Assembly: GCA_965227515.1 (NCBI GenBank)
Contig: CBDDFZ010000001.1
Coordinates: 2,912,001-2,976,000 of the forward strand
Reading direction: 5' to 3'
DNA from: Alphaproteobacteria bacterium
GTDB taxonomy: Bacteria > Pseudomonadota > Alphaproteobacteria > CALKHQ01
DNA length: 64,000 bases
Shown here: positions 1 through 64,000 of the stretch, one piece after another
Layout: every line of letters starts with the position of its first letter
Numbering within the stretch: position 1 is the stretch's first letter
The notes under the pieces: generated by a model
Told to the model about the DNA's origin: nothing
Seen by the model: only the letters and a program-made list of their open reading frames with translations
Databases searched by the model: none
Made by a program: the position numbers and the translations under genes

Positions 1-618
1 CTCCTCGTCATGCTCTAGCTCGGCGAGCGCAAGCACATGAGCCGTCACGTCGTTGATGGTGTCGCGGTCGAAATTCGGCATATCGCCGAAAGCCGGCATC
101 TGCGAGAACCGAGTCTCTATCGGGTCGTGGCGCACGCCATAGGCAATGGTGGTGTGAATGTCCGCCAGCGTGCCGCCCCACAACCAATCGTCGTCGGCCA
201 GCACCGGATAGCCGCCGTCCTGACCGGCACCGCCCAGCCCATGGCACGGCGCGCAGTTGTCGGCGAACGCGGCCCGGCCGCCGACCAGGGCGAACGACAG
301 CAGGTCGGGATCGTCGACGATCTCTTCCAGCGGGGTGTCCGCCATCGCCTGAAACATGCCGCTTTGCGCACCGCGGGCGTCCTCAAGGCGGGATTCCAGC
401 ACCACGCGCTCCTGGCGGCCGAGCACGCCCTCGAAGTAGCCCGTGAACCACGGGATCGACGGGTACAGCACGAAATAGAGCACCGCGATGCCGATGGTCA
501 CGTAGAAGACGTACAGCCACCAGCGCGGCAACGGCAGGTCGTACTCCTGAATGCCGTCCCAGGAATGGCCGGTGGTCGTGTGCGCGGGGCCCGCATCCTT
601 TTCGGTTTTCGTCGGCAT
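1..618 (-). CDS. ccoP: cbb3-type cytochrome c oxidase subunit III (C-terminus runs off window)
   Basis: Manual translation from ATG at 618: TTGHSWDGIQEYDLPLPRWW, heme motif FADNCAPCHG, YPVLADDDWLWGG; downstream of ccoQ. Confidence 0.95.
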   Translation of the reverse strand, partial: MPTKTEKDAGPAHTTTGHSWDGIQEYDLPLPRWWLYVFYVTIGIAVLYFVLYPSIPWFTGYFEGVLGRQERVVLESRLEDARGAQSGMFQAMADTPLEEIVDDPDLLSFALVGGRAAFADNCAPCHGLGGAGQDGGYPVLADDDWLWGGTLADIHTTIAYGVRHDPIETRFSQMPAFGDMPNFDRDTINDVTAHVLALAELEHDEE

Positions 619-624
619 CCGGGT

Positions 625-837
625 TCAGTCCTTATCCTCGGCCTTGCGGCTGCGCGCGGCGTTGTCGCGCTTTCCGGGCTCACGGGTCGGCATCTCGTCG
701 TCTTCCAGCGGAATGCGGGCGGCATGCTCGAACTTGGCCTTGTTCGACGGCCACAGGGCGTACGCCACGATGCCCAGGAACAACAGCAGCAGCCACACCA
801 CCCAGAGCGAACGGATCCATTCGTAGGCGTTTTCCAT
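625..837 (-). CDS. ccoQ: cbb3 oxidase subunit IV
   Basis: 70 aa, one TM, WPSNKAKFEHAARIPL motif; lies between ccoO and ccoP. Confidence 0.9.
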   Translation of the reverse strand: MENAYEWIRSLWVVWLLLLFLGIVAYALWPSNKAKFEHAARIPLEDDEMPTREPGKRDNAARSRKAEDKD

Positions 838-855
838 CTGCTTCGGCTCCTTCGC

Positions 856-1587
856 CTATTGCAGCAGTTCTTCGGTGGTGTAGTCGGCGAACTCCACCAT
901 CCGGCCCAGGATCTGCAGATAGGCGACCAGCGCATCCATCTCGCTGATCATGTCGGGGTTGCCGTCGAAGTCACCGGCGGCGGCCCGGGGATAGCGCTCC
1001 AGAAGATCGCGCGTGCTGCCGGTCGCACCGGCTTGGGCGGCAATGTCCTCCGCGGCGGCTGCGATCATGTCGTCGTCATAGGGCACGCCCACCGCCCGCA
1101 ACGCCAGCAGGTGCTCGGAGATGTCGTCGAACTCGATCGGCTCGTCGAGCAGGAACGGATAGCCCGGCATGATCGACTGCGGCACCACCGCGCGCGGGTC
1201 GACCAAATGGGCGACGTGCCAGGCGTCGGAGTACTTGCCGCCGACGCGCGCAAGGTCGGGCCCGGTACGTTTCGACCCCCATTGGAACGGGTGGTCGAAC
1301 ATGCTTTCCGCCGCCAGGCTGTAGTGGCCGTAGCGCTCCACCTCGTCGCGGAACGGGCGCACCATCTGGCTGTGGCAGTTGTAGCAGCCCTCGCGGAGGT
1401 AGATGTTGCGCCCCATCAGTTCCAGCGGGGAGTAGGGACGCACCCCGTCCACCGGCTCGATGGTCGACTTGATCGTGTGCAACGGCACGATCTCGACGAT
1501 GCCGCCGATGGCGATGGTGATCAGGATCAGCACCGCCAGCAGGGTGACGTTCTTCTCGGCGCGATTATGCAGGTTCAGTCCCGGCAT
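856..1587 (-). CDS. ccoO: cbb3 oxidase subunit II
   Basis: From MPGLNL: [38 protein letters not shown]. Confidence 0.96.
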
Positions 1588-1592
1588 GGCCG

Positions 1593-3116
1593 TCACTCCG
1601 CCGGTTGCGCGCCAAGCCCCGGCGCCGTGCTGGGCTCGGCCTGGTCGGCCGGCTCGGCAACGTCGCCGCGGATGGTGCGGATCAGGTTGTAGGCCATGAT
1701 CAGAGCGCCGAGCAGGAACAGAATGCCGCCCGCCGCGCGGATCAGATAGAACGGATGCATCGCCTCGACCGTCTCGACGAACGAGTACTGCAGGAATCCT
1801 AGCGCGTCGTAAGCCCGCCACATCAGGCCCTGCATGATGCCGGAGACCCACATCGCGGTGATGTAGAGCAGGATGCCGATGGTCGCGATCCAGAAGTGCC
1901 AGCTCACCAGGCGCAGCGAATAGAGGCCGGCACGGCCCCACAGCCGCGGCACCATGTAGTAGATGACGCCGAAGGAGATGAACGCGACCCAGCCGAGCGC
2001 GCCGGAATGCACGTGGCCGATGGTCCAGTCGGTGTAGTGGCTGAGCGCATTGACTTCGCGCACCGACATCAGCGGGCCCTCGAAGGTGCTCATGCCGTAG
2101 AAGGCGACGGAGATCACCATCATCCTGAGCACCGGGTCGGTCCTGAGTTTGTCCCAGGCGCCCGACAGCGTCATGATGCCGTTGATCATGCCGCCCCATG
2201 ACGGCATCCACAGCATGACCGAGAACGCCATGCCCAGGGTCTGCGCCCAGTCGGGCAGGGCGGTGTAGTGCAGGTGGTGCGGGCCGGCCCAGATGTACAG
2301 GAAGATCAGCGACCAGAAGTGGACGATGGACAGCCGGTAGGAATAGACCGGCCGGTTCGCGCGCTTCGGCACGAAATAGTACATCATCGCCAGGAAGCCT
2401 GCGGTCAGGAAGAAGCCGACCGCGTTGTGGCCGTACCACCACTGGGTCAGCGCATCCTGCACGCCGGCGAACAGCGAGTAGCTCTTGGCGCCGAACCAGT
2501 CCACCGGCACCGCCAGGTTGTTGCCGATGTGCAGCACGGCGATGGTCAGGATGAAGGCGAGGTAGAACCAGTTCGCCACATAGATATGCGGCTCCTTGCG
2601 CTTCATCAGCGTGCCGGCGAAGACCACCAGGTAGACGACCCAGACAATGGTCAGCCACAGGTCGGCGTACCACTCCGGCTCGGCGTATTCGCGGCCCTGG
2701 GTGATGCCCATGATGTAGCCGAGCGCGGCCATCACGATGAACAGCTGATAGCCCCAGAACAGGAACATGCCCGCACCCCAGCCGCCGAACATGCGGGCCC
2801 GGGTGGTGCGCTGGACGACATAGAGCGATGAGCCGAACAGGATGTTGCCGCCGAACGCGAAGATAGCGGCGGAGGTGTGGACCGGGCGCAGGCGCCCGAA
2901 GGTGAGATACTCGAAGTCGAAGTTCAGCGCCGGGAACGCGAGCTGCAGGGCGATGAAGACGCCAGCCAGGAACGCCACCACGCCCCAGAACATGGCCGCC
3001 AGCACGAACAGTCGCACCGGCTCCATCTCGTAAACGACGGCCCGGTCGGGCTCGGCCGGACCGTGCCGCACCGACTCCGCGGCGCCGGCATGTTCTTCTG
3101 CGACGGTCGCGCTCAT
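1593..3116 (-). CDS. ccoN: cbb3 oxidase subunit I
   Basis: [38 protein letters not shown]; start taken at MSATV. Confidence 0.97.
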
Positions 3117-3297
3117 GACGCTTTGTCCGATTCCATGTTCGCTCAACCTCGAATGGATCAAGTCTGTTCTACAGGCAGCGTACTACTGAGCCGACAAATT
3201 AGTTTCGAGTCCGAATTGTATCGGGTCGAAATCGAAGTTTGTCGACACGAATTCTGGCGCCGCACAAGATGTGACTGGAGCGTCACTTTCTGTCACC

Positions 3298-3329
3298 TAG
3301 CCGACTTGTCGCAGCACAATTTGTCGCAG
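3298..3329. promoter_or_regulatory. putative RegA/RegR(PrrA)-type binding sites
   Basis: Two TGTCGCA half-sites (GCCGACTTGTCGCAGCACAATTTGTCGCA) in the ccoN/DUF2189 divergent region; resembles GCGNC..GTCGC RegA/RegR boxes. Confidence 0.45.
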
Positions 3330-3444
3330 TGCTCAACCGGGAAGCACTCGGAATATTATAGTTGCATACGCTTGATAACAACGAACGCAGTGTCGGCATC
3401 TACTGGACGCCGACAGATGCGCGAAAGGAACGGGGTGCGCCGGC

Positions 3445-4266
3445 ATGGCGGATGCAGTGGCCGATAAAGTGATGGGTTCGAAACATCCGGTCGTGCGGCG
3501 CGTCGACATGGATCAGCCCTGGTCGTGGCTTGCGGCGGGATGGCGCGACCTGTGGCGCGCGCCGGCGCTGGGCCTGACCTATGGTCTGGTGTTCGCGGTT
3601 ATCGGCGCGGTGCTGACGTGGATCGTGATCGCGGAGGAAGTCTATTACCTGACCTTTCCGCTGATGGCCGGCTTCCTGCTGGTCGGCCCGATCGTCGCGG
3701 CCGGGCTGTATGAGACCAGCCGCCGCCTGGGCGCCGGCGAACCGCCGGCTGCCGGGGCCATGTTGGCGGGGCTGCGCCGCAATCCCAGCCAGATCGCGTT
3801 CTTCGGCGTCATTCTGCTGCTGTTCAATATCGCCTGGGTGCGACTGGCCTCGCTGCTGTTCATGCTGTACTTCAGCGACGGACCGCCGCCGGTCGATCCG
3901 GCAGGCTTTCTTGAGGCGGTGATCTCAATCGAGGCGATACCGTTCCTGATCATCGGCAACGTGATCGGCGCGGTGCTGGCGGCGCTCGTATTCGCGATCA
4001 GCGCCGTTTCGATTCCCCTGCTGGTGGACCGTCCCGACGCCAATGTGTTCACGGCCGTCGTCGCGAGCTGGCAAGCGGTCACCCACAACAAGGCGACGAT
4101 GTTCCTGTGGGCGTGGCTGATCGTGCTGTTCATCGGCATCGGCGTCGCAACCGCCTTTATCGGGCTGATCGTGACATTGCCATTGATCGGGCATGCGACC
4201 TGGGCCGCCTATCGCGATACGATCGAATGGCCCGACGAGGGCGCGGAAGGAGAGGCAGACAAGTGA
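3445..4266 (+). CDS. DUF2189-type integral membrane protein
   Basis: WLAAGWRDLWRAP, GFLLVGP..AAGLYETSRR, PLIGHATWAAYRD; family often found near cco genes. Confidence 0.85.
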   Translation: MADAVADKVMGSKHPVVRRVDMDQPWSWLAAGWRDLWRAPALGLTYGLVFAVIGAVLTWIVIAEEVYYLTFPLMAGFLLVGPIVAAGLYETSRRLGAGEPPAAGAMLAGLRRNPSQIAFFGVILLLFNIAWVRLASLLFMLYFSDGPPPVDPAGFLEAVISIEAIPFLIIGNVIGAVLAALVFAISAVSIPLLVDRPDANVFTAVVASWQAVTHNKATMFLWAWLIVLFIGIGVATAFIGLIVTLPLIGHATWAAYRDTIEWPDEGAEGEADK

Positions 4267-4508
4267 CCACCGACGAGAATGCGGTCGCGCCCGGAACCGG
4301 CGCGGCGCCCTGGGTGCTGGGCGGGATTATCAGCCTGATCGGCCTGTTGGGCCTGATCGCGGCGAGCGCGACCGGCGACGGGCCGGTCTACGTGATCGGT
4401 CTCGTTGTCTTTCTGGTCAGCGTGCTGTCCATCTTCGCGCTGATTGCCCGGTTCGCGGGGCGCAAGGGCCCCAGGACGCTGCAACCGGATTCGCTCCCCA
4501 GCGACTAG
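4263..4508 (+). CDS. small two-TM membrane protein
   Basis: GTG start overlapping the upstream stop (GTGA); two hydrophobic segments. Confidence 0.65.
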   Translation: MTTDENAVAPGTGAAPWVLGGIISLIGLLGLIAASATGDGPVYVIGLVVFLVSVLSIFALIARFAGRKGPRTLQPDSLPSD

Positions 4509-4548
4509 ATAATCTTGCGCTTGCGCTTGCGCTAAGTCGGCGCCGGCC

Positions 4549-6447
4549 TTACGGCTGCGCGGCACCCACGGCGGCGAGTGCGCCGGCCAGATGGGCCAAC
4601 GACAGCGCGCGTTCCGTCGCAACAGTCAGACGATGCGCCGCGGAGAAGCCTTCCGCCAACACTGATGCCGCGTCGTCGGGGCACGGTGTCGCCAGCGCGA
4701 ACGCGACGTTGGCCATGGCGTGCGACCGAAGCGAATCCTCGACATTGCCGACCTGGGACACGGCAAGCGCGCATTCGCCGATGTCGGCGGTTGCCATGGC
4801 GATCTCCATCCAGGCTTCGCCCTGCCAGTGATCGGACACGTGTGGCACCAGGGCGGCAGCGCCGTCCGGGTCGCCAGACCGCGCCTTCGCCGCTGCCAGG
4901 TTCACCAGCGTCCTGTCGTTGAGGGAAGGAGCACCGCCGTCGACCAGGGCCGTCGCCTGTGCCAATGCTTCTTCGACGCCTTCGCGTGCGCCTGCCATGG
5001 CCGCAGCCGCGATCAGGGTGAGGAGATGGAGCTGGTCGTCCGGGTCGTCGCCTTGCATTGCCATGACAATCGCCTGGTCCGCCGCCCCGGCGTCGGTCAT
5101 GGCTTCGACCAGGACCTCCAGTCCGGCTTGCCGCTCGACCGCGCGGGCTTCGCCCAACAGGGCATTGGCCTCGGCGAAATGGCCGGTGCCGATCAGGGCC
5201 TCAAGCAGGGTGTCGTCATCGCCAATGAAGGCCGGTGGCGCGGCATAGGCCATCGCTTCCTCGGTGCGGTCCAGATGGACCAGCGCGGCGCCGACCACCG
5301 GGGTCTCGAAGGAGTCCAGGGCGTCGGGATCGTCAAACTCGTCGACGATGAGCTGCGCGAGCGTCGCCACTGACTGATCCAGCCCTTGGCCGGCGAGCCG
5401 GCCGAGCAATTGCGCGAGGAACGGCAGGCGGTCCGCTTCGGCATAGCCGGCAACCGCCGGTTCGGCTGCCACCCAGCCATCGACGGCGATCCGGCCGGCC
5501 AGCGCGGCCGCCGAGGCGCCGGCGACGTGCGCAACCTCGTCCGCCATATCCAGTCGGCCGCGGGCGACCCATGCATCCGCCAGCAGCGCGAACGCGTTCA
5601 GCGCATCTCGCCTCCAGTCGGGCGTGCCGCTGCGCGAGACGAGGCGCAGGATGTCCGTGGCCTCGTCGAGCCGGTCACCGGCAATCAACGTATCGACGGC
5701 GCTGAAAACGAAGGCTTCGCTGTCGCCCGTGTTCGGCATCGCGCCGATCGTCGCCACAATGGTCTCGACGTCGCCGACCTCTGCCAACATGGCTGCAACT
5801 TCCAACGATTGCAGGATTGCCTGCCTGTCGCTCGCGGCAATGACGCGGTCGATCTCGCGCAAAGCAGCTTGTGCCGCCGCGCGGGCTTCGTCGGCGAGGC
5901 CGACGTCCGACAGCGCGCCCACGACATAGGAGAGCACGAACACGTGGCGACCACGGTCGGCGAACAGACCGTAGCCTCTGCCGATATCGCTGTAGTCGAG
6001 GCCCGAGGACAGTGCGGCCTGAATCGACCCGTCGGACAGGCAGTCGACGGTGGGCGCCGCGATACAGGACTCAAGGTCCGCGAGGCCCTGGACATTGGCA
6101 ATCGACTGGTCCAGGTCTTCCAGGCGTACGGTTGGCCTGTCGAAGGATGTCGCCAACATGACGGCGAGGTCGGTGTCCGCATAGTCGGTAACGATGGAGT
6201 GGATCAGAGTGCGCGCCTCGACGTAGTACGCCATGGCTGCGGCCGGATCCGTGGCCGCGCCATCGGCGATTTGGCGCAGCGCGAGTTCGCCCTGCCAAAG
6301 GGCTTCGCTCGCTTGATCCAGCAGCGCCTCCGCGGCAGCGGCGCGCTCGGTCGCGCTGTCCTGGCCGAAGCTGGCGGACGACAGCGGCACGGCCATGGCC
6401 GCCGCCAGCGCGACGGCAACCCACGATCGGGCGGGGAGGTTGCTCAT
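4549..6447 (-). CDS. secreted alpha-helical (TPR-like) repeat protein
   Basis: N-terminal signal peptide, Ala/Leu/Asp-rich helical repeats, CIAAPTVDC motif. Confidence 0.75.
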   Translation of the reverse strand: MSNLPARSWVAVALAAAMAVPLSSASFGQDSATERAAAAEALLDQASEALWQGELALRQIADGAATDPAAAMAYYVEARTLIHSIVTDYADTDLAVMLATSFDRPTVRLEDLDQSIANVQGLADLESCIAAPTVDCLSDGSIQAALSSGLDYSDIGRGYGLFADRGRHVFVLSYVVGALSDVGLADEARAAAQAALREIDRVIAASDRQAILQSLEVAAMLAEVGDVETIVATIGAMPNTGDSEAFVFSAVDTLIAGDRLDEATDILRLVSRSGTPDWRRDALNAFALLADAWVARGRLDMADEVAHVAGASAAALAGRIAVDGWVAAEPAVAGYAEADRLPFLAQLLGRLAGQGLDQSVATLAQLIVDEFDDPDALDSFETPVVGAALVHLDRTEEAMAYAAPPAFIGDDDTLLEALIGTGHFAEANALLGEARAVERQAGLEVLVEAMTDAGAADQAIVMAMQGDDPDDQLHLLTLIAAAAMAGAREGVEEALAQATALVDGGAPSLNDRTLVNLAAAKARSGDPDGAAALVPHVSDHWQGEAWMEIAMATADIGECALAVSQVGNVEDSLRSHAMANVAFALATPCPDDAASVLAEGFSAAHRLTVATERALSLAHLAGALAAVGAAQP

Positions 6448-8207
6448 TGCCCGTCCTCCGACAGTGCGACCGCTGCGGTCGCGGCCAGCGACATCAGGTA
6501 GGCGCGGTCCTTCGGTTCCGCCGCCGCCTCGGCCAGTGCGATCATGTCGTCGATGACGTCACGCGCAGCGTCGACGTCCCCTACCTGGGCGAGGGCGGTC
6601 ACGATGTCGCGCAGGCCCGCCTGGCGCAGTAATGGCCGTTCGATCCCGTTGAGTGACGCGAGCGTTTCCTCAAGGGCGGGCCCTCCCTCTCGCACCAGTC
6701 GTTGCACGATGATCTGCGCCCGCAGCGTTTCGCGCTGGTCCTCGCGGATAAACGCCCGCCACGCCAGTTCCATTTCTTCGGCGCGCTCGAATTCGCCGGC
6801 GCGGGCCAGCGCCGTCGCCAGCACAAGCGTTGCGTCGATGGTTTGCCGCGGCTCCAATGACATGAGCGCCCGCTCGGCCGCGTTGATCAGCGCCATCGCC
6901 TTTGCCTCTTCCCCTGCATCGATCATCGCGATCGCGACGGTCGCCATGGTCATGGCGCCGACCTGCGGCGGATAGATGGTCTTGGCGAAGTCGGCAGCGA
7001 TATCCAAGGCTCCGGCTTCGATCAACGTCGTGAGAATATCGCTCAGTTTGTAGTCCGGTTCCCTGGACAGGTAGCGCCCGGACCGGCCCGCCTCGGCTGC
7101 CTTGTCCATCACGCCGAGCTCGACCAAGGCCGCAATGGCATCGGACATGAACTGCGGGGCCGGCGCGGCCTCCGCCACTTGGCGAGCTGCGTCGTCCATG
7201 CCGATGTTGTGCAACGTGACGATTATGGACGCGTAAGTTAGGCCGGAACGGATCGGATCCGGTGCGTCCTCACCTTCTGCCGCCGCCAACGCCAGGAAGG
7301 CGGCATCCAGCATGGCGAGCGCCTCGCCCGTATCGCCACGAATGGCGGTAACAAGCGCGCCGCCCCCGATCACCTGATTCGGGTTGTCGAGGTCCAGTGG
7401 GGGCAGCAATGCCAGTGCGGGGTCAATGTCGCCGGCGCGCAGCAGCATGTGAGCCAATTGTTGTTCGCTGGACGCGTCCAACAGCTCGCGATCGATTTGC
7501 TCGGCGATGACAGGTATGGCACCGGGCATGTCGTGCAAGACAAGATCGAAGAATAGCCGCGACCACTCCCAGCCTTGATCGGCGGTTTCCATCGCTGCCA
7601 TGTCTTCGACCAATCGCGTGAGCACGGCGGTGTACGGTCCTTCGAGACGTGCAAAGGCGTACACATCGGTCAGCACCCGCCATTGAAACAACCGGTCGTC
7701 GGGGTCGTCTATCTCGGCAACGGCATCCAATGTCGCTGCCAGTGCGTCGCGGCCTGCGTCGTCGCGGCCGGCGAGATAGAGGTCGACGCTGATGGTGGCC
7801 AGGCTTTCGATCCGGTCGTCGACGTCGCCGATGACACGGCCCATCGCTATTGCGGCGTCGGCCAGGCAATCGGCGCCTGGATCGGCGCGGCACGCGTTCA
7901 CCGTGCCGCGCAACAGCGGTTCGGCAAAGATCTCTAGCGACACCAGGCCAATCGCGTCGCCGTCGCGCAGCATTTGCGCGTATTCGCTTTCGGGATGCTC
8001 CGCCAGGAAGGCCTGAAGGCGGTCCAGCGCCTGGCTGTGGAGGTTGAGCCGCTCCCGTTCATCCTCCTCGGCCAGCGCCGCCCGGAATGTCATCGCCGCT
8101 TCCACGATATGCGCCTGGGCCGTGCCGTCGGCCTTTGCGGCGGCGAATGGAAAGGCGAGCAACATGGCGGCCAAATACGTGCAAAGGCATCTTCCATGCG
8201 CAGTCAT
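6444..8207 (-). CDS. secreted alpha-helical (TPR-like) repeat protein, probable paralog of neighbour
   Basis: Signal peptide ending AAKA, CRADPGADC motif; 4-bp overlap with the downstream gene. Confidence 0.75.
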   Translation of the reverse strand: MTAHGRCLCTYLAAMLLAFPFAAAKADGTAQAHIVEAAMTFRAALAEEDERERLNLHSQALDRLQAFLAEHPESEYAQMLRDGDAIGLVSLEIFAEPLLRGTVNACRADPGADCLADAAIAMGRVIGDVDDRIESLATISVDLYLAGRDDAGRDALAATLDAVAEIDDPDDRLFQWRVLTDVYAFARLEGPYTAVLTRLVEDMAAMETADQGWEWSRLFFDLVLHDMPGAIPVIAEQIDRELLDASSEQQLAHMLLRAGDIDPALALLPPLDLDNPNQVIGGGALVTAIRGDTGEALAMLDAAFLALAAAEGEDAPDPIRSGLTYASIIVTLHNIGMDDAARQVAEAAPAPQFMSDAIAALVELGVMDKAAEAGRSGRYLSREPDYKLSDILTTLIEAGALDIAADFAKTIYPPQVGAMTMATVAIAMIDAGEEAKAMALINAAERALMSLEPRQTIDATLVLATALARAGEFERAEEMELAWRAFIREDQRETLRAQIIVQRLVREGGPALEETLASLNGIERPLLRQAGLRDIVTALAQVGDVDAARDVIDDMIALAEAAAEPKDRAYLMSLAATAAVALSEDGQ

Positions 8208-8542
8208 ATGGCGCGGCTCCGCTGACCGAATGCTGAAAGATTGCGCATGTTACCATCGTGGGCTCGTTTGGCCACACGATACAACCACTACATGAAAGCC
8301 CGCCGGAAGTCGGTGGAACACCTGAGGCGCTGCTCTTGTGTATTCTGCTTAGTCTTCAATATATCTTAGGTTAAAACGTCTTAATAATTGTAAAAATGCC
8401 ATCATTTTATCAAAAAAGCCGTCTGCTTTTTGAGGTGTCGGCACAATTGAACCATCTGGTTACTGAAATAGTTTCGAGTATTAACTGATTTGCAATCAGG
8501 GGGTGTCACTCATAGATCAATTTCGCGCGCAATCTAGCGAGG

Positions 8543-11500
8543 ATGACTAGCAGCATGGCGACGAATTCAGGCGACGGTGGGCAACTCGACAACGACCAGG
8601 ACGGCGCAGTCGAGCAGGTTACATCCCGATTGGATGCGGACCACTACCAGGTCGGTGACCTGGATGCGATTCAGGAAAGCCTTAGCGGCGGCGGCAGTTA
8701 CGCAGCCACTTCCGTGCAGGGCACCCCGATCCCTGAAGGTGGAGGCACGTTCGGTGACCTGGACGGCTACGATCCCGACCTGGATACAGGCGCCGGCACG
8801 GGCGGGCGCCAGTACGGCGACAGCAGCGGCAACATGGACCGCGGGTCGAGCGACGGCCAAGCCACCACGCCGAACGTCGGCGTCGGCAACGGCGACTTTG
8901 TTGTTGCGGCCAATTCCGCCGGTGTATCGCAAATGCTGGCCAATGGCGGGCCGCTGGTGGGCTGGGGCGCCGGCGCCGGTCAGAGCGGCGTCGAGTTCTT
9001 TTCGACTGAAATCAATAACAGCGCGTCGACCGAGATCAACGAATTCACCGATGACGGTCCCGGCGATCCCGACGATCCCGACCGGCCGGAGGATCCCGAC
9101 GGCCCCGATACCCCGGACAATCCCGACAATCCCGACAATCCCGACAATCCGGGCAGCGGCGATGTCGATATCACGCTCGACCTGATCACCGATGTCATCG
9201 GCATACCCGTCGTGGGCGACGTGGACGTGATCCTCGACCCGGTCGAGGAGGTGCTCGGCGACATCAATCTGGATATCGACGTCCTGCCGGACACCGGTGC
9301 GGTCAATGACGTCGCCGAGGCCGTGACCGATGCCGTCAGCGGCGTATCCGACGCTGTTGGAGGCGTTACCGACACTGTCGATAAGATCGTGGATGGCGTC
9401 CTGGGCGACGATATCGGTGTCGGCACCGTCACCGGCACGCTCTCTTCGGCAAGCGTGTCGGAGACCCTGGCAACCACGAAGGCGGCAGTCAGTGGCGCAA
9501 CCGGCACGTTCACCCGCATCGTCGGCAGCCCGAGTACGGTATTCGAACAGCTCGCGAACACGGAGACGCTGACCGACCCCGCCAGCATTGCCCGGGTGCT
9601 CGATGCCGAGGTGGGCTCGATCGTCGAGGCACCTGTGTCCCTGAGCGACAGCGTCGAAATCGTGTCCGACCTGGCATCGACGGAGTCGCTGACCAGCAGC
9701 GCGGACGAGATCCTGTCGATGGTCGACGATACCTCGCTTGCCGACGGCGTCTCGTCGATGGTCGAGGACACCGATGTCTCCGACACCATTGGGAACGTGC
9801 TGCCGGATATCGGCATATCGAGCGATGAGATAACCGCGATTGGCGGCGAGGACGGCATCGGTGGCGCGGATCTGTATTACGCGCCCACCGAGGAGGTTGC
9901 GGAAGTACTCGAGGTTGTTGCGCCTGCTGTCGAGGATGCGGCCGACACCGTTGCCGATGCCGGCGACACCGTTGTCGAGACGGTGGACAGCGTCGAGGAC
10001 GCAGTGGATGAGGCGGCTGCCGACGTCGAGGCCGTGGTGGAGGATGTCTCGGGGGCGGTTGAGGAGGCGGTCGAAGAGGCGGTCGATGCCGAGGCGGTCT
10101 TGGCTGAAGCCGACGATGTCGTGGCAGAGGTGTCGGAGAACGTGGACGAGGCCGTCGACGTCGACGATGTGATGGCCCAGGCCGACGACGCCTTGGCGGA
10201 CGTGGCCGATGCGGTGGAGACGATCGAAGACACGGTCGGCACCGACGATATCGCAGCACAGGTGGGCGAGGTGGCGGACACCGCCGACGATGCGGTCGCC
10301 ACTGTCGAAGAGACGGCCGGCACCGAAGAGGTGGTGGCGCAGGTCGACGATGCGGTCGGCGGCGCGGTCGATGTCGCCATGGACGCCGCGGCTTCGGTCG
10401 AAGAGGTTGCGGACGCGGTCGCAAGCGCCGTTGAGGACGTCGTGTCCGATGTCGACCCGATGGCCGAAGGGGGGCTGCTCGACCAGGCGATGGACGAGGG
10501 CCTGGGCAGTGGCGTGCTGGTCGACACCAACGACCTGGTCGATGGCGGCGAGGTGGACGTTGCGACCGGCCTGGCCGACATTTCGTCGGAGGACGGCGCG
10601 GACGGCGTTCTTGACGGTGCCCATGGCGATGCCCCAGGCGGCGACGGCGACGACGATCTAGTCGAGCAAGCGGCTGGCGATGTTCTGGGTGCCGTGGACG
10701 GTGCTCTTGGTGACGCCCTAGGCGGCGACGGCGGCGACGATCTGGTCGAGCAAGCGGCTGGCGATGTTCTGGGTGCCGTGGACGGTGCCCTTGGCGACGC
10801 CCCAGGCGGCGATGGCGGCGACGATCCGGTCGAGCAAGCGGCCGGCGATGTTCTGGACGCCGTGGACGGTGCCCTTGGTGACGCCCTCGGCGGTGGTGAC
10901 GGCGGCCTGGACGGGGAACCGTCCGAGGATGGCGACACCGACCTTGTCGTGGACGTCGATGCAGCGGTTGGCGACGTGGTTGTCGAGGCGGACGCCGATG
11001 TGGCGCTCGATCCTGTTGAGGCCGTGGTCGGCGACATCGACATCGAGGTCGATGTGGATGCCGTTCTCGGCCAGGTCGACCAGCCCGGTGTCGTGGACGG
11101 TGTGGTTGGCGACGCGCTCGACGGCGATGGCGGCGACGATCCGGTCGAGCAAGCGGCCGGCGATGTTCTGGACGCCGTGGACGGTGCCCTTGGTGACGCC
11201 CTCGGCGGTGGTGACGGCGGTCTGGACGGCGAACCGTCCGAAGATGGCGACACCGACCTTGTCGTGGACGTCGATGCGGCGGTTGGCGACGTGGCTGTCG
11301 AGGCGGACGCCGATGTGGTGCTCGATCCTGTTGAGGCCGTGGTCGGCGATATCGACATCGGGGTCGACGTGGATGCCGTTCTCGGCCAGGTCGACCAGCC
11401 CGGTGTCGTGGACGGTGCTCTTGGTGACGCCCTAGGCGGCGATGGCGGCGACGATCCGGTCGAGCAAGCTGCCGGCGATGTTCTGGACGCCGTGGACGGT

Positions 11501-14133
11501 GCCCTTGGTGACGTCCTCGGCGGTGGTGACGGCGGTCTGGACGGCGAACCGTCCGAAGATGGCGACACCGACCTTGTCGTGGACGTCGATGCGGCGGTTG
11601 GCGACGTGGCTGTCGAGGCGGACGCCGATGTGGTGCTCGATCCTGTTGAGGCCGTGGTCGGCGACATCGACATCGAGGTCGATGTGGATGCCGTTCTCGG
11701 CCAGGTCGACCAGCCCGGTGTCGTGGACGGTGCTCTTGGTGACGCCCTAGGCGGCGATGGCGGCGACGATCCGGTCGAGCAAGCGGCCGGCGATGTTCTG
11801 GACGCCGTGGACGGTGCCCTTGGTGACGTCCTCGGCGGTGGTGACGGCGGTCTGGACGGCGAACCGTCCGAAGATGGCGACACCGACCTTGTCGTTGACG
11901 TCGATGCGGCGGTTGGCGACGTGGCTGTCGAGGCGGACGCCGATGTGGCGCTCGATCCTGTTGAGGCCGTGGTCGGCGATATCGACATCGAGGTCGATGT
12001 GGATGCCGTTCTCGGCCAGGTCGATCAGCCGGGCGTCGTGGACGGTGTGGTTGGCGACGCGCTCGGCGATGGCGACGGCGGCGACGATCCGGTCGAGCAA
12101 GTAGCCGGCGATGTTCTGGACGCCGTGGACGGTGCCCTTGGTGACGCCCTCGACGGCGATGGCGGCGACGATCCGGTCGAGCAAGTGGCCGGCGATGTTC
12201 TGGACGCCGTGGACGGCGCCCTTGGCGATGCGCCAGGCGGCGACGGCGACGACGATCTGGTCGAGCAAGCGGCTGGCGATGTTCTGGGTGCCGTGGACGG
12301 TGCCCTTGGTGACGCCCTCGGCGGTGGTGACGGCGGCGACGATCCGGTCGAGCAAGCGGCCGGCGATGTTCTGGACGCCGTGGACGGTGCCCTTGGTGAC
12401 GTCCTCGGCGGTGGTGACGGCGGCCTGGACGGGGAACCGCCCGAGGATGGCGACACCGACCTTGTCGTTGACGTCGATGCAGCGGTTGGCGACGTGGCTG
12501 TCGAGGCGGACGCCGATGTGGCGCTCGATCCTGTTGAGGCCGTGGTCGGCGACATCGACATCGAGGTCGATGTGGATGCCGTTCTCGGCCAGGTCGACCA
12601 GCCCGGTGTCGTGGACGGTGTGATTGGCGACGCGCTCGACGGCGATGGCGGCGACGATCCGGTCGAGCAAGCGGCCGGCGATGTTCTGGACGCCGTGGAC
12701 GGTGCCCTTGGTGACGCCCTCGGCGGTGGTGACGGCGGCCTGGACGGGGAACCGTCCGAGGATGGCGACACCGACCTTGTCGTTGACGTCGATGCAGCGG
12801 TTGGCGACGTGGTTGTCGAGGCGGACGCCGATGTGGTGCTCGATCCTGTTGAGGCCGTGGTCGGCGACATCGACATCGAGGTCGATGTGGATGCCGTTCT
12901 CGGCCAGGTCGACCAGCCCGGTGTCGTGGACGGTGTGGTTGGCGACGCGCTCGACGGCGATGGCGGCGACGATCCGGTCGAGCAAGCGGCCGGCGATGTT
13001 CTGGACGCCGTGGACGGTGCCCTTGGTGACGCCCTCGGCGGTGGTGACGGCGGTCTGGACGGCGAACCGTCCGAAGATGGCGACACCGACCTTGTCGTGG
13101 ACGTCGATGCGGCGGTTGGCGACGTGGCTGTCGAGGCGGACGCCGATGTGGTGCTCGATCCTGTTGAGGCCGTGGTCGGCGATATCGACATCGGGGTCGA
13201 CGTGGATGCCGTTCTCGGCCAGGTCGACCAGCCCGGTGTCGTGGACGGTGCTCTTGGTGACGCCCTAGGCGGCGATGGCGGCGACGATCCGGTCGAGCAA
13301 GCTGCCGGCGATGTTCTGGACGCCGTGGACGGTGCCCTTGGTGACGTCCTCGGCGGTGGTGACGGCGGTCTGGACGGCGAACCGTCCGAAGATGGCGACA
13401 CCGACCTTGTCGTGGACGTCGATGCGGCGGTTGGCGACGTGGCTGTCGAGGCGGACGCCGATGTGGTGCTCGATCCTGTTGAGGCCGTGGTCGGCGACAT
13501 CGACATCGAGGTCGATGTGGATGCCGTTCTCGGCCAGGTCGACCAGCCCGGTGTCGTGGACGGTGCTCTTGGTGACGCCCTAGGCGGCGATGGCGGCGAC
13601 GATCCGGTCGAGCAAGCGGCCGGCGATGTTCTGGACGCCGTGGACGGTGCCCTTGGTGACGTCCTCGGCGGTGGTGACGGCGGTCTGGACGGCGAACCGT
13701 CCGAAGATGGCGACACCGACCTTGTCGTTGACGTCGATGCGGCGGTTGGCGACGTGGCTGTCGAGGCGGACGCCGATGTGGCGCTCGATCCTGTTGAGGC
13801 CGTGGTCGGCGATATCGACATCGAGGTCGACGTGGATGCGGTCGTCGCGCAAGTCGATGAGACTGAAAGCGGTATCCAAGACGCTGTCGGCGATACGGTC
13901 GCAAACCTGTTCGGTGGTGGCGATTCGGTGGACGGCTCGGCAGAGAGTGGCGAAACGTCCTGGCCGATCGACGACGATGAGGACAGTGGCCTGTTGTCGT
14001 CCGACGGTTTCGCCGATGTCGATACCGGGTGGGATGCCGACGATGCGCTCGCCGATCCCGACGCCGGCGACAGCTTTGGCCCAGCCCTGTTGGATGTGCC
14101 GGACTCCGGCGGCAGCGGTAGCGGCTGGTTCGT

Positions 14134-14137
<4 letters not shown>
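8543..14137 (+). CDS. giant acidic repeat protein, probable T1SS substrate
   Basis: 1864 aa, D/V/G/A/E-rich, no signal peptide, GGDGDDDLV/GGDGGDDLV RTX-like nonapeptides; stop overlaps the ABC gene start. Confidence 0.8.
10620..13845 (+). repeat. intragenic tandem repeats: ~315-bp (105 aa) unit x9 plus ~81-bp subunits
   Basis: DGDTDLVVDVDAAVGD recurs at ~10931, 11246, 11561, 11876, 12449, 12764, 13079, 13394, 13709. Confidence 0.95.
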
Positions 14138-15923
<1,786 letters not shown>

Positions 15924-15927
<4 letters not shown>

Positions 15928-18125
15928 CGTCGGTGGCGCAGGCAATACCCGCGGCCGGCCTGGCCGTCGACCGCCTGGTCGAGCAGCTTCGCCATGCCCG
16001 TTGGGTGGACATGGAAGACGGCGCACTGCCCTGGGCCCGCGCCGTGTGTGCGTTGCTATTGGCCCAGAAGCGCCAGATCGCAACGGCGGAGATTCTGGAC
16101 GCGCTGCCGGATCGCACGACCGGCATCGACTTCCCGGATGCGCTGAACATGCTGGCGAATCTGGGTTTTGGGCCGGCATCGATGCGGCGTGCCCCCAGCC
16201 GCATCGATGCCAGGCTCTGCCCCTGCCTCTTCCTGTCGGACCGTGAGCCCGACGCGCCCCTGGTGGTGCTCGCCAGGACGACCGCCGGCCTCTCGGTATT
16301 CGACCCGGTCACCGGGCAGGTGCGCACCATGTCGCCCGACGACCCGGCTTGCATGGAGCAGGGCCGCGCCATCGTCGTGCCGCGGCAGCCTGCGGTCGAT
16401 GTGCTGAGTGCCAGCGCTCGCCGCGCTGGCTCTGAGCTTTCCTGGTTCCGGGCCCTGTTGGGCCGGTTCTCCGGGTTGTTCTGGCAGATCATGGCGACCG
16501 GCCTGTTGCTGAACATCATGGCGCTGGCGCTGCCGATCTTCATCATGCTGGTCTACGATCAGGTGATCGGCCCCGGCGTTGACGACACGCTGCATCACCT
16601 GGTCTTTGGGGTGGTGCTTGCCGTGTGCGCCGAAATCCTGATGCGCGACAACCGCAGCCAGGGCGTGGCTTGGCTGGCCGGCCGGCTGGACAACATCGTC
16701 GGCAACCAGATCTTCGCCCGCCTGGTCGGCCTGCCGCCGGCGGAGATCGAGCGTGCGACGGTGGCGGCACAGGTCGCGCGCATCAAGACCTTCGAATCCG
16801 TGCGCGATTTCTTTTCCGGGCCGCTGTTCCTGTCTCTGCTGGAGATCCCGTTCGTTCTGGTCTCCTTCACCGCCATGGTGGTGCTCGGTGGCTGGCTCGC
16901 GGTGGTGCCGCTGGTGGCGATTGCCACGTTTGCTGTGTTGTTCGTCATGGTTCGAAGGCCGATCCGTGTGGCGATACGCCGGGCCGCCAAGGCCAGCTCG
17001 GCGCGGCAGCGCTTCGCCATCGAGACTTTCGAGAAGCTGGCCGCGATCCGCAGCAACGGCATGGTGGATCTGTGGCGCGAGAAGTACCGGCAGTGTTCCG
17101 GGCGCGAGTGCATGGCGCACCTGCGGCTGCGCCAGATTGGTGGCCTGGTTGAGGTCGCGTCCATTTCGGTCACAGTCCTGGCCGGCGTGGCGACGGTGGC
17201 CCTGGGGGTCTACCTGGTCTGGGGCGGCGCGCTCAGTTCCGGCGGCCTGGTGGCCGGCATGATCCTGGTCTGGCGCATCGTCGCGCCATTCCAGAGCCTG
17301 TGCATGGCCGCGCCTCGGTTCGAGCAACTTCGCAGCAGCATCATCCAGGTCAACGCTTTGATGGACGTGCCGCTGGAAACCGAGAGTGCTCAGTCGACCC
17401 GCCTGGTCGGCATGCGTGGTGATGTGGCCTTCAGCAATGTCGAGCAGCGCTACGCGGAAGGCGACGATCCCGCGCTGAACGGCGTTTCGTTCAACGTGCC
17501 GGCTGGCGCCATGGTCGCGGTCACCGGACGCAACGGGTCGGGCAAGTCGACGGTGCTGAAGCTGGTCAAGGGCCTGTATCGCGCAGATGGCGGCGCGGTC
17601 GCCATTGACGGCGTCGACGTGCGCCAACTCCACCCCATCGACCTTCGCCGCCGCGTTGCCTACATGCCGCAGGTGCCTTTCTTCTTCGGCGGCACGGTCT
17701 TGGAGAACCTGCTTGCCGGCAATCCGATGGCAACTCTGGACGATGTGGACGCGATGCTGGACGTGTGCGGCGTTGCCGAGGACGTCGCCGCACTGCCGCA
17801 AGGCCTGCGCACGCGCATCGGCGACGACGGCGGCCACGCGCTCACATCCGGCATGGCGGCACGGCTGTCGCTCGCGCGCACGCTTCTGCAGGACGCACGC
17901 ATCGTCCTGATCGACGAGGTGCCGAACACCATGATGTCCGGTGCGTCGGGGGAGCGGATACTGGCGTATCTGCGCACCCACAAGGCCGACGCCACGATCT
18001 TCATCGTTACGCATCGGGAGGACCTGCTGGCCTTGGCGGACGTCACGGTGACGTTGCGCCGTGGTGCGCCGGCGGTCGTCTCGGAGCCATCCACCACGCC
18101 TGTGTTGAAGGAGTCAGCGGCATGA
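15924..18125 (+). CDS. type I secretion ABC transporter with N-terminal C39-like extension
   Basis: LALPIFIMLVYDQV, GRNGSGKST, IVLIDE, VTHR. Confidence 0.9.
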
Positions 18126-19522
18126 GTCGTGGAACAGCCATGGGACCAGCCAAGGCACCAGCCAAGGGACCAGCCATGGGACTAGCCAAGGGACTGGCCA
18201 TGTTGCGGCGCAGCCGGAACGACGACCAGTTGCGCTACATGGCGCAGTCGGTCCGGCTGGAGGAGACGGTTCGTCCGCGCCTGGTGCGCAGCACGATGCT
18301 GCTGATCGGCGCGTCGGTGCTGGTCTTTATCGTCTGGGCCAGCCAGGCGAGCGTCAACGAGCTGGCGACCGCGGCGGGCGAAGTGGTGCCGCAGGGGTTG
18401 CCCCAGTCACTGCAACATCTGGAAGGCGGCATCGTCGAGGCGATCCAGGTCCGCGAGGGCCAGCAGGTGGAGCGTGGCGACGTGCTGGTTCGCTTGTCTG
18501 GCGCCGGGGTGCACGAGGACCTGGAACAGGCATTGCGGGCCGAGGTGTCGCTCAGGATGGATGCCATCCGCCTGCGCGCCTACGTCGAGAACCAACCCAT
18601 CGACCTCTCCGACTTCGCCGACGACTTTCCGGAGATGGCGGCGGACCAACTGGCGCTGTTCAACGCCATGCTGACGGCCCGCGACGAGGAACGGGCGGTT
18701 CTGGCCGCGCAAACCGCACAGCAGGAAAACCGCTTGAGTATCCGCCAGTCGGAGCTGCAAACCGCGCGCGACAGCCTGGCGCTGACCCAGGACTTGCACC
18801 AGCGGCAGATGGCGCTGGCCCAGCAGGGCTATTTCGCCGAGACCGCCGTGCTGGAAACCCGCCGTGAGCTCACCCGCATCCAGGGCGAGGTTGCGGTGCT
18901 GGAACGCGAGGTCGACGTCGCGACCGACGCGTTGCTGGAAACCAATGTCCGGCTCTCGTCGCTCAATGCCCGTCTGGCGAATGAGAGCCGGGAACGCCTG
19001 GCGCTGACCGAGGTCGCACTCGCCCAGACGCGAGAGCAGGTGGACAAGCTGGCCGACCGCGTGCAGCGGCTGGACGTGCGCGCCCCTGTCGGCGGACTGG
19101 TGACCGCCATCAACATCAACACTGTCGGCGCCGTTGTGCAGCCCGGCGAGACGTTGATGCAGATCCTGCCGTTGGATCGTCCTTTGGTGGTGCAGCTGTC
19201 GATTTCGCCCCGCCATATCGGCCACATCGTGCCCGGGCAGTCTGTGAATCTGAGCTTCTCGACGTTCGATTCCGCCCAGTACGGCACCGTGGACGGCGTG
19301 CTGGATTCGATCTCGGCCACCACGTTTACCGGAAATCGCGGCGAGCCCTATTACCGCGCGGAAGTGGCGCTGGCGCAGAACTACGTCGGCGACAATCCGC
19401 TCGACCGCGTCGTCGCCGGCATGACGGTTAGCGCCGACATCGTGACTGGCGAGAAGACAGTGCTGGAATTCCTGCTGAAGCCGATCCAGCAGTCGCTGCA
19501 AAGCTCGTTTTCGGAGCGCTAG
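18122..19522 (+). CDS. HlyD-family T1SS membrane fusion protein
   Basis: LQHLEGGIVEAIQVREGQQVERGD, VRAPVGGLV, GMTVSADIVTGEKTVLEFLLKP; start uncertain (several ATGs 18122-18199). Confidence 0.93.
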   Translation: MSRGTAMGPAKAPAKGPAMGLAKGLAMLRRSRNDDQLRYMAQSVRLEETVRPRLVRSTMLLIGASVLVFIVWASQASVNELATAAGEVVPQGLPQSLQHLEGGIVEAIQVREGQQVERGDVLVRLSGAGVHEDLEQALRAEVSLRMDAIRLRAYVENQPIDLSDFADDFPEMAADQLALFNAMLTARDEERAVLAAQTAQQENRLSIRQSELQTARDSLALTQDLHQRQMALAQQGYFAETAVLETRRELTRIQGEVAVLEREVDVATDALLETNVRLSSLNARLANESRERLALTEVALAQTREQVDKLADRVQRLDVRAPVGGLVTAININTVGAVVQPGETLMQILPLDRPLVVQLSISPRHIGHIVPGQSVNLSFSTFDSAQYGTVDGVLDSISATTFTGNRGEPYYRAEVALAQNYVGDNPLDRVVAGMTVSADIVTGEKTVLEFLLKPIQQSLQSSFSER

Positions 19523-19566
19523 CCGCCAAAACGTCAAGTGCCTTTGGAGAACTGGGAGTTACCGAC

Positions 19567-20496
19567 GTGCATGGGAATTCGCCTGACCGAGCATTGAATG
19601 TTCTTGTCGTGGAGGATAGCCGGATTGAACGGGCATTCCTCGAGGCTCAGATAACCGACCTGGGCCACGCCCCCACCGGCGTTGAGTCGGCGGACGATGC
19701 CCTGGCGCACCTGGCGACGGAGGATGTGTCCGTCGATGTGGTGCTGACCGACCGGATGATGCCCGGCATGGACGGGCTCGAGTTCGTCAAGCAGATCAAA
19801 CGCGATCGACGCATGCGCAACGTGCCCATCATCATGGTCACCGGCGCAGACGCCAGCGCCGACATTTCCGAAGGCCTGAACGCGGGGGTGTTCTATTACC
19901 TGCCGAAGCCGGTGGACGAAGAGGTGCTACGCTCGGTCCTGGGCGCGGCAACCCGGACCGCGGTGCAGGCGCGCAACCTGGGCGACGAACTGAAGCGGCA
20001 CCGCCACGCATTCAGCCTGATCGGCACGCTGAAAGGCAGGTTCCGGACCCTGGAAGAGGCGGAGGCGCTGTCGCTGTTCGCTGCGAACTGCTTCCCGGAG
20101 CCGGAGACGGCGGTCCACGGCATCATGGAACTCGCCATCAATGCGGTGGAGCACGGCATCCTCCGGATCGGTTTCGACGCCAAGTCGAAGCTGCTGGCCG
20201 AGGATAGATGGGTCAGCGAGGTGCAGCGTTTGTGCGCGGCCCCGGAGTTCGCGGACCGGCATGCCGAGCTGGCCCTGCTGCGCCAGGACGGAAAGGTCCA
20301 CGTTGTGATTACGGATCCGGGCGAAGGGTTCGAATGGCGGCGCTTCCTTTCGATCGATCCGGCCAGGGCCAGCCAAAGCCATGGACGCGGCATCGCCCGT
20401 TCCGCGGCGACGTGCTTCGACGCCGTCAGCTACAACGACGTTGGCAACCGGGTCGTCGCGACCTCGGGCCAGCCGCGCACCGGCTTCTGGCAATAG
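19567..20496 (+). CDS. response regulator with C-terminal HATPase_c (anti-sigma/RsbW-like) domain
   Basis: REC: VVEDS, TDRMMPGMDG, YLPKP; then ELAINAVEHG, ITDPGEGF, SHGRGI. Confidence 0.85.
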   Translation: MHGNSPDRALNVLVVEDSRIERAFLEAQITDLGHAPTGVESADDALAHLATEDVSVDVVLTDRMMPGMDGLEFVKQIKRDRRMRNVPIIMVTGADASADISEGLNAGVFYYLPKPVDEEVLRSVLGAATRTAVQARNLGDELKRHRHAFSLIGTLKGRFRTLEEAEALSLFAANCFPEPETAVHGIMELAINAVEHGILRIGFDAKSKLLAEDRWVSEVQRLCAAPEFADRHAELALLRQDGKVHVVITDPGEGFEWRRFLSIDPARASQSHGRGIARSAATCFDAVSYNDVGNRVVATSGQPRTGFWQ

Positions 20497-20499
20497 ACC

Positions 20500-23214
20500 A
20501 TGGTCAGCTTCATCAAGGCATCGCCCCTGCGGCGCATCACGGCGTTTGTGGCAGCGTTCCTGGCCATCTCCGCCAACGTCTATCTTTTCACTCAATCCTT
20601 GGACGCCGCTGCGCCGGGTTGGATCGTTCAGGCAACCGCGGTGTTCGATGCGCTGATGGTCCTGTTGCTCCTCGCCATAGCCGTCTGGTCGTTCTCACGT
20701 TCGGCACAAACCGAGGCGCTGAAGTCGGAGGCCGAATTGCGGTCTCGCCAACGGGATGAATTGTTCGACCGGTTCCTGGAGATGCTGCCGTGCGCGGTCT
20801 TGGTGAAGGACGTGCCCGCAGGCTACGTCTTTTCGCACTGGAACCAGATGTCAGCCGACATTCTGGGCGTATCGCGAGAGGATGCGATCGGCCGAACGGA
20901 CTTCGATATCTGGCCGACTGATGAGGCAGAAGTCTTTTACGAGATCGACAAGGCGGCCTGCGAGCGCAACGAGACGATTGATATTCCGTGTGAAATTCTG
21001 ACCACCAAGAATGGCACAAAAAAACTGCATACCCGCAAAACGCCTGTTGCGGACGAGAATGGCGACCCGCGTTACTTGTTCGTGGTGATCGAGGATGTCA
21101 CCGAGCAAATGAACCAGCTCGACGAATTGGACAAATACCGCGACACACTGGAACAGCAGGTGGCGGAGCGGACCAAGGAACTGAACGACGCCTTGATCGA
21201 GGCGGAGGAGGCCAACCGGCACAAGTCGGCCTTTCTTGCTTCTGTCAGCCACGAGATGCGGACGCCCATGAACGGCATCATGGGCATGGGCGAGCTGCTG
21301 AACCGGACCACTATGACACCGGCGCAGCGGCGTTACGCGACCCAGATCCAGTCATCCGCCGAGCAACTCATCAAGCTCATCGAGGACCTCCTCGATCTCT
21401 CCAAGATCGAGGCCGGACGCATGGAACTCGATCCCCAGCCGATGGAGCTGGACGCGCTGTTCCGGGACCTGGCGAGCCATTGGAGAATCCGCCTGCAGGA
21501 CAATCCGGTCAAACTGTCGGTGCGGATCGCGGAAGGCGTGCCCAACAACATCGTGGCCGACAAACAGCGCCTGCGTCAGATCCTGACCAACCTTGTCGGC
21601 AATGCGTTCAAGTTCACCAAGTCTGGCTCGATAACGGTAAGTGCTACCCTGGAGCACGATGAGTTTGGCGAAGTGTTGTGCATGTCGGTGCGCGATACCG
21701 GCATTGGTATCGACCCGGCATCACACGACAAGGTGTTCGAATCGTTCCGCCAGGCCGACGCTTCGACCACCCGTCAGTATGGCGGCACGGGCCTGGGCCT
21801 CGCCATCACCGGTCAGTTGGTGAACATGATGTACGGCAAGGTCTCGCTTGAGAGCGAGCTTGGCAAGGGCGCCTGTTTCGAGGTGCGCATACCGCTGGAG
21901 CGCGCAGCGGTACGGGGAGGCGCAGGCGGTGCGGTCCCTGACGTTTCCTGGCGCGAGATGATGCCGGATGCGAACGAACTGGACGAAAAGGCGGCTTCCG
22001 AGACCGGGGATGTGGCGCCGAACGCATTTGCGGGACTGCGCGTCCTTGTTGCCGAGGACAACCGCGTCAACATGGCGTTCCTGGCCGAGACGCTCGAACT
22101 TCTGGGGTGCGAATACGACGTGGCGAGCACCGGCAAGGAGGCCGTGGAAATGGCCGAACGGTCGGTCTACGACCTGGTGCTGATGGATTGCATGATGCCG
22201 GAGATGGATGGTTTCGAGGCCACCCAATCGATCCGCGCGATAGATGGCGGCCAGGGTTGCAGCCCGAACGTCCCGATCGTCGCGCTAACGGCAAATGCGA
22301 TGAAAGGAGATCGGGACCGGTGCCTGCAGGCCGGCATGAACGACTATCTGAGCAAACCGCTGCGCGGCAAGAAATTGCAAGACATGATCGGCAAGTACTT
22401 CACCCATGGCGGCGGCCTGTTGGCTATTGCGACCGACCATTGGCCCGAGGACGCGAGCGAAGCTGGCGGCGACGAGCTTGAATTCGAGGTGGATATCGAC
22501 GTCGAGGCGGATATCGACGTCGAGGCTGGGGCGGATAGCGAGAGCGTTGCCGGCGATGAGCTCACTCTGGATGCGTTGGAAGTCACCGCGGAACCGGCGC
22601 CCGACTGGCAGCCAGAACGACAGATCAACATGCTGGTGTCTCCCGAGGTTTCTCCACCAGCGCCGGCGGAGGCTGAGATGCCCGACAGATCGGCGCCGAA
22701 TGGCACCTCGCATCATCCGATCCCGGTATCGCAAGACCGCGCGACGAAGAATGTTGACATGCCGCTGAACGCTACATCCCAAGAGATGCCGCAGTCGCCT
22801 GAGCCTGAGCCTGAGTCTGAGCCGGAGCCGGAATCGGAGCCGGCGCATGGCGGCGATGGGGAGGGCGTGCTGGACGAGAAATTGGTGCGCCGCGCGCTCG
22901 ACACCATGCGCAAACAGTTCGCGACGATCCTCGACTGCTACTATGAGGACGCCGAGCAGATGATCGAGACGATCCAGGGCACCGGCGACGACATCGATGA
23001 AGTCGTCCGTGCGGCGCACACGCTGAAGTCGATGAGCATGCAGATGGGCGCGGTGGCCATCGCGGGGCGGGCGCGCGACCTGGAGCGTCAGGCGAAGGAG
23101 GTCGCGGCGGACGGCGGCCTGGAGAAATGGGCCGAGACGGGGCCGGATGCCGCGGCGGCGCTGTCGGACCTGATGACCCGCACGCGCAGCGCCTTCGAAA
23201 CCTACGCGCAGTAG
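20500..23214 (+). CDS. hybrid sensor histidine kinase (TM-PAS-HisKA-HATPase-REC-Hpt)
   Basis: SHEMRTPMNG, NLVGNAFKFT, GGTGLGL, LMDCMMPEMDG, AAHTLKS. Confidence 0.95.
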   Translation: MVSFIKASPLRRITAFVAAFLAISANVYLFTQSLDAAAPGWIVQATAVFDALMVLLLLAIAVWSFSRSAQTEALKSEAELRSRQRDELFDRFLEMLPCAVLVKDVPAGYVFSHWNQMSADILGVSREDAIGRTDFDIWPTDEAEVFYEIDKAACERNETIDIPCEILTTKNGTKKLHTRKTPVADENGDPRYLFVVIEDVTEQMNQLDELDKYRDTLEQQVAERTKELNDALIEAEEANRHKSAFLASVSHEMRTPMNGIMGMGELLNRTTMTPAQRRYATQIQSSAEQLIKLIEDLLDLSKIEAGRMELDPQPMELDALFRDLASHWRIRLQDNPVKLSVRIAEGVPNNIVADKQRLRQILTNLVGNAFKFTKSGSITVSATLEHDEFGEVLCMSVRDTGIGIDPASHDKVFESFRQADASTTRQYGGTGLGLAITGQLVNMMYGKVSLESELGKGACFEVRIPLERAAVRGGAGGAVPDVSWREMMPDANELDEKAASETGDVAPNAFAGLRVLVAEDNRVNMAFLAETLELLGCEYDVASTGKEAVEMAERSVYDLVLMDCMMPEMDGFEATQSIRAIDGGQGCSPNVPIVALTANAMKGDRDRCLQAGMNDYLSKPLRGKKLQDMIGKYFTHGGGLLAIATDHWPEDASEAGGDELEFEVDIDVEADIDVEAGADSESVAGDELTLDALEVTAEPAPDWQPERQINMLVSPEVSPPAPAEAEMPDRSAPNGTSHHPIPVSQDRATKNVDMPLNATSQEMPQSPEPEPESEPEPESEPAHGGDGEGVLDEKLVRRALDTMRKQFATILDCYYEDAEQMIETIQGTGDDIDEVVRAAHTLKSMSMQMGAVAIAGRARDLERQAKEVAADGGLEKWAETGPDAAAALSDLMTRTRSAFETYAQ

Positions 23215-23225
23215 GGCGCGCGCAC

Positions 23226-23939
23226 CTACATCGTGACGTCGTCGCGGCAGTTGACCACCAGTTCGGCGACCGACGCGTTGTTGGAGAGGCCGAGCAGCAT
23301 CAGGACGACGCTGGCGATGTCGCCGGGCTCCATCATCTGCTCGTGTGGGAAGGTCGCGACGTCGGCGGTCATGTCGGTGGCGACGAAGCCGGGGCAGAGC
23401 GCGGTGCAGCGCACCCCGTCGTCCCAGCCGGCGCGGCGGGTGGCGTGCGACATGGCGACAGCCGCGAACTTGCTCATCGCGTAGCCGACATTGTTGTTGT
23501 AGACGGCCTTGCCGGCGATGGAGCAGACGTTGATCACGCGCCCCGACCCGCAGGCGCGCAGGTGCGGCAGCGCGTTGCGGATCATCGACAGCGGCGCCTT
23601 CACGTTGACCGCCCACATCCGGTCCAGGTCGTCGTCGTTGTCGTCCTCCACCGTGACGCGCACCACCATGCCGGCATTGTTGACCAGGCCGTCGATGCGG
23701 CCGAAACGCTCGGCGGTCGCCGCGGCCCAGGCGGCGTGGGTGGCCTTGTCCTCACCGTCATAGCGGTGGGTCATGACGCGGTCCGGCTGCCAGCCCTCGA
23801 TCACCGGCGCCAGGCTTGCGGTGTCGCGCGCGCCAAGGCTCAGCGTGTAGCCGGCATCGTACAGCGCCTCGGCAATGGCGCGGCCGATGCCCCGGTTGGC
23901 GCCGGAGATCATGATCACCCGGCCTTCAGATGTCAGCAT
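23226..23939 (-). CDS. short-chain dehydrogenase/reductase
   Basis: SGANRGIG, NNAG, YAMSK. Confidence 0.93.
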   Translation of the reverse strand: MLTSEGRVIMISGANRGIGRAIAEALYDAGYTLSLGARDTASLAPVIEGWQPDRVMTHRYDGEDKATHAAWAAATAERFGRIDGLVNNAGMVVRVTVEDDNDDDLDRMWAVNVKAPLSMIRNALPHLRACGSGRVINVCSIAGKAVYNNNVGYAMSKFAAVAMSHATRRAGWDDGVRCTALCPGFVATDMTADVATFPHEQMMEPGDIASVVLMLLGLSNNASVAELVVNCRDDVTM

Positions 23940-23969
23940 GCGAAAGGCCCCTTCGTGCTGGGGTGATGC

Positions 23970-24962
23970 TCAGTCGTAAAGGGCGACGCAGCGCACTTCG
24001 ATGCTCCAGCGGTCCGGTGCATCCGGCGGGGTCATAGGGTCGGCAAAGGCGCTGTGGAAGCTGAAGGTGCAGGGCTGGCCGCCCTCCAGCGTGTCGGCCT
24101 GCGCACCTCCGCTCTTGGCCAGTTGGCCATCGGAGTCCCACTGCTTGATCAGCAGGCCCTCGTCGCGAGTGAGCTCCGGGTAGAGATACCAGCGGTGGCG
24201 GTCGGCCTGTTTGGCGAAATAGTTCTCGCCGATCCGGTCGGCATAATGGATTTCGAACACCACCAGGTCCTCCGGCTCCACGCTGGTGGCGTCGCAGAGC
24301 GCCAGCGGATGGGTCACAACGGGCGTGTCGGCGATGTTGCGCCAGACATTGATGATGGCGAAGTGGCCATGGTCGAGCGCCTGGGCCACTTCGCCCGCAT
24401 CGAGCAGGCTTTCGCCCTCGCCGAGCGTTGTGCGGTAAGTGTCGTTGGTGGCCGGTGGCTTGGTCAGGTCGCGCAGGCGCTGCGGGGCGCTGGTCAGGGT
24501 GTAGTCGCCGTGGACCACGTGTGCCGGCCCCTGGACCTGCTGGCCGCCCTCGATGCGGCGCTTGCTCGATTTGCCCGAGGCGGAGCGGACGTTGTGGTCG
24601 AACGCGGCCACGGTGCGGGCACCGCTGGCCGTGCGCACCAGGTCCACGCACTGCGGATAGTACTGCCGCACCACGCTCTCATGGTCGAAGAAGTCGACGC
24701 TGCCTTCGATGGTCGAGGGGCGCATCTCGAAGCCGTTGGCGGCCAGCGTTGGCTGATCGCGGGACGTCAGCGCGCGGGCGTCGGCCACCTGCATGGTGCG
24801 GTCTTCCAGGTCCACGCCCTCCCACACCGCGTCGCTGCCGTCCCGGTCGCGGCGCGTCAGCACCTTGCCGTTGCGATAGAGGGAATGCTCCACCGACGGC
24901 ACCAGGTACTTGAACGAACCGGCGCGCGCCGGCGCGGGTGCTTCGTGTGCTGCGGAACTCAT
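23970..24962 (-). CDS. CmcJ/NvfI-like oxidoreductase
   Basis: FDHNVR, VHGDYT, INVWR, PLALCDA, IKQWDS, HSAF, SIEVR. Confidence 0.8.
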   Translation of the reverse strand: MSSAAHEAPAPARAGSFKYLVPSVEHSLYRNGKVLTRRDRDGSDAVWEGVDLEDRTMQVADARALTSRDQPTLAANGFEMRPSTIEGSVDFFDHESVVRQYYPQCVDLVRTASGARTVAAFDHNVRSASGKSSKRRIEGGQQVQGPAHVVHGDYTLTSAPQRLRDLTKPPATNDTYRTTLGEGESLLDAGEVAQALDHGHFAIINVWRNIADTPVVTHPLALCDATSVEPEDLVVFEIHYADRIGENYFAKQADRHRWYLYPELTRDEGLLIKQWDSDGQLAKSGGAQADTLEGGQPCTFSFHSAFADPMTPPDAPDRWSIEVRCVALYD

Positions 24963-25094
24963 GACGGCAAATCCCTTGCTGCGGTGGCATCGGTGCTCCC
25001 GGCCGTGTGCATAGCACGGCGTCAGGCACCCTGATAAGTTGGGGCACTGAACCACGAAAGGCGATGGCAAATCGCCACTACGATTTGGGAGGAA

Positions 25095-25736
25095 ATGCCG
25101 GTGGACATCTACGCCGATCCGATCACCGTGAACTGCCGCAAGGTGCTGGCTGGCCTGGACCTGATGGGCGCCGACTACACGCTCAGCAAGGTCGACTATT
25201 TCAAGGGTGAGCAGAAGGGCGACGCCTATGTGGCGATCAACCCGAACGCGGCGTTGCCGGCGATGAAGGACGATGACCTGGTACTGTGGGAGTCCAACGC
25301 GATCCTGCAATATGCCGCCGACAAGCAGGGCCGGGCCGATCTCTACCCGACCGGGCTGGCCGACAGGGCCGATGTGAACCGCTGGCTGTTGTGGGAGGCC
25401 GGGGCCTGGTTCCCGACCTGCTACGTCTATCTGGTGGAAAACTGCGTCAAGCCGCTGCTGGGCGGCGCGCCCGACCAGGCGATCCTGGACGGCGAGGCGG
25501 ACAATTTTCACAAGCTGGCCGGCATTCTGGATGCGCGGCTGGCCCAAAACGCCTGGGTTTGCGGCGACGGCGTGACCATCGCCGACATTGCCGTGGCCGC
25601 GCCGATGCACCTCTACGAGTGGGCAAAGCTGCCGCTGGACCGGCACCAGAACGTCATGCGCTGGATGACCCAGAACGTCGAGCAACTGCCGAGCTGGAAG
25701 AAGACCCACGTCGGCGAGGGCTTCACGTTAGGGTAG
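25095..25736 (+). CDS. glutathione S-transferase family protein
   Basis: INPNAALPAM, LWESNAILQY, TIADIA. Confidence 0.93.
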   Translation: MPVDIYADPITVNCRKVLAGLDLMGADYTLSKVDYFKGEQKGDAYVAINPNAALPAMKDDDLVLWESNAILQYAADKQGRADLYPTGLADRADVNRWLLWEAGAWFPTCYVYLVENCVKPLLGGAPDQAILDGEADNFHKLAGILDARLAQNAWVCGDGVTIADIAVAAPMHLYEWAKLPLDRHQNVMRWMTQNVEQLPSWKKTHVGEGFTLG

Positions 25737-25987
25737 GGTCTTCCCGCATTGCCACCTCTTGTGGCTGGCAACTCCACCAAGAATACCAAAATTCGTCGCC
25801 CTCGCGCTTGTCGCGAGGGCCCATTTGCGGGACGCGCCGCGCCAGTGCCGAATAGAGCGGCCAGAGGTTGCACATCCTAATCGTGCGCCTGCCTCACGGG
25901 GTAACGGGTAGACTTAACCTATTGAGTTCCTGGACATAAATGGGTCCTCGCCACGAGGGCGAGGACGACAGGCTCTTCAGTTGCGGT

Positions 25988-26143
25988 CAATCAGATACTA
26001 GGCCACGTCGATCTGGCCGCGGTCGAAGCCGACCTCGCAATAGGACAGGTAGTAGCGCCACATGCGCCGGAAGCGCTGGTCGAAGCCCAGCCGTTCGATT
26101 GCCGGCCAGTTGCCCTCGAACGCCTTCGCCCAGCGCCGTAGGG
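25988..26143 (-). pseudogene. diverged duplicate of the cfa 3' end
   Basis: ~150 bp closely matching 26956-27115; in-frame TAG replaces the CAG of VAQ. Confidence 0.85.
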
Positions 26144-26178
26144 TTGACACGACAAGATTTGCCGGGACAACATTCGGT

Positions 26179-26910
26179 ATGCGCTTGTTGGTTGTATTTC
26201 TATTGTTTTGGCCCGGCGTCGCCAGCGCCTCCGAGATCGTCAGCTACGAAGGCGAGACTTTGGACGGAGAGCCGCACGGACACGGCACTGCGATTATGGC
26301 CGATGGGCGGGTGATAACCGGCGAGTACCGCGATGGTGGATGGACTGGTAGCGGATACACAGAGGTTATTTATCCTAGCGGCAATCGCTACGAGGGCAAT
26401 TTCGAGAATTTTTTGAAGCACGGAAATGGAGTCCATAGACAGCCGGACGGGCTGATCTATTCAGGTGGATGGAGCGACGGGCTCTGGGACGGCTACGGGG
26501 CTATCAGGGGCGCAAACGACTTCTCCTACGGAGGCGACTTCGAGCGCGGATTTGCCGATGGCTATGGCATAGCAATCTATCCAGACTGCAGTCGTTACGA
26601 GGGCCAATGGCGTCAAGGCTATCAGTCCGGATCAGGCGCAATGACAACGTGCGCTGGCGATGTCTACGAGGGCTATTGGCTCAACGGACGTCCTCACGGC
26701 TACGGTGAGTATACGGACGCTCAGGGTGAGATTCGGCACGGGAAATGGTTCCACGGCTGTTACTTCAACCCTCCACGCGAGACCGCATGGATCAACATCA
26801 CGCCACAGGAATGCGGTTTCGCAGCTCCAGATTGGGAGAATGCTGAGCCCATTCCGATCATTCCCGTGGGCATGACTTCAAATGTCGTGCATGCCGCTTA
26901 CCCGAAGTGA
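26179..26910 (+). CDS. secreted MORN-repeat protein
   Basis: Signal peptide MRLLVV..ASA; repeated YEGxWxxGxxHGxG; AT-richer than its flanks. Confidence 0.88.
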   Translation: MRLLVVFLLFWPGVASASEIVSYEGETLDGEPHGHGTAIMADGRVITGEYRDGGWTGSGYTEVIYPSGNRYEGNFENFLKHGNGVHRQPDGLIYSGGWSDGLWDGYGAIRGANDFSYGGDFERGFADGYGIAIYPDCSRYEGQWRQGYQSGSGAMTTCAGDVYEGYWLNGRPHGYGEYTDAQGEIRHGKWFHGCYFNPPRETAWINITPQECGFAAPDWENAEPIPIIPVGMTSNVVHAAYPK

Positions 26911-26955
26911 GCCAGACATCAGCTCGTCAAAGGTCGATGGCCCTGGGTTCGTTGC

Positions 26956-28188
26956 TCAGTCGATCAGGTACTGCGCCACGTCGATCTGGCCGCGGTCGAA
27001 GCCGACCTCGCAGTACGAGAGGTAGTAGCGCCACATGCGCCGGAAGCGCTGGTCGAAGCCCAGCCGTTCGATTGCCGGCCACCTGGCCTCGAACGCCGTG
27101 GCCCAGCGCCGCAACGTCTCTGCGTATGACCGCCCGAATGACAGCCGGTCTGCGATGCGCAGGCCCGACCGGGCGGCCACCTCGTCCAGCACGCCCTCGC
27201 TCGGCAGCATGCCGCCGGGGAAGATGTAGCGCTGGATGAAATCCGGGTTGCGGCGGTAGGTCTCGTACACCGCGTCGTCGATGGTGATGATCTGGAGCGC
27301 CGCCCGCCCGCCCGGGGCCAGCACGCGCCGGACCATGTCGAAATACGAAGGCCAATAGGCCTCGCCGACAGCCTCGAACATCTCGATCGAGGCAACCTTG
27401 TCGAACTGTTCCTGGACGTCGCGGTAGTCCTGCACCCGGATGTCGACCTTGTCGGCCAGGCCGGCCCGTTCCACGCGCTGGCGGGCATAGCTGGCCTGCT
27501 CGACCGAGAGCGTGATGCCGGTGACGGTGCAGCCGAATTCACCGGCCGCCATTTCCGCGAACCCGCCCCAGCCGCATCCGATCTCCAGCACGCGGTCGCC
27601 CGGCTGGAGGTCCAGCATCGTCGCCAGTTGCCGGTTCTTGCGTCGCTGCGCGTCGGCCAGCGGCTCGTTGCCGTCGACGAACAGGGCCGACGAGTAGGTC
27701 ATGGTCTCGTCCAGCCACAGCCGGTAGAAGTCGTTGCCCAGGTCGTAGTGGGCGGCAATGTTGCGTTTGCTGCCGCTACGGGTGTTGTCGCGCAGACGGT
27801 GCCGCAGCCGGTTCAGCGCGGTGGTCAGCCAGGACCGCTTCCAGGCGCTTTTCATGTCGGCGGCGTTGTTCGCCATCAAGGTAAGAACGGCGGACAGGTC
27901 CGGCGTCTCCCATTCTCCCGCCAGATAGGCCTCGGCGAACCCCATGTCGCCCGACGCGATGATGCGCCTGGTCATGCCGATGTCGCGGATGGTGACGGCG
28001 GCGCGCAGATCGGACGTCTTGTCGCCGTAAGTGCCCTGGAAGCCGGACGGAAAGGTCACCGTCAGATGGCCGTGGGCCAGCAGCTTCAGCCAGCGCCGCG
28101 CCAGGTGTTCGCGCAGCCCCGCGGGCCGGCTGCGCTGCCGGTGCGACGCGCCGGCGGCGGCGTGGCCGATGGCGTCGTCGCCGCTCAT
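26956..28188 (-). CDS. cfa: cyclopropane fatty acid synthase family SAM methyltransferase
   Basis: NIAAHYDLGNDFY, VLEIGCGWGG, SIEMFEAVG, YIFPGG. Confidence 0.93.
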   Translation of the reverse strand: MSGDDAIGHAAAGASHRQRSRPAGLREHLARRWLKLLAHGHLTVTFPSGFQGTYGDKTSDLRAAVTIRDIGMTRRIIASGDMGFAEAYLAGEWETPDLSAVLTLMANNAADMKSAWKRSWLTTALNRLRHRLRDNTRSGSKRNIAAHYDLGNDFYRLWLDETMTYSSALFVDGNEPLADAQRRKNRQLATMLDLQPGDRVLEIGCGWGGFAEMAAGEFGCTVTGITLSVEQASYARQRVERAGLADKVDIRVQDYRDVQEQFDKVASIEMFEAVGEAYWPSYFDMVRRVLAPGGRAALQIITIDDAVYETYRRNPDFIQRYIFPGGMLPSEGVLDEVAARSGLRIADRLSFGRSYAETLRRWATAFEARWPAIERLGFDQRFRRMWRYYLSYCEVGFDRGQIDVAQYLID

Positions 28189-28982
28189 CACGCCCTGGGC
28201 TCGGCCCGGACGGCCGGCCAGTTGCTGCTGGCGTTCGGGGCTTCTGCTGGCCGGTGGGGCAGGGGACGGATGCCCTTCAGCCAGAGGCGCAGCGCTTCCC
28301 AATGGATGCCGGCGAAGACCTTGAACGTCATCAGCGGATGCCGGGCGAGCGTTCGCGCCAACATTGCCGAGGTTAGCGGCCGATGGCGGCCACGAAACGC
28401 CGCCGCCAGGATCGGCCCGTCGCTGTCGCCCACCCGGATGGCCAGCGACACCTCGTCGCCGGGCGGGCGGATGCTGAATGTGTAGCCGGCGTCCATGCCG
28501 ATGAACGGCGAGACGTAGAACCGCTTGTCGCACCTTTGGCGGACCGTGCCGGTGCGCCCGTTGGTGCGGACCGGGATGACGTAGGTGTGGCGCTCGCCGA
28601 AGGTGTTGCGCACCTCGTGCAGCGTTGCGGCCAGGGTGCCGTCGCGCCGGTAGCAGAAATAGACGCTCAGCGGGTTGAAGACGTAGCCCAGGATGCGTGG
28701 GTAGCAGAGCAGGCGCACCGGGCCGTCGTCCCAGTCGATGCCGGCGTCGCGCAGCCGGGCGCCGACCCAGGGGCGCAGCGGCGTGCCGTCGGCGGGGCCG
28801 TGGTCGCGGTCGTGGAAGGCCACCAGCGCGCGCCGGTTATGGCCGAACCAGCGCACGCTCCTGTCGAGGGTCGGCAACTCATCCAGGTCGAGCAGCAGGG
28901 AGAAGACGCGATAGCGCAGGCGGTGCTGCTTCGGGCGTAGCCGGCTGTGCACCACGGCACCTTGGTAGATGGCAGACTGCAT
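28188..28982 (-). CDS. DUF1365 protein
   Basis: HSRLRPKQH, PRILGYVFNPLS, EVRNTFGERH, FYVSPF, IHWEALRLW. Confidence 0.92.
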   Translation of the reverse strand: MQSAIYQGAVVHSRLRPKQHRLRYRVFSLLLDLDELPTLDRSVRWFGHNRRALVAFHDRDHGPADGTPLRPWVGARLRDAGIDWDDGPVRLLCYPRILGYVFNPLSVYFCYRRDGTLAATLHEVRNTFGERHTYVIPVRTNGRTGTVRQRCDKRFYVSPFIGMDAGYTFSIRPPGDEVSLAIRVGDSDGPILAAAFRGRHRPLTSAMLARTLARHPLMTFKVFAGIHWEALRLWLKGIRPLPHRPAEAPNASSNWPAVRAEPRA

Positions 28983-28984
28983 GC

Positions 28985-30307
28985 TCACGCCTGTTCCGCC
29001 CATTGCGGAGTGCTGATCGTCAAACGGTCGTTCTCGCCCGGCACGGTCCATGGCCGCCGCGCACCGCCGATGGCCTCGGCCACCGCCAGGCCGGACTGCA
29101 GCGCGTCCTCATGGAAGCCGTAGCCGAAGTAGCTGCCGCAGTACCAGCAGTGGCGGTGGCCCTGCAAGCGCCAGAGGTCGGCCTGCGACGCGATGGCGGC
29201 CCGGTGGTAGTCCGGGTGGGTGACGGTCTGCTCTTCGATCACCAGGTCGGGCGCGGGCTCGACCACCGGGTTCAGGGTGATGAACAGGTCGTCGCGCGGA
29301 TCGAGCGACTGCAGGCGATTGAGCCAATATGTCACGCACAGCGATGCGCGGTCCGGGCCGCCGTCGGGCGCCTCCACCACGTTCCAGCTCGACCAAACGC
29401 GGCGGCGCTTCGGCATCAGCCGGCGGTCGCGATGCGACACCGCGCGGTTGACGGTGTAGCGCCATGACCCCAGCAGGCGCGTCTCGATGGGGTCGGGCGC
29501 CTGCAACAGGCGCAGGGCCTGGTCGGCGTGGGTCGCAATGACGACATGGTCGAATGGGTGCGGGTGGCCGGCGGCGTCGACGACCGCAACGCCGTTCGCG
29601 CGCCGCCGCACGGCCTGCACCGGCGTGTGGCGAATGCGGTCGCGGAAGGGTGCGACCAGGCGGTCGACATATTCGCGGCTGCCGCCGTCCACCGTGCGCC
29701 ATTGCGGGCGTCCGGTCAGCCGCAACAGGCCGTGGCTGTGGAAGAAGCGGATGAACGCTGCGGCCGGGTAGTCCAGCATCGCGGCCGGCGTTGTCGACCA
29801 GATCGCTGCCCCCATCGGTAGCAGGTGATCGTGCACGAACGCGCTGTCAAAACCGCCGGCGCGCAGGTAGTCGCCCAAGCTGAGGTCGGCGACGAGCGGC
29901 TCGTCCAGGTATCGCGCGGCATCGCGGTAGAAATGGCGGATGCCGGCAAGCATGCGCCAGAAGCGTGGGCGCACGGCGTTGCGCCGCTGGCCGACCAGCC
30001 CGTTCAGGCTGGAGCCGGAATATTCAAGGCTGCCGCCGTCCAGCGACGCGGCGAACGACATGTCGCTGGGCTTGGTCGGCACGTCCAGGTGCCGCAGCAG
30101 CGCGGTGAAGTTCGGGTAGTTGGCCTCGTTGTAGACGATGAAGCCGGTGTCCACCGGCACGCTCCGGTCGCCCAGCGTCACATCGACCGTACGCGCGTGG
30201 CCGCCGACGTGGGCGCCGGCTTCGAAGACCGTGACGCGATGGTACTTGTCCAGCAGCCATGCGGCGGACATGCCGGCAATGCCGGTGCCGATGACGGCGA
30301 TGGACAT
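28985..30307 (-). CDS. FAD-dependent amine-oxidase-family protein (RSP_1091-like)
   Basis: IAVIGTGIAG, VDTGFIVYN, GFHEDALQSG; in the cfa/DUF1365 operon. Confidence 0.9.
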   Translation of the reverse strand: MSIAVIGTGIAGMSAAWLLDKYHRVTVFEAGAHVGGHARTVDVTLGDRSVPVDTGFIVYNEANYPNFTALLRHLDVPTKPSDMSFAASLDGGSLEYSGSSLNGLVGQRRNAVRPRFWRMLAGIRHFYRDAARYLDEPLVADLSLGDYLRAGGFDSAFVHDHLLPMGAAIWSTTPAAMLDYPAAAFIRFFHSHGLLRLTGRPQWRTVDGGSREYVDRLVAPFRDRIRHTPVQAVRRRANGVAVVDAAGHPHPFDHVVIATHADQALRLLQAPDPIETRLLGSWRYTVNRAVSHRDRRLMPKRRRVWSSWNVVEAPDGGPDRASLCVTYWLNRLQSLDPRDDLFITLNPVVEPAPDLVIEEQTVTHPDYHRAAIASQADLWRLQGHRHCWYCGSYFGYGFHEDALQSGLAVAEAIGGARRPWTVPGENDRLTISTPQWAEQA

Positions 30308-30411
30308 GGGGCGGCTGGTTGGGGGCGGAAGGTTCAAATCGGCGGCTCTCGATGTTGGCGGTTATCGAAAACCGCGGTGCAATGATAGCGAACTGCAAAG
30401 GCTCATCGAAC

Positions 30412-30438
30412 TTACGCCCTGGGCCGACGTTCGGATCA
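30412..30438 (-). promoter_or_regulatory. RpoE (ECF11) promoter for the oxidase-DUF1365-cfa operon
   Basis: Minus strand reads TGATCC-N16-CGTAA. Confidence 0.8.
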
Positions 30439-30481
30439 CGCCGGTTGCAGGCTCGCGATGCGATCGAACCTGTGCGCGGCA

Positions 30482-30508
30482 TGATCCAAAACGCGTCGCT
30501 GTGCGTAT
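30482..30508 (+). promoter_or_regulatory. RpoE (ECF11) autoregulatory promoter
   Basis: TGATCC-N16-CGTAT. Confidence 0.8.
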
Positions 30509-30795
30509 TAGGGGTCATGAACGCTTGCTCAACAGCGTCGGAGTTTCACGTGCACACACGGGCACCGGGCGCGATGCCGTTCGGCATCGTGGGAATTGCC
30601 CCTGTCTGCGCGACGGCAGACCGGCTAGTCTCGGTTCTGGTTCATCGGCGACGGTCATGTCCCCTGGCTGCCCGATCTCAACGATCGACAATCGGTGCGT
30701 CAGGGAAGGCAGCATGGGCCGCCGCGGGTTTACCTCGATCCGCGGCCCGGAATGGTGGGGGGGTCGTTGCGGGGTTGGCGGCACAAAGAAACGAT

Positions 30796-31362
30796 ATGTC
30801 ACGTACGACGCAGTCGGTGCAAAACGATCTCGATGACAAGGTTGCAGCGGTTGCACGGTCGCAGGACATGGAGGCTTTCCGCGCGCTGTTCGAGCATTTC
30901 GCACCGCGCGTGAAGGCAATCCTGATGCGCCAGGGCGCGGATGCCGGCACCGCCGAGGACGTGGTGCAGGAAACCATGGCCAACGTCTGGCGCAAGGCGG
31001 CGCTGTTCGATCCGGCGAAGGCATCGTGCGCGACGTGGGTGTTTCGCATTGCGCGAAACGTGCGGATCGACCAGTTGCGGCGGACCAACCGGCCCGAGCC
31101 GGACATGGACGATCCGGCCCTTGTCCGCGACCCGGACCCGCAGGCCGACGAGATGCTGTCCCGCGGGCAGGATATCGAGCGCATCAAGAAGGTGGTGGCC
31201 GACTTGTCGCAGGAGCAGCAGGACGTGCTGAAGCTCGCGTTTTTCGAAGGCAAGCCGCATTCGGAGATTGCGGCCGAACTGGACATCCCATTGGGAACGG
31301 TTAAGTCCCGCATCAGGCTCGCCTTTCGGCACCTGCGCGTGGGCTTGGAGCGACAGGTATGA
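30796..31362 (+). CDS. rpoE: ECF sigma factor RpoE (ECF11)
   Basis: AEDVVQET..VWRKAALFDP, TWVFRIARN, PLGTVKSRIRLA; upstream of chrR; alternative start 30517. Confidence 0.92.
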   Translation: MSRTTQSVQNDLDDKVAAVARSQDMEAFRALFEHFAPRVKAILMRQGADAGTAEDVVQETMANVWRKAALFDPAKASCATWVFRIARNVRIDQLRRTNRPEPDMDDPALVRDPDPQADEMLSRGQDIERIKKVVADLSQEQQDVLKLAFFEGKPHSEIAAELDIPLGTVKSRIRLAFRHLRVGLERQV

Positions 31363-32033
31363 GCGCCATGACCATTCATCACCATCCGAGCGAGGAGCTG
31401 CTGCTCGACTATGCGTCGGGTGGCATCCACGAGGCATTCGGCGTGGCCATTGCGACCCATGTCGCGCTGTGCCCGGAGTGTCGTGCGATTGTCGCCGATA
31501 TGGAAGCCATAGGCGGTGCGTTTCTCGATACTGTCGATCCGTCGTCCGTGGGCGATGACACCTGGGCCGGCGTGGTTTCGCGCTTGCAGGATGCACCGCA
31601 ACAGCGGAGCGAAGTAGCCGAAGTGCGCGCCGTGGACGCGGGCAACCGGCCGATACTGCCGCAGCCCCTGCGCAGCTATCTGGGCGGTGACGTCGATGCG
31701 CTGAAGTGGCGCTGGGCCGGCGTCGGCGCCGCCCAGATCGTGCTGCCGACAAGCGAGGGCGGTGCCAAGGCCCGCCTGTTGCGGATCCCGGCCGGCCGGC
31801 CGGTGCCGCACCACACCCATGGCGGGCTGGAGCTGACCCTGGTGCTGGCCGGCGCCTACAGCGACGATACCGGTACCTTCGCGCGCGGCGACCTGCAGGA
31901 GGCCGACGAGAGCCTGAAGCACCAGCCCCATGCGGCCAAGGGCGAGGATTGCATCTGCCTGGCGGTCACCGACACGCCGCTGCGCTTCTCAAGCTTCGCG
32001 GCGCGGATGCTTCAGCCGTTCTTCGGCATCTGA
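31359..32033 (+). CDS. chrR: anti-sigma factor ChrR
   Basis: HHP..LLDYASG, HVALCPEC zinc motif, cupin PHHTHGGLELTLVLAG. Confidence 0.95.
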   Translation: MSAMTIHHHPSEELLLDYASGGIHEAFGVAIATHVALCPECRAIVADMEAIGGAFLDTVDPSSVGDDTWAGVVSRLQDAPQQRSEVAEVRAVDAGNRPILPQPLRSYLGGDVDALKWRWAGVGAAQIVLPTSEGGAKARLLRIPAGRPVPHHTHGGLELTLVLAGAYSDDTGTFARGDLQEADESLKHQPHAAKGEDCICLAVTDTPLRFSSFAARMLQPFFGI

Positions 32034-32045
32034 CGCACGAACTCC

Positions 32046-33182
32046 CTACGCCAGCAGCGCCTGCGCTTCCTCCTCGGTGAGGTGCGCGGGCCGCTCCGCG
32101 CCCGACGCCACCTCGACAAAGCCGCCCTGTCGCGCCGACTGCTCGATCGCCTCTGCCACCTCCAGTACGTGGAGGCCCAGTCGGTCGCTGGTGCGATGCG
32201 GGCGGCCCGCCTTGATCGCTGCCGCCATCTCGGCGATGCCGAGACCACGGAAGTTGGTGCGGGTGGGGTTGTCCACCGGCCAGTTCGGTGCGCCGAACAC
32301 CCGGTCGTCCGACTTGATCACCGTCCAATTGTCCTTGCCGGTGCCGACTTCGATGTCACCGCCGAAGAAATTGGGATCGGGCGGCCGAATGGTTGCTGTG
32401 GTGCCGTAGAGCTCCATCGGGCGGTGGCCGTGCGCCTGGACGTCCCAGCTCAGGGCCAGGAAGATGTGCGCGCCATTGCCGAAGCGCAGCAACGCCAGCG
32501 CCGTGGTCGGCACCTCCACCTTGAAGGCCACGTCCTTGTTCGGCCCGTCGGCGCCGCACACACGTTCCGCCTTGCCGGTGGCCTCCACGCCGGCGACGGC
32601 CGTGATCGGGCCGAGCAACTGAACCAGCGATGCGATGTAGTAGGGCCCCACGTCCAGCACCGGGCCGCCGCCGCGCTGGAAGAAGAAGGCCGGGTTCGGA
32701 TGCCAGCTCTCCATGCCCGGGGACAGCATGAAGCAGGTGCCGGACAGGATCGTGCCGACCTTGCCGCTGTCGATCAGCTCGCGGCTGATGCGGTGCCCGG
32801 CGCCAAGCACGGTGTCCGGCGCGACACCGACGCGCAGCCCCTTTGCCGCCGCCAGGTCCACCAGTTCCTTGCCCTCGTCGATGGAGATGCCGAGCGGCTT
32901 TTCCGAATAGACGTGCTTGCCGGCGTTCAGCGCGGTGCGGGTGACAGTGGCGTGGGCCACCGGCACGGTGAGGTTCAGGACAATGTCGATCTCGGGGTCG
33001 TTGAGCAAGTCGTCCACCGCCGCGACGCGCAGGCCGTAAGCGTTGCCCAGCCGAGACGCGGCGGCTTCGTTCATGTCCGCGCACGCCACCATCTCGACGT
33101 CGCGGAAGCCCGGCATGTTGTGGGCGTAGATGCCGGAGATCACCCCGCATCCGATCACCCCTACCTTGAGTGGTTCGCTCAT
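32046..33182 (-). CDS. Gfo/Idh/MocA family oxidoreductase
   Basis: VGVIGCGVIS, GKHVYSEKP, GGGPVLDVGPYY. Confidence 0.93.
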   Translation of the reverse strand: MSEPLKVGVIGCGVISGIYAHNMPGFRDVEMVACADMNEAAASRLGNAYGLRVAAVDDLLNDPEIDIVLNLTVPVAHATVTRTALNAGKHVYSEKPLGISIDEGKELVDLAAAKGLRVGVAPDTVLGAGHRISRELIDSGKVGTILSGTCFMLSPGMESWHPNPAFFFQRGGGPVLDVGPYYIASLVQLLGPITAVAGVEATGKAERVCGADGPNKDVAFKVEVPTTALALLRFGNGAHIFLALSWDVQAHGHRPMELYGTTATIRPPDPNFFGGDIEVGTGKDNWTVIKSDDRVFGAPNWPVDNPTRTNFRGLGIAEMAAAIKAGRPHRTSDRLGLHVLEVAEAIEQSARQGGFVEVASGAERPAHLTEEEAQALLA

Positions 33183-33301
33183 CCTCTAACCTTTCAATTC
33201 ACAGAGCGGCCGGGCCCGGCCCGTGCCGCCGCGCGTGCGTCATGTTCGATTGTGCCCGGCGCGGTGCAACCGCCGCCGGTGCGTCGTGTTCGGCGCGCGG
33301 C

Positions 33302-34051
33302 CTACCAGTCGGCCATGGTCGCGACCGACCGCTGCATGAAGCGCGCGAAATCCGAAGGGTTGTCGTGCTCCAGGACCAGGAACTCCGGTTCCGCCGAGCG
33401 GATGGCCGGCAGCAGGGCGGCCCAGTCCATGGTGCCGTGGCCGACGTCGGCCCAGCCGTCCTCGTCCTGGTTCTGCCCGGCCGGTGCCAGATCCTTGATG
33501 TGGAACGACACGATCCTGTCGCGGTAGCGTTCGATCCACGCCAGCGGGTCCTGGCCCGCGCGGACCACCCAGCCGATATCCATCTGCCACCCCAGGTTCG
33601 GCGCGCCGGCAAGGATCAGGTCCATGGGGAACCGGCCGTCGCCGGTGGGCCGGAACTCGAAGTCGTGGTTGTGCCAGGCCAGCCGCAGGTCGTGTTCCGC
33701 CAGCCGGGCCTGCTGAACGCCAAGTTCGGCACCGAAGGCGGTCCAGCCATCGGCGTCGCTCGGCCGGTTGTCGGCCATCAGGAACGGAATGATCATCAGA
33801 CGCACGCCGATCGTCTTGGCGGTCGCGACCGTGGTGTCGAAGTTTTCCTGAAGGTCCACCAGGCCGACATGGGTGGTCGGCGCCACGAGCTCGTGCTGCT
33901 GCATGTCGCCTGTGTACTGGTCGGCATCGCGCAGCAACGCGGCGTAGAACTCCACATTGTGCAGTCCTGTATCGGCAACTGTCTTCAGCTGCGTCGCGAC
34001 AGGCGGGAAGTTGCGAGCCGAGTAGAGCTGCACCGAGATGTTGTCGAGCAT
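33302..34051 (-). CDS. sugar phosphate isomerase/epimerase (IolE-like TIM barrel)
   Basis: SVQLYSAR, WHNHDFEF, FHIKD, VLEHD. Confidence 0.9.
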   Translation of the reverse strand: MLDNISVQLYSARNFPPVATQLKTVADTGLHNVEFYAALLRDADQYTGDMQQHELVAPTTHVGLVDLQENFDTTVATAKTIGVRLMIIPFLMADNRPSDADGWTAFGAELGVQQARLAEHDLRLAWHNHDFEFRPTGDGRFPMDLILAGAPNLGWQMDIGWVVRAGQDPLAWIERYRDRIVSFHIKDLAPAGQNQDEDGWADVGHGTMDWAALLPAIRSAEPEFLVLEHDNPSDFARFMQRSVATMADW

Positions 34052-34091
34052 GAAGGTCAAAACTCCAAGGGGGTGGCTGACGGCCGTTCGG

Positions 34092-35171
34092 CTAAAGCCG
34101 CTGGCCGGTATCGCTGGCAAAAAGGTTCAAGCGGTCGGGCGGAAACTCGACCTTCAGCGCCGACTGGGGCTTGCAATCGGCGTCGCCGTCCAGGCGCAGG
34201 CTGATGATCTTGTCCAGGTGCTTGCACCACACGATGGTTTCCGCACCCATCGGCTCGACCAGGTCGACGACAATGTCATGCAGGCCGTTGTCCGGTTCGA
34301 TCCGGATATGCTCGGGCCTGACACCCAGTTCCACGGCCATGCCTTCGGATGGCTGGTTGGCGAAGGCATAGCCATCCAGCGGTTGGCGCATACCGTCCGA
34401 CGCGAATACGGGGCGGCCGCCTTCCATTTCGATGCGGCCCTCGAAGAAGTTCATCTTCGGCGAGCCGACAAATCCGGCGACGAACCGGTTGGCCGGCCTG
34501 TGGTAGATCTCGTGCGGCGCATCGAGTTGCTGGATGATGCCGGCGTGCATGACCGCGATGCGGTCGGCGAGTGTCAGTGCTTCGATCTGGTCGTGCGTGA
34601 CATAGATCATGGTCGAGTTGCCAAGCTCGCGGTGCAGCCGCTTGAGCTCAACCCGCAGCTCGGTCCGGAGTGCCGCATCCAGGTTGGACAGCGGCTCGTC
34701 GAACAGGAAGACGTGAACGTCGCGCACCAGGGCCCGGCCGATTGCCACCCGCTGGCGCTGGCCGCCTGACAATTGCACGGGGCGCCGATGCATCAGGTCT
34801 TCGATGTGAAGGAGCTTGGCGGCATCGGCCACGCGCCGCTGAATCTCATCTCGGGGCATCCGCGCCATCTTCAGGCCGAACGACATGTTGCCGGCCACCG
34901 TCATGCGCGGATACAGCGCGTATGACTGGAACACCATGCCGATGCCCCGGTTCTTCGGCTCCTCCCAGGTGACGTTCTTGCCGTCGATCCAGATCTCGCC
35001 GTCTGAAATGTCGAGCAGGCCGGCGATCGAGTTCAGCAGCGTGGACTTGCCGCAGCCGGACGGGCCGAGCAACACGACGAACTCGCCTTCCTCCACTTCG
35101 ATGTTCAGGTCGTCCAGCACCTTCAGGTGGCCGAACGAGACGCCCAGGTCGCGGATCGAAACGCTTGCCAT
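34092..35171 (-). CDS. carbohydrate ABC transporter ATPase (MalK-like)
   Basis: GPSGCGKST, LSGGQRQRVAIGRA, FDEPLSNLDA. Confidence 0.96.
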   Translation of the reverse strand: MASVSIRDLGVSFGHLKVLDDLNIEVEEGEFVVLLGPSGCGKSTLLNSIAGLLDISDGEIWIDGKNVTWEEPKNRGIGMVFQSYALYPRMTVAGNMSFGLKMARMPRDEIQRRVADAAKLLHIEDLMHRRPVQLSGGQRQRVAIGRALVRDVHVFLFDEPLSNLDAALRTELRVELKRLHRELGNSTMIYVTHDQIEALTLADRIAVMHAGIIQQLDAPHEIYHRPANRFVAGFVGSPKMNFFEGRIEMEGGRPVFASDGMRQPLDGYAFANQPSEGMAVELGVRPEHIRIEPDNGLHDIVVDLVEPMGAETIVWCKHLDKIISLRLDGDADCKPQSALKVEFPPDRLNLFASDTGQRL

Positions 35172-35181
35172 CGGTTCAGCC

Positions 35182-36114
35182 TCAGCCCTTCACGGCGCCA
35201 GCGGCGATGCCGCGCACGAACCATCGGCCGGAGAAGAAGTAGACGGCCAGCGGCACGGCGGCTGTCAGGATGGTGGCGGCCATGTTGACGTTGTACTCCC
35301 GGGTTCCGGTGGTGGAGTTGACGACGTTGTTGAGCAGCACGGTCATCGGCATGTTGTCCCGCCCCGCGAAGACCGATCCGAACAGGAAGTCGTTCCAGAT
35401 GCCGGTGGTCTGCAGGATGACCGCGACAATGGTGATGGGCACCGACATCGGCATGATGATGCGGAAGAAGGCGGTCCAGAACCCGGCGCCATCGACGCGC
35501 GCGGCCTTGAACAGCTCCTCCGGCAACGCCGCAAAGTAGTTGCGGAACAGCAACGTGGTGATCGGCAGCCCGAATATGGTGTGGATGATGACGATGCCGG
35601 GCAGCGAGGCGAACAGCCCGACTTCGCGCAGGAAGATGATCAGCGGGTAGATGACCGCCTGGTAGGGGACGAAGGCGCCGAATATCAGCAGGCCGAAGAA
35701 CAGGTTGGCGCCCCTGAACCGCCAGAACGAGAGGGCATAGCCGTTCATGGCCGCGACCAGCACGGATACGATAACGCTGGGTACGGTGATCTTGATCGAG
35801 TTCCAGAAGCCGGGGCTGATACCGCTGCAATCGAGGCCTGTGCACGCGGTGGCCCATGCCTTGGTCCAGGCCTCGAACTCGATATCGCTCGGCCATGAGA
35901 ACAGGTAACCGAGTCTGATCTCGGGCATCCCCTTCAACGACGTCACCAGCATCACCCACAGCGGCGCCAGGAAGAAGAGCGCGGAGATGATGAGGAAGAC
36001 GTAGACGCCGACGCGGGCCGGTGTCAGACGCTTGGGCTTGGCGCCGCGAGGTCCGTCATGCGCGCCAATGCCGGTGGACCGGGCCATGGTGCTGTCACTG
36101 CTCGCGGCACTCAT
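35182..36114 (-). CDS. carbohydrate ABC permease
   Basis: EELFKAARVDGAG EAA loop, WNDFL. Confidence 0.94.
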   Translation of the reverse strand: MSAASSDSTMARSTGIGAHDGPRGAKPKRLTPARVGVYVFLIISALFFLAPLWVMLVTSLKGMPEIRLGYLFSWPSDIEFEAWTKAWATACTGLDCSGISPGFWNSIKITVPSVIVSVLVAAMNGYALSFWRFRGANLFFGLLIFGAFVPYQAVIYPLIIFLREVGLFASLPGIVIIHTIFGLPITTLLFRNYFAALPEELFKAARVDGAGFWTAFFRIIMPMSVPITIVAVILQTTGIWNDFLFGSVFAGRDNMPMTVLLNNVVNSTTGTREYNVNMAATILTAAVPLAVYFFSGRWFVRGIAAGAVKG

Positions 36115-37046
36115 CGCGTCAACAGCCCGGCGCGCCGCTTCTGGCGGTAGTCGGTCGCAGCCTTGATGAACAACAACACGACGATCGGGATCAGCATCAT
36201 GGTCGCCGCCGCCATGCCCAGCGCCACATTCTGGCGGTTCTGGATGTGCTCGATCACGAACACCGCCGGCATCTGCGATGCGATGCCGGGCCCGCCCTGG
36301 GTCATGGCGACCACCAGGTCATAGACGCGGACGATCTGGGTACATTGCAGGATGAACGCCGTCAGCACGGCGCCGCGGATCATCGGCAACACGATGAAAA
36401 GGTACGTTCGCCAGGTCGGAATGCCGTCGACCCGGGTGGCCTTCCATATCTCCTCATCGATGCCGCGCAGCCCGGCCAGCATGATCGCCATGGTCACGCC
36501 AACCCCGTTCCACACATTGCCGAGCACCAGGCCGTAGACGGCCTGGTCCTGGTTAACCAGCGGCGCGAACTGGAAGTCCTCCCAACCCAGCCTTTGGATG
36601 GTGGCGGAGATGCCCAGGTTCGGGTCCAGCATCCACTGCCACACAAGACCGGTCACCACCAGCGACATGGAAAACGGGTAGAGAAAGATGGTGCGGAACG
36701 TATCTTCCTGCTTGATGCGCTGATCGATGAACACCGCCAGCAGATAGCCAAAGGTCATCTGGAAAACGATGACCAGGGCGCCGAAGACCCAGATGTTCTC
36801 CACCGATACCAGCCACCGCGACGTGTCCCAAAGTCGCTCGTACTGGTCGATGCCAATGAAGTTGAAACGCGGGAACAGCTTGGCGTCGGTGAAAGACAGC
36901 AGGATCGAGTAGATGATGCCGGCGACATAGACGCCCAGCGCCACCATGATCATGGTGCTCGCACCCAGATACGGATGGATGGCTGAAAGGCGGAACGGTC
37001 TGCGCGTTCTTGGCCGCGCGGCCGAGACCTCTTGGGTGGCTGTCAT
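36111..37046 (-). CDS. carbohydrate ABC permease
   Basis: LAGLRGIDEEIWKATRVDG. Confidence 0.94.
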   Translation of the reverse strand: MTATQEVSAARPRTRRPFRLSAIHPYLGASTMIMVALGVYVAGIIYSILLSFTDAKLFPRFNFIGIDQYERLWDTSRWLVSVENIWVFGALVIVFQMTFGYLLAVFIDQRIKQEDTFRTIFLYPFSMSLVVTGLVWQWMLDPNLGISATIQRLGWEDFQFAPLVNQDQAVYGLVLGNVWNGVGVTMAIMLAGLRGIDEEIWKATRVDGIPTWRTYLFIVLPMIRGAVLTAFILQCTQIVRVYDLVVAMTQGGPGIASQMPAVFVIEHIQNRQNVALGMAAATMMLIPIVVLLFIKAATDYRQKRRAGLLTR

Positions 37047-37096
37047 GATACGCCGAAAACTGCCAGGGCTGTCCGGTTCGGTCACGAAAAGTCAGA

Positions 37097-37124
37097 GTGG
37101 CACGGCACCGCGGTGCCGTGCCAC
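37097..37124. repeat. 28-bp perfect palindrome between the SBP and permease genes (likely mRNA stem-loop)
   Basis: GTGGCACGGCACCGCGGTGCCGTGCCAC. Confidence 0.8.
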
Positions 37125-37153
37125 GTGAGTGCGCTCCCGTAAGCGAGGAGCGC

Positions 37154-38404
37154 CTAGCTGGCGTCTTCGAGAATCTGGGCCAGACGCTCCTGCGCTTCCT
37201 CGATCGAGAGGTCGCGGTTGAAGGAGAATTCGGCCCAAAGGTCGTCAAGCTGGCCGGCCGTGTCTTCGGTGAAGAAGTTGTTCTGCGCCGGGACGACGTT
37301 ATTGGGGTCGGACAGGATTTCCAGACCCAGCTTCATGCAGTCGTCAGCCAACTCAAGGTCGACGTCGGCGCGCACGGGCAGCGAGCCCTTGGCCAGGTTG
37401 AACAATGCCTGCACGCGCGGGCTGATCATCAGCGAGGCCAGCTCGAGCTGAGCGGCTTCGACTTCCGGATCGTCCTGCTTCGGGAACAGGAAGATGTCGC
37501 CGCCGGTGTCCAGATAGGCGTGGTCGGCGGGTCCGCCGGCCAGGCACTCGTAGTCGACGCCAGGCACCTCGCCGGCAATGGCGAATTCGCCGCGCGCCCA
37601 GTCGCCCATGATCTGCAGGGCTGCCTGGTCGGTGATGATGAGGTTGGTGGTGTCGTTCCAGTTCCGGTTGCCGGAACCGTCGTCGATGTAGGACGTCATC
37701 TCGCGCCAGATCTCAAGCGCGTGCGCGATTTCCGGGCCTTGCGCATATTCGAGGTCGCGGTCGCGGTAGAGGCGCAGATAGCCTTCGGATCCGATCTCGC
37801 TCAGGATCACGACGTCAAGCGCGCCGGAGTGCTGCCAGCTCTCGCCGCCGATGGCGAACGGGATGAAGCCGGCTTCCTGGATGGCCGGCGCGGCGGCCAG
37901 GAACTCGGTCAGGTTGTTCGGCATCTCGACGCCGGCCTGTTCGAACACCGGGATCGAGGCCCAGCCCCACTGCCACGAGTGAATATTGACCGGCACGCAC
38001 CAGACGCGGCCGTCCTTGATGCATGGATCGAGAATCTGCGACGGGCGCACGACATCGGCCCAACCCTCGGCCTCGGCGAGATCGGTCAGATCGAGCAACA
38101 GGCCGGCCTCGATCAGCTCTTCATACTGACGGCCGGGGTTGAACTGCGCGGCATCGGGCGGGTCGCCGCCCAGGGTACGCTGCATCATGGCGGCACGCGC
38201 GTTCGGCCCACCGGCGATCGCGGTGTCGACCCAGGTGTTGTCAGTGGTGTCGTTGAACTCGTTGGCGAACACGGACACAGCCGCCTGCTCGCCACCCGAC
38301 GTCCACCAGTGCATCACCTCAACCTCGGCGGCCATCGCCGGGGTGCCAGCCAGTGCCACCAGCGCGGTGGTCTGCAGCAAAGTCGCGCAATTCAGGCGTT
38401 TCAT
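37154..38404 (-). CDS. sugar ABC substrate-binding protein
   Basis: Signal peptide, EVMHWWTSGGE, VPVNIHS, QIMGDWARGE (glucose/mannose-binding type). Confidence 0.93.
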   Translation of the reverse strand: MKRLNCATLLQTTALVALAGTPAMAAEVEVMHWWTSGGEQAAVSVFANEFNDTTDNTWVDTAIAGGPNARAAMMQRTLGGDPPDAAQFNPGRQYEELIEAGLLLDLTDLAEAEGWADVVRPSQILDPCIKDGRVWCVPVNIHSWQWGWASIPVFEQAGVEMPNNLTEFLAAAPAIQEAGFIPFAIGGESWQHSGALDVVILSEIGSEGYLRLYRDRDLEYAQGPEIAHALEIWREMTSYIDDGSGNRNWNDTTNLIITDQAALQIMGDWARGEFAIAGEVPGVDYECLAGGPADHAYLDTGGDIFLFPKQDDPEVEAAQLELASLMISPRVQALFNLAKGSLPVRADVDLELADDCMKLGLEILSDPNNVVPAQNNFFTEDTAGQLDDLWAEFSFNRDLSIEEAQERLAQILEDAS

Positions 38405-38484
38405 TCGATAGTCCTCCCTGTTCTGGCCCGGTCATTTTGGGCCGTTCGATCTTTCCGGTCGTCCGATGTGGACGCCGGGGTTTT

Positions 38485-38496
38485 GTAATCGATTAC
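38485..38496. promoter_or_regulatory. LacI-family operator
   Basis: Perfect palindrome GTAATCGATTAC between the divergent SBP and LacI genes. Confidence 0.75.
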
Positions 38497-38598
38497 CTTG
38501 AGTGTATGCTCTTGGATTAGGCTGTCAATCCTTTCCGGTCGCGGTATCTGTGGTGCCGATGGGGCGGACAGCGACGATCGGAACGACGACTCTTGACG

Positions 38599-39660
38599 AT
38601 GGAAAGCATTGCTAAACGGCGGCGGACGTCGCGCGGGGGCGTGACGATTCATGACGTGGCCGGTCGTGCCGGAGTCTCCACGGCGACGGTCAGCCGCGCG
38701 CTGATGACCCCGGAGCGGGTGCGGCCGGCAACGCGCGAAGCGGTGCTGCGTGCCGTCGCCGACACCGGCTACACGCCGAACCAGGCCGCGCGGTCGCTGC
38801 GCGCGCGCAAGACCATGATGGCGATGGTCATCGTGCCCAACGTCGGCAACGCCTTCTTCGTCGAGGTGCTGCGCGGCATCGACGCCGCGTTGTCGGAGGC
38901 CGGCTATGGCCTGATCATCGGGCATCTGGACAATTCCCACGCCAAAGAGCGCCATTTCGTCGAGCTGGCGCTGGCCGGGCAGGTCGATGGCGTCCTGCTG
39001 CTGAACGGCTGGATGCCGGTGAAGGACAATCGGCCGCTGACCGATGCGGGCATGCCGATCGTGTCGGTCGGCACGTATGTCGACAATCCAGAAATTCCCA
39101 AGATCATCGTGCGCAACCGCGAGGCATCGCAAGCCATTGCCGAGCACCTGATCGGTCTCGGCCACACCAGACTCGGCTACATTTCAGGTCCGCCGGGCAA
39201 CTGGGTCGACGGGCAGCGTTGGCAGGGGTTCAGCGAAGCAGTCGCGGCGGCGGGGCTGGACCCCGGCAGCATCCTGCGCTGGGGCGGACGGTTCGATTTC
39301 CATACCGGGGTCGCGGCGGCCGAGGCGTTCCTGAACGCGGCCCGCCGGCCGACCGCCGTGTTCGCCGCTAGCGACGAGATCGCCATCGGGTTCACAAAGC
39401 GGCTGCGCGCCGCGGACCTGGCCGTACCGCGCGATGTCTCGGTGGTCGGGTTCGACGGCATTGCCTTCGCCGAATTCTGCGAGCCGACGCTCACGACCAT
39501 TCTTCAGCCGCGGTTCGAGCTGGGGCGGGCGGGGGCCGCGGTGCTGTTGCGCATGCTGGAGGACCCGAACCACCGCCCGGACACCTGGACGTCGCTGGAT
39601 GCCGAGCTGGTGTGCCGCGAAAGCACCGCGCCGCCGCCGCCGTCGCAAAGCCACGCGTAG
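38599..39660 (+). CDS. LacI-family transcriptional regulator
   Basis: TIHDVAGRAGVSTATVSRAL, YTPNQAARSL, DVSVVGFDG. Confidence 0.96.
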   Translation: MESIAKRRRTSRGGVTIHDVAGRAGVSTATVSRALMTPERVRPATREAVLRAVADTGYTPNQAARSLRARKTMMAMVIVPNVGNAFFVEVLRGIDAALSEAGYGLIIGHLDNSHAKERHFVELALAGQVDGVLLLNGWMPVKDNRPLTDAGMPIVSVGTYVDNPEIPKIIVRNREASQAIAEHLIGLGHTRLGYISGPPGNWVDGQRWQGFSEAVAAAGLDPGSILRWGGRFDFHTGVAAAEAFLNAARRPTAVFAASDEIAIGFTKRLRAADLAVPRDVSVVGFDGIAFAEFCEPTLTTILQPRFELGRAGAAVLLRMLEDPNHRPDTWTSLDAELVCRESTAPPPPSQSHA

Positions 39661-39698
39661 GAGATGTTCCGGACGGCCACGCTAACTGATCAAATAAA

Positions 39699-39734
39699 GA
39701 ACATATTGACAACAATCACCTTGGCTGATATGGT
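39699..39734 (+). promoter_or_regulatory. sigma70 promoter overlapped by a LexA-type box
   Basis: TTGACA(39706)-N17-TATGGT(39729); GAAC-ATATTGA-CAAC at 39699-39713. Confidence 0.7.
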
Positions 39735-40060
39735 GCGTCTACAGTCAAAGTAGACTGTTCCTTCCGGCCAAGCCGCTGCATCGATCGTTGATCCGGCGGC
39801 CCCGGACGACCGCGGGAAAGACCGCCGGCAAACGGTGCCCGTCAGCGCCGAGGAAACGGCCCGCCGGCCGGCCCGCGCAGATCGCGCGCTCCCAACACGC
39901 CAACTTGCCTGCCGCCCTCCCTCGGGCGGGCCTTGGCGTGCCAGCGCGCTGGTTTTGTTTCTGGGGCGCAGACTCAGCCTTAGCGTCCAACAAGAAACTG
40001 CGTGCCGGCCGGCGGTCAACCGCTCCGCGCCTTCATCAACCAACTGAAGGAGACGTGGAA

Positions 40061-40948
40061 GTGTCTTTCGAAATCTCGACTTCGCATTCGCTGGACTACG
40101 GCGGCGCGGTTGCGCTCCGCCTGCAGCAGCGCGGGTCCAAGCTGCGCCCGACGGTGGAGGAGTCCGCCTTCAGGGGCAAGGCGGCGCGCGCTGTCGACCA
40201 GGTGGGCCCGGTCTCGGCGCAGAAGCGCACCACCCGCCACAGCGACACCCCGCTGATCAGCACGCCGCACTCGGCGCGCTGGATCTACCCCAACGACTAT
40301 GAGTGGGCGGACCTGATCGACGAGCAGGACAAGGTCCGCACCATCCACGAGCCGACCAACGCCTACACCGAGAACGGCGCCAATGCCCTGGGTCGCTCGA
40401 TGGACGATGAGATCATCACGGCGTTCTTCGGCACCGCCAAGACCGGCGAGAACGGCACCACCGACACCGCGTTCGACAGCGCCAACCAGACGGTGGCGGT
40501 CGACACCGGTGCCGGCGGCGCCACCGGCCTCAACGTCGCCAAGCTGCGCTATGCCAAGCGCATCCTGATGGCCAACGAGGTCGACGTCGACTACGAGCCG
40601 CTGTTCTGCGCCATCACCGCGCAGCAGCACGACGACCTGCTAAGCGAGACCCAGGCCATCAGCCTGGACTTCAACACCCGCCCGGTGCTGGTGGACGGCA
40701 AGATCTCCGCCTTCATGGGCTTCAACTTCGTCCATATCGAGCGCCTGCAGGTCGACGGCAGTTCCTATCGCCGCCTGCCGGTGTGGGGGCGCTCGGGCAT
40801 GCACCTGGGCGTGTGGGACGACATCGAGGGCAAGGTGACCGAGCGGGACGACAAGTCCTACTCCACCCAGGTCTATGTGCGCGGCACGTTCGGCGCGACG
40901 CGGACCGAGGAGGGCAAGGTCGTCGAAATCAAGTGTTCGGAAGCGTAG
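40061..40948 (+). CDS. podovirus-type major capsid protein
   Basis: GTG start after AAGGAG; LQQRGSKLR, RHSDTP, YEWADLIDEQDK, ALGRSMDDEII, FMGFNF, FGATRTEEGKVV. Confidence 0.85.
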   Translation: MSFEISTSHSLDYGGAVALRLQQRGSKLRPTVEESAFRGKAARAVDQVGPVSAQKRTTRHSDTPLISTPHSARWIYPNDYEWADLIDEQDKVRTIHEPTNAYTENGANALGRSMDDEIITAFFGTAKTGENGTTDTAFDSANQTVAVDTGAGGATGLNVAKLRYAKRILMANEVDVDYEPLFCAITAQQHDDLLSETQAISLDFNTRPVLVDGKISAFMGFNFVHIERLQVDGSSYRRLPVWGRSGMHLGVWDDIEGKVTERDDKSYSTQVYVRGTFGATRTEEGKVVEIKCSEA

Positions 40949-40959
40949 GGGGCTGAGCG

Positions 40960-41442
40960 ATGGCTGTGACCACACAACAGAGCACGCAACTGGCGCTGAC
41001 CGAGACCGAGCCGACCGATTTCAACCCCACCCACGAGTGGGCCGGGCGGCTGCGGTTCGCGCGCTTCGATTTCACCCAGTCCGGCGCCGGCGATGCCGGT
41101 TCGGTCGCCGAGCTGCTGACCCTGCCCGCCGGTAAGGTGCGGGTGGTGCTGCCGCTGAGCCGGATCGCGTTTTCCGCGCTCGGCGCCTCGCGCACCATGG
41201 ACTTCGGCTGGAAGGCCCATACCGGCGACGACGACGTCGCGGTGGCGGCCGACCCCAACGGCCTGGATGCCGCGGTCGACGTCTCCTCGGCCGGCTCGGT
41301 CAACCCCGGCGGCACTGTCGGCGGCGGCGAGACCTATCTGTTCGAGGCCAAGGCGGGCGTGACGCTCACCGCCACCATCAACGGCGGCACGTTCCCGGAC
41401 GCGGCGACGCTGAACGGCTACGTCGTCTACGTGGTCGACTGA
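40960..41442 (+). CDS. virion structural protein (capsid decoration/cement-like)
   Basis: 160 aa beta-rich protein ending YVVD, immediately after the capsid gene. Confidence 0.6.
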   Translation: MAVTTQQSTQLALTETEPTDFNPTHEWAGRLRFARFDFTQSGAGDAGSVAELLTLPAGKVRVVLPLSRIAFSALGASRTMDFGWKAHTGDDDVAVAADPNGLDAAVDVSSAGSVNPGGTVGGGETYLFEAKAGVTLTATINGGTFPDAATLNGYVVYVVD

Positions 41443-41507
41443 ACGTAGATGGACGAGCGACACCTTTCCGGCTGCGCGGTAGGGGAGAAGTGGTAGCCGG
41501 GAAACGG

Positions 41508-41546
41508 GGCGGGCGTGGGCAGCGATGTCCGCGCCCGCCTTTTGTT
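41508..41546 (+). terminator. intrinsic terminator after the head genes
   Basis: GGCGGGCGTGGGCA-gcga-TGTCCGCGCCCGCC followed by TTTTGTT. Confidence 0.8.
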
Positions 41547-41557
41547 CGCCATAGTTA

Positions 41558-41601
41558 GAACATAAGAGGAAAACAGATAGACAGAGGGTAGGTTGTATAA
41601 T
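41558..41601 (+). promoter_or_regulatory. LexA-type box and -10 element ahead of the cassette
   Basis: GAAC-ATAAGAG-GAAA (41558-41572); TATAAT at 41596. Confidence 0.55.
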
Positions 41602-41816
41602 AGTGTCTCTGTATCATCCAATACGTGCATCTGGCATCAATTCCGTTTGCATCGACGCGCGTGCTTGTGGCGCTGGAACGGCGCACGGCCTCGCCCAGGG
41701 CGAGTACATTCCCGGCGATCATTCGCGGCCGCTCAACACGGATGCGAGCTGCCGACAGCGTCATGCCGCAACGCCCAATTTTGGAGAATTCAGCGACTGA
41801 CGACAGGCGTCTCAGA

Positions 41817-42365
41817 ATGACAAACCCAACAATGCTGGCGACGGTGGCAATTCTTGCTGGGACCGTGCTGGGCTGTGCCCGTGGACCGGCAACACCACGG
41901 TTGGAGTACTACCCGCAAAATCCGGTTGAGCGTGCCCATGTCTGGCCCAGAACGATCGCAGAGGAATGTACCGCAGAATTCCTTAGATCGAAGGTGGCGT
42001 CGATGGTGTCGATTGATGATGCCGTCGACCGGTTTCAAGAGCTTGAATGGGACTGCGCCCAGAACGATCATGGTGCGGTGTGTACATTCGAGTTCACCTA
42101 TTTTGATGCTGCTATTCGCAAAGTATATGATCCAACTCTGTTCCAAAATGACGTTACTATACATATGGAGTTATTGGAGGTGGATGATCGAATATTCATT
42201 AACGATTTGAACTTCGAGGAGTTAACCTCAGAAGTAACTGAACAAGAATATCGCGCTGGGATGTTGGAGCTTCGGCAATTGGGTGATTTTCTGCCTAGCT
42301 CGGAGCTTTCGGTTGAGGACTATATGAACAACTGTGAGCCAGAGGTGCCTAGCAATGAGCAATGA
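41817..42365 (+). CDS. lipoprotein A (putative immunity protein)
   Basis: Lipobox VLG-C; YYPQNPVERA..WP, WDC, CTFEFTYFDAAIRKVYDP. Confidence 0.7.
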   Translation: MTNPTMLATVAILAGTVLGCARGPATPRLEYYPQNPVERAHVWPRTIAEECTAEFLRSKVASMVSIDDAVDRFQELEWDCAQNDHGAVCTFEFTYFDAAIRKVYDPTLFQNDVTIHMELLEVDDRIFINDLNFEELTSEVTEQEYRAGMLELRQLGDFLPSSELSVEDYMNNCEPEVPSNEQ

Positions 42366-42504
42366 GAATTGGCTTGTAGAAATGGGATCATATCCAATAC
42401 CAGGCATTGGTGGCGGGTATGCACACTGTTTTGTGGTGATCACGGATCCGCTGAGAAATCCGTGGTTAGTAAATTGCAACCGTCTTGCGACCTTTAAGGA
42501 GTGA
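42355..42504 (+). pseudogene. truncated copy of the 43040 gene (49 aa)
   Basis: MSNENWLVEMGSYPIPGIGGGYAHCFVVITDP, then diverges and stops. Confidence 0.8.
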
Positions 42505-43031
42505 AGAGAATGGCAATCCAACACATTTTTGTTTTCGTAACCATCGCCCTTTCGGCGGTGGGGTGTTCACGCCAACCTTCAGCTCCTGCGTACGATTTCT
42601 ACCCCACAAATGAAATTGAGCGTGCATATTATTGGCCTGATGGCACACGCCAGGATTGTATCATCAGGCTCTTAAATAGCCGGCTGTCCGGCAGTCATGG
42701 CCTAGATGATATAGATGGTATTTTATCAAACATGGGTTGGTCGTGCGAATTGGATGGTGATCGACAAACTTGCACCTATTCATTTTCTTACTACGACAGC
42801 GCTATTCATAAAGTTTATGATCCAATTCGAATTCGTTATGATATCGAAATTCAGTCAGGTATTGCCCTTGGTGATTTTGATCAAATGATATCTAGTGTTG
42901 TTCTGAAGAATGAGAGAAATGAGGTGTCAGAGAATGAATACCGCATAGCGATTAGTCAAGGTTATGCCGACGGACGATATAGTGACGAAAGTCCGCCGTC
43001 GTTTTCTGATTTAGCCGCGAACTGTGAGTGA
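42501..43031 (+). CDS. lipoprotein B, paralog of lipoprotein A
   Basis: Lipobox AVG-C; FYPTNEIERAYYWP, WSC, CTYSFSYYDSAIHKVYDP. Confidence 0.75.
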   Translation: MKRMAIQHIFVFVTIALSAVGCSRQPSAPAYDFYPTNEIERAYYWPDGTRQDCIIRLLNSRLSGSHGLDDIDGILSNMGWSCELDGDRQTCTYSFSYYDSAIHKVYDPIRIRYDIEIQSGIALGDFDQMISSVVLKNERNEVSENEYRIAISQGYADGRYSDESPPSFSDLAANCE

Positions 43032-43039
43032 GGCCGAAG

Positions 43040-44062
43040 ATGGCAAGAAATGAGAATTGGCGAGTTGAGATGGGTTCGTATCCGATCCCAGGGATTGGTG
43101 GCGGATACGCGCACAGCTTCATCATGATCATCGACCCGATGGGCAACCGCTACCTGTTCGAAGGGCATGGTAAGGGGCGAGAAGGCACCGACGAGCCTGG
43201 TGGCTGGGAGCACTTCATTCCTTTTTATGATGATAGCATCAGTGCGGGAGAAGGGGACATATTCTTTGCGCACGAGCGCAATCGTTTCCTACTCTTCGAG
43301 GGGCCGAAGGAGATTGTATTTGACCAGATCCGGTCGGCACTGATTCTGGTATCCAATGCTATCAATGATGCCGATTTGGACTACGAGCCGATCACGTTGG
43401 ATCCGTTTGACGAAGCACAGAATAGCAATAGCGTTGTCCGCACCTACACCGATGTCATCGAGGCAATTGTCGAGCGCAATGGTGGTGAGTACCTGGGTGT
43501 CCCCGATTACTACACTGACGACGAGGTGCTGTGGCATCAGAACAATTCGGTCTATCTGCCGGGCTGGGATCGCAATCTGCTCGACCAGATTGGTGTCGAC
43601 ATACCGGATCTGATCGAGCAAGCGGCACCTACGTCCCTGCCATTGCCATTGCACGGTCAACCCAGGGGCGCGCAGGATCAAGCGCTCGTGGGTGGGCAGC
43701 GTTCCGATGCCGCGACCACGTCAGTTTCGGGCGCCGCATCCGGTAGTGCCGCGGCCCGCGGTAATGCCTCCACGCGGACGTCGGCGACGTCGTTGCTGGG
43801 GAGATTATCGGCTGCCACGAGTTCGGCAACCGCCAAAAGTACCGGCAGCAAGACAGCCAAGAAAGCAGCCGACGGCAAACTGGCCAAGGCGCTCAGTCAA
43901 CCGCGTGACCCATGGGAATCGCTACTGACGGTGCCAGGGGCCTCCATGAACAAGCGCCAGAAAGAACAAATAGTGAAAACGCGCGCTTCGTCGACAATCG
44001 CGACCCGACGTTCGGGCCGGCGACGGCGACCTGACCACGATGTTGTAGCGCCGACCGCCTAA
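43040..44062 (+). CDS. hypothetical protein, putative effector with low-complexity C-terminal linker
   Basis: ENWRVEMGSYPIPGIGGGYAHSF ... DYEP..QNSNSVV; then a Ser/Ala/Thr/Lys-rich tail. Confidence 0.7.
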   Translation: MARNENWRVEMGSYPIPGIGGGYAHSFIMIIDPMGNRYLFEGHGKGREGTDEPGGWEHFIPFYDDSISAGEGDIFFAHERNRFLLFEGPKEIVFDQIRSALILVSNAINDADLDYEPITLDPFDEAQNSNSVVRTYTDVIEAIVERNGGEYLGVPDYYTDDEVLWHQNNSVYLPGWDRNLLDQIGVDIPDLIEQAAPTSLPLPLHGQPRGAQDQALVGGQRSDAATTSVSGAASGSAAARGNASTRTSATSLLGRLSAATSSATAKSTGSKTAKKAADGKLAKALSQPRDPWESLLTVPGASMNKRQKEQIVKTRASSTIATRRSGRRRRPDHDVVAPTA

Positions 44063-44078
44063 CCGATACCGCTTCGCC

Positions 44079-44106
44079 GGGCGCCCATCACGAGGCGCCT
44101 TTTTTT
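44079..44106 (+). terminator. hairpin plus U-tract after the cassette
   Basis: GGGCGCC-catcacga-GGCGCCT followed by a T run. Confidence 0.6.
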
Positions 44107-44136
44107 GTTTCCCGAACCCCCTGCAACGGAGGCCCC

Positions 44137-44694
44137 ATGTCCTCGATCGTGGACATCTGCAACCGCGCGCTCGACAAGCTGGGCGAGCAGCCGATCACCT
44201 CGCTGGCCGACGACACCAAGCCGGCGCGCGCCTGCAACCGCGCGTTCGAGCCGGTGCGCGACGCGGTGCTGCGCGACCATCCGTGGAACTTCGCCATCGC
44301 GCGCGCAGCACTTGCTGCCAGCACGACGGCGCCGGCCTGGGGCTATGCCGCGCAGTACACGCTGCCGGTCGACTGCCTGCGGGTGGTGACGGTGGACACC
44401 ACTTGGCCGTGGACGGTGGAGGGTCGGGCGATCCTGACCGATGCCGGCGCGCCGCTCTACATCCGCTATGTGCGCCAGGAGACCGACGCCAGCCTGTTCG
44501 ATCCGCTGTTCGTGGAGGCGCTGGCCGCCCGGCTGGCGGTGGAGCTGTGCGAGGGGCTGACCCAGTCCAACACCAAGCGCGACATCGCGACCCGCTCCTA
44601 CAAGGAGATCCTGGCCCGCGCCCGTGCCATCGACGGCCGCGAAGCCTCCGCCGAGACCTTCGCCGACACCGCGTGGTTCGAAGCCCGGCGTTGA
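44137..44694 (+). CDS. tail tubular protein A/adaptor (T7 gp11-like)
   Basis: VDICNRALDKLGEQPITSL, RDAVLRDHPWNFA, YTLPVDCLRV, FDPLFVEALAARLA. Confidence 0.85.
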   Translation: MSSIVDICNRALDKLGEQPITSLADDTKPARACNRAFEPVRDAVLRDHPWNFAIARAALAASTTAPAWGYAAQYTLPVDCLRVVTVDTTWPWTVEGRAILTDAGAPLYIRYVRQETDASLFDPLFVEALAARLAVELCEGLTQSNTKRDIATRSYKEILARARAIDGREASAETFADTAWFEARR

Positions 44695-44731
44695 TTGTGT
44701 TGATCCGCTGACTTGAACGATCCGAATCATA

Positions 44732-44746
44732 GAACAAATAACGAAC
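44732..44746 (+). promoter_or_regulatory. alphaproteobacterial LexA box (perfect)
   Basis: GAAC-AAATAAC-GAAC in the intergenic gap ~20 bp before tail tubular B. Confidence 0.75.
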
Positions 44747-44765
44747 TTATAACCGCGAGACTGCC

Positions 44766-46817
44766 ATGCCCAAGGCCACACCTTTGCTCACCAACTTCAC
44801 CGCCGGCGAATGGGCGCCGACGCTGGAGGGCCGGATCGACCAGCAGAAATACGGCAACGCCTGCCGCCAGATGCGCAACATGTACCCGCTGCTGCACGGC
44901 CCGGTGCAGCGCCGCGCCGGCACCCGCTTCGTGCAGGAAGCGCATGATTCCAGCGTCGCCTGCCGCCTGCTGAGCTTCGAGTTCTCCACCGAACAGGCGT
45001 ATGTGCTGGAGTTCGGCGACGCCACCATGCGCGTGTTCATGGACCGCGGTATCGTGGAGACCGCGCCGGACACGCCGCTGGTGGTGACCAGCCCGTATGC
45101 CGCCGCCGACCTGTTCGCGCTGCGCACCGCGCAGTCCGCCGACGTGCTCTACATCGTCCACCCGGACTATGCGCCGCGCACGCTCACCCGCACCAGCCAC
45201 ACGAGCTGGACGTTCGCCGAGCTGTCGCTGCAGGACGGGCCGTACCTGCCGGTCAACGTCAGCGCGACCACGATGACGCCGGGCGCGCTCTCCGGCAGCA
45301 CGACGATGACCGCCAGCGCGGCGACGTTCGCGTCGACCGATGTCGGCCGGGTGCTGCGCTATCGCCCGACCACGGCGGCGGACTGGGGCTGGGCGCGCAT
45401 CACTGGCTTCACCAGCGCCACGGTGGTCGACATCACGTGGCACGCATCGCCCGGCGGGTCCGCCGGCGCGTCGACCGAATGGCGCCTCTGCGTGTGGTCC
45501 GACACCACCGGCTGGCCGACCACGGTGACGTTCTTCCAGGACCGGCTGTGCTTCGCCGGGGCGGCCGGCAGCCCGCAGCGCATCGACATGTCGCGCAGCG
45601 GCGACTACACCGCATTCGCGCCGACCGACCCGGATGGCAGCGTTGCCGATGATCACGCCGTGGGCGTCACCCTGAACGCCAGCAATGTCAACGCCGTGCG
45701 CTGGCTCGCCGACGACGAGAAGGGCCTGCTCGCCGGCTCGGTCGGCGGCGAGTGGATCGTGCGGCCGTCGTCGCTGGGCGAGGCGATCACGCCCGCCAAC
45801 GTGCAGGGCGCGCGCTCGACCAATTTCGGCAGCGCCGACGTGGCCCCGTTGCGGATCGGCCGCGCCGTGCTCTACGTCCAGCGCGCCCGGCGCCGGCTGC
45901 GCGAGCATGCGTTCGTGTTCGAGGACGACGGCTTCCGCTCGCCCGACGTCAGTATCCTGGCCGAGCACCTGATCAGCCCCGGCGTGGTCGAGATGGTCTA
46001 CCAGCAGGAGCCGTCCAGCATCGTCTGGGTGGTGCGCGTCGACGGGCGGCTGCTGGGCCTGACCTACGTCCGCGAGCAGGACGTGCTGGGCTGGCACCTG
46101 CACACGCTGGGCGGCCATGCCGATGCCGGTGACACGACGCCGGCGGCGGTGGAGAGCATCGCCACCATCCCGTCGCCGTCGGGCGACCGCGACGAGCTGT
46201 GGCTGGTGGTGCGCCGCCACATCGATGGGGCGACGGTGCGCTACGTTGAGTACATGGAGGCGCCGCTGGCCGAGGGCGGGGAGGGCGAGGACGCCTTCTA
46301 CGTCGATGCCGGGCTGACCTACGACGGTGCCGCGGCCGACACCATCACAGGCCTCGACCATCTGGAAGGCGAGACGGTCAGCGTGCTGGCCGATGGCGCC
46401 ACCCATCCCGACGTCACCGTTTCGGGGGGCGCGATCAGCCTGGAACGCGAGGCGGCGAAGGTGCAGGTCGGCCTGGGCTACGCCTGGCTGATGCAGACCA
46501 TGAACATCGAGGCGGGCTCGGCCTCGGGCACCGCCCAGGGCAAGACCAAGCGGCTGCATCGCTGCATCGTGCGGCTGCGCAACACGCTGGGCGCCACGGC
46601 GGGGCCGGACGAGACGACGCTGGACCCGATCCCGCAGACCATGTTCCGCCCGGCATCGGTGCCGATGGACCAGGCGGTGCCCTTGTTCAGCGGCGATGCC
46701 GACCTCGCCTGGCCGGGTGGCTATGAGTCCTTCGGCCGGGTGACCATCGGCGGCAGCCTGCCGTTGCCGGCCATGGTGGTCAGCATCACGCCGTTCCTGA
46801 TCACGCAAGATCGGTAG
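44766..46817 (+). CDS. tail tubular protein B/nozzle (T7 gp12-like)
   Basis: NFTAGEWAP.LEGRID, GPVQRRAGT, QSADVLYIVHP, GWPTTVTFFQDRL, EQDVLGWH. Confidence 0.85.
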   Translation: MPKATPLLTNFTAGEWAPTLEGRIDQQKYGNACRQMRNMYPLLHGPVQRRAGTRFVQEAHDSSVACRLLSFEFSTEQAYVLEFGDATMRVFMDRGIVETAPDTPLVVTSPYAAADLFALRTAQSADVLYIVHPDYAPRTLTRTSHTSWTFAELSLQDGPYLPVNVSATTMTPGALSGSTTMTASAATFASTDVGRVLRYRPTTAADWGWARITGFTSATVVDITWHASPGGSAGASTEWRLCVWSDTTGWPTTVTFFQDRLCFAGAAGSPQRIDMSRSGDYTAFAPTDPDGSVADDHAVGVTLNASNVNAVRWLADDEKGLLAGSVGGEWIVRPSSLGEAITPANVQGARSTNFGSADVAPLRIGRAVLYVQRARRRLREHAFVFEDDGFRSPDVSILAEHLISPGVVEMVYQQEPSSIVWVVRVDGRLLGLTYVREQDVLGWHLHTLGGHADAGDTTPAAVESIATIPSPSGDRDELWLVVRRHIDGATVRYVEYMEAPLAEGGEGEDAFYVDAGLTYDGAAADTITGLDHLEGETVSVLADGATHPDVTVSGGAISLEREAAKVQVGLGYAWLMQTMNIEAGSASGTAQGKTKRLHRCIVRLRNTLGATAGPDETTLDPIPQTMFRPASVPMDQAVPLFSGDADLAWPGGYESFGRVTIGGSLPLPAMVVSITPFLITQDR

Positions 46818-46828
46818 TAGGGCGAGTC

Positions 46829-47266
46829 ATGGAACTCGTACCGTTCCGGCCCGCCCATCTGGCGCGGCTGAGGCTGCAGCGCGCCCAGGTCCATCTCGGC
46901 GTGCTGCTGGACGATCCCGGTTACGGCGTGGCACTGGCCGAGGCCGGCCCCGCGTTTACGGGAGTTCATCGCGGCGCGGTCGTCGGGTGCGCCGGCCTGT
47001 CCGAACTGTCGCCGGGCCGGGCCTATGCCTGGGCGCTGTTGTCCGACTGCCGCGCGGTGCCGTTCCGGGCCGTGCACCGTGCCGTCGTCGACGTGCTGAA
47101 TGCGAGCCCTGTCCGCCGGATCGAGACCGCTGTCGACAGCGGGTTTGGCGCCGGCGAGCGCTGGGCGCGCTTGCTCGGCTTCGGGTGGGAGGGGCGGATG
47201 CGCGCCTATCTGCCGGATGGCGGCGACGCCGAACTCTATGCCCGCATCCGCTCGCCGGATGCCTGA
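46829..47266 (+). CDS. GNAT-like protein (T7 gp13 position)
   Basis: VGCAGL..AWALL, RIETAV, WARLLGF..EG.MRAY. Confidence 0.65.
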   Translation: MELVPFRPAHLARLRLQRAQVHLGVLLDDPGYGVALAEAGPAFTGVHRGAVVGCAGLSELSPGRAYAWALLSDCRAVPFRAVHRAVVDVLNASPVRRIETAVDSGFGAGERWARLLGFGWEGRMRAYLPDGGDAELYARIRSPDA

Positions 47267-47300
47267 CCGCCACCAGTACAAACCACGAGGAGAGACGCCC

Positions 47301-47723
47301 ATGGGCGCGGACATCTTCACCATCGGCACCACGCTGCTGACCACGCTTGCCAACGTGTCGCAGCAGCGCGCCCGTGCGGACGGCGCCGACAACCAGGCGC
47401 AATTCGCGCGCGCCCAGGCCGCCGCCGATGCGGCCGAGGTGCGGCGCAAGGCGCGCAAGGACCTGTCGACACGCCGGGCGCGCATCGGTGCCGCCGGCAT
47501 CACCGTGGAGGGCTCGCCGATCGAGATCCTGGCCGATACCGCGGCCGAGCATGAGATCGAGGCCAAGGACATCGAGAACAGCGGCGCCCTGTCGGCCTAT
47601 CGACACGACCTGACGGCGGATCAGGCGCGGTCCGAAGCCGGCAAGGCCTTGCTGGGCGGGTTCAACACGATCGGCCGCTCGGTGCTGTCGGCCGCCCCGT
47701 CACGTGGACGCACTGGCACATAG
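47301..47723 (+). CDS. small internal virion protein (gp14-like)
   Basis: RARIGAAGITVEGSPIEIL motif in an Ala-rich helical protein. Confidence 0.65.
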   Translation: MGADIFTIGTTLLTTLANVSQQRARADGADNQAQFARAQAAADAAEVRRKARKDLSTRRARIGAAGITVEGSPIEILADTAAEHEIEAKDIENSGALSAYRHDLTADQARSEAGKALLGGFNTIGRSVLSAAPSRGRTGT

Positions 47724-47760
47724 GCGCACTGGCACGTAGGCGCACTGGCCCGTAGGCGCG
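47709..47760 (+). repeat. 16-bp tandem repeat x3
   Basis: Variants of GCGCACTGGCACGTAG spanning the stop codon of the gp14-like gene. Confidence 0.8.
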
Positions 47761-47813
47761 GGCCTCACCCCACTTCCCGACCATTGGAGACCATGATGAT
47801 GCGATCCCATGAC

Positions 47814-48284
47814 ATGGCTGACGCTACGCCGCAGGACCCCGGTCCCCTCGACCTGGGTCCATATGCCGGCGAACCGCCGGCCGACCCAAACGATTTCGAC
47901 TTCTCTTCGATCCGTCTGGACCCGGACGTGCCGATCGAGGCGCACCAGCGCGCGCTGGAAACGGTGCGGGCCTGGTTCACCGAAGCCGGCCTGTCGCTGG
48001 GCGAGGCCCAGACGCTGGTCAACCGCTTCAACGAGGCGATGGACCCGTACTCCAGTCGACCCGAAGGCGAGGGCGACGACCTCACCGCAGCCGCGCGCCA
48101 TTACCTGACCGTCCGCTGGGGCGATCATTTTGAACAAAACATGAATATCGTTGCCGACGCCATCCAGCGGCTGGGCGGCAATGCGCTGGAGGCGATGCTG
48201 CGCGCCGCCCACCTGCGGTTCGACCCGTTCGTCGTGCGCACGATCTTCAATGTCGCCGCGCGCAAGGGATGGGCCGACGCATGA
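47814..48284 (+). CDS. capsid scaffold-like protein (short)
   Basis: PPADPNDFDF, AGLSLGEAQTL, LTVRWGDHFEQNM, DPFVVRTIF resemble podophage assembly scaffolds; start uncertain (47784-47814). Confidence 0.55.
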   Translation: MADATPQDPGPLDLGPYAGEPPADPNDFDFSSIRLDPDVPIEAHQRALETVRAWFTEAGLSLGEAQTLVNRFNEAMDPYSSRPEGEGDDLTAAARHYLTVRWGDHFEQNMNIVADAIQRLGGNALEAMLRAAHLRFDPFVVRTIFNVAARKGWADA

Positions 48285-48925
48285 CGGCACAGCCCAACAC
48301 CATGCCCGACCGGCCGCGCGCCGGGACGGGCAACGGCCTGATCGCCGACGTAGACCTCGGCGAACGGCTGGATGCCCTGTTGGCCAAACGCGATGAGGCA
48401 TTTGCACGACTGACCGACCTGGAAGCCAAGCGCGCCCATCTGGCCCTGCAGGTGCACGGTGGCGACAAGGCGGCGGAGAAGGAGCTCAACCGGACCCGCT
48501 CGCAGATTGCCCGGCAGTCGGCCCTGGCTGCCGATCTGGACGCCGCCGTCGATGTCGCCCACGCCCGAATCGCAGAGGCCGATGGCTCGGCGGCGGCGGT
48601 CGCGGACGACAGCATGGCATCAATCGTGCGTGAACTTGGCGCCCGGCGGTTGGAGCTGGCGCGCGAGATCGAGGGCCACGTCGAGTCGGTCGCCGAAGCC
48701 TATCGCCGCATGCTGCGCCTGACCGACGAATTCCGTCTGGCCGGGCTGGCAAATGGCCCGCTTGGCGCTGAACTCAACCGCTTCCGCGACCGGTTTGGCT
48801 TCTACCTGGAGACCATGCTTGACTTTGTGGGAGGCAGCCCTGTTCATTGCAGCCATCCGCACTATCGTCGGCTGGCGGCATTGCTGCTGGATGGCGATGC
48901 GTTGGCGTCGTTGCGGTCGCGTTAG
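48281..48925 (+). CDS. coiled-coil hypothetical protein
   Basis: ATGA overlap with the upstream gene; heptad-rich. Confidence 0.65.
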   Translation: MTAQPNTMPDRPRAGTGNGLIADVDLGERLDALLAKRDEAFARLTDLEAKRAHLALQVHGGDKAAEKELNRTRSQIARQSALAADLDAAVDVAHARIAEADGSAAAVADDSMASIVRELGARRLELAREIEGHVESVAEAYRRMLRLTDEFRLAGLANGPLGAELNRFRDRFGFYLETMLDFVGGSPVHCSHPHYRRLAALLLDGDALASLRSR

Positions 48926-49063
48926 CAGGCTGGCGCACCGGGGCAGCAGAGGGCCGGCCGGGGCGGTTGCCTTATTGGATCGGCGTCAGGTAATGACACG
49001 CGTATCGAAGGCGCAAATGCTATCCAGAGCGCAGCCAGGATCGCGCTGCTTCGGGACCACCTA

Positions 49064-49756
49064 GTGCAAGAATTCCTCGCCAATATCGTCACCACCTTCG
49101 GCGACCTCGTCGCATCGTTCGGCTACATCGTCATCGGGCTGGTCATTCGCCGGCTGTGGGCGGTCATCCTGCTCGCGGTGGTGTGGGCGGTCATTTCGTA
49201 CGGCCTCTATCAGTCGGACCAGCTCGGCATCGAGATTACCGAGGTGGTCAATCAGATCGACTGGGACGCGGCGCAGGAGACGTTGCCGATACGCCTCGTC
49301 ATCGCGGTCGTCATCAGCGCGTTCGCCTGGTTCTGCATGAGCCTGATGATCGGCAGCTTCCGGCCGCGCAAGCGGCGCCGGGCGGCGGCCGCATCGGCGC
49401 GGGAGATGCCGAGCGACAAGCTGCCGCCGCTGCCACGCGGTGCCGGCGGGGGCAGGGGCGATGGCCGGCAAGAGCCGTCCTTCGTCGCGCCGGCGCCGGA
49501 TGCCGGTCAGGTCGCGGCACCAGTGGCCACGGCCGCTGCCGCACCGGCGATGATGGAGCCTGCGGCACCGCCGCCGATGACGCCGCCCATACCGCAGCAG
49601 CCGGCCGAGGCGCCGGTGGCTCCCCCTGCGTCTGGCGACGATGCCTACGGTCCGGCGGCCACTGCCGACAAGCTGGGGCGCATCTACTCCGAGCGGGAAC
49701 TGGACGACCTGATCGCCGCCCTGCAGGAAAAGCGCGCGCGCCCCTCCGAAGACTGA
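49064..49756 (+). CDS. membrane protein with Pro/Ala-rich C-terminus
   Basis: Three hydrophobic segments followed by a low-complexity tail. Confidence 0.65.
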   Translation: MQEFLANIVTTFGDLVASFGYIVIGLVIRRLWAVILLAVVWAVISYGLYQSDQLGIEITEVVNQIDWDAAQETLPIRLVIAVVISAFAWFCMSLMIGSFRPRKRRRAAAASAREMPSDKLPPLPRGAGGGRGDGRQEPSFVAPAPDAGQVAAPVATAAAAPAMMEPAAPPPMTPPIPQQPAEAPVAPPASGDDAYGPAATADKLGRIYSERELDDLIAALQEKRARPSED

Positions 49757-49816
49757 CCGGTTGCCGGGCTGCCTGATGGCGGTCCGTCCGGTTGCGTCTC
49801 GAAAAAGGAACAAAAC

Positions 49817-50791
49817 ATGACCATTAGCTCTACGCATAGCCGCGTCGGCTATGCCTGCGACGGGGCGACGACGGTGTTCAACGTCACGTTTCCGTTCTTC
49901 GATGGCGATGACCTGGAGGTCATCGAACGCGTCGCCGTCAGCGGCGCCGAAACGCTGAAGGCCAATGGCGCCGACTACGCCGTCACCGGCGGCGGTGGAT
50001 CGACCGGTACCGTTGTGGCGACGGCGGCGCCGGCATCTGGCCTGGAATGGCACGTGCGGCGCGTCACCGGGCGGTTGCAGCAGACCGACTACACGGCCAA
50101 TGACCCGTTCCCGGCGGAAACGCATGAGACCGCGCTCGACCGACTGACGGCCATCGCCCAGGAACTCGACGAGCAGGGCAGCCGCGCGCTGCGCTACCCG
50201 TCGACCGACAGCTCGTCCCTGTCCGCGGCGATCCCGAACAGCGTCGACCGCGCCAGCGCCTATCTGGCGTTCGATGCCAGCGGCGAGCCCATCGCGTCCA
50301 CCGGGCCGACCGGCGACAGTGCGATCCCGGTGTCGACCTACGCCGAGACGCTGTTGGACGATGCCGACGCCGCCACCGCGCGGGCAACGCTGGGCCTCGG
50401 CACGGCCGCGGTCGGCGATATCGGCACCGACGTCCAGGCCTACGACGCCGACACGCTGAAGGCGGACACCGACGACACCCTGACCGCCGGGTTCGCGGCC
50501 ACCGCCGAGGACCTGGGCACCATCACCACCGGCACGACGACGCTGGCATTCTCGAACAGCAACGTGAAGACGGCGCTCAACGGTGGCGCGCACACGCTGG
50601 CGCCGCCGTCGAGCGGCGAGGGCACGATCGTGCTGCAACTCACCAACAACGGCAGTGCCGGCGCGGTGACCGTGTCGGGTTTCACCGCCGTGACCGGCGA
50701 CAGCCTGACCACGACCGACGGCGACGACTTCCTGCTCTACGTCACCCGGGTCAACGGCTTCTCCCACCTGCATGCGGTGGCGCTGCAATGA
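49817..50791 (+). CDS. tail fibre protein (T7 gp17-like N-terminus)
   Basis: YACDGATTVFNVTFPFF, QQTDY..NDPFPAETHETALDRLT, ARATLGLG. Confidence 0.8.
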   Translation: MTISSTHSRVGYACDGATTVFNVTFPFFDGDDLEVIERVAVSGAETLKANGADYAVTGGGGSTGTVVATAAPASGLEWHVRRVTGRLQQTDYTANDPFPAETHETALDRLTAIAQELDEQGSRALRYPSTDSSSLSAAIPNSVDRASAYLAFDASGEPIASTGPTGDSAIPVSTYAETLLDDADAATARATLGLGTAAVGDIGTDVQAYDADTLKADTDDTLTAGFAATAEDLGTITTGTTTLAFSNSNVKTALNGGAHTLAPPSSGEGTIVLQLTNNGSAGAVTVSGFTAVTGDSLTTTDGDDFLLYVTRVNGFSHLHAVALQ

Positions 50792-51570
50792 CCTTTCCGT
50801 TTCCAGTCCCACCGCCGGTGGCGGGGATCGTCACCGACGGCTTGGCGCTGCACCTGGATGCCGGCGATGCCGCGTCCTACGGCGGGTCGGGCCAGACGGT
50901 CACCGACCTGTCCGGTGCGGGCAACGACTTCTATCTGGGGTCGACCAGCGGTGTCGAAAGCGTCGATCCGGCCTTCAATGGGGTGGCCGGCGCCAAGAGC
51001 GGCAGCGAGTATTTCTCGACCGATGGCGGCGACCATATGGACCTGGCGGCAGCGCATTCCGGCGAATTCATCCGCGAGGTGGGGCGCAGCGACACGCCGA
51101 CAACCATCGAGCTGTGGGTCTACATGGCCACCAGCTCCAGCGAGCAGATGCTGTTCTCCAACAGCTACTCGGCCAGCGGGCCAGCGACGACCGGCATTCA
51201 GTTCTACTGGTTGTCCGGCGACGGGCTGCGCATGTCGACGGTCGGCAGCTCGACATCCAACACGCAAGACACGTCGGGCACGTTCTCGTTGGCGGCGTGG
51301 CACCAAATCGCCTGGGCCGGCCAGCTCGACGGGGCCACGACCTGCCGCTTCCTGGTCGATGGGGTGACCGACAGCACGTACACCAAGGCGGGCCTGTTCA
51401 CGGCGGGCGACAGCACCTATGTGCCCCGCCTGATGCGCCGCCAGGGCTCGCCGTTCTACGGCATGGAAAGCGGCGGCCGGCTGGCCATCGCGCGGATCTA
51501 CAGCCGCGTCCTGAGCGAGGCGGAACTGCAACGGAACTTCAACGCCCAGAAATCGAGGTTCGGCCTATGA
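50788..51570 (+). CDS. LamG/concanavalin-like domain protein
   Basis: IVTDGLALHLDAGDAASY, DLSGAGN, WHQIA, RIYSRVLSEAELQRNFNA. Confidence 0.8.
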   Translation: MTFPFPVPPPVAGIVTDGLALHLDAGDAASYGGSGQTVTDLSGAGNDFYLGSTSGVESVDPAFNGVAGAKSGSEYFSTDGGDHMDLAAAHSGEFIREVGRSDTPTTIELWVYMATSSSEQMLFSNSYSASGPATTGIQFYWLSGDGLRMSTVGSSTSNTQDTSGTFSLAAWHQIAWAGQLDGATTCRFLVDGVTDSTYTKAGLFTAGDSTYVPRLMRRQGSPFYGMESGGRLAIARIYSRVLSEAELQRNFNAQKSRFGL

Positions 51571-51917
51571 CCGACTACATCGACCCCAACGACCCGACAG
51601 GCCGGCGCTACCCCGCCGGCGTGTCGCGGCAGAAGCTGCCGAATGGCGACACCTGCCTGACGCCGCTGGACGAGAATACCGCCATGACCGCCGGCCTGCT
51701 GCCGGTGGAAGAGGTGCGGCCCGCCCTGGCTGACGATGAGGAACTGGGCGACCCAACCCCGGAGGTGCGCGCCGACAAGGTGGTGCTGACCTACGCCAAG
51801 CGCCGCAGGTCCGCGACCGATCTGGCCGCCGAGGCCCGTGCGCGCCGCGACCTGCTGGCGGAGCTGGATGCGCTCGCCGCCCGCGTCGACGCATTGGAAA
51901 TTCAACTGCAACCCTAG
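51567..51917 (+). CDS. small tail-associated hypothetical protein
   Basis: ATGA overlap; C-terminal coiled coil LAARVDALE. Confidence 0.6.
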   Translation: MTDYIDPNDPTGRRYPAGVSRQKLPNGDTCLTPLDENTAMTAGLLPVEEVRPALADDEELGDPTPEVRADKVVLTYAKRRRSATDLAAEARARRDLLAELDALAARVDALEIQLQP

Positions 51918-51927
51918 GAGATTTCAC

Positions 51928-52329
51928 ATGATCCGTTATCGCGCCGCCCTCGGGGCCCTCCCCTGGGCGGCTTTTTTGTTGGCGGTTTGGCTCGGCATGT
52001 CCCTGGTGGCGGCGCGGGCCGATGCCCAGGATTGCCGGTCGCCGATGGACATCGTGGCGGCGGCCGCCGCCGATGGCGTGGAGGTGGTCGTGCTCGACCC
52101 GGCGGCCTCCGCGACCGCCATGGCGGCCTACAACGCCATTCCCCCGGTCACCGCCTATGCCCATGACACGGTGGCCTACGCGCCGGTGATGACCCAGCGC
52201 GGTCCGGCCGTGGTGTGGATGTTCTTTGCCGATGGCTGTTTGGCCGCCCACGACATCCTGCCGGTCGGCCTGTCCGAACGGCTGTTCGACGCCATTGCCG
52301 GCGGCGGCGGGCAACCTGTCGGTGGTTGA
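51928..52329 (+). CDS. secreted hypothetical protein
   Basis: RBS AGGAG; signal peptide ending ARADA; two Cys. Confidence 0.6.
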   Translation: MIRYRAALGALPWAAFLLAVWLGMSLVAARADAQDCRSPMDIVAAAAADGVEVVVLDPAASATAMAAYNAIPPVTAYAHDTVAYAPVMTQRGPAVVWMFFADGCLAAHDILPVGLSERLFDAIAGGGGQPVGG

Positions 52330-52347
52330 GCCGATTGCGGTGCCCCG

Positions 52348-52803
52348 ATGATCGACCAAGACCTTTCCAGGCGCCTCGATGCCATGGAGGCACGCCTGCG
52401 TCAGCCGGCGCCGCTGGCCCTCGACCGCAAGGTCTCCATCGGCGTGATCTTCGCGCTGATCGTGCAGGCGGCTCTCGGCGTCTGGTGGGCCAGCAAGCTC
52501 GACAGCCAGGTGACGGCCAACGCCGTCGCGGCCGCCGAGGCGCGCAATTTCACCATCGCCGAAGTGGCGCGCCTTGCCCAGATCATCGCCGACAACCGCG
52601 AGTGGCAGATCGAGCAGCGGGTGCGGGTGTGGGACCGCGTCAACGACCAGGGCCTCGCCATCGAACAGATGGGCCGCAACATGGCCACCCAACTCGCGAT
52701 GCTGGAGGGCGTGCGCGACGAGGTGCGCGAGACCAAGCGCTCGGTCGACCGGCTGGTGGAACGCCTGTTGGACCAGCGGGGCGGTTTCGCGCCGCCCGAA
52801 TGA
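52348..52803 (+). CDS. single-TM coiled-coil protein (lysis region)
   Basis: LDRKVSIGVIFALIVQ..VWWAS, then coiled coil. Confidence 0.65.
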   Translation: MIDQDLSRRLDAMEARLRQPAPLALDRKVSIGVIFALIVQAALGVWWASKLDSQVTANAVAAAEARNFTIAEVARLAQIIADNREWQIEQRVRVWDRVNDQGLAIEQMGRNMATQLAMLEGVRDEVRETKRSVDRLVERLLDQRGGFAPPE

Positions 52804-52819
52804 CAGGAGACTGTCTGAC

Positions 52820-53719
52820 ATGCACATCGACTCAGACGGCTGGATCGACGGGGCGACCCGCCGGCCCAGCCCGCACGTCGGCGGCGAGATAGAGCCGCTG
52901 ATCGTGGTCAACCACTGGACCGCCGGCGGCGGTGCCGACATCTCGGTCCAGGTGCTGGAGAACCGGGGCCTGTGCGCCCAGCTGGTCGGCCCGCGCGAGG
53001 GCGGGTTCATCCAGTGCGCGCCGCTACACCGCTTCGGCCACCACGCCGGGGTGTCGTCGTGGCGTGGCATGTCGAGCTGCAGCCGGTTCGCCATCGGCAT
53101 CGAGTGGGCGAACTGGGGGCCGCTGTTCTACGACGAGAAGCACGGTCAGTGGTTCACTGCCTATTTCAACGAGCGCACGGGCCTCAGCGTGCCCTACCAC
53201 GGCGCCGAGCCGGTGAAGGTGAAGGGCACCGGGGTGACGATCCAGCATCACGGCGGGCCCTGGCAGGCGGCCGACTGGTTCGAGCCGTTCTCGCCCTATC
53301 AGATCGAGACGGCGGAGGAGGCGCACCTGGCAATGGCCGCGCGCTATCCCTCGCTGGTCGAGGCGGTCGATCACGCCACCATCTGCCCCGGCCGCAAGGT
53401 CGATTGCATTCCCTGGCAGCCGATGATCGCCGGCTGGGGCCAGGCGTTCGCCGGCCGTGACCTGCAACAGAGGCCCAGCGTGGGGCCGGCGAGCGAGGCC
53501 GACCGCCCGCTGACCAACGCGCGCCGCGCGCAGGAGGCGCTGAACGCCCTAGGCCACCGCGGGCGCGACGGCAAGCCGCTGCTGCCCGACGGCATCATGG
53601 GGCCGCAGACCCACCACGCGATCCGCAGTTTCCAGATCGCCCAGGGCCTGCAGAAAACCGGGGTGCTCGACAGCGCAACCGTGCCGCTGCTGCTGCCGGA
53701 GGAACAGGCAGCGGCCTGA
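52820..53719 (+). CDS. N-acetylmuramoyl-L-alanine amidase with C-terminal PG-binding domain (endolysin)
   Basis: NHWTAG, HHAGVSSW, IGIE, DHATICPGRKVD; DGIMGPQT..AIRSFQ..GL..TGVLD. Confidence 0.88.
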   Translation: MHIDSDGWIDGATRRPSPHVGGEIEPLIVVNHWTAGGGADISVQVLENRGLCAQLVGPREGGFIQCAPLHRFGHHAGVSSWRGMSSCSRFAIGIEWANWGPLFYDEKHGQWFTAYFNERTGLSVPYHGAEPVKVKGTGVTIQHHGGPWQAADWFEPFSPYQIETAEEAHLAMAARYPSLVEAVDHATICPGRKVDCIPWQPMIAGWGQAFAGRDLQQRPSVGPASEADRPLTNARRAQEALNALGHRGRDGKPLLPDGIMGPQTHHAIRSFQIAQGLQKTGVLDSATVPLLLPEEQAAA

Positions 53720-53787
53720 CCGCCCCTCAATCCCTGACCTGACCGCCCGGCACCTGCCGGGTTTTTCATGCCTGAACGGAGGTGAGA

Positions 53788-53949
53788 ATGCAGCGATTCA
53801 ACAAGGCCACCGCGGCCGCCGTTGCCGGCGCCATCGGCGTCGTCATCGGTGCGGTCTTTCCGGAGATCGAGCCCGAGGTGGTCGCGGCCGGCACCACCAT
53901 CGTGACCGCACTGCTGGTCTACCTGGTGCCGAACCGGGAGGCGGCCTGA
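53788..53949 (+). CDS. putative holin (53 aa, two TM)
   Basis: Manual translation MQRFNKATAAAVAGAIGVVIG...TALLVYLVPNREAA. Confidence 0.65.
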   Translation: MQRFNKATAAAVAGAIGVVIGAVFPEIEPEVVAAGTTIVTALLVYLVPNREAA

Positions 53950-54278
53950 TGCGCGCCGGCAGCATCGCATTGTCGGCGGCCGGCCTGCTGGCGCTCGCCG
54001 GCTGTGCCACCGCTGGCGGCCTGGCGCGGCAGAACGCGGGCCTGGAGATCGACCCGTTGCTGGCCTGCCGCGCCTATGGCGCCACCCTGGGCGTATTGGC
54101 CACCCTGCGCGCCGGCGACGCGCTGAGCGACCGCCAGATCGCCGCCGTCGACCGCTGGCGCCCCGTGCTCAACGACATCTGCGAGGGCGCGTCCGTCGAC
54201 ACCGCTTTCGACACCACCACTCTGCTCGAAGCCGGGCTTGCCACCCTCATCGCCATCGAAAAGGAGGCCACGCCATGA
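53949..54278 (+). CDS. lipoprotein (lysis accessory/spanin-like position)
   Basis: Lipobox LAG-C; overlaps the holin stop. Confidence 0.65.
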   Translation: MRAGSIALSAAGLLALAGCATAGGLARQNAGLEIDPLLACRAYGATLGVLATLRAGDALSDRQIAAVDRWRPVLNDICEGASVDTAFDTTTLLEAGLATLIAIEKEATP

Positions 54279-54445
54279 ACCCCGCCCACATCTATGCCGG
54301 CCTGCAAGTGATCGCCGAACTCAGCGACCTGCTCAGCGCCTACCAGGCCGGCGACATGACCGAGCAGGACCTGAAGCGCGAATGGAAATCGACGCTCAGG
54401 ACCATCGACAATGCCAACCGCTTATGGGAGGAGGCGGCCGGTTAG
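54275..54445 (+). CDS. small hypothetical protein (56 aa)
   Basis: RBS AAGGAGG, ATGA overlap; MNPAHIYAGLQVIAELSDLL. Confidence 0.6.
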   Translation: MNPAHIYAGLQVIAELSDLLSAYQAGDMTEQDLKREWKSTLRTIDNANRLWEEAAG

Positions 54446-54515
54446 CCGAAGCCGTGCACCGGGCTGCGCCAAACGATTGCCTTTCGGGCCGCGTTTGCAC
54501 TAGGTTCCACCGCGT

Positions 54516-54592
<77 letters not shown>

Positions 54593-54602
54593 TCACTCAA
54601 TC

Positions 54603-55898
54603 TGTCCGACCCGGAGACATAGGTAACAGTTTGTACCTAAGACATGGGTGACAACCTCGTGCCGAACGGGCTGTCGAGTGTCTGCAGTGTTTTCTGCTCC
54701 AGGTCGATGTATCCGAGATCGTAGTGCATGAAGCTGACGAGCCATATGCCCTCGTCGACCTCTTTGATTCCCAGGCGCTGTCCGGCCATGACGGTTGAGA
54801 TGTTGATCTTCTTTCGGTGCAGGCACAGCCGCCCGCATGAGGTGACGACGACATCCCGGTCGTGGAACGGATAGTCGAGCTCGGTCAAGCCGCGATAGGG
54901 CTTGGCTGAGGGGGTGTAGACCTCTGCCGGGCACTTCATGGCGAGCGCCTCATGCGGGCGCTCGGTATTGAACTCGGCGACGAAGGCGTCGAAGCGGGCC
55001 TGCTGCTGTAGGATGTTGGCGCCGGCCGGCTTGGTGGTCTCCTTCTTCAGGGTCAGGTGCATGCGTTCATGGCGGCCGTTCTGCTGCGGATGGCCGGGTT
55101 TGATGCGCTCGATCGCGATCCCCAGCCTCAGCCACCAGACCGCGAGCCTGGAGAGGTTGTAGAGCCCGTTCGGACTGGCGAATGGCAGGCCGTTGTCGGA
55201 GCGCATCGCATCGGGCAGGCCGAACTCCTGGAACAGGCGCTCGAAGACCGGGAAGGCATGCGCCTCCTTGGTCGTCTCAAGGGCTTCGCAGCCCAGGATG
55301 AAGCGCGAGGCCTGGTCGGTCACCGTCAGGGGGTAACAATAGCGGCCGGTGCCGAGCTTGAACTCGCCCTTGAAGTCGGTGCACCACAGCGCATTGGGGA
55401 CATGGGCCGTCGACAGCGGCGTGCCCGCCGCCTTGTGGCGCCGGCGCCGGGCGCGCTGGACCAGGCCGTGGCGGTCGAGCACCGCATGCACCGTGCTCCT
55501 GGCGGGAATGCGCACGTCGCCGGCAAGACGGCGCACCAACACCTCCCGGATCTTGCGTGCGCCCCAGTGCGGCTTCTCTTTCTTCGTCGCGACGATCAGC
55601 CGCTCGACCGCGGCCGGCAGCTGGTTGGCGTAGCGCACCGGGCGGCGAGACCGGTCGCTCAGCGCATGCACACCCTCCGCCTGATACCGCTTGAAAATCT
55701 TGTAGCCGGTCTTCCGGGATATCCCGAAAGACCGACAAACCGCGCTCATGCTCTCGCCTTCCAGCAAACGGGCCACAAACCGCAGGCGTTCCTCCATAAC
55801 CGTACTCCGTCTCCACGGCATCAACACCCCCGGCCAAAAGGCCAAAAGTGTTACCCATGTCTCCGGTACGATCCGTCACCTATCTCTCCGACCGCTCA
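54603..55898 (-). mobile_element. IS481-family insertion sequence
   Basis: ~50-bp imperfect terminal IRs with internal GGAGACATGGGTAACA-like repeats; TG...CA ends. Confidence 0.88.
54637..55821 (-). CDS. IS481-family transposase
   Basis: HTH FGISRKTGYK; DDE motifs WCTDFKG, RSDNG, NGRHER; RPHEAL. Confidence 0.93.
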   Translation of the reverse strand: MPWRRSTVMEERLRFVARLLEGESMSAVCRSFGISRKTGYKIFKRYQAEGVHALSDRSRRPVRYANQLPAAVERLIVATKKEKPHWGARKIREVLVRRLAGDVRIPARSTVHAVLDRHGLVQRARRRRHKAAGTPLSTAHVPNALWCTDFKGEFKLGTGRYCYPLTVTDQASRFILGCEALETTKEAHAFPVFERLFQEFGLPDAMRSDNGLPFASPNGLYNLSRLAVWWLRLGIAIERIKPGHPQQNGRHERMHLTLKKETTKPAGANILQQQARFDAFVAEFNTERPHEALAMKCPAEVYTPSAKPYRGLTELDYPFHDRDVVVTSCGRLCLHRKKINISTVMAGQRLGIKEVDEGIWLVSFMHYDLGYIDLEQKTLQTLDSPFGTRLSPMS

Positions 55899-56186
55899 AT
55901 CCCCCTTTGCTGCGGTTTGAAATGGCGACCGCGGCGTTCCCGTTCGAACATCGTCCGCAGCGAGGGCATAGCCTTCGGAGCACGCGAGGGGGTGCGCCCA
56001 CCTTGTGGGGTTTGTTGTGCCGCTGCCGTAGTAATCGGTCCATCTATAAGTATGTGTTAGCGCGAATAGTTCTCCCTTCGCGTTAACGTGGAAAAAAGAC
56101 CTCCTGAATAGTGTGCGGATATCGACCAGGTTGGCGGTCTGATGAATGGGGCAACCGCCAACATCCCCACCTGTCGGAGAGCTCCA

Positions 56187-57890
56187 ATGCTGTCTATCGT
56201 TCGCGCGCTCGGCGTGCGCGCCAAGATCCTTGCCGCCTTCCTCGTTCTGTCGCTGCTCGTAGCCATTACAGGCGCCGTCGGCGTCTTCATGAACGCCAGT
56301 ATCTCCGACCGTGGCAACGAAGTGGGTGCCGTCCTGGCGCCGCTTGGCGATGCGGCGATGGAGATCAAGCTGACCGCCACCCATGCCCACCTGCTGTTCG
56401 AGGAGATCATGGCTGGGGACGAGGGCGAGGATATCAACGAGGTCTGGGCACTGCTCGACGAGACACGCTTCTACGTCAACGCGGTATTGTCCGGCGGCGC
56501 CAACGACGAGGGCACCTTCCATCCGTCATCGAACCCGGAGGTTCGCGCCAACATCGAGGCGGTCGCCGCCGATCTGGAGGAGTTCATCGCAGCCGGCCAG
56601 GCCCGCTATGCGGGTCGCGGCGAGGATCATGGCGCCGGCAGCGCAGCCGATGAGATGTTCGACCGGACGTTCGAGTCCCTGATCGAACGGGCCGACGCCG
56701 CCGAGGAGTTGATCCACGACGACATGGATGCCGGGCTCGCCGCGTTGGGGCGCGCCAGTGCGGAGTCTGAAATCGCGGTTGCCGTGACGACCGTCGTCAG
56801 CCTGCTTGTCGCCATTGCACTGTCCGTCCTGATTGGCCGCAGTGTGGCGGGCCGGCTGCGCGCAATGTCGGCGACGATGGACAAACTTGCCGCCGGCGAC
56901 ACTTCTGCGGCCCCTGGCTTCACCGAGGATCGCGATGAGATCGGTTCCATGGCCCGCGCCGTGGCCGTGTTCCGCGACAATGCGATCGAGCGTGCGCGCA
57001 TGTCCGAAGCCAAGGAAACCGAGCAGGCTGCGCAGACCGAACGCGCCAAGCGCGTCCGCGACTTGTGCGCGGCATTCGACAAGCGGGCTGAATCCGTTCT
57101 GTCGGCCGTGACCGGCGCATCCTCACAACTGCAGGCTGCGGCTGAGTCGATGTCGGCGGCCACCGAAAGCACGGCCGCGCGGACAGGCGTGGTCTCCGCG
57201 GCCGCTGAAGGCGCGACGTCGAATGTACAACTCGCGGCGTCCGGCGCGCAGGAGCTGTCTTCGTCGATTGCGGAGATCGTGCGTCAGGTATCGCAGTCCA
57301 GCAACTTCGCCAGCGATGCGGTGACAAAGACCGAGGACGTGACGAACCAGATGCGCGGCCTGGACAACGCGGCACAGAAGATCGGCGACGTCATCGGCCT
57401 GATCAGCGACATCGCCGAGCAGACCAATCTTCTGGCGCTCAATGCGACCATCGAGGCCGCAAGGGCGGGCGAGGCCGGCAAGGGGTTTGCCGTTGTCGCG
57501 TCGGAAGTGAAGAGCCTGGCCAACCAGACCGCCAAGGCGACCGGCGAGATCGCCGGCCAGATCGGCGGCATGCAGTCCGCCGCCTCAGAGGCCGTGGCGG
57601 CGATTGACGGCATCCGTGAGATCATTGGCCAGATCAGCGAGAACGCGGCTGGCATCGCGTCCGCGGTCGACCAGCAGAACGCGGCCACCGAGGAAATTGC
57701 GCGCAGCATCGAGCAGGCGTCGGAAGGGACAATGGAGGTTTCGAGCAATATCTCCACGGTCAACGACGCCACGGCTCAGAATGGCGAAGCTGCCAGGCAG
57801 GTGCTGCAGTCGGCCAGCGACCTGTCCGGCCAGTCCAACGAGCTTCAGTCCGCGGTGAAGGAGTTCCTGCAGTCGGTACGCGCCGCCTGA
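56187..57890 (+). CDS. methyl-accepting chemotaxis protein
   Basis: Two [49 protein letters not shown]. Confidence 0.96.
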
Positions 57891-57930
57891 CGGCACTCGG
57901 GCCCTCGGAATGGCGGCCGCGTCTCGCGTA

Positions 57931-58671
57931 CTAACGCGGAATGCGGCCGTAGCCGATGGCGAACACGTCGCCGGTCGGCAGCCCGGTCGGCGAACCGCCG
58001 GCAGGCTCGAACGTGATCTCGTAGAGCTGGTCTTCCTGCGGCGCCGGCACGCCCTCTGCCGCCAGGTCCAGTGTCTGGGCGGCATCGACGATGCCGAGCG
58101 AGACAGGGCCCACATCCTCCGACCACTTGGTCCAGACCTGCATGGTGCGATTGTCGGGCACGTTGACGTCGACCAGCGGGATGAACCGGGCCTGCGCACC
58201 GCCGAAGTCCTCGATCAGCACCACCGGCTGGCCGGTATCGTTCAGCAGCACGGCGACCACTTCCGGCTCCGGCTGTGTCATCAGCATCCACACCAGCGCC
58301 ACCGCCAGCAGCAGCGACGCCGCCATGCCCAGCATGGCCAGCGGGCGCCAGGCCGCGCGCCGGTTGTCGTTCGCCGCGCCGGTTGCGCCTGGACCCGGGA
58401 ACTCGACCAACGCGGCCGGTGCGCCGTCTGACGCCATCTGCGCCGCGCCGTCGAGCCGGGCGGCAATCCCCTCCCACAATGCCGGCGACACCGGCGCTGC
58501 ATCGGCCGTCATGTCCAGGTCGACGAACCGGTCGCGGCTCTCGGCCACCGCTGCGCGCAATTCGGCGTCGTGCTCCATCTCCGCGGCGACCCGCTCGTGC
58601 TCCGCCGGGTCGAGCAGACCGAGTACGAAGTCGTCGGCGCGCGCGCGGATGTCCTGGCCGGTCTCGCTCAT
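57931..58671 (-). CDS. RskA-like anti-sigma factor
   Basis: FVLGLL, one TM, EITFEPAGGSPTGLPTG. Confidence 0.88.
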   Translation of the reverse strand: MSETGQDIRARADDFVLGLLDPAEHERVAAEMEHDAELRAAVAESRDRFVDLDMTADAAPVSPALWEGIAARLDGAAQMASDGAPAALVEFPGPGATGAANDNRRAAWRPLAMLGMAASLLLAVALVWMLMTQPEPEVVAVLLNDTGQPVVLIEDFGGAQARFIPLVDVNVPDNRTMQVWTKWSEDVGPVSLGIVDAAQTLDLAAEGVPAPQEDQLYEITFEPAGGSPTGLPTGDVFAIGYGRIPR

Positions 58672-59240
58672 GACAGACAGTCCCTGAGTGCCGCAAGCCC
58701 GCGGCGGATCCAGGCCTTGGCCGTACCCAGCGGTATCGCGAGCTTGCCGGCGATCTCGCCATGGGTGAAGCCGTAGACATAGGCCATCACGATCGAGCGC
58801 CGCCGCCGCTCATCCAGTTCGGACAGGCAGTTGCGCAACTGGCTGCGCGCGTCCAGCGCCGCCAGGACGGCGTCCGCGTCATCGGCCTGCGCGGCGGCTT
58901 CCTGTTCGGCTTGCGGATCGTCCTCGCTGAACGTCTCCCGCTTGCTATCCCTGATCAGGTTCAGCGCCCGGTTGCGGGCGATGGCGTAGATCCAGCCGCG
59001 CGGCGACCCGCGTTCCTGAGAGAACTGCGTTGCCTTGGTCCAGATTTGCACGAAGGCGTCCTGGACCACTTCTTCGGCCAGGTCGCGGCGGCGCACGATG
59101 CGCTGCACCACCGATACCATGCGTCCCGCCTCCAGATCGAAGATCAGGCGCAGGGCGTCACGGTCGCCGGTCGCGCAGCGCGACAGCGCATCGGCTAGTT
59201 CGGCCTGGTCATCTTGTGTCGGTGCGGTCTCGCCGGTCAT
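58668..59240 (-). CDS. ECF sigma factor (SigK-like)
   Basis: AEEVVQDAFVQIW, WIYAIARNRA, PLGTAKAWIRRGL. Confidence 0.92.
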   Translation of the reverse strand: MTGETAPTQDDQAELADALSRCATGDRDALRLIFDLEAGRMVSVVQRIVRRRDLAEEVVQDAFVQIWTKATQFSQERGSPRGWIYAIARNRALNLIRDSKRETFSEDDPQAEQEAAAQADDADAVLAALDARSQLRNCLSELDERRRRSIVMAYVYGFTHGEIAGKLAIPLGTAKAWIRRGLAALRDCLS

Positions 59241-59357
59241 CCGTCTTCCACGGCAGCTGCCGCCACGTTACGGCTTCGCACCCGACCGGGCAACCAGGCC
59301 AGGGGCCAGGTCGCGCGATTGTCAGCGGCGAGGCCGGCGACTACGGCACAGGCGGCA

Positions 59358-60461
59358 CTACGACTCGGGCGGCGGGGCCAGCTCCGGCTTCGGGCCGAGC
59401 CCATGGCGGCTGGTGCCGATGACATGGCGGAATTCGCCGACGATCAGCGGATCGGGCCCGTGGACGACATGCTCGTCCTTGTTCGGATATGGCAGGGACG
59501 CCAGGAAATGCTGCATGCAATTGATGCGCGCCCGCTTCTTGTCCGACGACTTGATGATGGTCCACGGCGCGTCGGCGGTGTCGGTGTAGAAGAACATCGC
59601 CTCCTTGGCCTCGGTGTAGTCGTCCCACTTTTCCAGCGACGCGCGGTCGATCGGCGACAGCTTCCATTGCTTCAGCGGATCGATCTGGCGCTGCCGAAAA
59701 CGGCGCTTCTGCTCGTCCTGGGTGACCGAGAACCAGTATTTGAACAGGCGAATGCCGCTGCGGGTCCACATCCGCTCCAGTTCCGGCACCTGCCGCATGA
59801 ACTCCAGATAGTCATTGGCGGTACAGAAGCCCATCACGCGCTCGACGCCGGCGCGGTTGTACCAGGAGCGGTCGAACAGGACCATTTCGCCCTCGGTCGG
59901 CAAATGGCGGACATAGCGCTGGAAGAACCATTGGCCCTTTTCGGACTCCGATGGCTTTTCCAGGGCCACGACTCTCGCGCCGCGCGGGTTCAGGTGCTCC
60001 ATGAAGCGCTTGATGGTGCCGCCCTTGCCGGCCGCGTCCCGGCCCTCGAACAGGATGATGATCTTCTGGCCGGTCTCGCGCACCCAGTGCTGAACCTTCA
60101 GCAGCTCGACCTGAAGCTCGACCTTGTGCTTCTCGTAGACCGCGCGCCGCATCTTGGTGTGGTAGGGGTACTCGCCATACTCGAACAGGCGGCGGATGGT
60201 CTCCGGGTCATGGCGCATCTCGGCCAGCTGATGCTGCGCCGATCCCGGTTCGGCGCCATCGGTTGGCAGGGGTGAGACGCCATCCGTCGCAACGGCGGCA
60301 ATGTTCTCGGTCTTGTCGGCGCCATTGGCTGGTGTCGCGCCATCTGCCGCCTTGGTGCTCTTGGCGGGCGCGGCTCTGCCGTTGGCCTTGCGTGCCACGG
60401 TGCACCGGGGCGCGCGTTTGGCGGTTGAAGCTGCCGGTTTGGCGTCTGCGTCTTTCTGCAT
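59358..60461 (-). CDS. ppk2: polyphosphate kinase 2
   Basis: FEGRDAAGKGG, FDRSWYNRAGVERVMGFC, KQWKLSPID. Confidence 0.95.
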   Translation of the reverse strand: MQKDADAKPAASTAKRAPRCTVARKANGRAAPAKSTKAADGATPANGADKTENIAAVATDGVSPLPTDGAEPGSAQHQLAEMRHDPETIRRLFEYGEYPYHTKMRRAVYEKHKVELQVELLKVQHWVRETGQKIIILFEGRDAAGKGGTIKRFMEHLNPRGARVVALEKPSESEKGQWFFQRYVRHLPTEGEMVLFDRSWYNRAGVERVMGFCTANDYLEFMRQVPELERMWTRSGIRLFKYWFSVTQDEQKRRFRQRQIDPLKQWKLSPIDRASLEKWDDYTEAKEAMFFYTDTADAPWTIIKSSDKKRARINCMQHFLASLPYPNKDEHVVHGPDPLIVGEFRHVIGTSRHGLGPKPELAPPPES

Positions 60462-60785
60462 GTTGCACCCCGTTTTATTGGCTTCGTCTTGGTTCAAGTA
60501 TGCCTTTCCTAGGGTGACCGTTACGTTAGCGGCCGCATACGGACATGCCCATTTCGCCCGTTGTCGCAGGCGCGGCCCGCCGCAGGTGCGCGGTTCCAAC
60601 CGGCGCATCGCAATTTTCGAAACTTTTTTTGGCCCCGCTGCATCCAAACGCAGTTGCGTCGTGTCTCCAACCTGAGACGCGGCTCGGATGACCTGCCGAC
60701 CGTGCTCCGCGGGGATGTTGCTGCCATGTGCGTCGGCAGCCCGGCGATCAAAAAAAGCGCTAGACCTATCCGAGAGGAGTTTTCG

Positions 60786-61199
60786 ATGCTGAAATTTGCT
60801 GGTGTTTCGTTCTTCGCCGGTTCGTTGCTCGCCGCCGCCACGGCCCAGGCCGCTGGCCACTTGATGGTCTCCGCGGCCGATCAGGACGTCTCCGGCGGCA
60901 CCGTGACCGCCAGTGCCGTGCATACCGAGGCCAATGGCTGGCTGGTGGTGCACCGCACCGATGCCGAAGGCGCGCCAGGCCCTGTGGTCGGCCATGCGCC
61001 GCTGAAGGCGGGTGAGAACATGGACGTGACCGCGATCCTGACCGAGCCGGTGGCCAGCGGCGATATGCTGATGCTGATGATCCACGCCGAGGACGGCGGC
61101 AGCCAGACCGGCATCTTCGAATACACGCTGGGCGCCAGCGAGGACGGCCCGGTGCGCGAGGACGGCAATCTGGTCATGACGGTGATCACGGCGCAGTAG
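60786..61199 (+). CDS. secreted beta-sandwich protein (DUF7282-like)
   Basis: Signal peptide; GWLVVH, PGPVVGHAPL, MIHAEDG. Confidence 0.7.
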   Translation: MLKFAGVSFFAGSLLAAATAQAAGHLMVSAADQDVSGGTVTASAVHTEANGWLVVHRTDAEGAPGPVVGHAPLKAGENMDVTAILTEPVASGDMLMLMIHAEDGGSQTGIFEYTLGASEDGPVREDGNLVMTVITAQ

Positions 61200-61312
61200 C
61201 GCTGCGGATGTGCGGGGCCGGGCAGAGCGTGTCCGGCCCCGGTCTTTCGCCGCCGGTGGCTCCGCATCGCCTCCGGCAGCGCCCCAATCATGTCCCAGAA
61301 GGATACGTCCTC

Positions 61313-61909
61313 ATGACCATCCATAATGTCGACCGCCGCGTCTTCTTCGGCCGTTCCGGCCAGATCGCGCTTTCTGCAACCGCCATCGGCCTGCTGGCCG
61401 GGTGTTCCGCACGGGCCGCGAGCTCCGGCGCCGCCACCGCAAGCGCTGCCGGTTCCACCGAGGCCGACGTCGGCATCCTGAATGTTGCCCTGGGCTTGGA
61501 GCATGAAGCGATTGCCGCATACCAGGTCGGCGCGGAGAGCGGGTTGCTCTCGCAGCCGGTGCTGGACGCAGCGGTCCTGTTCCAGGGCCACCACAAGGCC
61601 CACCGCGACACCCTGACCGGCATCATCAACCAGATGGGCGGCACGCCGGTGCCGGCGGCGTCGAACGCGGATTATGCGGCGGCGTTGAACGCGGGTTCAC
61701 TGCAGACGGAAACCGACGTTCTGCGGCTGGCGCTGGAATTGGAGGAAGGTGCCGCCAACGCCTATCTGGGTGTCATCCCCAGCTTCTCCGACCCCGACCT
61801 GGCCCAGGCCTCCGGCCGACTCGCGGCCGACGAGACGATGCACTGGACGGTTCTGGCCAGCGTGCTCGGCGAGCCGTTGCCGACCGAGGCACTGACCTTC
61901 GGCGCCTGA
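61313..61909 (+). CDS. Tat-exported ferritin-like (DUF4439-type) protein
   Basis: DRRVFF twin-Arg; LEHEAIAAY, HKAH, LEEGAANAY, ADETMH. Confidence 0.82.
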   Translation: MTIHNVDRRVFFGRSGQIALSATAIGLLAGCSARAASSGAATASAAGSTEADVGILNVALGLEHEAIAAYQVGAESGLLSQPVLDAAVLFQGHHKAHRDTLTGIINQMGGTPVPAASNADYAAALNAGSLQTETDVLRLALELEEGAANAYLGVIPSFSDPDLAQASGRLAADETMHWTVLASVLGEPLPTEALTFGA

Positions 61910-62084
61910 CCGCCGACCGGATCTCCCTGCGTCAGGGGGGGCGGAGAGTGGGATCGTGGGGGTCCACTTCAAGTCCGTCCTCCCCGGCGCGCCCGCCTGG
62001 TCGTCTGCGGCAGGTATATCGCAGGACCAGGCGGGTCGATCCCGGCCACAGGCCTCAGCGATCCCGCACTTCCTCCCCGACACG

Positions 62085-62115
62085 AAAAAAGGGCCGGCAC
62101 TTTCGTGCCGGCCCT
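62085..62115 (-). terminator. intrinsic terminator of the Sel1 gene
   Basis: AGGGCCGGCAC-TTTC-GTGCCGGCCCT preceded by an A6 run on +. Confidence 0.8.
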
Positions 62116-62147
62116 GCCACTTTCGCCGCGATCTTTCGGTCAAGCGT

Positions 62148-63089
62148 TCAGTACGTCACCTGGGCGATCTTGGAGATCAGCTCCTCACGCTCGTCGCCAG
62201 CCGGCATCGCGTCCGCGGCCCGCTCCCACTGCATGCGTGCGTCCTCGACTCGCCCGGCCGCCATATAGGCATCGCCAAGCCGCTCGATGACGGTCCAATC
62301 GCCGTCGTACATATTGATCGAGCGCTCAAGCTGGGTGATCGCCTGGTCGTACTCGCCGCGCTGGTAGTAGACCCAGCCGAGCGTGTCGATGTGCGAGGGG
62401 TTGGGGTGCAGTGCCACAGCCTGCTCCGCCAGCTCCAGCGCCTCGTCGAGCCGCTCGCCATTGGTAGCCAGCATCCAGGCCAGGTTGTTCATGGCACCCG
62501 GATAGCCCTGCATGATGGCCTCGCGGTACCACGCCTCGGCCGTCTCCAGGTCCTGGGTCACGCCAAGCCCGTTCTCATAGAGGTAGCCAAGGTTGCGCTG
62601 CGCGTAGATGTCGTTCTGGGCCGCGGCGGCGCGGTACAGCCGCTCGGCCTCGGTGAAGTCCTGGGCCACGCCGGCGCCGCGCTGGAACAGCACGCCCAGC
62701 TTCACCTGCGCATAGGCGACTCCAGCCTCGGCAGCCTCGGCGAACCAATGCGCCGCCGTCTCCATGTCGCGATCCACGACCTGGCCCTGCTCGTAATACA
62801 TGCCCAGGTTGATCTGCGCCCGGGATTCGCCGTTTTCCGCCGCCATGGTGAACCATTCGACGGCCTGTGCGGGGTCGCGGTCGACGCCGCGACCGCTGTG
62901 GTACATCTGACCGATGTAGTATTGCGCGCTGGCATTGCCTTCCTCGGCCAGGGGCAGCAGCTCGGAGAACGCGGTCTCGAAGTCTCCGACATTGTATGCG
63001 TGCACGCCCGAGAGATAGCCGGCGTCTGCGCTGAGGGGCAGAGCGGCCGATATGCACAAGGCAGCAAGGGTGCGGCGAATGCCTTTCAT
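62148..63089 (-). CDS. secreted Sel1-repeat plus TPR protein
   Basis: AQYYIGQMY..GRGV, AQINLG, AQRNLGYLYENGLGV; NNLAW, DTLGWVYY. Confidence 0.9.
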   Translation of the reverse strand: MKGIRRTLAALCISAALPLSADAGYLSGVHAYNVGDFETAFSELLPLAEEGNASAQYYIGQMYHSGRGVDRDPAQAVEWFTMAAENGESRAQINLGMYYEQGQVVDRDMETAAHWFAEAAEAGVAYAQVKLGVLFQRGAGVAQDFTEAERLYRAAAAQNDIYAQRNLGYLYENGLGVTQDLETAEAWYREAIMQGYPGAMNNLAWMLATNGERLDEALELAEQAVALHPNPSHIDTLGWVYYQRGEYDQAITQLERSINMYDGDWTVIERLGDAYMAAGRVEDARMQWERAADAMPAGDEREELISKIAQVTY

Positions 63090-63258
63090 GGCGTGGATCC
63101 TATATCGCTGATGACACGTTTCGCTGATGACGCGGGGTCGCGGACGACCGAAGCGGGCAAGGTTGTCGCCGATCAATGTGGCGCCCATATGTTCCGGCCT
63201 GGGCCGGTCGTGGGCAATTAGCATAAGTGGTTATTTTTCAATATGTTGATGTCATATA

Positions 63259-63274
63259 GTTAACGTAGAGTTAA
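63259..63274 (-). promoter_or_regulatory. CtrA-type binding site
   Basis: Minus strand TTAA-CTCTACG-TTAAC in an AT-rich divergent intergenic region. Confidence 0.6.
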
Positions 63275-63490
63275 TGGCGCTGTGCACGTCCGCATTGTTT
63301 CCGCGCCGCAGCCGCCAAGTGGTCACGCCGCGGTCGCAAATCCGTCCGAATTCGAGATCACAACACAGTCCACGGCCGGTTGCCCCGCCGTTGCTCGTCG
63401 AGCGAGGCGGTCGGCATGCCCATGAGGTTCGACGGTGAGCCGTCGGGGCAGGCCAATCGGATGGGCCAATTGGATGGGATGGAGAATTAA

Positions 63491-64000
63491 ATGACGCGCT
63501 TGATTGCCCTGAGTACCGTGGCGTTGTCGGCACTGGCTTCGGTCATCGCCATGTCGCCGGTCAGCGCCGGCGAGATCGGCGAGCCCGAGTTTGGCGCCGA
63601 TCCGGCCATGGGCTGCGAGACCATGGAATTGGAGGTCGTGTCGGACAAGTGCATACACCCGATCGACCTGAGCAATGGCGCGGACGCGGCGACGCTGGCT
63701 GCGATGTCGGAGCGAGTGATCCTGGCCGCGCAGATGGCCGATTTCGCCGCGACATACGATTCGGCCCTGGTGATGACCGCCGCGGCAGCGATGCTGAGCG
63801 ACGTGTCGCTGGCCGAGATCGAGGAGGCTTCCCGCCACCGGGTGGATAATGTGGAAGGCCTGTCCGCCGACACCATGCTGGACCGGGCGCGGGCGCTGGC
63901 CGGCGACGATCAGATCGTGCTTGGCCTGATCGACGACCTGGCGCTGACGAGCGATCGCGGCAGCGACTTCGATATCGCCGGCTACGACGGCTTCGGCGGC
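63491..64000 (+). CDS. secreted hypothetical protein (runs off window)
   Basis: RBS GGAGA; MTRLIALSTVALSALASVIAMSPVSA signal peptide; open to the end of the window. Confidence 0.7.
   Translation, partial: MTRLIALSTVALSALASVIAMSPVSAGEIGEPEFGADPAMGCETMELEVVSDKCIHPIDLSNGADAATLAAMSERVILAAQMADFAATYDSALVMTAAAAMLSDVSLAEIEEASRHRVDNVEGLSADTMLDRARALAGDDQIVLGLIDDLALTSDRGSDFDIAGYDGFGG

Follow-up and report, generated by a model that had tools for sequence, protein, structure and literature searches.

A 64,000-nucleotide stretch of the genome of a marine-type alphaproteobacterium (hereafter the window) carries podovirus-type head, tail and lysis genes, several of them preceded by sequences that resemble binding sites of the host SOS repressor LexA. 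Are these genes wired directly to the DNA damage response and, if so, what do they now make? The boxed and scattered head, tail and packaging genes suggest a tamed virus-like particle that is built upon DNA damage.

The Window Module

The module in the window consists of the following features:

39688..39713, +, tandem LexA-type boxes (39688-39702 and 39699-39713; 14.0 and 10.4 bits)
39706..39734, +, sigma70-type promoter match TTGACA-17-TATGGT, the best such match in 39.5-55 kb
39762..39875 (limits approximate), +, non-coding capsid leader, conserved in G001 and L330 (alignment)
40061..40948, +, major capsid protein (PF19821, phrog_3437), the genome's single copy
40960..41442, +, 160-aa gene after the capsid gene, with no family match, 71-73% identical in G001 and G003
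41506..41545, +, hairpin and U-run, likely terminator of the capsid unit (z = -6.1; equal stability in 0 of 200 shuffles)
41558..41572, +, LexA-type box of the tail-operon promoter (14.5 bits), 5 nt 5' of its TAGACA -35 (41578-41583)
41817..44062, +, low-GC variable cassette with two paralogous lipoprotein-like genes, a 340-aa gene and the weak site 43964
44079..44108, +, terminator-like hairpin and T-run directly 5' of tail tubular protein A (folding z only -1.3)
44137..44694, +, tail tubular protein A (adaptor; phrog_394, E 1e-61)
44732..44746, +, perfect LexA-type box in a 71-bp AT-rich gap 5' of the nozzle gene (20.2 bits, rank 4)
44766..46817, +, nozzle (tail tubular protein B; PF25675, phrog_376), in all four family genomes
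46829..47266, +, 145-aa conserved phage gene (phrog_4177), which we take to be GNAT-like
47301..47723, +, small internal virion protein, T7 gp14-like (phrog_418, E 4e-15; PF24072 below cut-off)
47784..49756, +, three small genes (166, 214 and 230 aa) kept in the family, the 166-aa gene containing 48132-48146
49808..49822, +, LexA-type box over the RBS and ATG of the fibre gene (14.8 bits)
49817..51570, +, T7-type tail fibre (N-terminal domain) and lectin-domain protein (phrog_1640, PF13385)
52820..53719, +, amidase endolysin with peptidoglycan-binding domain (PF01510, PF01471)
54516..54592, +, tRNA-Pro(GGG), closing the module as in G001, with an IS481-type transposase next

The capsid protein is 54% identical to that of Ralstonia phage DU_RP_II and 45% identical to that of pelagiphage HTVC010P, and the capsid promoter sits at the break that separates scaffold from capsid. 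The box at 41558 had been described in a sequence-only reading of this DNA as standing before the cassette. We can rule out that it is the cassette's own promoter element, because the box is conserved at the tail promoter whereas the cassette is swapped or absent elsewhere: G003 lacks it, and a close strain has 1123 different bases in its place. The box instead belongs to a conserved tail-operon promoter into whose leader the variable cassette has been inserted. Atlas look-alikes of the 340-aa cassette protein include TseH-like clusters at 0.90, which is a lead only. At the other end of the module, no exact 16-mer of the tRNA-Pro(GGG) gene is repeated elsewhere.

LexA-Type Boxes

The alphaproteobacterial LexA motif is a GTTC-N7-GTTC direct repeat (PMC8565304). 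An unseeded motif search found a GAAC-starting site in 18 of 18 lexA/recA promoters, and the boxes in the window carry the motif of this genome's own lexA and recA promoters, which confirms the LexA type at the sequence level. All six 15-mers quoted in the sequence-only reading are where it placed them on the + strand. The site at 44732 is indeed a perfect GAAC-N7-GAAC repeat, one of only six such sites in the 5.52-Mb genome that have a GAACA start and at least four A/T in the spacer. A seventh site had been overlooked at 39688 (GATCAAATAAAGAAC); its second half-site is common to 39699, and thus the two form a tandem that covers the TTGACA -35 of the capsid promoter, where 39699 had been placed.

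The scoring matrix was trained on 33 sites taken from 18 lexA/recA promoters in nine genomes, with no other promoters in the training set. Within 39600-54600 there are five matches of at least 14 bits, against 0.12 expected under a uniform distribution. Local shuffles gave 0.18-0.19 expected matches and reached five in 0 of 2000 trials, and 60 column-permuted matrices gave a mean of 0.27 and a maximum of 2 over the same interval. Across the whole element, 7 of 16 intergenic regions have a match of at least 14 bits compared with 19 of 3128 other regions (matched expectation 0.24; seven reached in 0 of 5000 draws), and 6 of 15 do so when the C2 module is left out. The check that had been proposed for this locus, a matrix from recA/lexA promoters with an enrichment test, thus returned five strong matches where AT-matched regions, local shuffles and permuted matrices all predict about 0.2, and the density is not that of the background. 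Location at promoters above background is a property of the set and not of every single site.

The sites are uneven in strength. Their genome-wide ranks are 4 (44732), 5 (48132), 29 (49808), 33 (41558), 47 (39688), 142 (43964) and 241 (39699); with a matrix trained without this genome they are 8, 1, 17, 15, 32, 114 and 1161 in the same order, and the host's own recA site then ranks 784. Taken alone, 39699 is weak. Both 43964 and 48132 had been called weaker intragenic copies; they do lie in coding sequence, and 43964 is weak, but 48132 scores high, although its site is not conserved in any of the three relatives aligned. The box at 49808 overlaps the RBS and start codon of the fibre gene as claimed, and a general RBS-plus-ATG artefact can be rejected there, as none of the 3981 called ATG starts scores 14 bits or more in this register. 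Judged by motif and enrichment, LexA very probably binds the boxes of the element. The ssb promoter has no site of at least 8 bits, which suggests that the predicted host regulon is compact. Among the top matches elsewhere in the genome are mmcB and genes for a GIY-YIG nuclease and an SNase-type nuclease.

A Split Gene Set and Its Probable Regulator

The cluster in the window makes up one half of a podovirus-type gene set that has been split. The terminase, portal and scaffold genes are found at a distance of 320 kb (C1:2.63 Mb), behind a DUF6456 gene and further boxes, which rank 2 and 13 genome-wide. The two boxes of this packaging module are at C1:2632547 and C1:2633182. The genome has one portal, in this distant module with a terminase, and one capsid of these families, and all its PF03237 matches belong to the element or to two islands. 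The element probably also includes an accessory lectin module, located on the second replicon. Virion and packaging genes are thus distributed over several loci, as in gene transfer agents (GTAs), and we found no integrase or replication genes linked to them. An intact temperate prophage would look different, since the element is not contiguous and lacks integrase, repressor, replication genes and the full set of ejection genes. In related viruses the gp14-like gene is followed by two large ejection genes, which are missing here. Searches by tblastn with 686 viral ORFs, and then with the 149 of at least 400 aa, found no ejection genes outside the known modules and only two weak local matches (C1:3459221 and C1:4035190), although very divergent genes could escape such searches.

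According to the sequence-only reading, the structural genes answer to the host SOS repressor rather than to a phage late regulator. This part is not supported: the packaging module opens with a DUF6456 gene (GafZ/GafA C-terminal family), the only one in the genome, and this gene carries a box of its own. A phage-type late regulator therefore probably exists and is itself boxed, and control looks two-tiered. The protein scores above the PF20057 cut-off, is stand-alone and divergent, and its match is far weaker than those of GafA-type proteins (E 5e-12 vs 1e-31 to 1e-59). The model of its fold was poor (pLDDT 45). The HTH-S24 repressor of the element is present in all three genomes of the sister genus and was not found in this one.

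Conservation across the Family

All four genomes of the family carry the element, and two of them, from two genera whose RecA proteins diverge by 10-12%, have it at the same tRNA site. Boxes stand both before and after the DUF6456 gene in all four. Conservation in the sister genus extends to three boxes, namely those before DUF6456, before the small terminase and at 41558; the last is present in all three family genomes that cover the locus, scoring 20.9 bits in G001 and 12.1 bits (tandem) in G003, each 6 nt before TTGAC. The sites at 39688/39699, 43964, 44732, 48132 and 49808 have no box at matching places in the relatives covering them: the capsid-leader position lacks one in G001 and L330, the gap before the nozzle gene in G001 and G003, and the fibre start in G001 and G002. 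In L330 the scaffold lies directly 5' of the same capsid leader (alignment), and a new promoter and boxes appear at the scaffold-capsid break in this genome. The capsid module of G001 is also separated, yet no box occurs within 420 bp. No difference at the boxes is among those listed in a comparison with a close-strain contig. The proposed module-by-module SOS wiring is consequently borne out in that boxes are enriched at module heads, whereas this wiring is largely specific to this genome, five of the seven window sites being unconserved in the relatives.

The SOS wiring had also been read as a strong sign of domestication. Several marks support domestication: the split loci, the lack of linked integrase or replication genes, the presence in the whole family and dN/dS below 1, at 0.22-0.65 in 26 of 27 comparisons and 0.97 in one (four genomes, GC-biased dS), which may point to vertical inheritance under purifying selection. 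Neither portal nor scaffold was detected in the fragmented assemblies of G002 and G003. In G003 there is an insertion after DUF6456, and the C-terminal half of the terminase lies elsewhere without an adjoining portal, which may represent decay. The portals of the family adjoin virus portals in the tree, so that the capture may be young.

A Proposed LexA-Gated Particle and Its Alternatives

We give about even chances to the hypothesis that the element encodes a LexA-gated, GTA-like particle, a podovirus reduced to a particle-making kit. The family would have inherited a podovirus with an HTVC010P/DU_RP_II-type capsid, whose pieces in this genome are the regulator and packaging genes at C1:2.63 Mb, the head, tail and lysis genes in the window and probably the lectin module. 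Host LexA would repress these pieces directly; DNA damage would remove LexA, and the DUF6456 protein would then be made and let RNA polymerase read through the terminators of the structural region. Heads would package any DNA that the terminase encounters, and lysis of the cell would follow. Since the gp14-like protein is retained but the two large ejection proteins are absent, DNA might reach only the periplasm of the recipient and would need its ComEC for uptake, as in RcGTA; comEC is present in nine of nine genomes, which as a common gene proves little. We infer antitermination, particles and DNA transfer from the genes, and the loss of the ejection proteins could equally mean that no DNA is delivered. 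In this genome, the element repressor appears to have been lost while extra boxes arose at the break point and inside the operon.

The missing ejection proteins also fit a LexA-controlled, domesticated particle that does not transfer genes and, set free from damaged cells, serves as a weapon, decoy or protein carrier, with the swappable cassettes as payload or immunity. The cassette is variable and resembles effector-immunity pairs, and a separate, widespread podoviral head-tail cluster of similar design has no terminase match in 24 of 29 genomes. However, G000 and G001 retain an intact terminase, portal and scaffold with dN/dS of 0.40-0.55, G003 has no cassette at this place and the effector likeness is a lead only, and we consider this explanation unlikely. 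We rate somewhat lower a slowly decaying prophage remnant without a useful particle, in which boxes merely silence costly head and lysis genes after loss of the repressor. Loss of repressor and ejection genes, modules broken apart and partly missing in G002 and G003, and the close virus relatives all agree with decay, but the frames are open and dN/dS is below 1 across both genera, the boxes are already there in genomes that keep the repressor, and a damage-inducible repressor is a poor permanent silencer.

It is improbable that the kit is kept mainly as a helper for satellites, with two integrase-bearing islands borrowing heads after SOS induction. These islands (L038 and L039) carry an integrase, an AAA_25 protein, a small terminase and a split large terminase as well as a large virion protein. 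They have neither capsid nor portal, in a genome with a single portal and capsid of these families. Their terminases are 59-60% identical to that of the element and 100% identical to each other, and L038 alone matches the phrog_684 virion profile. Against this, phrog_684 is found in none of the three sister-genus genomes, where the kit is still kept, and borrowing accounts for exploitation and not for maintenance. The 949-aa island protein, considered as a gp15 homologue, has no significant match to a viral ejection protein. That the boxes are chance AT-rich sequence or sites of another regulator, as mismatches in several sites, the low leave-out rank of 39699 and the intragenic position of 43964 and 48132 might suggest, is very improbable given the background of about 0.2, the motif shared with lexA and recA, and a genome with no element repressor to own such a motif.

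Comparison with Known Systems

The proposed LexA-gated particle resembles the Caulobacter GTA and its RogA-GafYZ control module (PMC9632790, PMC11150451) in several ways. Both systems have an HTH and S24 repressor of about 213 aa, a DUF6456-family protein, terminators within the structural region and genes in several loci. They differ in that the virion genes of the element are podoviral (PF12236 portal, nozzle, gp14) and not the long-tailed RcGTA set, and in that LexA-type boxes lie directly on its module promoters, whereas LexA is unmentioned in PMC11150451. No GafY-like partner was seen adjoining the stand-alone DUF6456 gene. RcGTA and DsGTA (PMC9638019, PMC6473078, PMC9662315) share with the element a multi-locus genome, a DUF6456 activator, a link to LexA and uptake by recipient Com proteins; LexA is required in Rhodobacter capsulatus, where it seems to work by way of CckA, and LexA sites at the GTA cluster of D. 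shibae are predicted only. RcGTA has a prohead protease, major tail and tape measure, and in place of the RcGTA-like (Rhodogtaviriformidae) head-tail genes the element has T7-type portal, nozzle and gp14-like genes. Among 37 genomes that have a strong match of GafA type, just one has a PF12236 portal (kin not independent). BaGTA was domesticated independently, and its processive antiterminator, like the putative one here, is encoded at a distance from the capsid locus. It differs by its run-off replication module, its larger capsid gene of about 370 codons and its baseplate/tail-collar annotation (10.1101/2024.11.20.624540, PMC5496983, PMC9662315); the element is set apart from it by annotation only.

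HTVC010P-type pelagiphages and DU_RP_II are close to the element by capsid, and related virus contigs have the same gene order (portal-Bbp19-scaffold-capsid-tail A-nozzle). These contigs, however, are contiguous, keep the two large ejection genes and show no enrichment of LexA-type boxes (15 vs 26 expected).

SOS-induced tailocins and LexA-using prophages are phage-derived particles tied to DNA damage and lysis. Tailocins have no heads and use their own cleavable repressor, whereas the element keeps capsid, scaffold, portal and terminase and is therefore not a tailocin. A literature search, with most subscription papers beyond its reach, found no description of this element.

Significance and a Widespread Cluster of Similar Design

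Two captures gave rise to the alphaproteobacterial GTAs known so far, which are tied to DNA damage indirectly or by prediction only. We tentatively propose, as a possibility short of probable, that the element is a third, podovirus-derived type that is fired directly by the SOS response, has dropped its two large ejection proteins and hands DNA to the competence machinery of the recipient, with a late step of taming in this genome (repressor lost, boxes gained at each separated piece). If true, LexA boxes on the promoters of such a podovirus-derived, multi-locus element would couple the release of particles directly to DNA damage, and single box mutants would make it possible to test whether GTAs provide templates for repair. 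Set beside the sister genus, this genome shows regulatory rewiring at a known break point.

The first gene of the widespread cluster mentioned above encodes a 121-aa protein that we compared with the DUF6456 protein, and homology was rejected (hhalign probability 0.5). Host and cluster divergence correlate among 22 genomes (Mantel r 0.24; 30 of 2000 permutations), but the signal fades with one genome per family (r 0.09; 592 of 2000), which leaves deep co-divergence unsupported. A third GTA type would also point to this cluster as a much wider sister system: podoviral head-tail genes, mostly without a terminase, that are combined with a RogA-like repressor and SOS boxes and occur in many families of Alphaproteobacteria lacking GafA. 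Portals of this family are present in 111 of 401 sampled genomes.

LexA-Type Boxes in the Element

The sequence-only reading described recurrent LexA-type boxes in the phage-like cluster, and this observation is confirmed: all six quoted sequences are present, and a seventh box at 39688 forms a tandem with 39699 across the -35 of a promoter-like sequence that matches at 10 of 12 positions. PMC8565304 gives the alphaproteobacterial LexA motif as GTTC-N7-GTTC. An unseeded Gibbs search recovered a GAAC-starting 15-mer from 18/18 promoters (nine lexA and nine recA). In G000, the genome of the window, the lexA promoter carries a perfect GAAC-N7-GAAC and a reverse copy, and the recA promoter carries a one-mismatch copy resembling those of the cluster.

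We built a matrix from 33 pattern-picked sites in these promoters, with element sequence excluded from training. It gave five matches of at least 14 bits in 39600-54600 versus 0.12 expected under a uniform model; local shuffles of this interval predicted 0.18-0.19 and reached five in 0 of 2000 cases, and 60 permuted matrices yielded at most two. Density also exceeds the AT-matched background, since 7 of 16 element intergenic regions were positive versus 19 of the remaining 3128, and random draws matched for AT content and length gave 0.24 on average. The C2 module, which supplies one of these 16 regions, was itself found via the matrix (6/15 without it), and the gene caller overlooked the actual start of the fibre gene and the low-GC genes of the cassette, leaving coding sequence inside three "intergenic" stretches. 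When G000 was left out of training, 48132, 44732, 41558, 49808, and 39688 stayed in its top 32 sites and 39699 fell to rank 1161, close to the genome's own recA site (rank 784). LexA control of the element is likely.

A one-mismatch reverse match directly 5' of tRNA-Pro (54493-54507; only 3.9 bits) is probably due to chance. The top-ranked box of G000 precedes a 118-aa gene without a Pfam match (L027:5566-5989; C1:2760565).

Composition of the Element

The window module encodes a capsid of the HTVC010P/DU_RP_II podovirus type, tail tubular protein A (tail A), tail tubular protein B (nozzle), a gp14-like protein, a fibre, a lectin protein, and an endolysin, with tRNA-Pro at its end. The window lacks a portal and a terminase; the sole PF12236 portal of G000 lies at C1:2635678, 320 kb from the cluster, in a packaging module with the order DUF6456 (GafZ/GafA-type), 113-aa gene, large terminase (two genes), 69-aa gene, portal, Bbp19, and scaffold.

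Boxes of the packaging module on replicon C1
Before DUF6456: genome rank 13
Before the 113-aa gene: genome rank 2
Before the 69-aa gene: 10.6 bits

No protein family matches the 113-aa product; this gene is a putative small terminase on the basis of its location and of its similarity to a G002 gene, which occupies the position at which G001 shows a weak PF03592 match. A third candidate piece lies on replicon C2 (543369-541383) behind tandem boxes (rank 3); the first of its genes resembles one in the related G041 element (38%, E 1e-5), and the second encodes a lectin domain. Both main modules are flanked by host genes and an IS481-type transposase, and no integrase or replication gene was seen at these flanks.

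The ATPase and nuclease of the large terminase are separate genes (L024:8693-10250), likewise in G001 and in two islands of G000, and form one chain in G041, G042, and G044. The cassette (41817-44062) shows a tandem duplication: two lipoprotein-like paralogues (31% identical) each precede the start of the 340-aa gene, the first copy of which is truncated. A 214-aa protein (48281-48925) resembles viral hypothetical proteins; its nearest named cluster is Psu (0.89), a likeness we regard as a lead only.

Conservation among Relatives

All four family genomes have the nozzle and one DUF6456 gene each, and in each of them boxes of 16.6-22.9 bits lie on both sides of DUF6456. In the sister genus, represented by three genomes (G001-G003), the downstream box directly adjoins a -35 of TTGAC or TCGAC type, and an HTH-S24 repressor, absent from G000, is divergent from DUF6456. 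Box 41558 has counterparts in G001 and G003, each 6 nt 5' of TTGAC. It does stand before the cassette, as had been proposed, but it is the box of the tail promoter rather than the cassette's, because the G003 promoter leads directly to tail A; in a close strain another cassette follows it.

The positions corresponding to 44732 in G001 and G003, 49808 in G001 and G002, 43964 in G001, and 48132 in G001, G002, and G003 showed no box. The G001 capsid has no box within 420 bp, and a 17.4-bit match lies 2.15 kb upstream. On a same-family metagenome contig the scaffold is directly joined to the capsid leader without a box; in G000 the promoter and tandem boxes lie just upstream of this conserved leader, at the scaffold-capsid break. 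The non-coding leader (39762-39875), kept in three family members, is possibly a structured RNA or protein-binding element.

Related elements occur in five more distant genomes, four of which have DUF6456 and a divergent repressor; a weaker box (9.4-14.2 bits in the three scored) separates these genes, and capsid and nozzle showed no box. In G041, G042, and G044 the element encodes a 937-1043-aa protein (L143:9278-12091, L144:8920-12051, L146:10309-13419) with a common N-terminus and variable position, without a Pfam match in the two scanned. Neither 80 virus contigs (773 kb; 15 matches versus 26 expected) nor 78 metagenome loci (22 versus 28) showed enrichment; as sequences of unassigned host they are weaker controls.

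Origin and Proposed Function

By gene content the element is not RcGTA-like; nor is it a tailocin or an intact prophage. The comparison with BaGTA drew on its published descriptions (PMC9662315, PMC5496983). Our literature search found no description of the element. We consider a GTA-like function about an even bet.

Domestication, proposed earlier from the boxes, meets evidence on both sides. dN/dS by the Nei-Gojobori method, which GC bias probably inflates here, was 0.22-0.65 in 26 of 27 comparisons; the remaining value was 0.97. Capsids are 80-82% identical where RecA has 88-90% and LexA 84-86%, and the G001 module ends at the same tRNA. Against domestication, neither portal nor scaffold turned up in the fragmented assemblies of G002 and G003, and a tree placed the family portals as sister to a mostly-virus group, its viruses having been selected by similarity to the element's capsid.

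The sequence-only reading set the host SOS repressor against a phage late regulator; this either-or is wrong, given that a boxed DUF6456 gene heads the packaging module. DUF6456 is the annotation of GafA homologues (PMC9638019). PMC9632790 and PMC11150451 describe Caulobacter gafYZ as repressed by RogA (HTH plus S24) and GafZ as an antiterminator, and BaGTA uses an antiterminator too, according to bioRxiv 2024.11.20.624540. Terminator-like hairpins at 41506 (z -6.1) and 44079 (z -1.3) would be obstacles for such a factor to overcome.

Beyond motif placement, we infer every step of the following mechanism. DNA damage would trigger LexA cleavage, which would switch on DUF6456 and the module promoters; packaging and then lysis would follow, and DNA would be delivered to the periplasm. 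In T7, gp14 is an outer-membrane pore and gp15/gp16 span the periplasm and inner membrane (PMC8954989). Among ten mapped virus contigs, those reaching beyond gp14 have one or two large genes at that point (about 530-950 aa), which three small genes replace in the family element. Com proteins mediate GTA DNA uptake in R. capsulatus (PMC6473078), and comEC is present in 9/9 genomes checked.

Other Elements

In an even sample of 401 genomes from the class, 111 encode a PF12236 portal; of 37 with a strong GafA-type match, just one does. On the tree, 31 of 49 host portals form a separate clade, with an HTH-S24 repressor in 27/31 loci and a box no more than 2.6 kb upstream of the portal in 18/31 versus 1.9 expected; 24 of its 29 genomes gave no PF17289 terminase match. 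This clade is a lineage distinct from the window element, with similar logic. Its widespread cluster (L240-L259 and L290-L309, e.g., L243:8399-10344 and L259:9913-18585) sits among housekeeping genes and comprises the repressor, a divergent 121-aa gene, small genes, portal, scaffold, 272-aa capsid, tail A, nozzle, and fibre. The repressor presumably resembles Caulobacter RogA, and the cluster may make DNA-free particles.

Two islands of G000 (L038:2593-12570 and L039:6087-16736; C1 near 1.75 and 3.33 Mb) adjoin tRNA-Phe and tRNA-Lys. Each carries an integrase, a small terminase, a single large protein, and a split large terminase that is identical between the two. Both lack capsid and portal and are candidate satellite-like exploiters of the element.
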